The notes under the pieces are model-generated. The model was not told the DNA's origin and did not search any database. It saw only the letters and a list, made by a program, of their open reading frames with translations. From NCBI RefSeq assembly GCF_020745735.1, contig NC_083417.1:63860001-63924000 (forward strand): a stretch of DNA of 64,000 bases, given 5' to 3'. The translations under genes and the position numbers were made by a program. This DNA is from Hemiscyllium ocellatum (lineage: Eukaryota). How positions within the stretch are numbered: position 1 is the stretch's first letter; each line of letters starts with the position of its first letter. This document shows positions 1 to 64,000 of this stretch, piece after piece.

Positions 1-345
1 CATTCACACTCATCCTTTCTCACACAAACGTACTCCCACACACTCACTCACGCTCTGTGCCAAGAACACGCACACTCACGTGCATGCTCTCACAAAAGAA
101 ATACTCCAACACAGTTACACACACTCCATCTCTCAAGCACACACTCTCTCAAGAGCATGTGCACATGCTCCTACACAAACACACACACGCACACCCCACA
201 CTCTCTCCATCAAACACACCCTCTCACACACAAGTTCACTCTCTCTCTCCATCACATACGCATGCACACGCAGGTATAAATCTATGGGGTGAATTTGCAT
301 TGGCAGATTTGTATTTGTAGATGCACTCTATTTTGTTCAAAAACC
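1..345 (+). mobile_element. CA-rich 3' portion of a Penelope-like element (window-truncated)
   Basis: Degenerate (CA/CT)-rich tract ending in TATGGGGTGAATTTGCATT...TTTTGTTCAAAAA. The same block at 55190-55640 directly follows a GIY-YIG C-terminal remnant. Confidence 0.55.
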
Positions 346-1780
346 ACGCAAAGAAGGAGTCAGGAAGGTTGATGAGGCCAGAGCGGTAGACATCATCCAA
401 ATGATTTCAGTAAGGCCTTTGATAAGATTCCGAGTGGCAGGCTGCTTTGGAAGAATAGATTATATGGAATCCAGAGGGAGTTGGAAAATTAGATACTCAA
501 TTGACTTGATGGTAGGAAGCACAGGGTAATAGTGGAAGGATGTTTGTTTTACTGGAGGCCTGTAACTAGTGGTGTGCCTCAGGTGGGGGTGCTGGGCCCA
601 TTGGTTTTGTTGACTATATTAATGATTTTTGGTAAGAATGTACAAGGCATGATTAATAGGTTTGTAGATGACATTAAAATAGTGTTATTATGCACAGGGT
701 GGAAGGTTATCAGAAAATGCAGCAGGATATTGATCAGTTGGGGAAATGGGCCAAGAAATGGCAAATGAAGATTAATATGGATAAGTGTGAGGCGTTGCAT
801 TTTAGAAAGTCAAATCAAGGTACGAGTTTCATGGTGAATGGTTGAGCCTTAAGGAGTGTAGTGGAACGGGGGAACTTGGAACTCAAGTTTCACAGTTCTC
901 TGAAAATGAAGTCATGGGGAGACAGGGTAATGAAGAATGCTTTTGGCACACTTGCCTTCATCAGTCAAATCATTGAGTATAGACGTTCGAAAGTTATGTT
1001 GCAGTTGTATAGGACATTAGTGAGACGGTGTTTGGAGTATTGTGTTCAGAATTGGTTACCTTGCTGTAGGAAGGATGCTATTAAACTGGAAATCGAGTAG
1101 AAGAAATTTACGAGGACGTTTCTAGGACTCAACTGTCTGAGTTATAGGGAGAGTTTAGACAAGGTATGGCATTTTTCTTTCAAGCACAGGAGACCTAGGG
1201 GCAATCTTTTAGAAGTGTATAAGGTTGTGTGACGCATGGGTAGGGTGAATGTATTCAGTCTTTTTTTTCCAGGGTTGGATAATCGAGGACTACAGAGCAT
1301 CACTTTAAGTTTACAGGAGAGAGAATAAAAGGGAACCTGAGGGGCAACATTTTTACACAGAGGGTAGTAAGCAGATGGAGTGAGCTGCAAGTGAAAGTTG
1401 TTCTGGTGTATACATTAACAACATTTAAAATGTAGATCGATAAACACATGGATAGGAAAGGTGTAGAAATATCCACTTTACTCTGGGATAGTGAAATCCG
1501 CTGATTCATGATCTTTAGAGAGAAATAAAAAGGGACTATAAAGCAACTCTTGAATAGGTACATGGAAGATAGTACAATGAAGGGCATATATTAAAGTAGG
1601 ATAAAAGGTCAGCACAACATCGAGGGCTGAATGGTCTTTACTCTGTCATACAGTTCTATTTTCTATAAGGATAGGTGTCAAGTGCGAGGAAGTGGAGTTA
1701 GTGTAGATGGACATTTTTTTGTGGCATGGATCAGTTTGGACCAAAAGGCCTGTCTCCATGTTGTAGGACACTGTAACTAT
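346..1780 (+). mobile_element. CR1 LINE, 5'-truncated, degenerate RT/C-terminal region and 3' end
   Basis: ORF fragments WRPVTSGVPQVGVLGPL, RFVDDIK, YRTLVRRCLEYCVQNWLP match CR1 ORF2 RT motifs (GVPQGSVLGP, FADD, LEYCVQFW); many stops. Confidence 0.92.
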
Positions 1781-3014
1781 TTATACACAGTCAGTCAGTG
1801 TGGCATTTTATAAATTCCCACTGTGGAAATAAAACCAATCTGGCTGCAAATTGAAATACAAACAGACTTGAAACGTAGCCTCACACCTAAAATGTATTGT
1901 CTGACTTGATGTATGACCTTTATTCTGATCAAGTCTGAATTTATCTTGGAGTAGTAACTTAAAAGAAATTCTGGGACTTCCATATTAATCAATCGAAAGC
2001 TGCAACTCCACTCTAACTGATTAAAGACTTTATCGCCATCTCGGTTTGTTCAATATATTCACACAAACTATGTGACCCTTTGACCTTTTACTTCTAAATT
2101 CTGTGCCCGATGTATTCTCTCTTCCCAGCTGCCTGAGGAAGGAGCTGCGGCTCTGAAAGCGTGTGGTTTCAAATAACTCTTTTGTAATACAACCCAGTGT
2201 CATGTGATTTTTTTTGCTTTCGAGAAGCGACTACTGGAATTGCTTTGAAGTATTGGCCCACAAAGAGTTACACGGAGACGATAATGGTTGCTAATCACAA
2301 CTCCAAACTTTTATTGACAGTTCAAAAATCAAAATGTAAGTGTATTTTGATATTGTTAATTATTGCAGCCCTGTCACTTTCAGATGATGTACCTCCCAAT
2401 GAAAAATCAACGTGATTAACTAAGTATCAACATGAGCAGCAGTACAACTGCGATGGACTGAATGTGAATTTTCCTTTTGTTGCTTGTATTCTTCCACGCT
2501 TCCATGACTTGTACTTAAGTTTGTCTAAGCAACGTTTTTTTTTGTGCCAAATGTGCTATGAAGTGATGTGATCCAAATATTACTAGCAGACTGCGGAGGC
2601 CCCATACATATCTTTAACCTATAGCAAATAAGACATTAATAAGGTAAAGGCATACAACTGCAACAATGGTCCAAACGCAAGAAGAAGGGAAGCTTAGCTG
2701 GAATTGAACAGCCTGGAGAGCTTTCACAGTAAAATATATTTATGGTTTGTAAGTGGGAAAAGAATATTACATTTTTCAACTCAAGGCAACAGAAATATAA
2801 TCTAGACAGAGAGACAACAGTAAATTGTTCCACCACCCTTCCTTGCTAACTCTTTCCTAAAATGAGTGAGTTGGTAAACTCATCATATATCAAGTTCACC
2901 ACACAAAAGTGTTCCTGAATAGGATTTTCTCAGAGTCTACGTCATTATAAAAAATAACTAGATTTCAAAAGAACTGCAGATGTTCGAAGACAATACTCCA
3001 TTCCACAAATTTCT

Positions 3015-3042
3015 CTGTGTGTGTGTGTGTGTGTGTGTGTGT
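3015..3042. repeat. (TG)n microsatellite
   Basis: Visible pure TG run; the paralogous, interrupted run is at ~58069-58094. Confidence 0.9.
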
Positions 3043-6000
3043 CTGCATATGTATTGAGTGCTTTCTGAATAAGAAGAGTAAATGGGGCAATTTTGATTTA
3101 CTATGCTTTGTTTTTCCTTGAACGGTCACTTGGGCAAAGTGTGTTAAAATTAATACACTGCAGAATTTTCATTTTTCTTGTTTCTCCTCATTGTGTTTGC
3201 TATTTCTTTAATAGTTTTATTAAGAATGCATATTTGCATACAATCTGACACGTATCAATACCTGCTTCTTGTTCAAAGTAAATTCTCCTGGGCATAGAGT
3301 ATCAATTTGTTGTTGAGTAAAGGAACATTGCGGACTTGTTCTCAGTGCTGAACATTTTATTGTCTATAAATTATATAATTGATGAAATCCAAACATGGGT
3401 GCATTTAAAAATGGTATACAATTGGAAGATTATGATTAGGAAATGAAAATAGTTCACCACTCCACCATCAGTCAGGGCAGTTTGAACAAGAAAATGTTTC
3501 GACTAAAAATGGAAATTGGTGATATAAGTTGAAGCGTTCACACATTCTCATCTATATCAGGAAAGCATTTCGAAAGTTTCACAAAGACATATGCAAAATG
3601 GAATGTCTGTCGGATGTGAACTGCAAGTGTGTTTCTAATAACACCGAAATGTAGATGAGACAAGATTGCTACTATTCATCACAAGACACATTTTCACTAT
3701 TCTGCAATACACAAAATTAAATTTAGCATAATGTATTGATGCTTTGAAGCTGAATGACTGAACCGCATCCGTTGTTTCACTTGATTAGCAACTCACAATT
3801 TTCAATATTAATTCTGTGGGTGGTTAAGGCAATAAGGTTAAAATGACGCAGCCTTCTGTAGAACTAACAGTTCGCCCACACATTGACCTTTTATGTGCTT
3901 TGTTGTTTGTAAAGATGCACCACCACTTCAGTTAATGCATTGTCAACTTGCTTCGATGTTGCAACAGTAAACTGCCATTGGAAAATCTACTGTGGTAAAA
4001 TTTTTAAAAAAATACCATTGGTGGACAACTGTGCAAATTCTGTTGAAAGCCTCATGGGCTCAAAACGGATCGTATTTTATTCTCTCTGGTTGTATCTTTA
4101 AATTAACAGCAGTTTAAATAGGTACATAACATAGGTTGATTCCACCGATTCTTTATAATGGCAAGTGACCTCAAATTTACTGGCTGTTGCAAGCAGAATA
4201 CATGAAGAATTATTTATAAGATGAAGATGAAAAAACTGTACTGTTGAGGAAATAGCACAGCTGAGACTATTTGAGTAGCTCTTTAAAAATGTCTGAACCC
4301 ATAAGATATTTAATATTTTGTGATGCCACGTGGATAGTTGTCAGCTCAGTGGCTGTATAACATTAGCAAAAAGGAAATTGGCATCTCCATTCAGGGCATA
4401 CATGGATTATTCCAAAGACTTAACCTTCAACAATTTCATATTCAATAACGTGAACGAGATTGACAATCACAATACAGCAAAGCACCACAGAACTCAAAAC
4501 ACTCAAGTGGGAACATGACTCATCAAGAGAAAACAGCCAATGTTGATTTGTAGTAGGTCGTATGGATTCTGTATTTACTGAATTTCGACCTATGCCCAAT
4601 AGAGCTAATGTTGTAGCATTACACAGTCACACTTAGAGAAACGTATTGGCTGAATATAAGTTTTAATAGATTCGGTAAGGTTTGGTTCAGAAAAACAGTT
4701 AAAACACTTTTAAACAAATACTTGATTTTTATACTGTAGATAACATTCTGTATAACGATATCACTGCATTGTTACATCAAGTAGAATCATACGGTATGCA
4801 GAAGCCTGAGTTGACATTACAGATAAATGAAAGCAAAATTTCTTGTGGATGGGTGGTAGTTTTCCTACCGCTGTGCAAGGAGGTTGGAGTCGGGTCCCAA
4901 CTACTTCAGTGGATGTGTAATGCCATTTCGGAAGAACTGGATTATAAAATATCAGCACCAATCTCATAACATTTGTATCTAAATATTTGTTCCCGATAAT
5001 TTTGTTTCTATGTAGACCGTGTGTTTTTTTTTCTACAAATGGGTGTATTCTGAAATTCATTCTTCATTTTTCTGCATTCTCGTTTTCTCTGTGCAATCAT
5101 CTCATCAAAGGCTAGTACTCGTTCAGTCTGCAAATCCAATGTTTGGCAATGTCAATTATGTATCATTTTATGCAGTGTTTCGAAGTAATTACCAGAAAAA
5201 CTATCAAACGCCGATTTTCTAAACAGCGTTAAAGTCCACAAAAACGCATTTCCTTCGTTATTACATGAATGTTAATGGTACTTCAGTGATATAAGTCAGT
5301 AAGGCCTACCTTGGCGGATATATATTTTTCTTTTCACATTATTGTCGTAACGATTTCTTGTCTCTGCTCAAATCCAACGCAGCACAATGCACGATTTCAG
5401 TTGCTTCTCCCTGCATGTGTCAGAATCCAAATATTTGCTTTCCAGCAAATTGCGACGAGTAAACAACAGTTGACCAGGGTTCAAGATGAGGTGCACAAAC
5501 CATATATGTTCGCACAATTCGTCTTATTGGAGCATTGTGATCCCTGCAGTCAATACATCATTCTGTCAATGCTCATGCCACAGGGTGATATTATTGACAC
5601 GAGCAGCAGATTTACAACATTAAGATTTTTTCTTTCCTCACAACTGAAGCATGGATGTATCTACAATCAGTTGTCACCTGAACATATCTTTCAGGAACCT
5701 GGCAATATTCCTTGAATGATTAAAGGATCGTCAGTTATCAGGTACATTCCTCATCATGGTTTGAAAGAGTCACTAACAGCTGGCCAATATTTAGAGAATA
5801 GACATGAACTGTTCTGGCATGATGTTGTTATACTATTTCCGTTAAAACATTTCTTTTCTTTACAATTTCAACATCTACCTAAAGGAATGAATGAACATAT
5901 TAGCTCTTCTGTGTATTTTGGCCCATTTGTACATTTGTTTGTCTGCAGCAAACAAAACGTAATAATATTTTAAATGTTTATTTAGTTCCCATATTCGTGA

Positions 6001-7201
6001 TTGCAAATATACATTCATTGTTAAGGCAATGCGAAGAGTAGCTTACAAGTCTGGACGGCACAAAGGTATTTGAAATGCTACACCGTATACAAAGTAGCAG
6101 TAACGTTTTCTTTGCATATTTCTTGAAATATTAGGGAATAATTTTGGAGACTAAGGGAAACCATCTCACTCTTTAAACTTCTTTACTGCGCAGACTTCTG
6201 GCATTGGTATCCTGCCTGATTTTTATATGACTCAAGGGAAAGATTCGCCTAGTTCTCTCTTAAACGTAGCAAAGCAAGTCGTTAGAACTGCATAATAGTA
6301 AGTGGATAATAGTAAGTGGATAATAGGCACCTGAAGACAGCTCGAACACTCAATATTCTAATTTACCGCCTCAGCTGCATATTCTTCCAATGCAGTACAT
6401 ATTCCTTAATTTTTGAGACACTAAAATCTATTTTACCATTCAACATACTCAGAGCACGCTGGGGCAGGTCAGTGCAAAGGTTCTCACATTTCTGCTTAAC
6501 GTAGTTGTAGGTAATCGACTGACACTCTGCTGAGACACTACCTTTCTATTCAAAATTCCCCCGGCCACCACAAACAATCTCCAGTATGTACCCCATCATG
6601 CCCAGTCAGCGCATCGCCAATTTCTCAAAGGCGAATAGAAATAAAGAATAAATATTGAACTTTTTCACAAAGCCCACGACAGGAGAATGAATACAATGTC
6701 TTTTGATACAGGGATAGGGGGAGCTGGTATAGAAACTCGGCCATATTGATTTTGTAAACTGCATCAGGTTGAGATGTTGTATTGTTTTTTGTTGCTCTTT
6801 GTCCTTATATCCCAACTGGCAGCACTTTCGAGCAAAGTTCCCGAACGCCAGGAACATTGCTTCAGTAACCACACACCCAATAACTGCAAAGTGAAATGGT
6901 ATTCCGACACGAGCTACAAGGTTGAAACAATGATTACATTATGGCGAATGTTGAATGAAAAGGCCTTAGCGTTGATTAGCAAATCTGATGCTTTCAGTAT
7001 ATCTGTTCAAATTGCATTAAGACGAGACAGAAAAACACAGGTAATATTTGAAGTAACGTCTTCATAAAATAAACTAGGCATTCGGGAATAATCTATGAAA
7101 GAGATTGTTGTTTAAGCAATTTCATAATATTAGCAGAGTGAATTCAATGAGAGAGGGACAGATTATATGTAATCAGATGATTTAATCAGTTTCTTCTCTT
7201 T

Positions 7202-7425
7202 TTATAGATATATGTCTTTAAGTAATTTTCCGGTAATTAGCAGTATTACTTCTTGAAGCATAACTTCACTCATTGTGTGTTCTATACTGGGAGATGTTCG
7301 AGTGCAAGCATCGGGATAGCAATTCTTTATAACTGCCTTGGTGTAAAGATAACAGGCAATGGGAACAAAAACAAACAGAAAATTATGAACGATAAACAGA
7401 TGCGTAAGTATATTTATGTCGATTA
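7202..7425 (-). pseudogene. TM + short cytoplasmic exon remnant of pseudogene A
   Basis: Reads T*IYLRICLSFIIF, then after a 1-nt shift (relative to copy C) LFVFVPIACYLYTKAVIKNCYPDACTR...KLLKDIYL*. The terminal stop (7202-7204) is at the same position in copy C. Confidence 0.6.
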
Positions 7426-8037
7426 TAAAGCATTTATTAACACGCTTACCTTCATTGCTCGCATCTTTGAATATGAGTGTTGAGACGTCATTTTGAGGTT
7501 ATTTGACGTTGGCGAGGCGTCTCCTGGACAGTTCTGGTCGCCCTGTTGAAGGGAGGATATCATCAAACTGGAGAGGGTTCAGAAAAGATTTACGAGGCTG
7601 TTGCTAGGAATAGAACGTTTGAGTTACAGGAAGAGGCTGGATAGACTGGGACATTTTTCACAGGAATATAGGAGGTTGAGGGATGGCAAGACAGCGGGGT
7701 TTTTTTCGAATCATGAGGGGTAAACACACGGTAATTGGTAGGTGACAATTTCCTATGGTGGGGGATTTCAAGACTTGGAGGCATTTTCTAAGGTGTGAGG
7801 CGAAAAATTTTAAAAGGAATGTGGGGGCACACTGTTACACAGAGAAGATTTCGTGTGTGAAATGAGTTTCCAGGGGAAGTGGTGAACTGAGGTACAGTTA
7901 CAATGATTAAAAGGCATGAATCAGAAATGTTTGGAGTGATATGAGCCAAGACCAGGCGGGTGCGGCTATTATAATTTGGGTTTATGGCTTGTATCGGCTG
8001 GCTGGGGTCTGTTTACGTGCTGTATGAGTTTTACTGT
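7426..8037 (+). mobile_element. CR1 3' fragment inserted in the TM exon
   Basis: CR1 C-terminal sequence (..LERVQKRFTRLL..) with 3' UTR; the same insertion is at 62837-63454. Confidence 0.85.
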
Positions 8038-8265
8038 TATTGACTTGGTGTATAAAAGGAAAGAATGTTTGCAAAGAATGACTAATAGTTGGTGATTTAA
8101 AGTATTGACAAGAAAGTGCCTTCAATTTTAATGTTTGCCTTACTATATTACAAAAGATTTCCGTGAACACTCTTCCTGAACAGTAATAGCCACAAAGTTT
8201 ACGCTTGAGATTTGTATAAATTGTACAGGAAGGTGAGTCTCTTTCTTGCACTGTTAGCTTCCTAC

Positions 8266-8564
8266 TTCAGGGATTATGTGTCGCAGCACCTGAAGTCTGC
8301 AGTGAGCTAGGAAAGGTGAACAGATATATGTGGTGTCACTTGGGATAGGTTGGATCTCAACCAAAGAGTTGGAAACTCCATACAGCCCATCGGGGTTCTT
8401 TGCATTAGTTATACGTATCACTATTGAGTTCTCAATATCATTTTTATATCAGGTGATCTGAGTTCCGACGGATGAAATGCAACTGTTTCACACGCGACCA
8501 TCAGAGACAACAGTGGAATTCATTTCAAGTGGCCTGCAGGCAATCTACAGTGAGCTTGGGGTCG
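8266..8564 (-). pseudogene. Ig C1-set exon remnant of pseudogene A
   Basis: After acceptor TTTTCTACAACTCAG: SLMVACETVAFHPSEL / IT*YKNDIENSIVIRITNAKNPDGLYGVSNSLVEIQPIPSDTTYICS. Aligns to the intact C1 (LLCETVPFYPDNFTLAWY...NGEGLFEVSSSL...YTCS); the core Trp is TGA (8449-8451). Confidence 0.88.
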
Positions 8565-9529
8565 CTGAGTTGTAGAAAACAAACCAAGTTATTACCGTAT
8601 TTTAACGTGGGAAATTGAATATAATTCAGATTAATATTTGGTAGTTTTATGATTAGAACACCATTCGAAAGTGATGCTTCTGTCATTTTAATGTTTCTCA
8701 CATCATCTGCACCTATGAATTCCATGGGCACGCCAGCATGCGATGAATTTCATGACAGCTGCATTTTCCTAGCTGTCAATTCGGAACAGGGATCACTGGA
8801 GTCGATAAGTTAACTCTGTTTTCTCTGCACCGACACTGCCAGACTGTCTGAGTTTCTCCAGCAACTTCTGCTTTTGCTTCAGATTTCCAGCATGCATAAC
8901 TCTTTGATTTAAATTTTGATAGCGCTGGGGTTAGGTAGAGCATCAAAATAGACCAACAGTCGTCTCTGCACTGGGGGAAGCACATTATTATAGATGATTT
9001 TCAATTATGATATGTTTACAACTTGTCCAGAATTTCCTCAGTTGTGCACATATTACATAATGTGCATAATAAGTATGTTATATTTGGAGGTCTAATTAAT
9101 CAGATTAAACTTCATTTGTTTTCGAGTTTCGAGAAAATTTGTAGCTCAGGTTGAGTTTCTGGATGTCGGTTTGCTCGCTGAGCTGGAAGCCTAATTTTCA
9201 TTTATTTCTAGTGCTCTGAGTCCGGTTTTATTTGTCTACCACGACACCACGAAAGGTGAAAGTACAATTTATCTGAAAATGTGCTGATATTCATGCTTTA
9301 GCTGACAAAAAAAAACGCAACACAATAATCATAAAAGCAAAACATAGTACTGCGGTTGCTGGAAATCCGAAACTAGCATGGAAATGGCTGGAGAAATTCA
9401 GCAGGTCTGGTGGCATCTGTGGAAATAAACAGATATGACTCTTCGTCAGTACTCAACCCTGCTTCTCTCTCCACAGATACACCATTTAAATCACAATAGA
9501 ACGCTATTGTGATGCATGATCAACAGTTC

Positions 9530-9852
9530 TTAGTACTGGTGATTGTCACCTACCATTCCCGCATCAGTGTGATCCGATACTTCTTGGAATACTGTACAGT
9601 ACTGAAGTCCAAAATCTTAGATAGTCGCTTGCAGCAAGCATAGGAGTGCACTCCCTTCATGTCTAGCACAAAATTGCTTTCTGGCATGGTCGGGAATTCG
9701 GAATCAATTCTGGCCCTGTTTCCACCAATGCTCATTTATCGAAGAATCCTCCCCAGAGGGTGGGGAAGAAGCTGATCAAGGCGATATGCTTCCTCTGGAT
9801 GCAAATACTTCTTTAGGTTTTTGAATAACACCGAAAACAGCGTGTTCCTCAG
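9530..9852 (-). pseudogene. Ig V(J) exon remnant of pseudogene A
   Basis: After acceptor TTTTCTGGCAG: (A)EEHAVFGVIQKPKEVFASRG ... HWWKQGQN*F ... SALLCLLQATI*DFGLQYC ... GNG. Matches the intact V (FSVTQTPKEINVNRG...WWKQ...VTIQDSGVYYC...NGTG); stops at 9704-9706 and 9617-9619. Confidence 0.85.
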
Positions 9853-10128
9853 CTGCCAGAAAATAGGGTCATAGATAATTTAATTGTACTGGGCAAAGCA
9901 TGCAGATCGAGGAGGGAGAAAAGATGTTATATTGCAGAATTATGTTTCCATAAATAAATATGCTATAAATTTATTTAGGTATGGTAATGATCAAAGAGGT
10001 ATTTACCTGTGCAAATAATATCCCTGAGAATCAAGTATCGGAAAACCATACTCGCTTTTCATTCTGAACACTAAATTTAATTGATACCTGTCAACACTAG
10101 CAGCGAGACTGCAACATTGAAAGATAAC

Positions 10129-10169
10129 TTCCGGTTAGAGTTCCGTCTCTTGTGAGGCTTATGACGTTT
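10129..10169 (-). promoter_or_regulatory. Putative ETS + CRE half-site promoter module of pseudogene A
   Basis: TTCCGGTT (10129-10136) and TGACGTTT (10162-10169); the same pair with near-identical spacing lies upstream of the intact gene. Confidence 0.45.
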
Positions 10170-10419
10170 GTCTTCCTGTAACTGCGGCTTCTGCAAATTG
10201 GCTTCTTTTGTTAGGCCTAATCTTTGCATTGACACTGAAAGTCATGCGTTGTTGACAGAAGGGGGAAGAATTCGGCAACTAAACATGGTGCGTCACATTA
10301 GTGCAAACAGTTGAACATTTTGTTGAGCGTCTCAAATGATGCAGAGAAATTCAGAATGCAAAGCAATTAGATGCCGCTCTTAGTTCTTTAAGATAAACTA
10401 AGAGAAAGTAGGAGACTAT

Positions 10420-11000
10420 ACATGCGACAGACGGCAAGTGAATAACTGAACTAAGAGCCAGGTTGATATAGATTCGAATGGGAACTGAAAAGGCAGATTA
10501 GAGAAGCTAAAAGAAAGATTATGAGTGGTGAAAAGCACACCAAAAAGTTTTTCCTGGCATTCACTGACTAAAGAGCTGCTAAGAAATCGATTGTGGCCGA
10601 TCAGTGTCCAAAACGTGGATTTAACAACGGTTGGCATGGCTGAACGACTGAATGCCAAATTGTAAATGTCTCCTTGAAGAGAGTGCTGCCCTGCTTATGG
10701 CGAAATGGTAGCTATTTCGTGCATTGAAGGTGTTTAAAATTGATATCAAGGAAGCACTGAAAAGACTTTTTATGTTACGCTGATAAGGAATTGGGCCTAG
10801 ATGAGATGTAAGCAATGTTACTAAGCCAAAGAGTGGCAATTGTGGACTCACTGGCTGTTGTGAGATAACTAAGGGAAATCGATACAAATTAATTGCAAAC
10901 TGACGTAGGAAATTGATAAAATGGAAAAATGCCTCAGAAAGCTTCAAGAATTTTGGCTGATCTTCAGATATACATACCAGTTCTTGCAAAATCAAAAATG
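10420..11000 (+). mobile_element. Old CR1/L2-like ORF2 fragment
   Basis: Degenerate LINE ORF2 linker-like sequence (..IDIKEALKRL..); heavily mutated. Confidence 0.45.
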
Positions 11001-11089
11001 TCCACAGTTGCGTCAGTGCATCTACGCTTTTTGTTCCTTATACTCTTCTGAAAAAAGTAAGCAAAACCTGGCTTTTGCTTCTTCATTAT

Positions 11090-11400
11090 GGGTGGCACAA
11101 TGGTTAGCACTGTTCCCTCACAGCGCCAGAGACTTGGATTCAATTCCCACTTTAGGCAACTGTCTGTGTGGAGTTTGCACGTCCTGCCCGTGTCTGTGTG
11201 GGTTTCCACCGGTTTCCTCCCACAGTCCAAAAATGTGCAGGTGAGATGAATTGGCCATGCTAAATTGCTCGTAGTGTTAGGTGAAGAGATAAATGTAGGG
11301 GGGTGGCTCTGGTTGGGTTGCTCTTCGGAGGGTCGTTGTGGACTTGTTGCACTGAAGGGCCTGTTTCCGTACTGTAAGTAATCTAAAAATAATAAAAAAA
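11090..11400 (+). mobile_element. tRNA-derived V-SINE (shark HE1-like)
   Basis: tRNA-like head GGTGGCACAATGGTTAGCACTG, V-domain core GTGTGGAGTTTGCACGT...GGTTTCCTCCCAC, CR1-like tail GGGCCTGTTTCC and A-rich end. Confidence 0.88.
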
Positions 11401-11759
11401 ATTCTCTCCTACATCAAAATATCTGGTCCCTTGCCTTCTCTGACAGAATCCATTTCCCATCTTCTTCATTTGTCCTGTTCGATTGCAGGACCACTGATGT
11501 GATATTGCATTTAATCTGTTATCTGTTATTATCAGGAAAACAATTAGCTCCTAAGATGGAATACACCCTAAAACGTCGTTGGTCCTAAAACGTTTTGCAA
11601 CACCAGCAAGACTAAGTAAAGTTAAAATACCATGTATCCATGTATTCATGCATGAACCTATTCCGTTTTCCTCCTTAAGTCAAATAGTACATGTGCTTCC
11701 ACTGCCGCCATAAAGTTATAGACAATAACATCCAGCCCCAACTGAATTGTCAGTGCTAA

Positions 11760-14700
11760 GTCTGGCTTCTCTCAAAGAGCAATGTGACGGACTTCCCTTT
11801 GGTCCAACTCATGCTGTTGGGCAGAGTTTAAACTAATGTAGCAACGGGATGGGAACCAAATGCGGAGGTTAGTGGAAAATAAGGAGGTACTAACTGAAGC
11901 CAGGAAGATTCTAGATAATAAAGTCAGTGCGATTACGGATAAGAGTAGACATGGAGCAGATGATGAATTCAAAGGGAATGGTAGTCTGAGATGCATTTGT
12001 TTTAGTGCGAGAAGTGTAGTGATATTATTGATATTACTGAGACTTGGTTGAGGGAAGGACATGAATGGCAACTAAATATCACAGGATATCAATGCTTCAG
12101 GAGTGATACAGAAGGAGTTGAAAAGGGTGCAAGAATTGCATTACTGGTCAGAGACGATGTCACAGCTGTGCTGAAGGAGGACACTGTAGAGGACTCGAGC
12201 AGTGAGGCAATACGGACAGAGTTCAGAGCTAGGAAGAGTGCAGTAACAATTTTAGGGTTGGACTGCAGGCCTCCCAACAGTGAGTGTGAGATGGAGGTAC
12301 AAATATGTAAACAGATGATCGAAAGATGTAGGAGCAAAAGCGTGGGGGTGATAGGAGATTTTAATTTTCCCAACATTGACTGTGATCCACTTCGCGTTGG
12401 CGTTATTGATTGAGCAGAATTTTTAAGGAACATCTAACTTAATAGAGTTCTTCGAGGAACTGACCAAGTTGTTCGATGAAGGAAGGGCTGTTGATGTCAT
12501 ATACATAGACTTTAGTGAGGCGTTTGATAAATTTCCCCATTGTAGAACAATGGAAAAAGCGAAGTCACATGGTATGCAGGATGTTCTAGCTAGGTGGATA
12601 AGAACTGGTTGAGCAACAGGAGACAGAGAGTAGTAGTTGAAGGGAGTTTCTCAAAATGGAGAAAGGTGACCAGTGGTGTTCCAAACGGGTCAGTATTTGG
12701 GCCACTCTTGTTTATAATATCGATAAATGATCTAGAAGAGGGCACTGTTGGTATGATCAGCAGTTTGCAGTTGACACAAAGATTGGTGGAGTAGCAGAAA
12801 GCATAAGGGACTGTTCGAGAATACAGGAGCATATAGATAGACTGGAGAGTTGGGCGGAAAAGTGGCAGATGGCTTTCAATCCAGACGAATGTGAGGCAAG
12901 TATAATTCTAGAACGAATTATACAATAAATGGAAGAGCCTTTTGAAAATTTGATGGGCAAAGAGATCTGGGAGTGCAGGTCCATTGTACCCGGAATGTTG
13001 CTGCACAGGTGGATAGAGTGCTCACGAAGGTATATAGTTTGCTTTCATTTGAGGGAGTATTGAGTATAACAGCTGGCAAGTCCTGTTAAAATTGTACAAG
13101 ACATTGGTTCGGCCGCATTTATAATACAGTGTACAGTTTTGGTCGCCACATCTCCAAAAGGAGGTAGAAACTTTGGAGTGTGTGCAGAGAAGTTTTACGA
13201 GAATGTTGCCTAGTATGGACGGTGCTAGCTATGAAGAGAGGTTGAGTAGGTTAGGTTTATTTTCATTAGAAAAATGGAGATTGAGGGGAGACCTGATTGA
13301 GGTTTACAAAATCATGAAGGGTATAGACAGGGTGGATAGAGACAAGCTTTTACCCAGGGTGAAGGAATCAATAGCGAGGGGTCATGCTGTCAAGGTGACA
13401 GGTGGAAAGTTTAAGGAGGATAGACGTGGTGAATAATTCACACAGAGGGCAGTGGGCGTTTGAAACGCGTTGCCAACAGAGATGGTAGAGGCAGGCACGG
13501 TAGATTCATTTAAGATGCATCTGAACAGATCAAGTGGAGGTGGGGAGCAAAGAGATACAAATGCGGCGGAATTGACCGTCAGGTTAAGACAGTACATTTG
13601 GATTGGCTCAGCTTGGAGGGCCGAAGAGCGCGTTCCTGGGCTGTAAATTTTCTTTGTTCTTTGTTCTTTGTTCATCCTGGAGTGTTTTCTAAAGCAGTAT
13701 GTAAATAATCCAACTCGGGAAGGGAATGGCACTGGCCAGGTGGTTGAAGTTTCAGTAGGGGATTACTTTGGGAACAGTGATCACAATTCTGTAAGTTTTA
13801 GAATACTCATGGACAAAGACGAGAGTGACCCCAAAGGAAGAGTTCTAAACTGGGGTAAGGCCAACAATACCAAAATTTTGCAGAAGCTGGGGAATGTGGA
13901 TCGGAAGCAGCTGTTTGAAGGTAAATCCACATTTGGCATGTGGCAGACTTTTAAAGGAAGGAAGTTTAGGGTACAGAAGATACATGTTCCCTTGAAAATG
14001 CGGGTTAGAAATGCCAAGTTTAGGGAACCATGGATGATAGGTGAAGTTGTGAGACTAGCTACGTCAAAACAGGAAGCATACATAGACGACTAAAGACTGA
14101 CAAAGCTTTGGAAGAATATTGGGAATGTAGGACCAATTGAAATGAGGAATTAAGGGGGCTAAATGGGGGTATGAGATATCTTTAGTAAATTGGGTTAAGG
14201 AAAATCCCAAAGCCTTTTATTCATATATAAGGAGCAAGACGGTAACTAGAGAAAGGGTTGGTCCTCTCAAGGACAAAGGAAAAATGTTATGTGTGGAGTC
14301 AGGGAAAATGGGTGAGATTCTTAATGAGCAAATTGTATCAGCATCCACTGAGGAGAGGAACATGACAGATGTTGAGATTAGGCATGGATGTTTAATTATT
14401 CTAGGTCACGTTAGCATAAGGAGGGGGGAAATGTTGGGTATTCTAAAATGCATTAAAGTGGACAAGTCCCCAGGTCCGGATGGGATCTATCTCAGGTTCT
14501 GGAGGGAATTGAAATGGAAATAACTGGGCCTTAACAGATATCTTTGCAGCATCTTTGAACATGGGTGAGGTCTTGGACGACTGGAGAATTGTGAATGTTG
14601 TCCTCTTTTGTAAGAAGTGCATCAAGGATAATCCAGATAATTATAGACTGGTGAACTGACATTAGTTATAGGAAAGCTGCTGGAGAAGATACTAAGGGAT

Positions 14701-16030
14701 AGGATCTCTTCCCATTTGGAAGAAAATGGGCTTATCAGTGATAGGCAACATGGTTTTGTGCTTGGAACATCATGCCTTACCTACTTTATTGAATGCTTTG
14801 ACGAAACAACAAAGTTGATTGATGAGGGAAGGGCTGTAGATTTTACATACATGGACTCCAGTCAGGCATTTGATAATATTCCCCAATGAAGGCTGATGGA
14901 GAAAGTGAAATCACATGGGCTCCATGGTGTACTAGCTAAATGGATGAAGAACTGGCTGGGAAACAGGAGACAGGGAGTAGTAGTAGTGGGGATTTTCTCA
15001 AAATAGAGAGCTGTGACCAGTGTGTTCCATAGGGATTCATGCTGGGACCACTGTTGTTTGTGATATATACAAAATGATCTGGAGGAAGATACAGGTGTTC
15101 TGATTAGCAAGTTTGCAGATAACACTCAGATTGGTGGAGTATCAGATAGTTAAAAGGCTTGTCTGATAATGCAGCAGAGTATACAAATTGGAGAGTTGAG
15201 CGGAGAAATGGCAGTTGGATTCAATCTGGGAAAATGTGAGGTGATGCATTTTTGAAGATCCAATTCAAAAGCAAACTATACAAGAAATGGAAAAGTCCTC
15301 GGGAAAATTGATGTACAGAGAGATCTATTTGTTCAGGTCCTCTGTACCCTGCAAGTGGCAATGCAGTTCAACAGAGTGGTCAAGAAGGAATACAGTATGC
15401 TTTCCTTCATTGGACGGGGTATTGAGTACAACAGTTAGCAGAGCATAGTACAATTGTATAAGACATTAGTTTGGCCACATTTGGAATACTGCGGATAGTT
15501 CTGTTCGCCACATTACCAAAAAGATATGGATGCTTTGCAGAGAATGCACAGGAGGTTCACTGTGATGTTGCCTGGTTTGGAGAACACGAGCTATGAAGAG
15601 TGGTTGAGTAGATATAATTAGTTTTATTAAAGGACGGACATCGAGTGGACCTAACCAAGGTCTACAAAATCATGAGATGTATAGACAGAGTGGATAGCAG
15701 GAACCTTTTTCCCAGAATGGTGGACTCAATTACTAGAGGTCATGAGTTAAAAATGTGAGGGGAAATATTTTGGGAGATATCCATGGAAAGTTCTTTACGG
15801 AGAGGGTGATGAGTGCATGGAACATGTTGCCAGCAGAAATGGCAGCAGAAATGGTAGGGGCAGGCATATTACCATCATTTGAAATATGTCTAGCTAAATG
15901 AATGGACAGGGAGCAGCGGGGATACAGATCCTTAGAAAATAGGTGACAGGTTTATCGGAGGATCTGGATCAGGCTTGGAGGGCTGAAGTGCCTATTCCTG
16001 TGCTGTAATATTATTTGTTCTTTGTTCTTT
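11760..16030 (+). mobile_element. Long degenerate CR1 LINE (endonuclease + RT) interrupted by a nested CR1
   Basis: APE endonuclease motifs (CRPPNS, VIGDFNFPNID, SDHNSV), RT motifs and a (TTCTTTG)n tail at ~16012-16030. Confidence 0.92.
12435..13672 (+). mobile_element. Nested 5'-truncated CR1 with its own (TTCTTTG)n tail
   Basis: Host sequence ...AAGGAACATC | CTGGAG... rejoins across it; CATC is present on both sides (12431-12434, 13673-13676). Confidence 0.8.
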
Positions 16031-17699
16031 GTCTCTTTGCATGTCTAACTGTCATACAGCTCTCATTGGCATCCACCTGGGAGAAAGTGAGGACTGCAGG
16101 TACTGGAGGTCAGTGTCAGCAAGTTTGATTCTGGAAAAGCACAGACGGTCAGGCAGCATAGGAATCATTCCTGATGAAGAGCTTATGCTCGAAACGTCGA
16201 TTCTCTTGATCCACCTTGCTTTTCCAGCACCAGACTTTTTTCACTCTGGGATCCACCTGTCGAAGACCACGCCCTAACTTCGGCAATATGTACTTTCCGA
16301 TTTCCTATGACTCATGAAGAACGATCGTTGGATCCGAAAAATTAACTCTGCTTTCTTTCCAAAGATGCTGACAGACATGCTGAGTTTCTTCGGGTATTTC
16401 TGCGTTTGATCGGGCAGTTACTTTCTTTATTCTGTCATTGACGTTCGTCATAATCATTAACCCGTCGCTTAACCAATTTGTTGGGTTTTGCTTGTGGTAT
16501 TTGTTAGATTTATTTTCTTGGAAACGAGCGGCTGGAACTCTGATACATGTTAGAATTGGAAATCCCGGCATTTTCTCCATGTTGGTAGCAGCCAACTTCT
16601 GTTTCTCGACTTCAATTTAGGTTACAGCGGCATCTTCTGGTCAATTTGAATTCCTGACGTTTGCAAATTCTACTCCAATCTACTGCAGCCTGTCAGAATG
16701 ATCAGACTGGGCATCCAAGTGGTTCAAAGAGAGATAGAGTCACAGAGATGTACACCACGGAAACAAACTCTTTAGTCCAACTCGTCTATGCTGACCAGTC
16801 ATCCTAAATTAATCTAGTCCTATTTGCCAGCCCTACGTATTCACATACCCATCCAGATGCCTTTTAAATATTGGAATTGTATCAGCTCCCACCATTTCCT
16901 CTGGCAGTTCATTCTGTCGAAATGATTTAATGTGGAGATATTATTTTCTGAATAGTACAGATGTATTTTTGAACAGAATGGATATGAATAAAAAACAGAA
17001 AATATAATTAAAGTATCTATGGAAGTTTTTAATGTAATCGAAGTAATAATTGTTGCAATACTACAGAGTATGCTGTTATACGAGGAAATGTGATAAATGA
17101 AGGCTGAGCATTCTGAATCACGAAGAATTAGAATTTCAATGATCTGTCGACAGCACGGATAAAGACATATTTACATATAAGCTAGTCCTGGAAAACTGGT
17201 TCACCAGCTTTATATCGATTCTATAAATACTACTCAAGTACATAGATGTACAATAAAACTGGCCCACGCATCTTCGGTTTTTAGCTGTTTGACGGTGACG
17301 ATCCAGATATGGTAGAGTAATTTTATTCAGTAATAGCGTCAAACACATAAGAGCAAATTCCAGCCAATGCCATACCGCGTCTGAAATGTTTTCAGGAAAA
17401 GTTAAATTCAGAATCAAGTGGTAAACACATTTCGAAATTCCGTTTCAATCACCCAACATTGGGGGGAAATAGTTTTAAAGAATAGTCAAACTGTTTATTC
17501 GTGATTAAGATGAAGTCTCCCTTGGAACAATATTTCTTCCTACTTCAATCTGTATTTCCGAAGTTAGCAAAGCTGTTGAGGTGCTTTTACCTTGTTTTAG
17601 CAGTATGTTTGTTTCGTAGTATCAGTGAATGACTGAAATAGTAATTCGGGTTCAGTAATATTGTTATTAGACAAATGTCAGGAAAAATCATAAAGTCAT

Positions 17700-18050
17700 T
17701 AGAGTCATACAGTTCGGAAACGGACACTTCAGTCCAATCAGTCCATGCCAAACATAACTCTAAACTGAACTAATCCCTCTGCTTACTCCTCGTCTATGTA
17801 TCTCTAAACTATTCTTAATCATGTATTTATCCAAATGTTTTTAACGTTGTAACTGTACCCACAATCCACCACTTCCTCAAGAAGTTCATTCCACACACTT
17901 CACCATGCTCTGTGGAAACAAAAAACTTGCCCTCCGTGTAATTTTTAAATCTTCTTCCTCTCACCTTAAAAATGTGCCTCCTAGTTTTGAAATCCCCCAT
18001 CCCAGAGAAAAGACACCTGTCATTAACGCTATCCATATCCCTCATTATTT
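17700..18050 (-). mobile_element. CR1 3' fragment
   Basis: Reverse-strand IMRDMDSVN...KVRGRRFK CR1 C-terminus. Confidence 0.75.
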
Positions 18051-18646
18051 TGTTCTTTTTGACAGTGTTTGGAACCCCAGCTCCTGCAACAAGAAATAAT
18101 TGTTGCCACATCAACTCAAAGCAGTAGACCAGTGTGAACTGGCAACAGACTGGTTTGAAAGTGAATGTGTTTGAACAGCTGTTCAGGACTTGCTGCAAAG
18201 CACAATTTTCCAGGTGCAGTTATACAGAAAACCAAACGAATTTCTCATTTGTGTCTGAAGTATTCTTGTGTTTTGAAAAGCACAATGTGTTACTATTTAA
18301 AACATTCAGATGACCTTGAATGGAGGACGTTCTCAATGCAATAGAACTCTCTATGCCATTGATAGATTTGTACAGCTTTCCCGCACCGTCAAAATTGTAT
18401 TATAAAACGTCGATGTAATATACAAATTGCTGTGCCACTGCCAGAAGTTACTGCGTAAAAAACATCACTTATTTATAAAACATCTTTGAACGTCTTGGAA
18501 TTTGGAAAGGCATGATTGAAAGCTCGATTTTTTTTTATTAGTCTCTTGCGTAAGCCTCTCTTTTTTGTCTTTCACAAAAGGGCAAAGATTCTAATTATCC
18601 TGTTATATGATTAAATGTTCATAAATGACAAAACAAAACTTAATGA

Positions 18647-18950
18647 AGATTAGATTACCTATAGTGTGGAAACAAGCCCTTTGGCAAAACAAGTCCACGC
18701 CGACCCTCCAAAGAGTAACCCACCCGCTCTGACTAATGCACCTGACACGATGGACAATTTAGCATGGCCAATTCACGTGACTTGCAAGTATTCAGAACGT
18801 GGGAGGAAACGGGAGCACCCGAAGGAAACCCAGACAGACACGGGGAGAATGTGGAAACTCCACACAGATAGTCCCCCAAGGCTGCAACTGAACACGGGAG
18901 CATGGCACTGTGAGGCAACAGTGCTGATCACTGAGCCACTGTGCTGCCCC
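18647..18950 (-). mobile_element. tRNA-derived V-SINE (HE1-like)
   Basis: Reverse complement matches the SINE at 11090-11400 (head GGGGCAGCACAGTGGCTCAGTG, V core). Confidence 0.88.
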
Positions 18951-18964
18951 ATGGAGCAATGGCT

Positions 18965-19945
18965 GATTGGGGTGCTGGGTCCACTGATTTTTGTCATTTA
19001 TATACATGATTTATATGTGAACATAGGAGGCATAGTTAGTGGGTTTACAGATGGCACCAAAATTTGTGGTGCGTTGGAGAGCTAGCAAGGTTATCTCAAA
19101 TGATCAGGTGGGCTGATGGGCCAAGGAATGGTCGATGGTATTTAATTTAGCTAAACGTGAGGTGCTACATTTTGGAAATACAAATCAGGGCAGGACGTAT
19201 GTACTTAATGTTAAGGTCCTGAAGAATGTTGCTAAACAAAGAGACCTTGGAGTGTAGTTTCATAGTTCTTTGAAAGTGGAGTTGCAGGTATACAGATTAG
19301 TGAAGAAAGTGTTTGGCATGCTTGCCTTTACTGATCAGTGCACTGAGTATAGGAGCTGGGAGGTCATGCTGCAGCTGTACAGGACATTAATTAAGACACC
19401 CTTTTGAAATATTTCATTCAGTTCTGGTTTCCCTGATAAAGGAAGGATGTTGTGAAACTTGAAAGGGTGCACAAAAGATGTGTATAAATATTTTGCCAGA
19501 GTTGGCGAGTTTGAGATGTAGGGAGAAGCTGAATTGACTGAGCTATATTCCCTGGAGCATCGGAGAATGAGGTGTGACCTTATAGAAGTTTATAAAATTA
19601 TGTGGGGCATGGATAAGTTGAATAGCCAAGATCATTGCCAAAGGGTATGGGAGTCCAAAACTAGAGGGCATAGTCCAAAACTAAGGGGGAGGGGAAAGAT
19701 GTAAAAGGGACCTAAGAGGCAACATTTTGACACAGAGGGTGGCGCGTGTGTGGAATGTGCTGCCAGAGGAAGTGTAGAGGGTGGAAAAATTACAATATTT
19801 AAAAGACATCTGGATCGGTAAATGAATAGGATGGGTTGAGAGAGATATGGTTAAAATGCTAACAAATGGGACTAGTTATCTGATTGGCATGGGTGAGTTG
19901 GAACGAACTGTCTGTTCCATGCTGTACATTTCTATGCCTCGATGA
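18965..19945 (+). mobile_element. CR1 RT/C-terminal fragment
   Basis: VLGPLIFVIYIHDL, FTDGTKI and a CR1 3' end. Confidence 0.88.
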
Positions 19946-21261
19946 CATCTCAAGGAAGCAGTCAGGAGATCATTGGGGGAGCATCAATCAATATTCATCA
20001 CCTTTGGGAGCCAAAAGACATTGGCTTCCAAATCATATGTCCTTTATACAATTAGCAACAAGTCCTGCCTAGCCGAAGTTAATCAGAATGGAATTGATCA
20101 TGCTATGAGTTCTGGCCTGAAGAGTTGATAAACATCAGCTTTTGGCCATGGAGCCACGAATGAGAAAATGTTTGAAATTATCCTGCTTCCACTGGGAATG
20201 GAATGTCCTCAAGGCATTGGAGAGAGACTGAGAAACCAAGGGTCATCCTGTGACTTAAGCTGGACCTAAATACAATAGCAGAATAATACCCTTGAATTCA
20301 CTGCCCTGATTTGATACGTATTATTTATGCTATAAAGTAAGTTTCCTGTTTACTGAACAAGATTGTCTCCTGTTGCCTAATTGGTTGCAATCTCAAATGA
20401 ACGTTTTAATATTGAGTATACGACCCCTGCAATGTATAAGACTGTACATCCTGATATTATAAAGACAGAATGGGAACATCTGGTTTGTGCAACGAATCAT
20501 ATTGCCTTGCCAACAGCGGTATCAAGGTGGGGAAGGCTAAAGTTTGTAGGTTTTTTGAGAACCAGCCAGTGACTCAGACAATATTATATGAATGACTTGG
20601 AGATGCTGGTGTAGGACTGGGGTGTACAAAGTTAAAAATCACAAAACACCAGGCTATAGTCCAACAGGTTTAATTGGAAGCACACTAGCTTTCGAACAAC
20701 GCTCCTTCATCAGAAAGTTTGGATGTAGGGTACTGAGTTCTGTTTTAAAAAATGCGTTGCGTTTATCCATAGCTGTTTGGATAAGATAAAGTTAAAAGCT
20801 AATTCATTATTGTCTCTTTTGGCTTCTGTAACATACCATCATGCTCAGAAAGCTAATGAGTTTTGGAAAAAGAATCATGAAGAGATGGAGAAGTTGAAAA
20901 ACAATTGCAGCAATTGCAGAAAGAATGAGATAAATGGTTTAAAGAGGCTGATTCATACTTTATTATTAAGAGCAAAACAATCAGTTACTGCAATGCAATA
21001 ACAGAGTGATTCCAACTTGCAGGCTGAAACTGTTGTGGTTGAGATGTAGCAACTTAAAACTTGCTGAGAAAAACAAGATATATGAGAGTCTCCCACAGGA
21101 GCAAATGGTATCACAGAAAAATAAGAGAAATGTATCTCACAGAGAAATGTATCATTTCGGTTTGAATTTAGGATGTTGGAATAAAGGGAAATTTTGCAAA
21201 CAACAGGAATTTGTCACAGCCAAGACAAATGGAAGCAACGTCCTGTATCACAATAAGCGTA

Positions 21262-21960
21262 TTTTTAGTTGATGTTTCTGATTCCAAATATAATTATTTC
21301 TGTACCTCTCACACCAACTATGGGAGTCATCCAGCCTTCCCTACACCTACCAGCCTTTCCTTTCACCGGAATAGGAATATACATTCTCTGGATTCTCGTT
21401 ATCTCATTTTTGAAGGTTTCCCAATTTCCAGCGATCCCTTTACCTAGGTACATCTGCCTTCAATCAGCTTTTGAAAGTTCTTGCCCTAACACCGTCAAAA
21501 TTGGCCTTTCTACAATTTAGAACTTCAACTTTTAGACATTTTACCAACACTATTTTAAATCTAATAGAATTATGGTGGCTTGATCCAAAGTGCTCCCCCA
21601 CTGACAATTCAGTCACCTGCCCTGCCTTATTTCCTAAGAGCAAGTCACGTTTTGCACACTCTCTAGCAGGTACACCGACATACTGAATCAGAAAATTTTC
21701 TTGTACACACTTAACAAATTCCTTTCCATCTAAACCCTGAACATTGTGGTCGTCCCCTACCATAACTACTCTATTATTCATACAGATGGCTGAGCTCTCC
21801 TTACAAGTTTGCTTCTCAATTTCCCTCTGACTATTAGGGGGTCTATAATACTATCCCAAGAAGGTGATCATCCCCTTCTTATTTCTCAGTTCCACCCAAA
21901 TTACTTCCCTGGATGCATTTCCAGGAGTATGCTCCCACAACACAACTGTAATGCTATCTC
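21262..21960 (-). mobile_element. CR1 ORF2 endonuclease fragment
   Basis: EFVKCVQENFLIQYVGVPARECAKRDLLLGN...GEHFGSSHHNSIRF. Confidence 0.85.
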
Positions 21961-23125
21961 TTATTTAAAACGCTAACCCCCACCCCTCCTCTCGTGCCTT
22001 CCTTTCTATCCTACCTGTAGCATTTGTAACCTGGAACATTAAGCTACCCGTTCTGCCCATCACTGAGTCATGTTAATAAAACCTGTAAAACCTTTATCCA
22101 TGCACTCCAAGTTGATTTACTAATTTCCTCTCTGGCACCTTATCAAAGGCCTTCTTAAACTCCAAAAAAAAATCATATCCACTTGTTGTCCTTCATGCAT
22201 GCCACTATACAATCCTCAAAACACTCCAACAGCTTTTTCAAACATGATATTCCTATCATAATTCCATTGTGACAATGTTCTATTTTACCATTTTTTTCTA
22301 AGTCTCCAGAGATGACAAACAAATATAGTAAATAGGAGAAGAAATAGATCATTCAGTTCTTTTGAATCATTAAATATTCAGTTTGTGTTTCAAATTCTGC
22401 ATTCCATATTACTCCCATTTCCCTTTAATTCTTCTGCCTGAAGTAAATCCATCTATTTCTGTGTTTAAAATAGTCACTGATCTCACCTCCACCACCTTCT
22501 GACGGATATGAAATTCCACAAACTTCTGAGACAAAGAAATTCCCTCATCTGTGGTTTGAAAAACAACCCCCAATTTTAAAGCAACATCCCTCGTTTCAGA
22601 TTCTCTCACAAGAGGAAACATCCCCTTCACATTCAACTTATCAAGAAAATGTGTGATCTATCCACCAAATGATGTCTACAGGGTCTCCTCTATCCAAAGC
22701 ACGCATTACTCCTTCAAAGAATTCTGGAAAACTAATTACTCATGAGTTCTCTTTGATATTACCATTCTGAATCTTCCTGATGGCCAAGGATTTCTGTTCA
22801 CAACTGTACAAGATGATCATTGGCTTTATATGTCACCAAAGTATCTTGATGTGTGAAAAGAGGAATTAGAACAATGCTGCATAATGACACACAGTAAATT
22901 CAAGCACACTTTTCCATACTTCAGACAAAGGAAGTTTCCAAGCTGAAGGCAGTTTGGAACGTTAAACTGTCATATATTTTTGAGACAAGCTGCAAAAAAG
23001 TTTAAACTGGTACTAACGCATCATTTGGAGTTTGCCATCATCTGGAAAAACAGAAGAAATTTAAAAAGTAATGTCTGTTTCACTGACTCTTTAGTCAAAG
23101 AGGTTTAGAACAAATAATAATAATA

Positions 23126-23490
23126 ATGACAATCTGCAGCATGTCACTTGTTGTTTCCGCAATAGCAAGGCAAGTGGAATATTTGTCCAAAGACATCAAT
23201 TGGCAACGACACAAGGACCTGAAGGACTGCAAATACTTCACATTACACTTCCATGAATCCATCACTATGACGGACTTATATCAACTCATCACTTTTTTGC
23301 ACATAGTTTTTAAAGTCATAACAAGTAAAGACGATATTCTCAATATTTTGCCCAATGGAGAGAGAATAAGGAACGAGAATATTGATAACAAATTCAGAAA
23401 GTACAAGCTTGAGAAAATCATTCCAATCAATAAACCTGCTTCCATCTCAATGGATGGTGCACCATCCAAACTTGGCGCTTGTTGGATTTT
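23126..23490 (+). mobile_element. hAT-family (SPIN/GTF2IRD2-like) transposase remnant
   Basis: ORF ..QVEYLSKDI..DLKDCKYFTLHFHESITMTDLYQLITF..SISMDGAP resembles the hAT catalytic block (YFSLxxDESTDxxDxAQL ... TTDGAP); catalytic Asp residues appear decayed. Confidence 0.7.
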
Positions 23491-23789
23491 GCAGATTTGT
23501 TCTTGATTTTGCCTCTTTTGTTAATTGTAACTGTGTATCACATTCAGCTCAGTTGGCTGGGTCGCATTGCAGAGTGATACCAACAGTCTGGATTCAACCA
23601 CTGCACTGGCAGAGGTTACCAGGAAGGATTCTCCTCCACAACTTTTGCCTTGGCCCCAATCCTTAGGTAAAATCAGCACTAAACATCTCTCTATAAGGAA
23701 GGAGAAGACCTATGGACTGACAAGAATACATTGATTTCTGCATATCACATTCGACTTAATGTTAATTTTTTTTTAACGGAGGTCTTAAA

Positions 23790-24250
23790 GGTCTTTAAGG
23801 TCTTTAAGGGAGAAGAATATAAAAACCAGTTTGTTAACACAGTTTTGAACATAGGAAATCGTCTCTCACATATTTGATTTACCTTTTTGAAGAAGTGACA
23901 AAAAGACTGATGAGGGCAGATTGACGGTGGTTGTGTATAGGGCTCTTCAGCAAGGCATTTAACATGGTTCCTCACAGTACACTAGTTAGCAAGATTACTT
24001 CACGTGGAACCCAGGGAGAGCTAACCATGTGAATACACAATTGGCTCGAAGATAGAAGACACAGGGTTATGGTGGAGAATTGTTTTTCAAACTGGAGGCC
24101 TGCGAGCAGTTGTGTGCTCCAAGGATTGGTGTTGGGTCCATTGCATTTTATTATTTACATGAATGATTTGGATGTGAATATAAAGTAATGATCGGTAAGT
24201 CTACAGGTGACACCGAAATTACTGGTATAGAGGACAGTGAAAAGATTATC
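23790..24250 (+). mobile_element. CR1 RT fragment
   Basis: CR1 RT-region sequence (TGGAGGCCTG...GGATTGGTGTTGGGTCCA); degenerate. Confidence 0.7.
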
Positions 24251-24649
24251 TCCTTTTTGAAAGATTTTGAACTGCTAGGAGCAAAATCAGAAAGCAAAAC
24301 GTCCATATAACATTAACAAAACCAAACAACTGTGAATGTTGGAATTTAGAAACAAAAGCAGAAAGTTCTCGAAAAAGCAGCGATTTACCTGCACTTCACT
24401 CAATCTAGTCAATTATATTCATTGCTCACAATGTCTAACAATGAGGCATATTGGTGGCATTTAGATAACTCCTATCCATGACTACATTACAATGCTCTTT
24501 GTTGTTACCACTCAAACTGAATCTACTTCAGGATGCATTTCATTGGAAATCTCACCTGTCACTATCACTCTGATGTTTGCCTTTATTAAAACTGCCTCAT
24601 CTCCTTTTCTAATTTGTCTATTCTTTGAGAACATTGAATACCCTTGAAT

Positions 24650-26500
24650 TTAAAAACACACAATACCACGTTATAGTCCAAAAGGTTTATTTGCTCCTTC
24701 ATCTGGCAGTTTTGGAGAAGGAGCATAAGGCTCAGAAAGCATGGCAAAAGGTTACAGTGTAATGCAACTGAAATGACATCTTGAACACACTTAGATTGCT
24801 GTTAAGTCTTTCAACTTTTAGAATGGGTTGCAGGTTTTGGTTCATTCGCATGTAACTCCCAGAACTTCTTGAAGGTTAAATCCACGAAATAGTTTAAGGT
24901 TTTATTTTTAAAAAGATGACATCTCAGCTCAGAAAATGCATTAAAGGTGTAAAGTTAGAGTCTGTCTGTATCCTAATGTTGAGTCAGATTAGATCCAGCT
25001 TATGAGATAGTCGACATTGGCCAAGTCACAAGAGTGTCTGCTGCATACATGACAGATGGTGTCCCCACAAGTAATGGTGGTATCTGTGTCGACATTCTGA
25101 CACTTTGGCAGTGGTTGCCTTGTCAGAGTTATACGGTGTTGTGGTCGATGTTGTTCGGAATACTGGGCAGTTTGCTACGCACATTCATCTGCATAAGATT
25201 TGGTGGTTGTTTACGTTGTGAATTGGAGGCAAAAGGGAAGGTTTGGGCGAGGTGCTCATACTCATCGATAATGTTTTGCAGGCTGTGAAGAACATGGTGT
25301 AGTTTTCCCACTTCTGAGATGTATTGGACAACGAAGGGTACCCTGTCAGTTGCATCCCATGTCTGTCTCTGGAGGACGTCATCACAGTTTCTCACTGTGG
25401 CACATCAGAACTAGTGATCAATGAGTTGAGCATCTGTTCTTATGAGGTTACCCTTGAGCACCTTCTGGTATCTGCCATGCTTCTCCTCATCTGAGCAGAT
25501 CCTGTGTACCCGTCGGGCTTGTCCATAGAGGATGATTGTTTTAATAGGATGAATAGCTTCTAGGGTGGAAGCTAAAGAAGTGTAACATCGTGAGGCTATC
25601 CATGAGTTTGCAGTAGAATGAGATGCTGAACTGCCCACCTTTGACGGAGCTGCATGATTCCAAGAATGAAACTCAGACTGAACAGTAGTCCATGGTAACT
25701 CTGATGGTGCAGCTGTTTCTGTGATACCTTGCAATGGGTCCAGAGAATGTCATTATCGTATCACACAATGGGACCCAGTCTGACCATGTCAAAGACAACT
25801 TGAAATCCATTATATATGGGACTCCAGCTCCAATTGCAACACTACAGATTTGTAACAGAATCTCAACACCCACAGACTAGTGAAACCGGGAGCTTTGTGA
25901 GAATGTGTCACGTGCACACTGTAACTTCTCTCCCTCTCTCTCTCCATCGCTCATGGACGTGCTCACATATATAATTCTACATGGTGAAGTTGCATTTGTA
26001 AAATTATATTTGTAGATAGTTTCCATTTTGCTCAAAGAATGCACAAATTGCATACAATCAATGGAGGCAGTCAATTGAAATCATACTTTGGAAATGGAAC
26101 CAGTCTGATTCAAGACTGGGATACAGACACATCATTATACCTTTAATGAATCGTCTGAGTTGAGATATCACCTTTAAAAAAAATGAAGATATCTCGAGAA
26201 TTTAACTTAAAAGAAGTTTTGGAGTTTAAATATATATGAACTGAAACCTGAAACCATTCTAAAAGATGAAAGATTTAAATGCAGTCTGGATTTGTTCAAT
26301 ATATCATTTTAGTTGCATTACAATGCAACCTTAAGTCATAAATTCTGAGTCTTATGGTTTGCTCCACAATTACCACATGAAGGAGCAGTGCCCTGAAAGC
26401 TAGTGCTTCTAAATACTGGTAAACCTGTTGGATGTAACCTGGTGTTGCGTGATTTTTTAACTTTGTCCACCCCAGTCCAATACTGGCTCCTCCACATCAT
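24650..26500 (-). mobile_element. Penelope-like element with inverted terminal segments
   Basis: Reverse ORFs YGQARRVHRICSDEE..., RVPFVVQY...LHHVLHSLQNIIDEYEHLAQ are PLE RT-thumb-like; the termini at ~24650 and ~26420-26500 are in opposite orientation. Confidence 0.75.
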
Positions 26501-26999
26501 AGCCTTGAATTTGAATTTGTCAAAATTGGACACTCCGCAAGCACATCCCTGTCATGGCTATCAGCTCATTTTATGCTTTCAACTTTTTTCTCTTGTTAGT
26601 TTAGTTTTATGTTAACTTGTCTGACTGTCAGGTTCGTTAGCTATCGTAAAGTCTTCGCCAGAACTAAATCAGCTCCTCATGTGTGAGTTCAAATTGGAAT
26701 ATGACTTCAAGTTGAAGGTGCATTATCTGCTTTCATTCTATTTGATTTTACCGAGGCATGTTGTCTGTTTTGTTGTCCTGTGTCATTAATTTCTTGGACA
26801 ATTTTTTTAACCTTTTTTCAAGCTATCTGAAAATTTTCTTTTTCTAAGTTTTTTTTATTGTGGTCATGAAGCTGCTGTCACTGATAATATTTCTTAAATT
26901 GTCCCAGTTGGCCAGATTATAACATTCATCGCCACCTGCTGGATATGCTTTGCAAGTGGGATTCTTTTTTGGAGTTACAACATATGGTCAATATGTCAG

Positions 27000-28110
27000 A
27001 CAGTAATAGACATGGACAGCACAAAAAAAATTTTCATTCCAACTCATCCATGCTGCCCAGATATCGTAAATTAATCTATTTCTATTTGCCAACGTTTGGC
27101 ACGTTCCTCCAAATCCTTCCAATTCAAAAATCTATCTAAAACCTTTTAAATGTTGTAATGGTACCAGTCTCCACCACTTGCTCTGGAAGCTCATTCCAGA
27201 TATGCATTACCCTCTGCGTGAAAAATCTGCCCCTTAGGTCCCTTTTAAATATTTCCCCTCTCCCCTTAAACCTATGACTAACAGTTTTGAACTCCCCTAC
27301 CGAGAGGAAAGGACCTTCACTATTCACCCTATCCAAGCTCCTCATGATTTTCCAAACTTCTATAAGGGAATCCCTCAGCCTCCAACGTCCCAGAGAAAGC
27401 AAGCCCAGTCTATTCGATTTTTTTCTCATAACTCAAGCCATCCAAAACTGGCAACATCCTTGTGATTCTTTTCTGAGCTATTTCACCTTTAACAAAGCTT
27501 TTCCTACAACATGGAGACCAGAACTCAACATAGTGTTCAACGATGCCAAGCTAATGTCCCATACCTTCCAACTCCTCTATTCAATGAACTGACCAATAAA
27601 TGCATGGGTACTAAACGCCTTCTTCACTACCCTGTCAACCTGTGACTCCACTTTTAAGGAGCTACAAATATGTGCTCCAAGGTCATTTTTTTAGAGAATA
27701 TCCTACCAGGACCTTACCATTAAGTATTTAAATCCTGCCCTGAGTTGCCATGACAAAAGATCGTAGCTCACACTTATCAAGATTAAATCCATCTGCCACG
27801 CATCAGCTCATCGAGCCAGCTGATTAAGACTTCTTTGTACTCTAAAGTAACCTTCTTGGCTGTCCACTACACCATCAATTTTGGTGTAATCTTCAAATGT
27901 ACTAACAATTCCTTCTATATTCATAGCCAAATCGTTTATAGGAATGCAGAAAAACACTGGACCCAACACCAATCACTGTGGCACAAAGCTGGTCACAGGC
28001 CGCCAGTCTGAAATGAAAGCCTTCACCAGCACCACCTGTCTCCTATCTTCCAGCCTATCTTGTGTCCAAATGGCTAGTTATTCCTGTATTCCATGTGTTT
28101 TAACCTTGTT
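27000..28110 (-). mobile_element. CR1 3' half, antisense
   Basis: LGLLSLGRWRLRDSLIEVWKIM...FFTQRVMHIWNELP on the minus strand. Confidence 0.88.
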
Positions 28111-28690
28111 ACTCAAGGTTGGCATGAAGATTTGTAGCTCAGGCGCTGTTTATTGTGGTTGTGGGTATGTTGCCCGAGTTGGGAGGTTGATTTGCAAATG
28201 TTTCGTCCCCTGTCTCTCTGACATCTTCAGTGTTTTGGAGTCTCCTGTGAAACGCTGTTATATTGTGTCTTCCGGAATCTATTTGATCCATTCCTGCTGC
28301 TTCCGGTTGCTGGTTCCTGTCGTTTGTTGACGTGGCCAGTTTATTTTGTCTGGAACTATGTGTTTTTTGATGGTGTCTGTGAATGAGTGTCATGATTCTA
28401 GAAATTCTCTGGTTGCCCTCTATTTAGCTTGTCCTATGGTCGTTGTGTTGTCCCAGTCGAATGGGTGGTACTTGTCATCTGTGTGTTTGGCTACGAAGGG
28501 CAGTTAGTCAAGGCATTTCAAGGCTAGTTGGTGTTCGTGGATGTGGATTGCTAGCTGTCTACCTGTTTGTGTTAGATAATACTTCATGCAATCCTTTCAT
28601 GGAATGTTGTAAATTACGCTAGTCTTGTAGATGATGGGCATTGGGTCTTTTGCTCTGGTGAATTGTTGTTTGAACGTGGCTGTTAGATTA
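28111..28690 (-). mobile_element. Penelope-like GIY-YIG/3' fragment
   Basis: Similar to the 52298-52700 arm (GTCCCAGTCGAAT..., TCCTGTGAAACGCT). Confidence 0.75.
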
Positions 28691-30670
28691 TATGCTGCCA
28701 TTAATCCAATCTGCCATAAATGCTGTTGGACAGTATATTCCTGTCAGGGTGAAAGGGAAGGCTAGTATGTATAGGGAATGCTGGATGACTAAAGAAATTG
28801 AGGGTGTGTTTAAGAAAACGAAGGAAGCATATGTCAGGTATAGACAGGATAGATCGAGTGAATCCTTAGAAGGGTAAAAAGGAAGGAGGAGTATACTTCA
28901 GAGGGAAATTAGGAGTGTAAAACGGGGACATGAGATAGGTTTGCCAAATAGAATTAAGGAGAATCCAAAGGTTTTTAACGAAAATATTTAGAACAAAAGG
29001 TTAACTAGAGAGAGAAAAGGTCCCCTCAAAGATCAGCAAGGTAGCCTTCGTGTTGAGCCACAGAAAATGTGGGAGATATTACATGAATATTTTGCATCAG
29101 TATTTACTGTGGAAAAGGATAGGGAATATACAGACTGTAGGGAAATACATGGTGACATCTTGAAAAGTGATTGCTGGGCCTCTTACTAAGCTATTTGTAT
29201 CATTGGTAGTCACAGGTGAGGTACCGGAAGACTGAAGGTTGGCAAATGTGGTGCCACTGTTTAAGAAGGGTGGTAAAGACAAGCCAGGGAACTATAGACC
29301 CCCAAGCCTGACCTCGGTGGTGGGCAAATTGTTGGAGGGAATCCTGGGGGACAGGATGTACACGTATTTGGAAAGGCAAGGACTGATTAGGGATAGTCAA
29401 CATGGCTTTGTGTGTGGGAAATGATGCCTCATAAACCTAATTGAGTTTTTTGAAGAAGTAACAAAGAGGATTGCTGAAGGCAATCTATATGGACTTCAGT
29501 AATGCGTTCAACAAGGTTCCCCATGGGAGACTGATAAGCAAGGTTAGACCTCATGTAATACAGGGAGAACTAGCCATTTGGATACAGAACTGGCTAAAAG
29601 ATAGAAGACAGAGTATGGTGGTGGGTGGTTGTTTTTCAGACTGGAGGTCTGTGATCAGTGGAGTGCCACAAGGATCGGTGTTGGATTCTCTACTTTTTGT
29701 CAGTTACATAAGTGATTTGGATGCAAGCATAAGAGACATAGTTAGTAAGTTTGCAGATGACACCAAAACTGGAGGTGCAGTGAACAGCGAAGAGGGTTAA
29801 CTCAGATTACAACAGGATCAGGAGCAGATGGGCCAATGTGCTGAGAATTGGCAGGTGGAGTTTAATTCAGAGCAATGCGAGGTACTGCATTTTTGGGAAA
29901 GCAAATCTTAGCAGTACTTATACACTTAATGTTAAGGTCCTAGGGAGTGTTCCTGAACAAAGATACCTTGGATTGCAGGTTCATAGCTCCTTGAAAGTAG
30001 AGTCATAGGTGGATAGGATAGTGAAGAAGGCCTTTGGTATGCTTTCCTTTATTGGTCAGAGTATTGAATACAGGAGTTGGGAGGTCGTGTTGCGGCTGTA
30101 CAGGACATTGGTTTGGCCTCTATTGGAATATTGCGTGCAATTCTGTTCTCATTCCTGTTGTAAAAATGTTATGAAAATTGATAGGATTCAGAAATGATTT
30201 ACAGATGTTGCCAGGGTTGGAAGATTTGAGCTTTAAGGAGAGGCTGAACAGGCATGTGCTGTTTTCCTGGAACATCGGAGTCTGAGGGGTGACCTTATAG
30301 AAGTTGACTCGATTATGAGAGGTATGGATAGCGTAAATAGGCAAAGTCTTTTCCCTGGGGTAGGGGTGTCCAGAATGGAGGGCATAGATTTAGGGTGAGA
30401 GGGAAAAGATATAAAAGAGACCAAAGGGGCAACTGTTTCACACAGTGGGTGATATGGGTATGGAATGAGCGGCCAGAGGAAGTGGTAGATGTTGGTATAA
30501 TTGCAACATTTTAGAGGCATTTGGATGGTGATTTGAATAGGAAGGGTTTGGAGAGACATGGGCTGGGAGCTGGCAGGTGGGACTAGATTGGATTGTGATA
30601 TCTAGACAGCATGGACGGGTTGGAACAAAGGGTCTGTTTCCATGCTGTGCATCTCTATGACTCCATGACT
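28691..30670 (+). mobile_element. CR1 ORF2 (RT) and 3' end
   Basis: ANVVPLFKKGGKDKPGNYRP, SQHGFV, GVPQGSVL, SKFADDTK, LEYCVQF. Confidence 0.93.
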
Positions 30671-32149
30671 TTGTTTGGACATCGCAACGAGAGATTGCTA
30701 TTAAAAATCTATTGTGAAGAAATAAAACACACTATCATTTCTATAGAACTGTGCTCGTTCTATTCAATGCTTCATAGCTTGAAGAAAAATAGATTGGGTT
30801 TTACGCTCTATCATAGTAACTTTGAAGTAACAACAGTTTAAAAAAGATGAAAAGATGACATAACCGGTTTGATTGATTCTTTACTTAAAGGGTAAAGGAA
30901 CTATAAATGGTAATCGCTGTTGGAAGAAGAATATGTGAAGAATTGTTATAAAGTCGAAATTGGAAACTGCACTCGTTGACGAAAGAGGATGGCTGAGATT
31001 ATTTGAATGATTGTTTAAAAATGTCAGATCCCAGAATATATTTGATATTTTATGATTCCACGCAGATAGATGTGAGCTCAGTAACTGTGTAATATTTGCA
31101 AAAATTTCATGAGAGATTCAGGAGATTCATGGATTATTCCACAGACTGAACTGTCAACAATTCCACATCAGTAACATAAACAAGACTGGCAATCACAAGA
31201 AAACAAAACAACACAGAACTCTAATCATTGATCTCGGATTATCACTCAGGATGTGTTGATTTGTAGTAGACAGTATGGCCTACAGACCAAACTTACATAT
31301 TTGTGTTTATGATTCATGCACAAGAATGCCCAGATCCCTTGGTTTTACATTTTTTGATGTTGTCCTCATTTGATAAATGCAATTCCCACAAAAGATAAAT
31401 GATCTCACAATTTCTTACATTTAATTCAAAATGCCAGATATGTGCTCACGCAGTTAACTAATCCAGATACTTTCTAAGATTCCATAAATCCTATTGCAAT
31501 AGGTCCTCTCATCTATTTTTGTGGCATCAGCAAATTTGGATGCATTACACTTCTCTCAATACCTGAAGAATCTTTAAAAATATTCTTCACTTCAGGTATA
31601 TGGACTTCATTGATTGAATCAGCATTCATTGCCCAATGCGAGTTGCCATTGAAAAGGTCCTGGGAAGGTTCCTTCTTGAACTGCTGTGGCCCATTTTAAG
31701 TTAAGTACACTTTGAAAGTATTTTCTTTTTAGTTTTGTGTTTCTTAATCCTGCGGAATAAAATTAGAAAGATTAGTTTTGAAACCCAGAGATTTATTAGG
31801 ATTACTACATCTCTATCAAGGAAGGAATTTCAAGTCATGGAGTTGCGTACACGTGAAGCTGATTAGTTTGTGAACGAGAGACTATTCAATGACAACTGCC
31901 CTTCGCCTGCCGACCACAAGGGTATCCGTTGTCAGTCAGCACATAGGCTTTGGCTGTGATTCAGATCAAAAGAGAAACCAGCACAGCAGATGAAGATAGA
32001 AACTTTGACTCTCTATTCTCTGCAGTAGATCTCTTTAATCCAAAAGAAATCGAAGCTGTCTTTACTTCAGAAGATGCTACAATTTGTGATTTTTAATTGT
32101 AGAGGATGAGTGACTCAACAGGTCACTTTGATACAAAGAGACATTCAAG

Positions 32150-32520
32150 TGAGGGAAGGAATTAAAAATGTAGTACAAATAGGGCGCAATATGATTATAG
32201 GAATAGAAACTGTTCTCCGCACCAAGAGGAAGAGACCCAAAGAATGTTCTGCCTATCCGATGTAAAGGTTAAAGACATCTCATTTGGAGTGGAACAAAAC
32301 TTGCAGAGGGACGGGAAGGATCCAGGTGCTGATAATTATGCTGAAAGCAGTGACACTGATAGGAGAAGAAAGAATGCTTTTTCTGAGATATTTTGAAAAG
32401 TTAGGAGCTAGATTAGAAGTAAGTACCTCAGTGTAACAACACAGAACTGCAGATACTGGAAATCGGGACCTTGAGTGGTTGAACTCGATACTGAATCGGG
32501 AAGACTGGAGGTTCCCCAAG
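32150..32520 (+). mobile_element. CR1 ORF1 (esterase-like) remnant
   Basis: RMFCLSDVKVKDIS..EQNLQRDGKDP resembles the ORF1 block at 49539 (CCFPGARIKDVSE). Confidence 0.5.
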
Positions 32521-32534
32521 CTGAGAATGAAATG

Positions 32535-33060
32535 CCATTCTTCTAGCTTGCACTAGCTTTCACTGGAGTGCTGCAGCAAGCCTGCTTGACCGATGTTGGC
32601 CTCAGAACACAATGGTGCATTGACGTTGCAGGCAACAAGGAGCTCAAGGTCATTTTTTTGCAGATACAATGCAAGTCTTCTCTAAAGCGGTCCCCAAGTC
32701 TGAGCATGGTCACTTGTATAGGGGACCACATTGAGAGTGCTACCATCCACATTGAAAGGATTATAAGTCACCACTTCGGTGAGCTCCAGTCGGATGCTCC
32801 CTTCCCCTCAATTGTCAGCCAGCGGCACAGCCAGTTTCCAGTGGGAAACCTTGCCCTGCTCCTGCTCCAATCCAAATGTCGCCCCAATCACCACAGTGCA
32901 TTCACAGACAATCGCAGACGTTGTAACGCTGTTTCATTTATTTCCTCCCGCTTCACTATCCAAGGCCCCAGGCACACATTTCAATTGAACAAGCTATTTA
33001 CCTGTACTTAATTAAAACTCCTGTACTGTACTCGCTGCTCACCATGTCGAAGAGTGAGGG
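32535..33060. mobile_element. Penelope-like fragments
   Basis: Similar to 45900-46300 (CCAAGGCCCCAGGCACACATTTCAA vs CCAAGGGCCCGGACACACCTTCCAA). Confidence 0.5.
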
Positions 33061-34354
33061 AAATCGGTGGCATACAGCAAAATCCCAGTCATTAATTCTT
33101 TGCCATGTTAATTCTTATGTCCACTCAAACTGAATCCACAGCTGGATAAATTTCATTTATGCTACCAGTCACTATTACACTGATATTTGCCTTTGTTAAT
33201 AAAATTACTGCACCTCGTCCTGTTTTCTGTTTTGCCTATTCTTTCAGTACACTGAATACCTTCGAATATAGTTTTGCCAAAATTTCCCGCTCTGCAAACA
33301 TGTCTTTGCAATGGCTATCAACGCACGTTAAATTATTTCTATTTAAGCAGGGCTTTCGGCCTCCAAAACCTTTCAAAGTCAGCATGGTCCATCATCCTGT
33401 CTGCACTTCCCCAGTCTAGTTCTGTTCGAATTTCTGTTAAAGCCCTCCTTTCTTTCAAAGTCATCATTAGCGATTCAGTTTGTGCATATATTCAAGTTTT
33501 GAGATCCCAGGAATTATTCTAGAAATGCTTTGTTGAATTCCATCTTTTGTGAGATCATACTTTTTTATACCCAGCTACCAAAGCTGGTATATTCCTGGTT
33601 TGTTCTCACTGAGGCCCTGTACAAATGCAGTATATATGCCTGCAAGTCCATTCTAATCTTTTAGCTTTGGAGGTCAACATGCAAAGTACTTCTTCAACAC
33701 CTGCTGCGAAGGCATGCTAACTATATACTACTATAGTTATAATATATATATAACGTTATATATATAGTTATAGTTATATATATAACGTTATTCAGACCTC
33801 AGCTTCACACTCACCACTCCCACCTTTCAACACATGCCCATAACAACCAGCCCCACCTCCCCCAATTCCAAACGACCACCACCGCCGCACTTTCCACGCC
33901 ATCTGATTTCCTGCTTTCACTACCAAATGGGAACCTCATGTTTAACTGAAAGATAACCATTTCTGCAATCTCCTTGCAGCTAACTCTCAGATTAAGGCCG
34001 TCTGCAAACAAATGGAACATGCTTTGCGATGGCTTACGAATGCATTAATACACATTGAGCATAGCTGAGGTCAAAGCTCTGACCGCTATGCTATGAATCA
34101 CTGAGCGACACTTGGAAAATGAAGCATGCATAGCCTCTCGATGCTTCTTGTCTGCCAAACAGTTCTTTATTAAGGCCAAACCTCTTCCTGACACAATGTC
34201 ATGATTAAATTGTTGTATCAAGCCACTTTATTGCAAGAAATGGTATACTTCAAATTAATTGAAATATTTCCAAAACAATTTGTACAGCAAATGCATGAAT
34301 TAAGTTGAAACTTAATGTACAAAACGAACAGAGGAATGGTATTGAAAAACGGAA

Positions 34355-34695
34355 TCTGTGTTCATGCCTGTAGCCTCATTGCCATGGACCCAGTTTCGAA
34401 TCCACTCTCGGGCGACTTTACTTTATATGCAGTTTGCATAATTTCCCCGAGTTTGCATGGGTTTACTCCGGGTGCACCAGCTTCCTGCCACGGTCCAGAC
34501 ATGTGCAGGTTAGGTGAATTATCCATGCTAACTTGCCCACAGTGTTCAGAGATATCTAGATTAGGTGCATTAGTCATGGGAAATATAAAGTAATAGGGTA
34601 GGCAAATGGGTCTGTGTGGAAAATTTTCCAGAAGATCAGTGTGGACGCATTGAGCCGAATGGCCTGTTTCCACACTGTAGGGATTCTATGATTCT
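34355..34695 (+). mobile_element. Diverged V-SINE (HE1-like)
   Basis: V-core remnant and tail GGCCTGTTTCCACACTGTAGGGATTCTATGATTCT. Confidence 0.75.
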
Positions 34696-36659
34696 AAAAT
34701 TGGGACTCAGACGAAGTAATGCAACACTGAGTACAAAATTTCTCCTTCGGTATTTTTGCCTTGCAATTGAGCTATTCAGGATTAAAAACTTACGGTCGCA
34801 GCATTATTTATGAAAGACACAAATGTCCAGGCTTCCCTACTAAATGTCCAAGGGGAAAAATTTCCATACTTGGGCAGGCTCCCTCCTGTGAAACCACAGC
34901 CAACGCTCACACACACTCATAGGGACAGGGAGGTACAAATTGCTGAGGGAATTTTGAGCAATGGGTTATGTTGACACTGTCTCGTGAAACATCCTGACAC
35001 ATTTCCTTTGCCTTTCAGTACAAAAGTGCAGGTGTCAATTAATTTTATTCGTACCTTTGAGATAAGGACGACACATGGGTTAATGGCTTCATTGTTGCCA
35101 GGTGTTAGGAGGGTTTAGTTATGGGTATCTATGTGATATGCTTTCTCTGATAAAGACGTCATATTAGAAGATTCCTACAGCCCCCTGCTGCACAAGTGGA
35201 GACACTCATTCTCTATATTCTTTTCCATTGTGACGCACATTGTCCAGCTCAAAATTCCAGCAAGATCGAAGAAAACAGTAGTACCTTAAAATATGAGGTG
35301 ACCATACCAGGCATGGTCTTACACTTATCCTCACCCTTGCCACAGTGACCGTTACGACAGATAAACCACGTTTCTCCCTGACTCCTTTTTTTAACTGTCC
35401 TTTTATATGACGTGGTCATTCAAACACAGTTGCTGCAACCCTTTCACAATTGTCAGTCCTCCTTCCCCGACTTTGCCTGAAGCATCCAGACTGCACGATC
35501 AAATTGCCATGACTCCTTCAAGTGACAAGAGTCTCCCTATGTTGATCCCAGGTGAACATAGAAAACAACTTCGACTACTCGATCCTTCAGCTGTGATCAG
35601 CCATTGAGTAATATTCATGGCCGATCAAATTTTAGCCTCAATTTTTCATTCCTTTGGTCATCAACAATTTAACAATTTCTGCTTTAAATTATTTTAAGAT
35701 TCTATATCCACTGCTTTTTGAGCAGAGGAACTCACACTCCTAACAACATAAGAATATAAGAGCCACAAGCATGTAAAACAAATGCCATCCCTCCATTCAG
35801 CTCTGCCATTCGACACAAACATGATTGATTTCCTTTCGTCCTCAACTACATTTTCCTGCTCGCTCCGAATTTCTCATTCATCATCTGAGACATCTTCATT
35901 TCTCATCACACTTTCCGTTTAGTTTCCGTGAACGGACCTGACAGGACAGCTCTGGGCAAACTGTGGCCCGATTCTTCACTTGTGTCTATCAATCTGCCGA
36001 GTAGTTTTAATCCCACCCTTGGACTAATCTCCGTGAAGCCAAAGGACTGGCGATATTCCAGTCCTTAGACTGCAGACTCTGACCAAGACCAACCTGATCA
36101 GGGACCTCACTTTTCCTTGTCCTTTAGAATTGCATGAGAGATTGCTCTTCACTTCATGTTCCAAATCATCCTAAATGCTTAGTACCACCAAGGTTTTGAG
36201 AAATGGCTACACATGATGTGCCTTTGGCTCATAAACTGTCAGCACTGATTGTTGAGTTAGACTGATAGAGCACATTGCCGACATCAGGTTCAATGTCCTA
36301 TTGATAAAGAATTGCTCATCTGCAAATCAAAGTTGCACGGCTTTGAGACTTCGCTAATAGTAGGGTAAAGCATAGATTCTGAGATGATACAAGAGATCAG
36401 TAATTGAATTCACGAGAAGCGAGCAAGCGAGGCAATATTCCATGTACTCAAAGTGTCTTTCCACCCGACTTTCAAAACAGGTCATTGGTGCTCTTGACAA
36501 CAACTTAGTAAAATTAATCCGGTATTAGAGTACAAGTACTAACTATTGCTATCTGATATATCGCTGCAATGCTTATACACGGAGAAGAGAAATTTAACAC
36601 GCCCGAAGTTCAAATCTGAAAAAAATGCAAACAAAACACGACCAAGTATCTTCCGCATC

Positions 36660-36842
36660 TTATTTGTTACGGCTTGCTATTTCTTGCTGGTGCATAGTTA
36701 TCTTTTGTTCCTTTTCGTCTTCAGTCTGCAGCGCTGCACACTCTGTGCCTTCTTTGGGATTTTGATACTTATCCGGTTTCATTGGACTACTCAACGTTAG
36801 CGCAGTATTTGTCACCTTATCAGCGACAGCGTCTTGTGCGAC
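36660..36842 (-). CDS. Exon 6: distal cytoplasmic tail and stop
   Basis: Acceptor AATTTACAG, phase 0: VAQDAVADKVTNTAL...KYQNPKEGTECAAL...ASRNK*. The polypyrimidine tract is weak. Confidence 0.6.
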   Translation of the reverse strand, partial: VAQDAVADKVTNTALTLSSPMKPDKYQNPKEGTECAALQTEDEKEQKITMHQQEIASRNK

Positions 36843-39800
36843 CTGTAAATTCAGCATTTAGGAATATTGTTGAAGTAATATGGAACAGGATGTCTGCAAA
36901 GTGGTCATCAGGAGGACTTGGAAATGATTTTCTGTATCTCTCATGGTCAATGTCAACTGAGGCAAAAGCCTTCACTGACATCCTGAATCTCGATTTCATC
37001 CTAATAATGTAAATTCTTCTTAGGTTATTCAGTTTTACCTCAGCGTACGTGCTTTTCTCTACTTCAAATATACGTCTTGGAGTTCTCTTGCCTCTTCTGA
37101 ATTCTGCTGCACACCCTCCGACAGCGCTTCCTGCGATGGATAGACGCAAAATATTTAATTAAGTCCCTATTTCATGTCTTCAACAATTCGTTCGCCAATC
37201 AGTGAACAAATGTACCATTGGCCCGACATCGCTTGCAGCATCCACGTTTCAGATATATTCACGTGATTACAAATATTACTGTATTGTGGGCAATTTTACA
37301 ATCTAAACTTTTCTTCACGTGCATTTCATAACATAATGTTTCAATGTCAAAAAGTGTCGGCATTGGAGAGGATTTGTTTTCAATCGAAATAATGACTGAA
37401 AGTGTAAAGTTTTATGAGCTAGAAACATTCTTATAAATATGACCAGATTTTAAATGTCCAATTAACATTATTTATCAAAAAGAGCATTGCACCAACTGCA
37501 TTTCAAACGTCGTTGAGTGAGCATTTACTTCAATAAATAACCCGAAAACGTTCAGAGGTGATTAGCATATTTCTGGCATCACTGCAAGCGTCCCGGGGAT
37601 TGCAAACCCCTGTGGTGATGAAGGCATGAACTCACCACCTTGTCAAGACGATCCGGTTGCCTTGTGCATTCTCCATCATCTGAATACCAATGAAATATAA
37701 TTACACTGTGAGATGGAATTATTAACTCAGTTTCCGTATGGAAAATGAAGTACTACATTTCTGAATCAAAGCGATAGAAAAAGACTGTCAATGTTCAGTT
37801 GATACACAACAATAATGAAGAAGGGAGAATATGACATGGTCAACAGCAGTTTCTAATCTTCCCGTTCTTAAAGGAAGAATCATTGCTCAGAAGAAGAATC
37901 ACATTGCCAGCTTCATTTCTGGCAGGGTACAGTTCATTAGTTATGTTCAAAAGTGACGTTTTTCTTTGGAAACTAATACTCCTGAGAAATATTAACATTC
38001 TAATGAATTGTACCCTGCCAGAAATGAAGCTGGTAATGTTCAAAAGTGACGTTTTTCCTTGAAAACCAATACTCCTGAGAATTATTAACATTCTGATAGC
38101 AAAGTTATAACGATTTCTGTGTTATGAAATGGGTCTGAAACAATTTGAATTCGCTAAGACAGTAAGCAATTGCGTTTGCACCTTTAAATCATTTGGCTTT
38201 CTCCCGAAAATACAAATTCCCTTTCATCCCTTTTATTGTCTTCACACATCAACTAGATCGATAATCAAGAGTTGACAGTATTTCTTACTTCTGTTACATA
38301 GAAGTCCATATCGCGTTACAATTATGGTCACAAGCACGAGAAACGAAAATCCAAGTGCCGCACAAATTGGATTCCTAAAACTGAATGAATTGTTGATATT
38401 GTCTGCAAAATTAAGAGGACATTAATTGCTGGTGGTGCTTGGATAGGAACTATTAAAAACTATAAGAACCGCATTATTGAAGGGCAGTGAAAAAGCAGAA
38501 GTGCCAAATATTCTTTCAGTTGAATGTCGAAGTCACTTCCATTTCCAATAGATGGCAAATTCTGAATCAGTTTCTGGAATGGATTGTTGGTTTGTACATC
38601 ACAAAGGATTGTTTTGCAAAGGTCAGGACACAAAACTGGACGATTACCCTTGGACTAAAATACTGATCTTCTTGACTTTATTACGTATTAACACGCGTTT
38701 TCTTGAAATTAGAGTCATGATTTCACAAGCATTTTCTTCGCTGGTAACATCAAATTCTAAAATGGGGCGATCGGATGACGAATCTTTTGCATATATTTGA
38801 GCTGTCTTTTTGATATTCATTGTATAACAAAAGACATCTACTGCTTTGTAAATTGTCGTTTTAAGACAGGACAATATATTGTCAAAGTTAATGCATTAAC
38901 TTTGCCGCACCATAGACAAGTCTCGTCCTCAAATAAGCTTTGTGTTAAGTGTGAGCGTGATTCCGATTAAACGTGCCATGGATAGTTGAGAGATAATACA
39001 GTACTTGGGAAGGGATGTCTTAGAATTCTGCCCTGGACACGACCAACGGGGAATGCAGGGTGGGCGAAACCAAACAAAACAAAGACCTCCCTACAACAGT
39101 ATAGGGAAAGTAGGTAGTCGGCAGGAATGAAGTATTTTCACACGTAAGCAAAACTGGTGAATGAGATGAAGGCAGAAACGGAAAGTACAGCTCACGTCTG
39201 AACATTATTACTACGACATAAATAAAGGAATTAGAATATAAATAAGGTTTTGTTGCTTTTAACACAAATGACAACTTAATATAAGGAATTAAAATATGGC
39301 ATTTACCACGAAAACACTGCAGATTAACTCCATAATATGCATACATTATGCGATGCATTTCATTACATACAATAACAGTAGTTAACTCGCCTTGTTGGTC
39401 TCCAGAAAGTGTGAAAATCGTGCGCATGACGACAGCAGGAGTCTTTAGGGAGACGTGAGATACCGAACAGGTATACGTGGTATTACTCGAAGGAGGTTGA
39501 GACACAGCCAAAGAACTGGATACTTCAAACAGCCCCTCGCCGTTCTGCATCTTTTTAGTATTTATTCCGACTGTAGTTTCGGAGCTGTTTATATACCAGG
39601 CGAGAGTGAAATTGTCCGGATAAAATGGAACTGTTTCACACAGAAGGGTCAAAGAAACTGGTGAGGTTTCATTATCTAACTTGGACGTAATTTTCAGTGG
39701 TACTGGGGAAACTGCATGAAGAGAATTGAAAAAGCCATGTTTATTGTACAAAAACGGAAAATGTTAAATTTGAGTATGCTTTTAAACCGCTATGTTTTAT

Positions 39801-41227
39801 CCCATTCTCAGCAATGAAAGACGCAGCTTATTGCCTACATAACTTTATGTGTAAGCTTTCGAACTGTGGCATTTATTCACCTTTACTTGAAGTATCATCT
39901 CCAATTCTTGTTTTTTTTTCTCAGCAGAAGAAAACTGCAATTTGCTAAGAAATGTTAGTCTCTCGTATTTGAATAAATTAATTCAATTGAGTCAGGGCAG
40001 TGGAAAGGACAAAGAAAGTAATGTTCATCAGCCCTTGTGCTTTGACTCTCACATGAAGAGTAACCATGAAAATGCTGCTTGACGTTCAAATGACGATTAT
40101 TACTTTAGCCAAATTCAAAACCAAAGTATTGTTACTCAAAAAATATATTAAATCTGTTGAACCCCAGGAGCTACAGATTCTCAGTATTGTTTTAGAGACT
40201 GATTCTGAGGCACCGATTCTACTGCGTTGTATGCTTCAAAATATGACTTATTTTGCATTGCTTCCCTTCATCAGTAAGTAACTTCACTCTGATTTTCAAA
40301 CCATGACGCGAAAATTATGTAAGAGCAAATTTATGTACGCTTCAACCTCAGAAGGAGTAATTGGGGATAGTCAGGGCATCAATGTCACACCACAGAGTAG
40401 CTGGATTGTTGTGCTAGCATTAACATAAGTTGCTTGTTGTCGAGTATATGCATCGGAAATTCTGCTGGTAAACGCCTGGTATTTAAGGTGCCTTTGGAAT
40501 TACGATGGTTAATAGTTATAATAGTTTCAGTTTTCTGCCTGTGATATTGATTGTCCAATTACAATGCTTCAAGAGAATCGAATTACTAAGTGCAGGTCAC
40601 TGCTCAAATGATCAGTCCCCATGATTAAACTGCAAACGTTCATGAAATAAGCGATCATAAGATATCTTGTTACTTCAAAATATTTCACACAGTATCACGC
40701 TCTCACTTACCGTGCACAAATAAATGAGAACCAGTTCCATTTATTTGACTTATTCCTTGATAAATCACACCGCAGTAGTAGACTCCAGAATCTTGAATGG
40801 TAACGCTCAGCAAGTTACAGAAAGCTGATGTTTCACTGTCAACACCAAATCGTTTTCTGAAACGCCTCTGAAAATAATCATTTCCAATCTGCTTCCACCA
40901 TATAGCCTTTGGTTTTGAACCGGGCCGAGAGCTGGAGAATTTGCATTGGAATGTGACGTCCTCCCCTCGGTTCACATTTATTTCTTTGGGCGTTTGAGTA
41001 ACACTGAACGATGTTTGATCCGCAGCTGTTAGAAACAAAGTAAGATGCCGATAACTGTCAATAATTCAATATTTCAACAGAAAGATGAATCAATATTCTT
41101 TAAATGAGCGAGGACCTGCTTCAAAAGCATTTAATTAATTAAAGCAGATCTGTCAATTAAATAATCAAGTACCGGTAAGAATAGACTCAAGTAGAATCAA
41201 ACAGAGAAAATTCATCCTCGCTGTCAT
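36660..41227 (-). CDS. Intact non-rearranging VJ-C1 Ig-superfamily receptor with ITIM-type tail (SIRP/NKp30/NITR-like architecture), 359 aa predicted
   Basis: join(41173-41227, 40711-41025, 39391-39711, 38289-38402, 37039-37130, 36660-36842) = 1080 nt, open throughout, with phases 1/1/1/1/0. Leader, V, C1, TM and two cytoplasmic exons; six N-x-S/T sequons in the ectodomain. Confidence 0.8.
37039..37130 (-). CDS. Exon 5: proximal cytoplasmic exon
   Basis: Acceptor CTATCCATCGCAG, phase 1: (R)SAVGGCAAEFRRGKRTPRRIFEVEKSTYAE; donor GAG|GTAAAA. Confidence 0.7.
38289..38402 (-). CDS. Exon 4: stalk + transmembrane
   Basis: Acceptor TTAATTTTGCAG, 114 bp phase 1-1: (D)NINNSFSFRNPICAALGFSFLVLVTIIVTRYGLLCNR; donor A|GTAAGA. 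Confidence 0.82.
39391..39711 (-). CDS. Exon 3: Ig C1-set domain
   Basis: 321 bp phase 1-1: LLCETVPFYPDNFTLAWY, NGEGLFEVSSSL, YTCSVSHVSL are C1 signatures; acceptor CTTCATGCAG; GC donor AAG|GCGAGT. Confidence 0.92.
40711..41025 (-). CDS. Exon 2: germline-joined VJ-type Ig domain
   Basis: 315 bp phase 1-1: VTQTP, FQC, IWWKQ, DSGVYYC and J-like NGTGSHLFV; acceptor TTTGTTTCTAACAG, donor G|GTAAGT. Confidence 0.93.
41173..41227 (-). CDS. Exon 1: signal peptide
   Basis: ATG at 41227: MTARMNFLCLILLESILT + G|GTACTT. The donor is weak but has the correct phase 1; the intron to V is 147 bp. Confidence 0.65.
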
Positions 41228-41293
41228 TCTCAGCAATGGATTCAACTGACGACTCTGCACAGTTAGTGCGAGTTGGTAACTGCTGAGATCCGT

Positions 41294-41333
41294 TTCCGGT
41301 TTGTTTTCTGCGAGGTATGTCGCAATGACGTTT
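41294..41333 (-). promoter_or_regulatory. Putative ETS + CRE half-site promoter module
   Basis: TTCCGGTT (41294-41301) and TGACGTTT (41326-41333), 67-106 bp upstream of the ATG; the pair is repeated upstream of pseudogene A. Confidence 0.5.
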
Positions 41334-43835
41334 AACACTCTGAGAGTGCAGTTGGTATTTGAGCCTCATATGCTCAACGTTACTTTGTAGTTTCTGTATT
41401 TATTTCACGTCTGAAATCACACGTACCACTGTAAGCAAAGTTTCAGAAAAGCCATTTCATTTTCAAATGCAAAGTTAACTCACATTGTTGATGTTCATAC
41501 TGTTTGAAAACACGAGTTGATCTGATTCCGTCGTTCTCTTGGTCAGTGCGTCCAGATCTTAACCACAATTTTGGGCACGTGGCATTTGTTTTGACCTTTT
41601 ACCATAATGGAAGGCTCTGGTTCTTGTCACTTCTTTAATGTGATCAGTAGGCTATAATCCATTCCTTTCCGAGTTCTTGTAATATGAACAAGTGCATCAA
41701 ATCTCCTCTCAACTTTGTCTTCATAAATGGAGATTGCCCGAGTGTCTGCACTAAACTCCGTCCTCCGTCCATGGAATCAGCCATGTTTTGTGTCAGTCAT
41801 CTCTCAGTGAGTTGGGATTTCATTTCTATGCTAGAATATTCTGAGTGCAAATTACACTTCTAAAAGAGAACACAAAAACCAAGGCAGACAGTAATGGAAC
41901 ATACTGCAATAGCAGGGGTGCCACGTTTCAAAAGGGTGTTAAATAATCCTTGCAGATCTTTTTTTCAAAGAAGTGCTCTGGAATTATTGGCGTTCTTGCC
42001 AAGATTTGCGCTTCATTCAGCATAAAAACTCAGATTGCCTTTTATTAAACGGATTGCCGTTTGCCGAGGTTGGCAGGGTATGATGTCAGCTGCGTTTTTT
42101 TTTAATGACAATGAATACACTTGTAAAACAATCCATTAAGTGCAACGTGGTGTCAGAATTACAAACGTCCTACAAAAGCTATGAAATTGAAAGATTTGTT
42201 TCATTTTTAGTTCAGTTCAGTCCGAGCAGTGTTTGGTAAATCTGCACCAGAATTTCTTTGCCTTAGTAGAATATGGTCATGCTTATAATGCCAAAGGCTG
42301 AGGAAGAATTATTCACTATTTGCTCTACTTACTTTGTCACTTTCACCAATTTGTGCACAAATATGCCTGGTCCCTCTACTCTGGAACTCAAAGTAAGACT
42401 GTTCCTTTCATTTGATATTGTCTGCTCCTGTTTTTTGCTGGTTGCTATCTTTGCTACGAGTACAGCAACTTCGATTTGACTCTGTGCGCATTAGGTTTGA
42501 TATCTGCCTTGCTTCCTGAGATGTTATTAAAATGTTTTCGAAGTACCATATATCAGAACATCCACATTCTCTATTATTTAGGAAAATCATAATCAAGTTA
42601 ATCAGACATGCTTTGCCTTTCGGAAATGCGGATTGATTCCAGAGAGGGGCAGGAGTTGGGCAATTGGCCCCTCAAAACTGCTCCAATGTTTAATATGGTC
42701 ATGGCTAATCATCCAACTCAGCACCCTGTTTTTGCTTTCTTCCCACACCCTTTGATCTCTTTATCTCTAGGAACAGTATCCAACTCCTTCATGAAAACAT
42801 TCAACCGCTTTCTATGACAAAGAATTAATTTGTTTTTTTTATGACAGAGGATGGAAACAGAGCAGTAAAGAGAAAACCAGGTGATGACATGCAACAAAGG
42901 TTGTCGAGGTAATAGGGAAAAGGAAGACCAAGATGCAGCAGCACGTTGCAAGTTGATCAACTTTGAGAAGCGGTGTTGAGTCAAATACGGGTTGTTGTCA
43001 GTTTGTATGTTCACTGATTTGAAATAATAGCTAAATTATTAACCCACGAGGGCAAGTGAATCCAATTTAAATAGGTAAAATGGAAGACATGATGCAAGGC
43101 TCGAGTAGGTAAAAACACTGACTGCAGATGCTGGAAACCAGATTCTGGATTAGAGTGGTGCTTGAAAAGCACAGCAGTTCAGACAGCATCCAAGGAGCAG
43201 GAAAATTGAAGCTTTGGCCAAAAGTGTCACACTTTTCAAGTGACACTTCCACACGCCACTGTGTTCCCGGGCCGTCTTTGTATCGGGTTTGCTGCTCGCC
43301 TCTGCCTGAGACAACAGTTAACCACAATGGAATGTATTTTGCAAGGCAGAGAACAAATTGCCTTAATCAATTTATTCTTTTATTCTAAAAATATATCAAA
43401 AATACCAAGCATCCAAAATATCAAAATATCAAAATATTCCCAAATAGAACTTGTGAGCAGTTAAAGGAAACTACACAAGTCACCCTCTGCTTCTTTTGCC
43501 CAAAACGTCAATTTTCCTGCTCCTCAGATGCTGGCTGAATGGCTGTGCTTTTCCAGCACCACTCTAATCCAAAGTAAGGATCCAGTAGTGCAGTAGTGCT
43601 GTTCCTAACTCGGAAACAGAAAACTTCATGCCTGGCCTGCTTCAAACGTATATAATAATGTCTGAAAATATTGAATATAATTTGTCTGAAGTGCATAATA
43701 CTCTGATCAGAAATATTGAATTTCTTAAAATTCAAGAATTGAGGAACTTTCCTGGCACCGTGCAAACAGAAGGAGTCAGAATTTGCTTTTTTGCCAAATA
43801 ATGTAATCCTGGTATTTTGATTTTCCTAAAACTTA

Positions 43836-44045
43836 TAGAATAGAATTCAGAGAATCCCTACAGTGTGGAAATGGGCCATTTGTCCCAACAAGTCCATACC
43901 AACGGTCCAAAAAGTATCCCACCCAAACCCATTCCCTCACACTATTTTTCTACATTCGCCCTTACTAATACACCTAGCCTACATTTTCCTGAACACTTTG
44001 GGCAATTAAGCATGGCCAATTTACCTAACCTGCACATCTTTGAAC
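43836..44045 (-). mobile_element. V-SINE 3' fragment
   Basis: Reverse complement of the SINE tail and AATTAAGCATGGCCAATTTACCTAACCTGCACAT. Confidence 0.75.
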
Positions 44046-44070
44046 TTGTCAGCGTTCTCTCTGTTATTTG

Positions 44071-44743
44071 GAGCTGCTGGTGTTCGGCTGGGGTGGACAA
44101 GTTAAGAATCGCACAACAACAAGTTACAGTCCAACAGGTTTATTTTGAAGCACTAAATTACGAAGTTCTGCTTCTTCATCGGGTGGTTGTGAAACAGTAC
44201 CAGAAGACACAGAATTGATAGCAAAAGATGACTTTGATACAATGATACATTGAACAAACCTAGATTGCTAAGTCATTCATCTTTTAGAATGGATTTGCTG
44301 GTTACGGTTCTTTAATATGTAAATTCCAGAAGTTCTTTTAAAACACATTTTCAAAATAATCTAAGGTTTTTATAACAAAAGCTGACATCTCAACTCAGAC
44401 AATGCCTTACAGCTGCGCAGTTAGAGCCTGACTGTATCCCAAATTTGAGACAGACTCGTTCTTTTCCAAAGCAGAATTTACAAGTATTATATGAATTCAT
44501 TGCCTGCATTGAGTGCTTGCAGTTACTGCATTTTTTAAGCAAAATAGAACGCATTTGGAAGTTTAATTCTGCAAATACAAAATCACCCCATAAACTTATA
44601 TGTGTGTGGCGTGCAGGAGAGAGAGATCACGTGATAGCAAGGGAGCAGAGCAGAAGCTGATAGCCAAGTACGGTCCTATGAGAATGGCTTCGACCATAAC
44701 ATTGGGTTAATGTCACACGACATGGGAACCCACTCCAACATCG

Positions 44744-44775
<32 letters not shown>

Positions 44776-45126
44776 AGTACACACACACACTTCCATACTC
44801 AGATACTCACACAGACCCTCTCTCATACACAAAATCTCTCTCATATGCACACACATGCGCCTCCGACACCCACACCCACGCACACACCCTCTCACAGGCT
44901 TATACCCCATCACACTCACATCCGCACTTTGCCAAGCTTTCACACACGCAAGCACATACTCGCTCACATTCACTCACACTCACGCACTCACACTTACTCC
45001 ATCTCCCTCTTCTGCACGCGCACACACATATTTGCTTAACACACATAAAGCAGTGAATCGAAGGCTCGTGCTTCCAAATAAATCTGTTGGGCGATAACCT
45101 GGTGTTGTGTGATTTTTAACTTTGTC
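44071..45126. mobile_element. Penelope-like element remnant with inverted ends and CA-rich tract
   Basis: Terminal motif GGACAAGTTAAGAATCGCACAACA... at the left and its reverse complement ..TGTTGTGTGATTTTTAACTTTGTC at the right; internal CA tract like 1-345. Confidence 0.6.
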
Positions 45127-45785
45127 TCTCTCTGTTGGCAGTGGTTAGAAACGGTTCAAGCTCGAATGGAGAAATTGCGAGTTATTCAAGGTGAACTAGT
45201 GAAATGGTAACAGTCATGTACACAATGGCTGATACTCAGACCAGTTAAGTGTCAGGCGAGCAGTACTGGTACCTGAAGGAAAGATGGGCACTGATCAATA
45301 TGACATAACATCTCTGATTTGACGAAAGCTGAACAAACGATCAGGGATGAACCACAACACGAATTTCACCCACGAGTATTCCTTCTGGAGAGAACCACAC
45401 CATAGCAACCCCTCGCCAGGAGGGTGGGCGGAAAAGAATGAAGGAACGATTCAGACTGGCCACCGGACTATTCCAAGGTAATGTGTTTCGATTTCAGTGC
45501 AGTTTCAAAGGAGCAGAGGGTGACTTGTGCCGTTCCCTTTAGCTGCTTACAAGTTGTATTTCGGAATATTTTGATATTTGGATATTTCTGTACTTCGTAT
45601 TATTGATAAGATTTTAGAATAAAAGAGTAAATTGATTAAAGCAAATTGTACTCTGCCTTGCAAAATTCATTCCATTCTGGTTAACTGTTGTCTGTTGTCT
45701 CAGGCAGAGGGAAGCAGCAAACCCGATACAAAGATGGCCAAGGAACACAGTGGTGTGCTGAAGTGGCATTTGAAAAGAGTGACGC

Positions 45786-46400
45786 TGGAAAAGTACAGCC
45801 AGTCTGGCAGTATTCGAGGAGCAGAAAAGTCGACGTTGTGGGCATAAACCCTTCATCGAAATGAGGCAGGCAACAAGAAGCTCCAGATCATTTTTGCGGA
45901 CAGAACGTAGGTGTTCTGCAAAGTGGTTCACCATTCTGCATTTCATCTCTTCCATGTAGACAGGAACCACGTTTTTGAGCACCAGCATCTACTCCCAAAG
46001 GACTGCATGCCATCATTTCTGCCACCTCCAACAGAATACCACCAACAGATATATATTGCTGATGCCCCCCTTGTCAGCCATCGACATGGACAGCTCCCTG
46101 CAGGATATCTTAGTCCACTCCTCCTTCACTCCAAATGCGGTACCACACTCCGCAGTACCTTCCCATGGAATCACAGAAGTTGGAACACATGCCCTTTTAC
46201 TCCTCACTCCTCAATACCCAAGGGCCCGGACACACCTTCCAAGTGAAACAGCGATTTACCTACACTTCACTCAATCCAGTCGAGTTTATTTGCTGCTCAC
46301 CATATCCAAAAGTGAGGAAAATCGTTGGCACATTTACAACTCCAAGCCATGATATCTTTGCCAAGTTCTTTCTGATTTCCACTCAAACTGAATTCTACCT
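45786..46400 (+). mobile_element. Penelope-like RT-thumb/GIY-YIG N-terminal fragment
   Basis: FCHLQQNTTNRYILLMPPLSAIDMDSSLQDILVHSS and TFQVKQRFTYTS..FICCS. Confidence 0.7.
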
Positions 46401-48039
46401 CAGGATGGATTTCATTCAAATCACCAGTCACTACCACACTGGTATTTTCCTTTATTATCAAACTGTATTAACCTCATCTCCTCTTCCGTTTTTTCTGTTC
46501 TTCCAGAGTATTGAATATCTTTGAGTATACGGAAGCCAAATTTGGTCACTCTGTAATCACGATCAGCTCATATTCGGTTGTTGCTATTTATGTCGTCACC
46601 TCGTCGAACATGTTCAATTTATGTTAGCCTGCCTGACTCTCACACACCCACCATGGAAAAACGCTTGCCAGTACTAAATTAGCTACTCATGTGTGAGTTT
46701 AAATTACACTGTGACTTCAAGTTGATGGTCCATTATCTCCTTTCATTCTTTTTGACGTGAGATAGGACCGCTGACTTTTAAGCTACATTGTATCACTATT
46801 TTCTTGGACTTATTCTTGTTTTCCATTTTTGTCTTCAACGTATCTGCAAATTTTATTTTTCAAGGATTTTGTTCATTGGGGTTAGGAAGTTGCTGTTAGA
46901 TCATATTATATCTTAAACTTTCTCAATTGGCTAGATTTACTCCATTCAGCTCCAGCCAGTGGGCATGCTTTTCACTTGTGATTTTTGTTTGGATGGTGGT
47001 AACACCATTTGGGTATTACACATGGTCCACATTCAGACATTTACAAACTTCTCTTTGGATTTCGAAACTACATGCTCCATGATCAAAATCACTTCCACCA
47101 GAATTAGTCTTCTTCATGGCATCAAAATTCATAGAAACGTTCAAATATTTAATTGTTCTACCAGTGTCTGCGCAAAGCAATTTGAATGTCCAGTTTACCT
47201 TATGCTACTTCATTTCTCTTGCTAATGTCTCAATGGATGTGTTAATACCTCCGCATTATTTTCCTCCTAATGTATAAGTCGAGTCTTTCCAAAGTTAAAT
47301 TCACCCTAATCTCGGTCTTACTGGATTTCATGACCATGATTTCCCCATTTTCCGCAACTGACATATTTTCATGTTATGTCAGTATTTGCTATCACTCTTA
47401 TGAAATACGTTTTGCCCCTTTTCTTCAACCTCAAAATATTATGTTCCAATTCCCTTTTCATCTTCTTTCCGGCTTCCACTTTATTCATTCCACACTCTAT
47501 CACAAGCTTATGGAAGAACATAAAACATGGGAGCAGAATTAAACCATTGAAAAGATAAACGTTAACTTCGTTGTTCTGCCATTTTCCTCCATGTGTTGGT
47601 ACACTTACTAATTTTCAAACCTGCCCATATCAGTTTTGAATCTGCTTCAGCAATTGTCTGGCATACAAGTCCAAGGATTCACTACCAACCAGTAGAAGAA
47701 ATTCACCCTAATCTCGGTCCTAAGTGAGCATCCCTTTACTCTGAGATTATGCCCACTGGCACCATATTCTCTCAAGATATGAAACAGCATCTCAGGATGT
47801 ACCCTGTAAAGTTCCTAAAGAATCATTCGTTGTCATAAGTTCTGAATTCAATCCCCCCTCATAATATAGTCCCTCCAAACCTGGAATAAAGATGGACAAC
47901 CTTGACTGATTACCTCAACGTGGCAAATCCTTCCCTAGATCAGGAGACCAAAACTGTTCACGGTATTCCAGCTATTGTTTAACTCTTGCTTTTATACTTT
48001 TAGCATGAACTCCTTCTTTATATTTCATTCCCTCGAAAG

Positions 48040-48300
48040 TTGCTGTGTTTTCTCTCTTGTTCAAGCAGATTTAACTGTTACTCAATCTTAACTGACTCCA
48101 ATACCTCCCTTGGAATAACAGATAGTTCTTGTATTCTAGAAAGCTCAAATGCTTGTCTCGCAGTTCAATTATCTTTGTCTTCCTGGCTCTGGACGGTATT
48201 ACATTTGCTAATTCTATCAGGCTGTCTTTTGTTATCTCTGGAAAATTTGTCAAGGATTTCTCAACTGCAATAGCATTCGTCTGCTTGCAAAACCATCTTA
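48040..48300 (-). mobile_element. Possible Gypsy-type gag N-terminal remnant
   Basis: ITKDSLIELANVIPSRARKTKIIE resembles vertebrate Gypsy gag N-termini; similarity judged from memory only. Confidence 0.3.
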
Positions 48301-51262
48301 TTTTCGAATGCTGAGGCTGGTATATGCCCTTAAAGAGTTACCCTATCTCCAGATGCAATGTTACATTATCATCATTCAAAGTATGCTGATGGTGAGCCCC
48401 GAGACCTTTGTCACAGCTGAACAGGAAAACGTGCACCAATAATCACATCCCCACTCTGAAGCAAAGCAAATCAGATGGTTGCTGCTAGATTTAACCCAAA
48501 TGTCAGAATTGGTAGCAGAAAATGGAAAATAACATCCTCCTTCTAACAATACAACAGGCTAAGTGAATTGTTCGATTGATACCCTTGACTGCAAGAAAAA
48601 AGATTACTTTGTACGTTAACATGCTGAAACACTAACTCTGATGCTATGTGGCATAGACACTGACAGATCTGTCAGATAATAAGTGCTACTTCAAGAACAT
48701 GGAACAGGTATATTACAGGATAAACAGGGAAACTAACATTTAATGATTGATATTTCATCAATTATAAACACGTTTGCAGTTGATTAATCTAATATTTGGT
48801 TTAAGAATAACCAAAATAGATCTTGATGTTCCTGCATCATGTGATCGTGCACTTAATTTCGTTTGACAAAAAAAAAACGTGATTGAAACAGGGTAACGAT
48901 GATAATCTAATGTATAAAGTTACAGCTATAAGTTTGAGAAGGGTGCATTTAATTTCAGATACATGGAACCAAGGTTGAAAAATTCTCAACTAATTGCCCT
49001 TTATCAAGAAATTAGAGCAACTGCATTCTTCTACCTTTTATTCCTCGGCATTTAACGATTAATTAAACATAACCTTTACATGAAAATTAAACTTTTATCT
49101 ATGTATTTGGATTCCTAATTGTTGATTCTAATATTCTTTCAGACTAATTTTCTTTAAAAATTAGCATACTATTAAATCACAAAAGTTGAAGGATATCAAC
49201 CTTGGATCCTAAGTCTATATATGGTTGGAGAGACAGTTAGAGGCAATGAGGAATTCACAAGAGCAAGGGGTGTGATGGATGGCAGTAATAGGAAGGGAGA
49301 AAAGTCTCAGATACAGTCACATCGATGGGGTAACTCCAGGAATGGTAAGAGTGTGTTGGAAAATTTAAGGGGCAATGGATTCTAAGGGGAGAGTAGCACG
49401 AACAGCCAAGTTTCTGGTATTGAGACTGGCTCTAATGCAATGAGGCTTACGACTCGTTCCAAGAAATCAATTGTGTTAAGGGACCCTCTAGTCCGAGGTA
49501 CAAACAGATGTTTCTGTGGCCAACAGTGAAAAATCAGAATGGCATGTTGCTTCCCTGGTGCCAGGATCAAGGATGTGTCAGAGAAGGTGCAGAATGTTTA
49601 CAAGGCTGAGGAGGGGAGGCGGGAAGTCTTTGTCCACAATGGAACCAATGGCATAGGAAGGGAAAAGGTTGATATTCTGAACGAAGATTACAGAGAGTTA
49701 GGCAGGAATTTAAAAAGGAAGTCCTTGAGAGTAATAATATCTGGATTAATCCCAGTGCTACGAGCTAGTGAGGGCAGGAATAGGAGGATAGAGCAGATGC
49801 ATGCATGTCTGAGCAGCTCGTATATAGGAGAAGGATTCACATCTTTGGATCATTGGAATCTCTTTTCGGGTGGAGGTGTACAAAAAGGACGGAATGCACC
49901 GAAACTGTAAGGATCTAATATATGGCAGGGTGATTTGTTACAGCTACTCGGGTGAATTTAAACTGATAAGGTGGCAGGGTGGCATCCAGGGAGATGTGAA
50001 GAAAGATCAATCTGAGACACGTTAAGTTGAAAACAGAAGCGAGTCAGACGGTCAGTGCAGGCAGGGACAAAGCAGAGAACAAGGGAGGACTAATAAATTA
50101 AACTGCATTTATTTCAACGCAAGAGGCCTAACAGGGAAGGAAAATGAACCCAGGGCATGGTTAGGACAATGGGATTGCGAATTCATAGCAATTACGGAAA
50201 CATGGCTCAGAGATGGACAGGTCTGGTACAGTAATGTTGCAGAATACAAATGCTACAGGAAAGATAGAAAGGGAGGGAAGAGAGGAGGGGAGTGGTGTTT
50301 TTGATAAGGGATAATATTAAAAAGAGGATATTCCCAGAAATATATCCAGGGAAGTTATTTGTGTGGAATTGAGAAATAAGAAGAGGATGACCACATTACT
50401 GGATTAGAATTCTAGACCTCCTCATAGTCAGAGGGAAATTGAGAAACACATTTGTAAGGAGATCTCAGTTATCTAAAGAATAATGGAGTGGTTATCCTAG
50501 AGGCTTATAACTTTCCAAACAGAGACTGGGACTGCCATATTCCTAAGGGCTTACATGGAGAGTAATTTGTTAAGTGTGTACAAGAAAATTTTCTGATACA
50601 GTTTGTGGATGTACATATAGGGAAGGTGCAAAACTTGACTTACTCTTGGGAAATAATACAAGGCAGTTGTTTGAGGTGTCAGAGGGGCAGCACTTTGGGG
50701 TCGGCGACCAAATTCTATTAGTTTTAAAATTATGATGGAAAAGGACAGACCAGATCTAAAAGTTGAAGTTCCAAATTGGAGAAATGCCAATTTCGACAGC
50801 ATTAGGCAAGAGCTTTCAAAAGCTGATCGGGGGCAAATTGTTCACAGGTAAAAGGATGGCTCGAAAATGGGTAGCCGTCAGACATGAGATAATGAGAGTC
50901 CAGAGAAAGTACATTCTTGATGCGACGAAAGGATAGAGTGGGAGGTACAGGGAACGCTGGATGCCTAAAGAAATTGAAGGTTTCGTTAAAAAAGAGAAGG
51001 AAGCATATGTCAGGTATTTTCAGGATCGATCGAGTGAACTCTTAGAAGACAATAGGAGTATAGTTAAGAGGGTAATCAGGAGTGCAAATAGGGGACATGA
51101 GATCGTTTTGGCAAATAAAGTAAAAGAGAATCCAAAGCGTTTTTACAAATACATCAAGGACAAAGTGGTAACTCGGGAGAGAATAGGGCCCCTCAAAGAT
51201 CAGCAAGGCACACTTTGTGTGGAGCTGGAGAAAATGGGGGAAATACCAAACATTAAATGAGT

Positions 51263-51662
51263 AGAACATAGAACATAGAAAAATACAGCGCAGTACAGGC
51301 CCTTCGGCCCTCGATGTTGCGCCGACCGAAGCCTACCTAACCTACACTAGCCCAATAACCTCCATATGCTTATCCAATGCCCGCTTAAATGACCATAAAG
51401 AGTCCACCACTGCTACTGGCAGGGCATTCCATGAACTCACAACCCGCTGAGTAAAGAATCTACCCCTAACATCTGTCCTATACCTACCACCCCTTAATTT
51501 AAAGCTGTGTCCACTAGTAACAGCTGACTCCATTAGTGGAAAAAGCTTCTCACTGTCAACCCTATCTAAACCCCTAATCATCTTGTACATCTCTATCAAA
51601 TCTCCCATAAACCTTCTTTTCTCCAATGAGAACAGCCTCAAGTACCTCAGCCTTTCATCATA
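51263..51662 (-). mobile_element. Young antisense CR1 3' fragment with (GTTCTAT)n tail
   Basis: Uninterrupted frame YDERLRYLRLFSLEKRR...WNALPVAVVDSLWSFKRALDKHME; tail AGAACATAGAACATAG at 51263. Confidence 0.88.
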
Positions 51663-52297
51663 CCAATATTCTGCATCAGTATTTACTGTGGAAAATGTCA
51701 TGGAAGGTATAGAATGTAAGGAAATAGATAGTGACAGCTTGAAAAATGTCCATATTGCAGAGAAGGAAGTGTTGAAATGCGCAGATCTAACGAAATAGAG
51801 GGAGAACAAACCAATTGGATACAGAACTGTCTCAAAGGTGGAAGACAGAGTGTGGGCTGTAGGGTTGTTTTTCATATTGGAAGCCTGTGACCAGTGGAGT
51901 GCCACAAGGGTCGGTGCTGGGTACACAACTTCTTGTGATTTGGATGTGAGTATAAGAGGTATAGTTAGTAAGTTTGCAGATCACACCAAAATTGGAGGTG
52001 TAACTGACAGCGAAGAAGGTTACCTCAGATTACAACGGGATCTTGATTATATGGGCCAATGGGCTGAGAAGTGGCAGAAGGAGTTTAATTTAGATAAGTG
52101 CAAGATGTTGCATTTTGAGAAAGCATATCTTAGCAGGACTTATACATTTTATGTTAAGGTCCTAGGGAATGTTGCTGAACAAAGAGACCTTGAAGTGCAG
52201 GTTCGTAGCTCCTTGAAAGTGGAGTCGCAGGTAAATAAGACTGTGAAGAAGGCGTTTGTTATGCTTTTCTTTCCTGGTCAGAGTATTGAGTACAGGA

Positions 52298-53497
52298 TGG
52301 GAATTTGTTTTGCAGAGTTTTCTTCCCCTGTCTAAGTGACATCCTCAGTGCTTGAAAACCTCCTGTGAAGCGCTTCTGAGATCTTTCCTCTAGCATTTGT
52401 AGTGGTTTGAATCTGTCGCTTCCGGTTGTCAGTTCCAGCTGTCCGTTGCAGTGGTTGGTATATTGGGTCCAGGTCGATGTGCTTATTGATCGAATCTGTG
52501 GATGAGTGCCATGCCTCGAGGAATTCTCTGGCTGTTCTTTGTTTGGCTTGTCCTATAATAATAGTGTTGTCCCAGTCGAATTCATGTTGCTTGTCATCTG
52601 CGTGTTGGCTACTAAGGGTAGCTGGTCGTGTCGTTTCATGGCTAGTTGGTGTTCATGGATGCGGATCGTTAGCTGTCTTCCTGTTTGTCCTATGTAGTGT
52701 TTTGTGCAGTCCTTGCATGGGACTTTGTACACTACATTGGTTTTGCTCATGCTGGGTATCAGGTCCTTTGTATTCGTGAGTTGTTGTCTGAGAGTGGCTG
52801 TTGGTTTGTGTGCTGTTATGAGTCCTAGTGATCGCAGTAGTCTGGCTGTCAGTTCGGAAATGCTCTTGATGTATGGCAGTGTGGCTAGTCCTTTGGGTTC
52901 CTTAGGCATCTGTTGATGAAATTGCGGGGTTATTCGTTTTTGGAAAATACATTGTAGCGGTGTTCTTCTTCCTCTTTTTGCAGTTCTGTTGAACTGCAGT
53001 GTGTTGTGGCCCTTTTGAACAGTGTTGTTGCGCTTTTGAACAGGACAAACAGGAAGACAGCTAATGATCCACATCCATGAACACCACCTAGCCACGAGAC
53101 TGCACGACCAGCTATCCTTATTAGCCACACACTCAGAAGACAAGCAACATGAATTCGAAGGGGAAAAACACTACTATTATAGGACAAGCCAAACAGAGAA
53201 CAGCCTGGGAATTCCTAGAGGCATGGCACTCATCCACAGATTCAATCAATAAATACATCGACCTGGACTCAATATAGCGACCACTGCAACGGACAGCTGG
53301 AACTGACAACCGGAAGTGACAGATTCAAATCACTACAAATGCTGGAGGAAAGATCACAGAAGCGCTTCACAGGAGGCTACCAAACACTGAGAATGTCACC
53401 TCCACAGGGTACGTAAAGTCTGCAACACAAATTCCCAGCTTGGCGAACAGAACCACAACAACGAACACCCGAGCTACAAATCTTCTCACACATATTT
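52298..53497 (-). mobile_element. Penelope-like element (GIY-YIG) with inverted arms and a 9-bp target-site duplication
   Basis: VYKVPCKDCTKHYIGQTGRQLTIRIHEH (GIY-YIG); AGTACAGGA at 52289-52297 and 53498-53506. Confidence 0.9.
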
Positions 53498-55004
53498 AGT
53501 ACAGGAGTTGGGAGGTCATGTTGCGGCTGTACAGGACATTGGTTAGGCCGTATAATTCTGCTCTCCTTCCTATTGGAGAACTTGAAAGGGTTCAGAAAAG
53601 ATATACAAGGATGTTGCCAGGTTTGGAGGATTTGAGCTTTAGGGAGAGGCTGAACAAGCTTGGGCAGCTTTCCAGGTGCATCAGAGGCTGGGGTGGGGGA
53701 GGGGGATGCCCTTATAGAGATTTACAAAATCATCAGAGGCAGGAATAGGATAAATAGGCAAAGTCTTTTCCCAGGCGTAGGAGTGTCCCGAACTAGAAGA
53801 TATAATTTTAGGGTGAGAGGGGAAAGACATAAAAGAGACCTAAGTGAAACGTTTTTCATGCAAAGGGTGGTATGTGTAAGGACTCAGCTCCCAGAGGAGG
53901 TGGTGGAATTTGGCACAATTACAACATTTAAAAGGCATTTGGATGGGTATATGAATACGAAGGGTTTGGAGGGATATGGGCCAGGCGCTGGCAAGTGAGA
54001 TTAGATTGAGTTGGGATATCCGGTCGATGTGAATGGGTTGGATCGAAGGTCTGTTTCCATGCTGTACATCTCTGTGACTCTATCTGAATTTGTCTCTTTT
54101 GCAATGATGTAAAGAATATTTGTAATAGAATTTATCTTAGCGAAAAGTCGTAAAGTGAAAATAACAAAATTTAATTAAGAAGTTGGGCTCTTGGATAATT
54201 GACAAGTTAAAGAATCAGAAAAGAGACAGTGGGAGGTGATAACTTCCAAATTCCATAATCCTTAAGAGCCAATTAGAAATTGAGTTTGCATCCATAGAGA
54301 TAAGAAACATGAAAGTTAGAAGCAGCAGTCGGCAATTTGACCCCTTAAGCGCCAACACCATTCAATTTTATCATGACTGGTCATTAGGCCTAGTCCCTTG
54401 ATCCTTCCCTCCCCTCCATCCCTTGATCCTCTTAGTCACACGGGCTATGTCTACTTCCTTCTTGAAAATGCATAATGTTTTCACCTGGACCATTTTCTGT
54501 GGTCGCAAATTCCACAGGGTCAACACTCTCCGGGTGAACAAATTTAACTTCATCTCAGTTACTTGTAATCATCTCATGTTTGTCTATTCTCATCGCGTAA
54601 GCCAATTTGTAATAGGTCTTGCTCATCTGAGGCCAATCAGAGAATAACGATGGAATTGAGCATGCTGTATGTTTTATTTGTGGCTTGGAAACAGTTGATA
54701 AACTAAAGCTTTTGAAGTAAAGGCACGCATGAGGGTTTCATATTATGCTGCTTCTAGTTGGACATGACATGTTCATAAGGTATTGGAGAGAAACTGAGAA
54801 ACAAGTGTCAACCTGCAGCATAAGCAGAATCAGATAAAAAGAGCCCAAATATCTGTGAAGTCACTGTTCTGCTTTAAAAGGTAATATTTATAACCTGAGC
54901 AAAGTTACCTGAGTTATTGCACAAAACTATCTCTTGTTTCCTTGTTTGAGTGGAACACCCCCGAAACTTGCTTAACACCTGCCAGTGGGATACATTTTCA
55001 GAAG

Positions 55005-55640
55005 GTTCAATTAACACAGGTGCAGGGGGAGTGCTTCAGTGGTCAAGGGCATTCAACCTCGGACCTTTAACATCCTCCTAGGCAGACTTCGGGACACGTG
55101 AGAATTCAGAGTTGCCGAATAGAGGCTGATAATCATGTTCGGTATCCATAAGGGCAGTCTCAACCTGGACATTAAGTTCATGTCACACTACAAATGACCC
55201 AATCACACTATACACATATTGATATGCACCGGCACATGTACACACATACTCTCACACAAATACGGACTCTATCTCATACACACAACATATTCACACTCAC
55301 CTCTCTCATACGCACACATTCCCTCACACTCACTCACACTCTCTCAAGCACACACAAACTCACATGCATGCTCTCACAAATATATACTTCCGCACAATTG
55401 CACACACCACCTCTCTCAAGCAACACGTTCTCTCAAGCGCATGTGCACACACACAAATACACCCGCACTCGCTCCATCAAACACGCCCTCTCATACGTAA
55501 GTTCTCTCTCTCGCTCTCTCTTTTTCTCTGTCTCTCTCTCCCACACATACACATGCACACACAGATATAGAACTATGGGGTGAATTTGCATTTGCAGACT
55601 TGTATTCGCAGATGCATTCTATTTTGTTCAAAAACCACAC
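55005..55640 (+). mobile_element. Penelope-like GIY-YIG C-terminus + CA-rich 3' tract
   Basis: GECFSGQGHSTSDL remnant, then the CA tract paralogous to 1-345. Confidence 0.7.
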
Positions 55641-57062
55641 AATGAAGGAGTCAAGAATGTTGATGAGGGCAGAGTGGTAGACCTCATCTATGTGGATTTC
55701 AGTAAGGCCTTTGATAAGATTCCAAATAGTAAGCGGCTTTGGAAGGTTAGATCACATGGAATCCAGGGGGAGTTGGCAAATGACGTTCTCAATTGACTTG
55801 ATAGGAAGAACAGGGTAATAGTGGAAGGATGTTTGTTGGACTGGAGGCCTGTAACTAGTGGTGTGCCTCAGGTGTCGGTGCTGGGACCATTGTTTTTGTT
55901 GATTATATTAATGATTTGGATGAGAATTTACAAGGCATGATTAATAAGTTTGTAGATGACATTAAAATAAGTGTTATTATGGACAGGGAGGAAGGAAGGT
56001 TATCAGAAAATGCAGCAGGATATTGATCAGCTGGGGAAGTGGGCCAAGATATGGCAAATAAAGTTTAATATAGATAAGTGTAAGGCGTTGCATTTTGGAA
56101 AGTCAAATCAAGGTAGGAGTTTCATGGTGAATGGTTGCGCAAAAGGGAGTGTCGTGGAACAGGGGGACTTCGGAGTTCAGGTTCACAGTTCTCTGAAAGT
56201 GAAGTCACAGGGAGACAGGGTAATGAAGACAGATGTTGGCACATCTGGCCTTCATCAGTCAGATTATTGAATTTTGAAGTTGGGAAGTTGTGTTGATGTT
56301 GTATAGGTCATTGGCGAGACTGCGCTTGGAATGTTGTGTTCAGAATTGGCTACCTTGCCATAGGAAGGATGTTATTAACCTGGAAATAGTGATGTACGAG
56401 GATGTTTCCAGGACTCAACTGTCTGAGTTATAGGGAGAGATTAAACAAGGTAGGACATTTTTCTTTCGAGCCCAGAAGACTGAGAGACAATCTTTTGAAG
56501 TGTATCAGATTGTGTGAGGCAAGGGTAGGGCGAAGGCACTCAGTCTTTTTTTCCAGGGTTGGTCAATTGAGAATTAGAAGGCATCAGTCTAAGTTTAGAG
56601 GAGATAGAACAAAAGGGAACCTGAGAGGCAACATTTTTGCATAGAGGGTAGTAAGCATATGGAATCAGCTGCCAGTGGAAGTTGTTGAGGTGGATACAAT
56701 ACCAACATTTAAAAGGCAGTTGGATGAACACATGGATAGGAAAGGAATAGACGGATCTACTGTACTCTGGCATAGTGAATTCCACTGATTCATGATCTTA
56801 AGAGAGAAGTAAAAAGGGACAGTTCAGCAACTCTTGCATAGGTACATGGAAGATAGTATAATGAAGGACATATATTAGAGTAGGATAAAAGGCCGGCAAA
56901 ACATTGACAGCCAAACAGCCTGGACTGTGTTGTACTGTTCTATGTTCTATAAGGAAAGGGGTCAAGTGCAGGGAACTGGAATTCGTGTAGATGGACATTT
57001 TTTGTGGCATGGACCAGTTTGGACCAAAGGGCCTGTCTCCATGTTGTACGACGTTATGACTA
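55641..57062 (+). mobile_element. CR1 fragment (paralog of 346-1780)
   Basis: Same breakpoints and RT motifs as copy A. Confidence 0.9.
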
Positions 57063-60000
57063 TCTATAGACAGTCAGTCAGTGTGGCATTTTATAAATTC
57101 TCACTTTGGAAATGAAACCAATCTGGCTCCAAGTTGAAATACAAACAGACTTGAAACATTGTCTCACATCTAAAATTTATTGCCTGACTTGAGATATGAC
57201 CTTTAACTTCTGAATTCTGTTGCCGATGTATTGTCTCTTCCTAGCTGCCTGAGGAAGGAGCTGGGGTTCTGAAAGCGTATGATTTCAATTAATCCTGTTG
57301 GAATACAACCCAGTGTCATGTGATTTTTTTTGCTTTTGCGAAGGTACTACTGGAATTGCTTTGAAGTATAGGCCCATAGAAAGTGACACTGAGATTGCTA
57401 ATATTTGCTAAACATAACCCCAAACTTTTATTGACAGTTCAAAAATCAGAATGTAAGTGTATTCTGATATTGTTTGTTATTGCAGCCCTGTCACTTTCAG
57501 CTGATGTATAACGCAACGCAAAATCAACGTGATTAACTAAGTATCAACATGAGCTGCAGTACAACTGCGATGGACTGAATGTGAAGCTTTGCTTTTATTG
57601 CTTGTGTTCTTCCATGCTTCAAAGCCTTGTAATTAAGTTTGTCTGAGCGACAGCTCTTTTATGCAAAGTGTGCGATGAAGTGATGTGATCCAAATATTAC
57701 TAGCAGGCTGTGCAGGCCACATATATATCTTTAACCTGTAGCAAATAACACATGAATAAGATAAAGGTATACAACTGCAACAAGGGGTCCAAATGCAAGA
57801 AGAAGGGAAGCTTGCAGTTTGTAAGTGGGAAAAGAATATTACATTTTTGAATTCAAGGAGAGAGAATTATCATCTGGACAGGGAGAAAACAGCGAATTGT
57901 TACACCACTCTTCCTTTGTAACTCTCGCACAATGATTGAGTTGGTAAACTCGTCATGTTTGCCACACAAAAGTGTTTTGAATAAGATTGTATTGGAATCC
58001 ACGTCAGTATAAAAGTAACTAGAAATCAACAAACCGCAGAGGTTCGGAGACGACACTCAGTTCCAGAAGTGTGTGTGTGTGTGCGTGTGTGTGTAGTGTT
58101 TTCTGAATCAGCATAGTAAATGAGACAAGTTGTGATTTAGGATGTTTTTTACTTTGAACTGTCGCTTGGACACGTGTGTTAAAATTGATACACTGCAGAA
58201 TTTTCATTGTTCTTTTTTCTCCTGATTGTGTTTGCTGTTTCTTTAATAAGTTTATTAAGGACATATATTTGCATACAATCTGACACTTGTCAATACCTGA
58301 TTCTTTATTAAAGTAATTTGTCCTGGGCGTAAAATATCAATTTGTTGTTGAGTAAAGGAGCTTTGCTGACTTGTTCTCAATGCTGAATATTTTACAGTCA
58401 GTAAATTATATAATTGATGAAATCCAAACATGGGTGCATTTAAAAATGGTATACACATTTGAAGATTAGAATTAGTAAAATTAAACAGTTCACCTCTCCA
58501 CTATCAATCAGGACAATTTGAACAAGAAAATGCTTCAATTAAAAATGGAAATTGGTGATATAAGTTGAAGCCTTCACACGTTCTCATCTATATCAGGAAA
58601 GCATTTCGAAAATTTCACAAAGACAAATGCAAAATGCAATGTGTGTCGGATATGAATTGAATGTATGTTTCTAATAACACAAATATTGATGAGACAAGAT
58701 TGCTAATATTCATCACTAGAAATATTTTCAGTATGCTGCAATACTCAAAATTAAATTTGCAATGCACAAAACTATTTTTAGAACTATGTGTTGGTGCTCT
58801 TGAGCTGAATGACTGAGCCACATCTGTTATTTTGCTTGATTAGCAACTCACAACTTGCAACATTAATTCTGTGGGTGGTTTAAAACAATAAGGTTAAAAT
58901 GATGCAGCCCTCTGTAGAACTAATAGTTCACTCACACATTGACCTTTTATTTGCTTTGTTGTTTTTTTTAAAGTTGCACCACCACTTCAGTTAATGCATT
59001 ATCACCTTTTCGATGTTGCAACATTAAACTGCTATTGGAAAATCTATTGTGGCAAAACAAAATAACATTGAAGAGAGCTGTGCAAATTCTGGTAAAAGCC
59101 TCATGGACTCAAAACGGATTGTAGTTTATTCTCTCTTGTAGTATCTTCAAATTAACAGCACATTAAATACATACATAACAGACGTCGATTCCACCAATTC
59201 TTTATAATGACAAGTGACCTCAAATTTACTGGCTGTTGCAAACAGAATACATGTAGAATTATTTATGATTGAAAATGAGAAAAATTGAGGAACAGCACAG
59301 CTGAGACTATTTGAGTCGTTCTTTAAAAATGTCAGAACCCATAAAATATTTAATAATTTGTGATGCCACGTGGATAGTTGTGAGCTCGGTGGCTGTTAAC
59401 ATTAGCAAAAATGAAATTGGCATCCCCATTCAAGAAATGCATGGATTATTCCAACGACTTAATCTTCAACAATTTCATATTCAATAACATGAAAGAGATT
59501 GGCAATCCCAATACAGCAAAGCACCACAGAACGCAAAACACTCACGTGGGAACATTACTCACCAAGACTAAACCGCCAATGTTGATTTGTAGTAGATCGG
59601 ATGAACTCTGTGTTTATTGAATTTAGACCTATGCCCAATAGAGCTAATGTTGTAGCATGACAAAGTCACAATTAGAGAAACGTATCAGCTGAATATAAAT
59701 TATAACAGACTCGGTGAGGTTTTGTTCAGAAAAACAGTTGAAAGAATTTTACACAAATACTTGATTTTTTTTACTGTAGATAACATTCTGCATTACGATA
59801 TCAGTGTATTGTTCCATCTCTGGTGGGTAGCATCACACAGTATGCAGAAGCCTGAGTTGACATAACAGAGAAATGAAAGCAACATTTCTTGTGAATGGGT
59901 GGTAGTTTTCCAACCACTGTGCAGGGTCTCAACTGCTTCAGTAGATGTCCATTTCGAAAAAGCTTGATTACAAAATATGGACACCAATCTCATGACGCTT

Positions 60001-62611
60001 GTATCTTCATGTTTGTTCCCGATACGTATTGTTTCTATTTGGACCGTGCGTTACTTTCTATAAATGGGTGTATTCTTAAATTCATTCTTCATTTTTTCCA
60101 TTCACATTTTCTCTGTGCATATCATTTCATTAAAGGCTAGTACTCATTCAATCTGCAAATCTAATGTTTGACGATATCACTAATTTATTCCTTTTGGCGG
60201 TATTTCAAAATAATTACCAGAAAAGGCGATTTAACAGTATTAAAGTTCAGAAAAACGCATTTCCTTCGTTATTACATGAATGTTAATGGTACTTTGGTGA
60301 TATAACTCAGTAAGGCCTACCTTGGCTGATAGATATTTTCCTTTTCACATTTGTGTCGTAACGATTTCTTGCCTCTGCTCAAATCCAATGCAGCACGATT
60401 TCAGTTACTTCTCCCTGCATGTGTCAGAATCCAAATATTTGGTTTGCTGCAAATTGCGACTAGTAAACAACAGTTGACCAGGGTTCAAGATGAGGTGCAC
60501 AAACCATATATATTTGCACAATTTGCCTTATTGGAGCATTGTGATCCCTACAGTTAATACATAATTCTGTCAATGCTCAGGCCACAGGGTGATATGACTG
60601 CTATGAGCAGCAGATTTACAATATTAAGAATTGTTCTTTCCTCACAACTGAAGCATGGATGCATCTACAATCAGTTGTCACCTAAACATATCTTTCAGGA
60701 ACCTGGCAATATTCCTTGAATGATTAAAGGATCATCAGTTATCAGGTACATTCCTCATCATGGATTGAAAGAATCACTGACAGCTGGCCAATACTTAGAG
60801 AGTAGACTTGAACTGTTCTGGAATGATTTTGTTTTACTATTTCCGTAAAAGCATGTTTTTCCTTTACCATTTCAACATCTACCTAATGGAATGAATGAAC
60901 ATATTAGCTCTTCTGTGCATTTTGGCCTATTTGTATTTTTTTTTCATCTGTAGCAAACAAAATGTTATAATATTTTAAATGTTTTTGTAGTTACCATATT
61001 CGTGATTGCAAATATACATCAAATGTAAAGGTAATGTAAAGAATAGTTTATGAGTTTTGATTGAACCAAGGTATTTGAAATTTCACACGTTATACAAACT
61101 AGCAGGAACGTTTCTTTGCATTTTTCTTGAAATATCACTGAATATTTTTGGAGATTAAGGGAAACCATCTCATTCTTTAAACTTCTTTACTGCATAGACT
61201 TCTGACATTAGAATCCTGTCTGCTATTTATATGACTCAATAGAAAGATTCCCCTAGTTCTCCCTTACCTGTTGGGTGCAATTGTTTTGCGCACAGCAGAC
61301 ATAGCAAAGTAAGTGGTTAGAACTGGATTGTATAACAGGTCCCGAAGACAGCTCGACCACTCAATACAAACCTGCCTAATTTTCCATCCTAGCTGCACAT
61401 TCTTCCATGCTTTACATACACCATAATTCTCGAGAGACTAAAATGTATCTCTTTTATTATTCAACATACTCACAGCTCGTTGGGGCAGGTAAGTTCAAAG
61501 GTTCTCAAGTTTCTGGTTAACGTAGTTCTAGGTGATCGACTGGCACTCTGCTGAGACAGTACCTTTCTATTCAAAATGCCCCCAGCCACCATAAACAATT
61601 TCCTAGTGCGTACCCCATCGTGCCCAGTCAGCGCATTGACAATTTCTCAGAGGCAAATAGAAATAAAGAATAAATATTGAACTTTTTCGCAAAGACCAGG
61701 ACAAGAAAATGAATCAAATGTCTTTTGATACAGGGACAGGGGGAGCTGGTATAGAAATTCAGCCATAATGGTTTTGTAAACTGCATCAGGTTGAGATGTT
61801 GTATTGTTTCCTGCTGCTCTTTGTCCTTCCAGTCTATTTCGGCCACAGACTCGCCTCCGCTAACTTTACTGATGGAACCACAACAGAATGAGTTCGTTAG
61901 TGATTCTTCAGGAGTGAGCATTTCATTTAACATCTTTGAACAGGAACATTTATATCCAAGCAATTATACGTACCATTCTTTAACATTTTGTAATCATATT
62001 GCCTTCATCAACTGCATTTCAAAACAGTCGACATTTGTTCATGACAAATAACAATGTTAGTCGAGCTCTCCTGATGAACTTTTGTTTTTCGTCCGATACG
62101 TCGATTTTCCTGCTCCTCGGATGCTACCTGACACTCTGTGCTTTTCCAATACCACACTCTCGACTCTCCCTCCTCGTCGAGTTAGGAAGTTGTCAGTAAC
62201 ACTGAGGTTTACATTGAAATAGTTAGCGTATAGTAGATCTGACCATTGTTATATCCCACTGGTGCCACGTTCCAGCAAAGATCCCGAACGCCAGGAACAT
62301 CAATTTAGTAGCCACACACCCAAGAACTGCAAAGTGAAATGGTATTCTGACACGAGCTACAAGGTTGAAATAATGAATGCATTGATTAGCAAAGCTAGTG
62401 CTTTCAGTATATCTGTTCAAATTGCATTAAGACCAGACAGAAAAACACAGATAATATTTGAAGTAACGCCGTCATAAAATAAACTAGACATTCGGGATTA
62501 ATCTATGAAAGAGATTGTTGGTTTAGCAATCTCATAATATTAGCAGAGTGAATTCAATGAGAGAGGGACAGATTCTATGTAATCAGATGACTCAATCAGT
62601 TTCTTCACTTT

Positions 62612-64000: not shown

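Follow-up and report, generated by a model that had tools for sequence, protein, structure and literature searches.

The window, a 64-kb stretch of Hemiscyllium ocellatum (epaulette shark) DNA, contains on its minus strand a gene that an earlier note had described as an intact, six-exon inhibitory receptor. All six of the proposed exons were found on this strand, and their spliced sum is a stop-free 1080-nt open reading frame (ORF) of 359 aa with a split leader, a V-set domain with a J-like strand, one C1-set domain, a transmembrane (TM) segment and the motif STYAEV. The gene has seven exons rather than six, a 44-nt mini-exon between the TM and tail exons having been overlooked:

41227-41173, minus strand: exon 1, the ATG (41227) and first part of the split leader; 55 nt, ending in phase 1
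41025-40711, minus strand: exon 2, V-set domain including the J-like G strand NGTGSHLFV; 315 nt, both ends in phase 1
39711-39391, minus strand: exon 3, C1-set domain; 321 nt, followed by a GC donor
38402-38289, minus strand: exon 4, stalk and uncharged TM segment ICAALGFSFLVLVTIIVT; 114 nt
37679-37636, minus strand: exon 5, mini-exon encoding NDGECTRQPDRLDKV; 44 nt, phase 1 to phase 0
37130-37039, minus strand: exon 6, first tail exon; 92 nt, against 102 nt in the zebra-shark relative
36842-36660, minus strand: exon 7, last tail exon with the stop codon TAA (36662-36660); 183 nt

Splice sites are kept by all seven exons. Behind the C1 exon the donor reads GC rather than GT (AAG/GCGAGT at 39390), as in the zebra-shark gene, and the mini-exon is bounded by an acceptor ending in ttcag and a gtgagt donor. 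The junctions had been described as phase 1, which is true of the first four, while the mini-exon runs from phase 1 to phase 0. From the ATG through the mini-exon there are 849 nt without stops or frameshifts, and the canonical Cys and Trp residues of the Ig domains are present.

We found the window to be collinear with the zebra-shark locus L001 over exons, introns and flanks. The zebra-shark exons (55/321/321/114/44/102/135 nt) translate exactly to XP_059507523.1, an automatic prediction, and those of the window measure 55/315/321/114/44/92/183 nt; the zebra-shark V domain is 2 residues longer than that of this copy, and exon 1 is of equal length in both (55 nt; 80% identity). Introns of the two loci are ~71–72% identical. 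The C1 exon and the mini-exon are conserved above this level and the V and TM exons no better than the introns, exon 4 (TM) falling below them at 60% identity. No exon of the gene is better conserved than the mini-exon: its zebra-shark counterpart is also 44 nt long, is 84% identical and lies within the annotated CDS, and an equivalent segment was found in the aligned full-length members of the receptor family described below.

Splicing and the cytoplasmic tail

Exon 6 has a 10-nt deletion between 37108 and 37107, with which the first tail tyrosine codon is gone. Because exon 6 is 10 nt shorter, seven-exon splicing shifts the frame and stops early, at a TAG (37061–37059) within exon 6, giving a 306-aa product with no ITIM. 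The 1080-nt ORF is open because the skipped 44 nt offset the deletion (44 + 10 = 54), and in this exon-skipped frame exon 6 ends with the S-T-Y-A-E of the ITIM (37053–37039). The leader, V, C1 and TM exons and the mini-exon are intact, but the claim of an intact ITIM receptor holds only when the mini-exon is skipped. Alternative splice sites that could rescue the frame with the mini-exon retained were considered and rejected: there is no acceptor in the right phase and no strong donor nearby, the sole donor giving a multiple of three being a weak GTCTTG after 30 nt.

Only one of the four ancestral tail tyrosines is left; one was lost through the 10-nt deletion and two more in exon 7, where the former tyrosine motifs now read VTNTAL (Y>N, codon 36809–36807) and TECAAL (Y>C, codon 36740–36738). 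The tyrosines of motifs 1, 3 and 4, absent from the epaulette-shark copy, are kept in most relatives; inhibitory-type family members have an in-frame tail with several motifs (VxYAxL, TVYAQ, LTYAAL and TEYAEI), whereas here STYAEV alone keeps its tyrosine. A 1-nt indel near the end of exon 7 extends the ORF by ~16 aa relative to zebra shark. STYAEV does match the ITIM consensus that we applied to the translated cytoplasmic tail, (S/I/V/L)xYxx(I/V/L), but the motif is absent from the 306-aa seven-exon product; its translation requires either skipping of the mini-exon or the undeleted variant considered below. Since the ITIM is read only when a conserved exon is skipped, and three of the four tyrosines are gone, an inhibitory function of this gene copy is doubtful.

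The exon structure and its conservation suggest that this is probably a seven-exon family member whose normal mRNA would include the mini-exon, and that the sequence as given would encode a short-tailed V-C1-TM protein of 306 aa that has neither an ITIM nor an ITSM. Nonsense-mediated decay usually follows a 50–55-nt rule. As the seven-exon stop is located only 20 nt upstream of the last exon junction, this mRNA is predicted to escape such decay. The 306-aa protein could still bind ligand via its V domain, would be unable to recruit SHP phosphatases and, because its TM segment lacks a charged residue, would not be expected to pair with an ITAM adaptor. It would be a tail-less decoy or adhesion form, as SIRP-gamma is in comparison with SIRP-alpha. 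On this explanation the apparent six-exon ITIM receptor would be an in-frame coincidence, and a gene model that looked intact is corrected.

It is unlikely that the main mRNA has six exons and skips the mini-exon, yielding a 359-aa receptor that inhibits the cell by recruiting SHP-1/SHP-2 to its single ITIM, STYAEV. In its favour, joining the six exons gives a stop-free frame, the motif fits the consensus, the tail can be read through 91 codons and the pairwise dN/dS of exon 7 is 0.40 (40 codons). However, the exon that would be skipped is the best conserved (84%), retains its splice sites (AG acceptor, GTGAGT donor) and belongs to the CDS of the relative; the first 10 tail residues would be out of the ancestral frame; two independent length changes give an in-frame outcome by chance in 1 of 3 cases; the two most conserved family tyrosines (those of LTYAAL and TEYAEI) are mutated in this copy; and the undeleted variant needs the mini-exon to stay in frame. 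The ancestral frame is still stop-free across the last 275 nt and, because of this and the dN/dS of exon 7, translation of the tail, for example by exon skipping, could still occur.

The frameshifting deletion and the three lost tyrosines would also fit a young pseudogene that is no longer expressed and whose ectodomain exons are open because they have not yet decayed. Neighbouring family copies that appear damaged (a C1 exon at 8565–8263, for example, gives a match in two pieces) and the V and TM exons, conserved no better than introns, are consistent with this reading. We consider it very improbable, given that seven exons with splice sites are retained, that the C1 exon and mini-exon are conserved above intron level, that 849 nt are clean with the canonical Cys and Trp residues intact, and that, by prediction, the premature stop would not trigger nonsense-mediated decay.

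The undeleted variant

One DNA contig, from run X2, carries the missing 10 nt (ATACACTGTG, minus strand) exactly at the deletion point, and 18 of the 20 bases that follow match the window. In this contig exon 6 is 102 nt long and in frame, and the seven-exon CDS is 1134 nt, or 377 aa. As this 377-aa ORF has seven exons, the open frame of the undeleted form requires the mini-exon, and as the contig carries the missing 10 nt, the deletion looks recent. The same undeleted exon and matching bases are what would be expected if the deletion were an assembly error or a minor allele and the normal gene were intact, with seven exons, 377 aa and a tail bearing the tyrosines of VQYTVA and of the ITIM STYAEV. 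This is improbable in our judgement: the variant is represented by a single contig that could derive from a paralogue, with a sister copy ~55 kb away, and no insertion at 37107 is present among the rows listed for runs X1, X3 and X9.

From a ~55-kb segmental duplication, the sister copy is expected just before the window's start, ~55 kb from the gene, and within the 64-kb window no DNA-level paralogues of the gene were found. All runs in which the sequence was found are DNA-like; the four mapped over the region show even depth across introns and no splice joints, and a search of two small RNA-labelled runs gave no match to the gene sequence.

A V-C1 receptor family of cartilaginous fishes

Judged from its sequence and exon plan, the gene is a real member of a large, catalogued family of SIRP-like V(J)-C1 paired receptors in cartilaginous fishes. 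It has a single-exon V-set domain with the motif NGTGSxLxV, a single C1-set domain directly following it, the seven-exon plan and collinearity with zebra shark. The same exon plan is found in the family members Stegostoma tigrinum XP_059507523.1, Mustelus asterias XP_078066559.1 and Callorhinchus milii XP_007902824/5, and identity to family members is 30–60% over V and C1 together and 39–66% for the C1 exon. Most aligned full-length relatives have a first tail exon of 34 residues; this copy differs from the family in its 10-nt exon 6 deletion and in keeping one of the four tyrosine motifs.

The family is present in sharks, rays and chimaeras and includes inhibitory, activating-type (with a charged TM segment) and tail-less forms. 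Used as queries, P0152 and the family profile A3 returned cartilaginous-fish proteins only and no bony-vertebrate protein, and none of these matches was marked as encoded by the window. The gene is one of many tandem family copies in a cluster that is partly duplicated. The match to a neighbouring family C1 exon in the window, at 8565–8263, is split in two, and the window showed no conserved flanking genes. Automatic names in the family are inconsistent: 'tyrosine-protein phosphatase non-receptor type substrate 1-like', 'SIRP beta-1-like' and SIRP-alpha-like occur, as do 'tapasin-related protein-like', 'MHC class II beta-like', 'CD276 homolog' and 'Ig lambda-like'. Our search of the literature for a description of shark SIRP-like V-C1 receptors found none. 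With its presence in sharks, rays and chimaeras, three kinds of receptor and inconsistent automatic names, the family as a whole may merit a proper description.

The V and C1 domains and other Ig systems

Pfam identified a V-set domain in exon 2 (1.4e-11) and a C1-set domain in exon 3 (4.5e-11). The V exon is germline-joined, as the earlier note had recognised: it ends in the J-like strand NGTGSHLFV, and neither exact nor relaxed scans for recombination signal sequences (RSS) found a heptamer-spacer-nonamer in or beside it. In a family alignment of 25 members (A1), G96, G98, L101 and V103 are retained in V. The ectodomain of a single V and a single C1 was likewise confirmed, with a split leader and one C1 exon between the V and TM exons, and with it the difference from SIRP-alpha, which has two C1 domains.

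The mammalian SIRP-alpha/beta/gamma (SHPS-1) family resembles the shark family in carrying C1-set domain(s) after a V domain that includes a J-like strand and in comprising paired inhibitory and activating as well as tail-less forms; the family tail consensus xxYAxL is a further likeness. The SIRP plan of V and two C1-set domains differs from the single C1 exon found here. SIRP-alpha is absent from the best 60 PDB sequence matches of the V exon and of the family V profile. It ranks 7 in Foldseek for the V model, and the automatic names of the family are mixed.

The AF2 model of the V domain has a pLDDT of 85, and its best Foldseek matches are IgNAR V, SIRP-alpha domain 1 and TCR V-alpha. IgNAR V is the best structural match (TM about 0.8), and both it and the modelled V domain are compact, with little or no C'' strand. 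Sequence identity to IgNAR V is only 20–24%, and SIRP-alpha, TCR and IgL V domains obtain Foldseek E-values that are almost the same. RAG builds IgNAR V from V, D and J segments, in contrast to the one germline V+J exon of this gene, which also lacks the separate RSS-flanked V and J segments of rearranging receptors such as IgL and TCR.

Among PDB sequences the C1 exon matched UrIg2, IgA and MHC II beta, the best single-sequence match being a UrIg2 chain (PDB 9dmx; 5e-15), and the best Foldseek match of the C1 domain was the MHC class II beta2 domain; a protein word search with this exon gave no match. UrIg and UrIg2 resemble the present gene in being elasmobranch and non-rearranging, with a single-exon VJ, a split leader and C1-type domains. 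UrIg has three C domains and UrIg2 at least nine, and both lack an ITIM tail (Flajnik 2025, PMC12227049); their plan of VJ and three or more C1-type domains, with linkage to the MHC or the antigen-receptor complex, differs from the one C1 found here. The C1 resemblance to UrIg2 is generic, because similar scores are reached by Ig heavy-chain and MHC II beta domains. A specific affinity through the other top C1 matches was also rejected, these being UrIg2-like multi-C1, assorted Ig, MHC and lungfish SIRP-like proteins that again indicate generic C1 resemblance. PDB profile searches were dominated by multi-domain Ig proteins and did not separate affinities to SIRP, UrIg and antigen receptors. 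In Hemitrygon akajei the UrIg2 orthologue (P0008; 4e-81 to 9dmx) is on a 62.8-Mb contig, separate from the 91.7-Mb contig that carries a family member (P0156).

Relation to the origin of antigen receptors

The layout had been linked to the receptor proposed as substrate for RAG transposon insertion. The V(J)-C1 arrangement itself stands, but it gives this gene no special claim, the property being general to V(J)-C1 genes. Hatherley 2009 (PMC2785349) already made the argument for SIRP-alpha, and Flajnik 2025 (PMC12227049) made it in more specific form for UrIg/UrIg2. This gene copy is a case of ordinary family turnover and not a special relic of an antigen-receptor ancestor; as an ordinary birth-and-death product of a multigene immune family, it has no special bearing on antigen-receptor origin.

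A joint reading to which we give only a small probability is that the deletion is recent and perhaps segregating, and has disarmed an inhibitory receptor to leave a tail-less decoy, much as SIRP-gamma is to SIRP-alpha in mammals. In the same long-shot reading a weak isoform with a single ITIM might still arise by exon skipping. It would further hold, just as speculatively, that the V-C1 family could be the living family nearest in layout to the RAG-invaded receptor, because of its germline VJ exon, single C1, split leader and compact, IgNAR-like V domain.

Gene model and exon structure

Comparison of the locus with that of its nearest protein, zebra shark XP_059507523.1, indicates that the gene model requires seven exons. 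The exons of the zebra shark locus (55/321/321/114/44/102/135 nt) give the exact XP_059507523.1 translation, and the window aligned collinearly with it across exons, introns (about 71-72% identical) and flanks. All seven of those exons are present in the window (55/315/321/114/44/92/183 nt):

41227-41173, minus strand: exon 1 (55 nt)
41025-40711, minus strand: exon 2, V-set (315 nt)
39711-39391, minus strand: exon 3, C1-set (321 nt)
38402-38289, minus strand: exon 4, transmembrane (TM) (114 nt)
37679-37636, minus strand: mini-exon, encoding NDGECTRQPDRLDKV (44 nt; absent from the earlier six-exon model)
37130-37039, minus strand: exon 6, first tail exon (92 nt)
36842-36660, minus strand: exon 7, last tail exon (183 nt)

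The mini-exon is flanked by an AG acceptor and a GTGAGT donor, is the most conserved exon (84% versus zebra shark), and its segment was found in the aligned full-length family members. The leader is split, and Pfam assigned the V exon to V-set (1.4e-11) and the following exon to C1-set (4.5e-11). Much of the earlier note's description held: its six exons, joined by script, gave 1080 nt and 359 aa with no stops and phase 1 at the first four junctions, the J-like G strand NGTGSHLFV closes the V exon, and RSS scans detected no recombination signal sequence. The C1-exon donor differs from that description, being GC (AAG/GCGAGT, 39389-39390); the GC-AG intron is common to epaulette and zebra shark (L001, the zebra shark locus, 11994-11995), and the XP_059507523.1 model likewise has a GC donor. 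Past this donor, read-through stays open for 123 further codons (ORF 39751-39020). Intron 4 carries a short repeat (37901-38097) with direct copies at 38097-38033 and 38004-37940 (91% identical), to which a 144-nt inverted match also belongs.

A 10-nt deletion alters the tail reading frame

Exon 6 is 10 nt shorter than its zebra shark counterpart and has lost the first tail tyrosine codon. Seven-exon splicing produces a frameshift, and a TAG at 37061-37059 closes a 306-aa protein whose tail, ...VEALSEGVQQNSEEARELQDVYLK, contains no ITIM. Nonsense-mediated decay usually follows a 50-55 nt rule; since this stop is 20 nt upstream of the final exon junction, the mRNA should evade decay. With the mini-exon retained, neither an alternative acceptor nor a strong donor was found to rescue the frame. 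The inhibitory tail is thus predicted to be broken in the sequence as given. Of the earlier claim of an intact ITIM receptor, the fit of STYAEV, which spans the last junction, to the consensus stands; "intact" would hold only with the mini-exon skipped.

An undeleted version is present in this species

One contig from the public sequencing run X2 ends at 37107 with unmatched letters, comprising a 10-nt insertion followed by 18/20 matching bases. Placed on the minus strand, the insertion, ATACACTGTG, yields a 102-nt exon reading EAPSQGVQYTVAEFRRGKRTPRRIFEVEKSTYAE and an in-frame seven-exon CDS of 1134 nt (377 aa). This species' DNA thus contains an undeleted version, carried by an allele or by a close paralogue. 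As a segmental duplication of ~55 kb lies in the window (2-8584 versus 55289-63998, 84-87% identical), a sister gene copy should lie just before the window start. Whether allele or paralogue, the undeleted form depends on the mini-exon for its open frame, which supports a seven-exon structure and a recent deletion. That the deletion is unrepresentative, and that the gene encodes the 377-aa, two-tyrosine receptor, we regard as unlikely. On 36000-41700, each of the three individuals (X1-X3) has contigs of two kinds, some identical to the window and others differing by 4-5% in clustered changes, a pattern suggestive of very divergent haplotypes or of a closely related paralogue.

Predicted product

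Public runs covering the region had even coverage over introns and exons, short contigs and no splice joints, as expected of DNA, and two small runs labelled as RNA contained none of the gene sequence. The choice between a seven-exon and a six-exon mRNA is therefore made by comparison. Skipping of the mini-exon would give the six-exon, single-ITIM protein of the earlier note, but that frame is open only because 44 + 10 = 54, and its first ten tail residues lie outside the ancestral frame; we consider this outcome improbable. The main product is probably the ITIM-less 306-aa form; a silent gene is a very improbable reading.

Tail tyrosines and selection

A full tail in this family has four tyrosine motifs (VxYAxL, TVYAQ, LTYAAL and TEYAEI). 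In the ancestral frame of this gene, motifs 3 and 4 have other residues in place of the tyrosine that most aligned full-tail relatives keep (VTNTAL, N at 36809-36807; TECAAL, C at 36740-36738).

Pairwise dN/dS, window versus zebra shark; the codon samples are too small to settle continued tail translation.
V: 0.38 (106 codons)
C1: 0.63 (106 codons)
TM: 0.82 (37 codons)
Exon 6, after the deletion: 1.5 (21 codons)
Exon 7: 0.40 (40 codons)

The TM exon (38289-38402), at 60% identity to zebra shark, below the ~71% of the surrounding introns, and with a dN/dS of 0.82, apparently changes at an unusually high rate. Compared with zebra shark, a 1-nt indel just after ...AALQT (36660-36720) shifts the ORF end, adding ~16 residues before the TAA.

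A cartilaginous-fish receptor family

An exhaustive HMMER search of 1.8 billion representative proteins with the C1 exon returned 593 matches; among the 150 listed, dozens were proteins of 200-420 aa aligning over V, C1, TM and tail. All V-C1 relatives given a species name are from cartilaginous fishes (zebra shark, Mustelus, Scyliorhinus, Heterodontus, Heptranchias, Hypanus, Hemitrygon, Mobula, Amblyraja and Callorhinchus). Automatic annotation names them inconsistently, as SIRP-alpha-like, SIRP-beta-1-like, tapasin-related-like, MHC class II beta-like, CD276 homolog and Ig lambda-like. Among 80 fetched members, 35 combine a TM with ITIM-like motifs. A motif is absent from a further 11 with Arg/Lys in the TM and from 15 whose TM is uncharged; 19 have no TM. 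Judged by sequence, this is a paired-receptor family, known under automatic names only and undescribed, and the gene is a genuine member of it.

Structural affinities of the V and C1 domains

AlphaFold models built from family alignments were confident (V pLDDT 85, C1 pLDDT 88.5). The V domain is modelled as compact, and Foldseek ranked IgNAR V domains first (TM about 0.8), followed by SIRP-alpha d1 at rank 7, TCR V-alpha and the V domains of light chains, with near-equal E-values among them. In the V domain (40711-41025) only 63 residues separate the two cysteines, and the C'/C'' strands are almost absent in the model; its J-like motif is also an N-glycosylation site (NGT). MHC class II beta2 domains were the top Foldseek match of the C1 model, and a PDB sequence search with the C1 exon placed a shark UrIg2 chain first (5e-15), with similar scores for Ig heavy-chain and MHC II beta domains. 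Exon 3 therefore encodes a true C1-set domain, but these data give it no closer tie to UrIg2 than to C1 domains in general. The Hemitrygon UrIg2 orthologue and a family member lie on different large contigs. The likeness of SIRP-alpha-type V(J)-C1 receptors to an antigen-receptor precursor is an established idea (PMC2785349); the specific candidates at present are the elasmobranch non-rearranging VJ-C1 genes UrIg/UrIg2 (PMC12227049).

Neighbouring sequence

Each copy of the ~55-kb duplication carries a family gene:

9868-9542, minus strand: V exon, first copy
8565-8263, minus strand: C1 exon, first copy
63927-63628, minus strand: C1 exon, second copy

Near 8.5 kb, the match of the C1 exon to relatives is split into two parts, suggesting a frameshift. 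Many ORF fragments resemble retrotransposon proteins (12048-14093, 21464-21781, 29471-29800, 49539-52335 and 53660-56270), two others are His/Thr-rich simple repeats (44710-45039 and 55194-55583), and the cluster's intergenic DNA appears to be mostly repeats.
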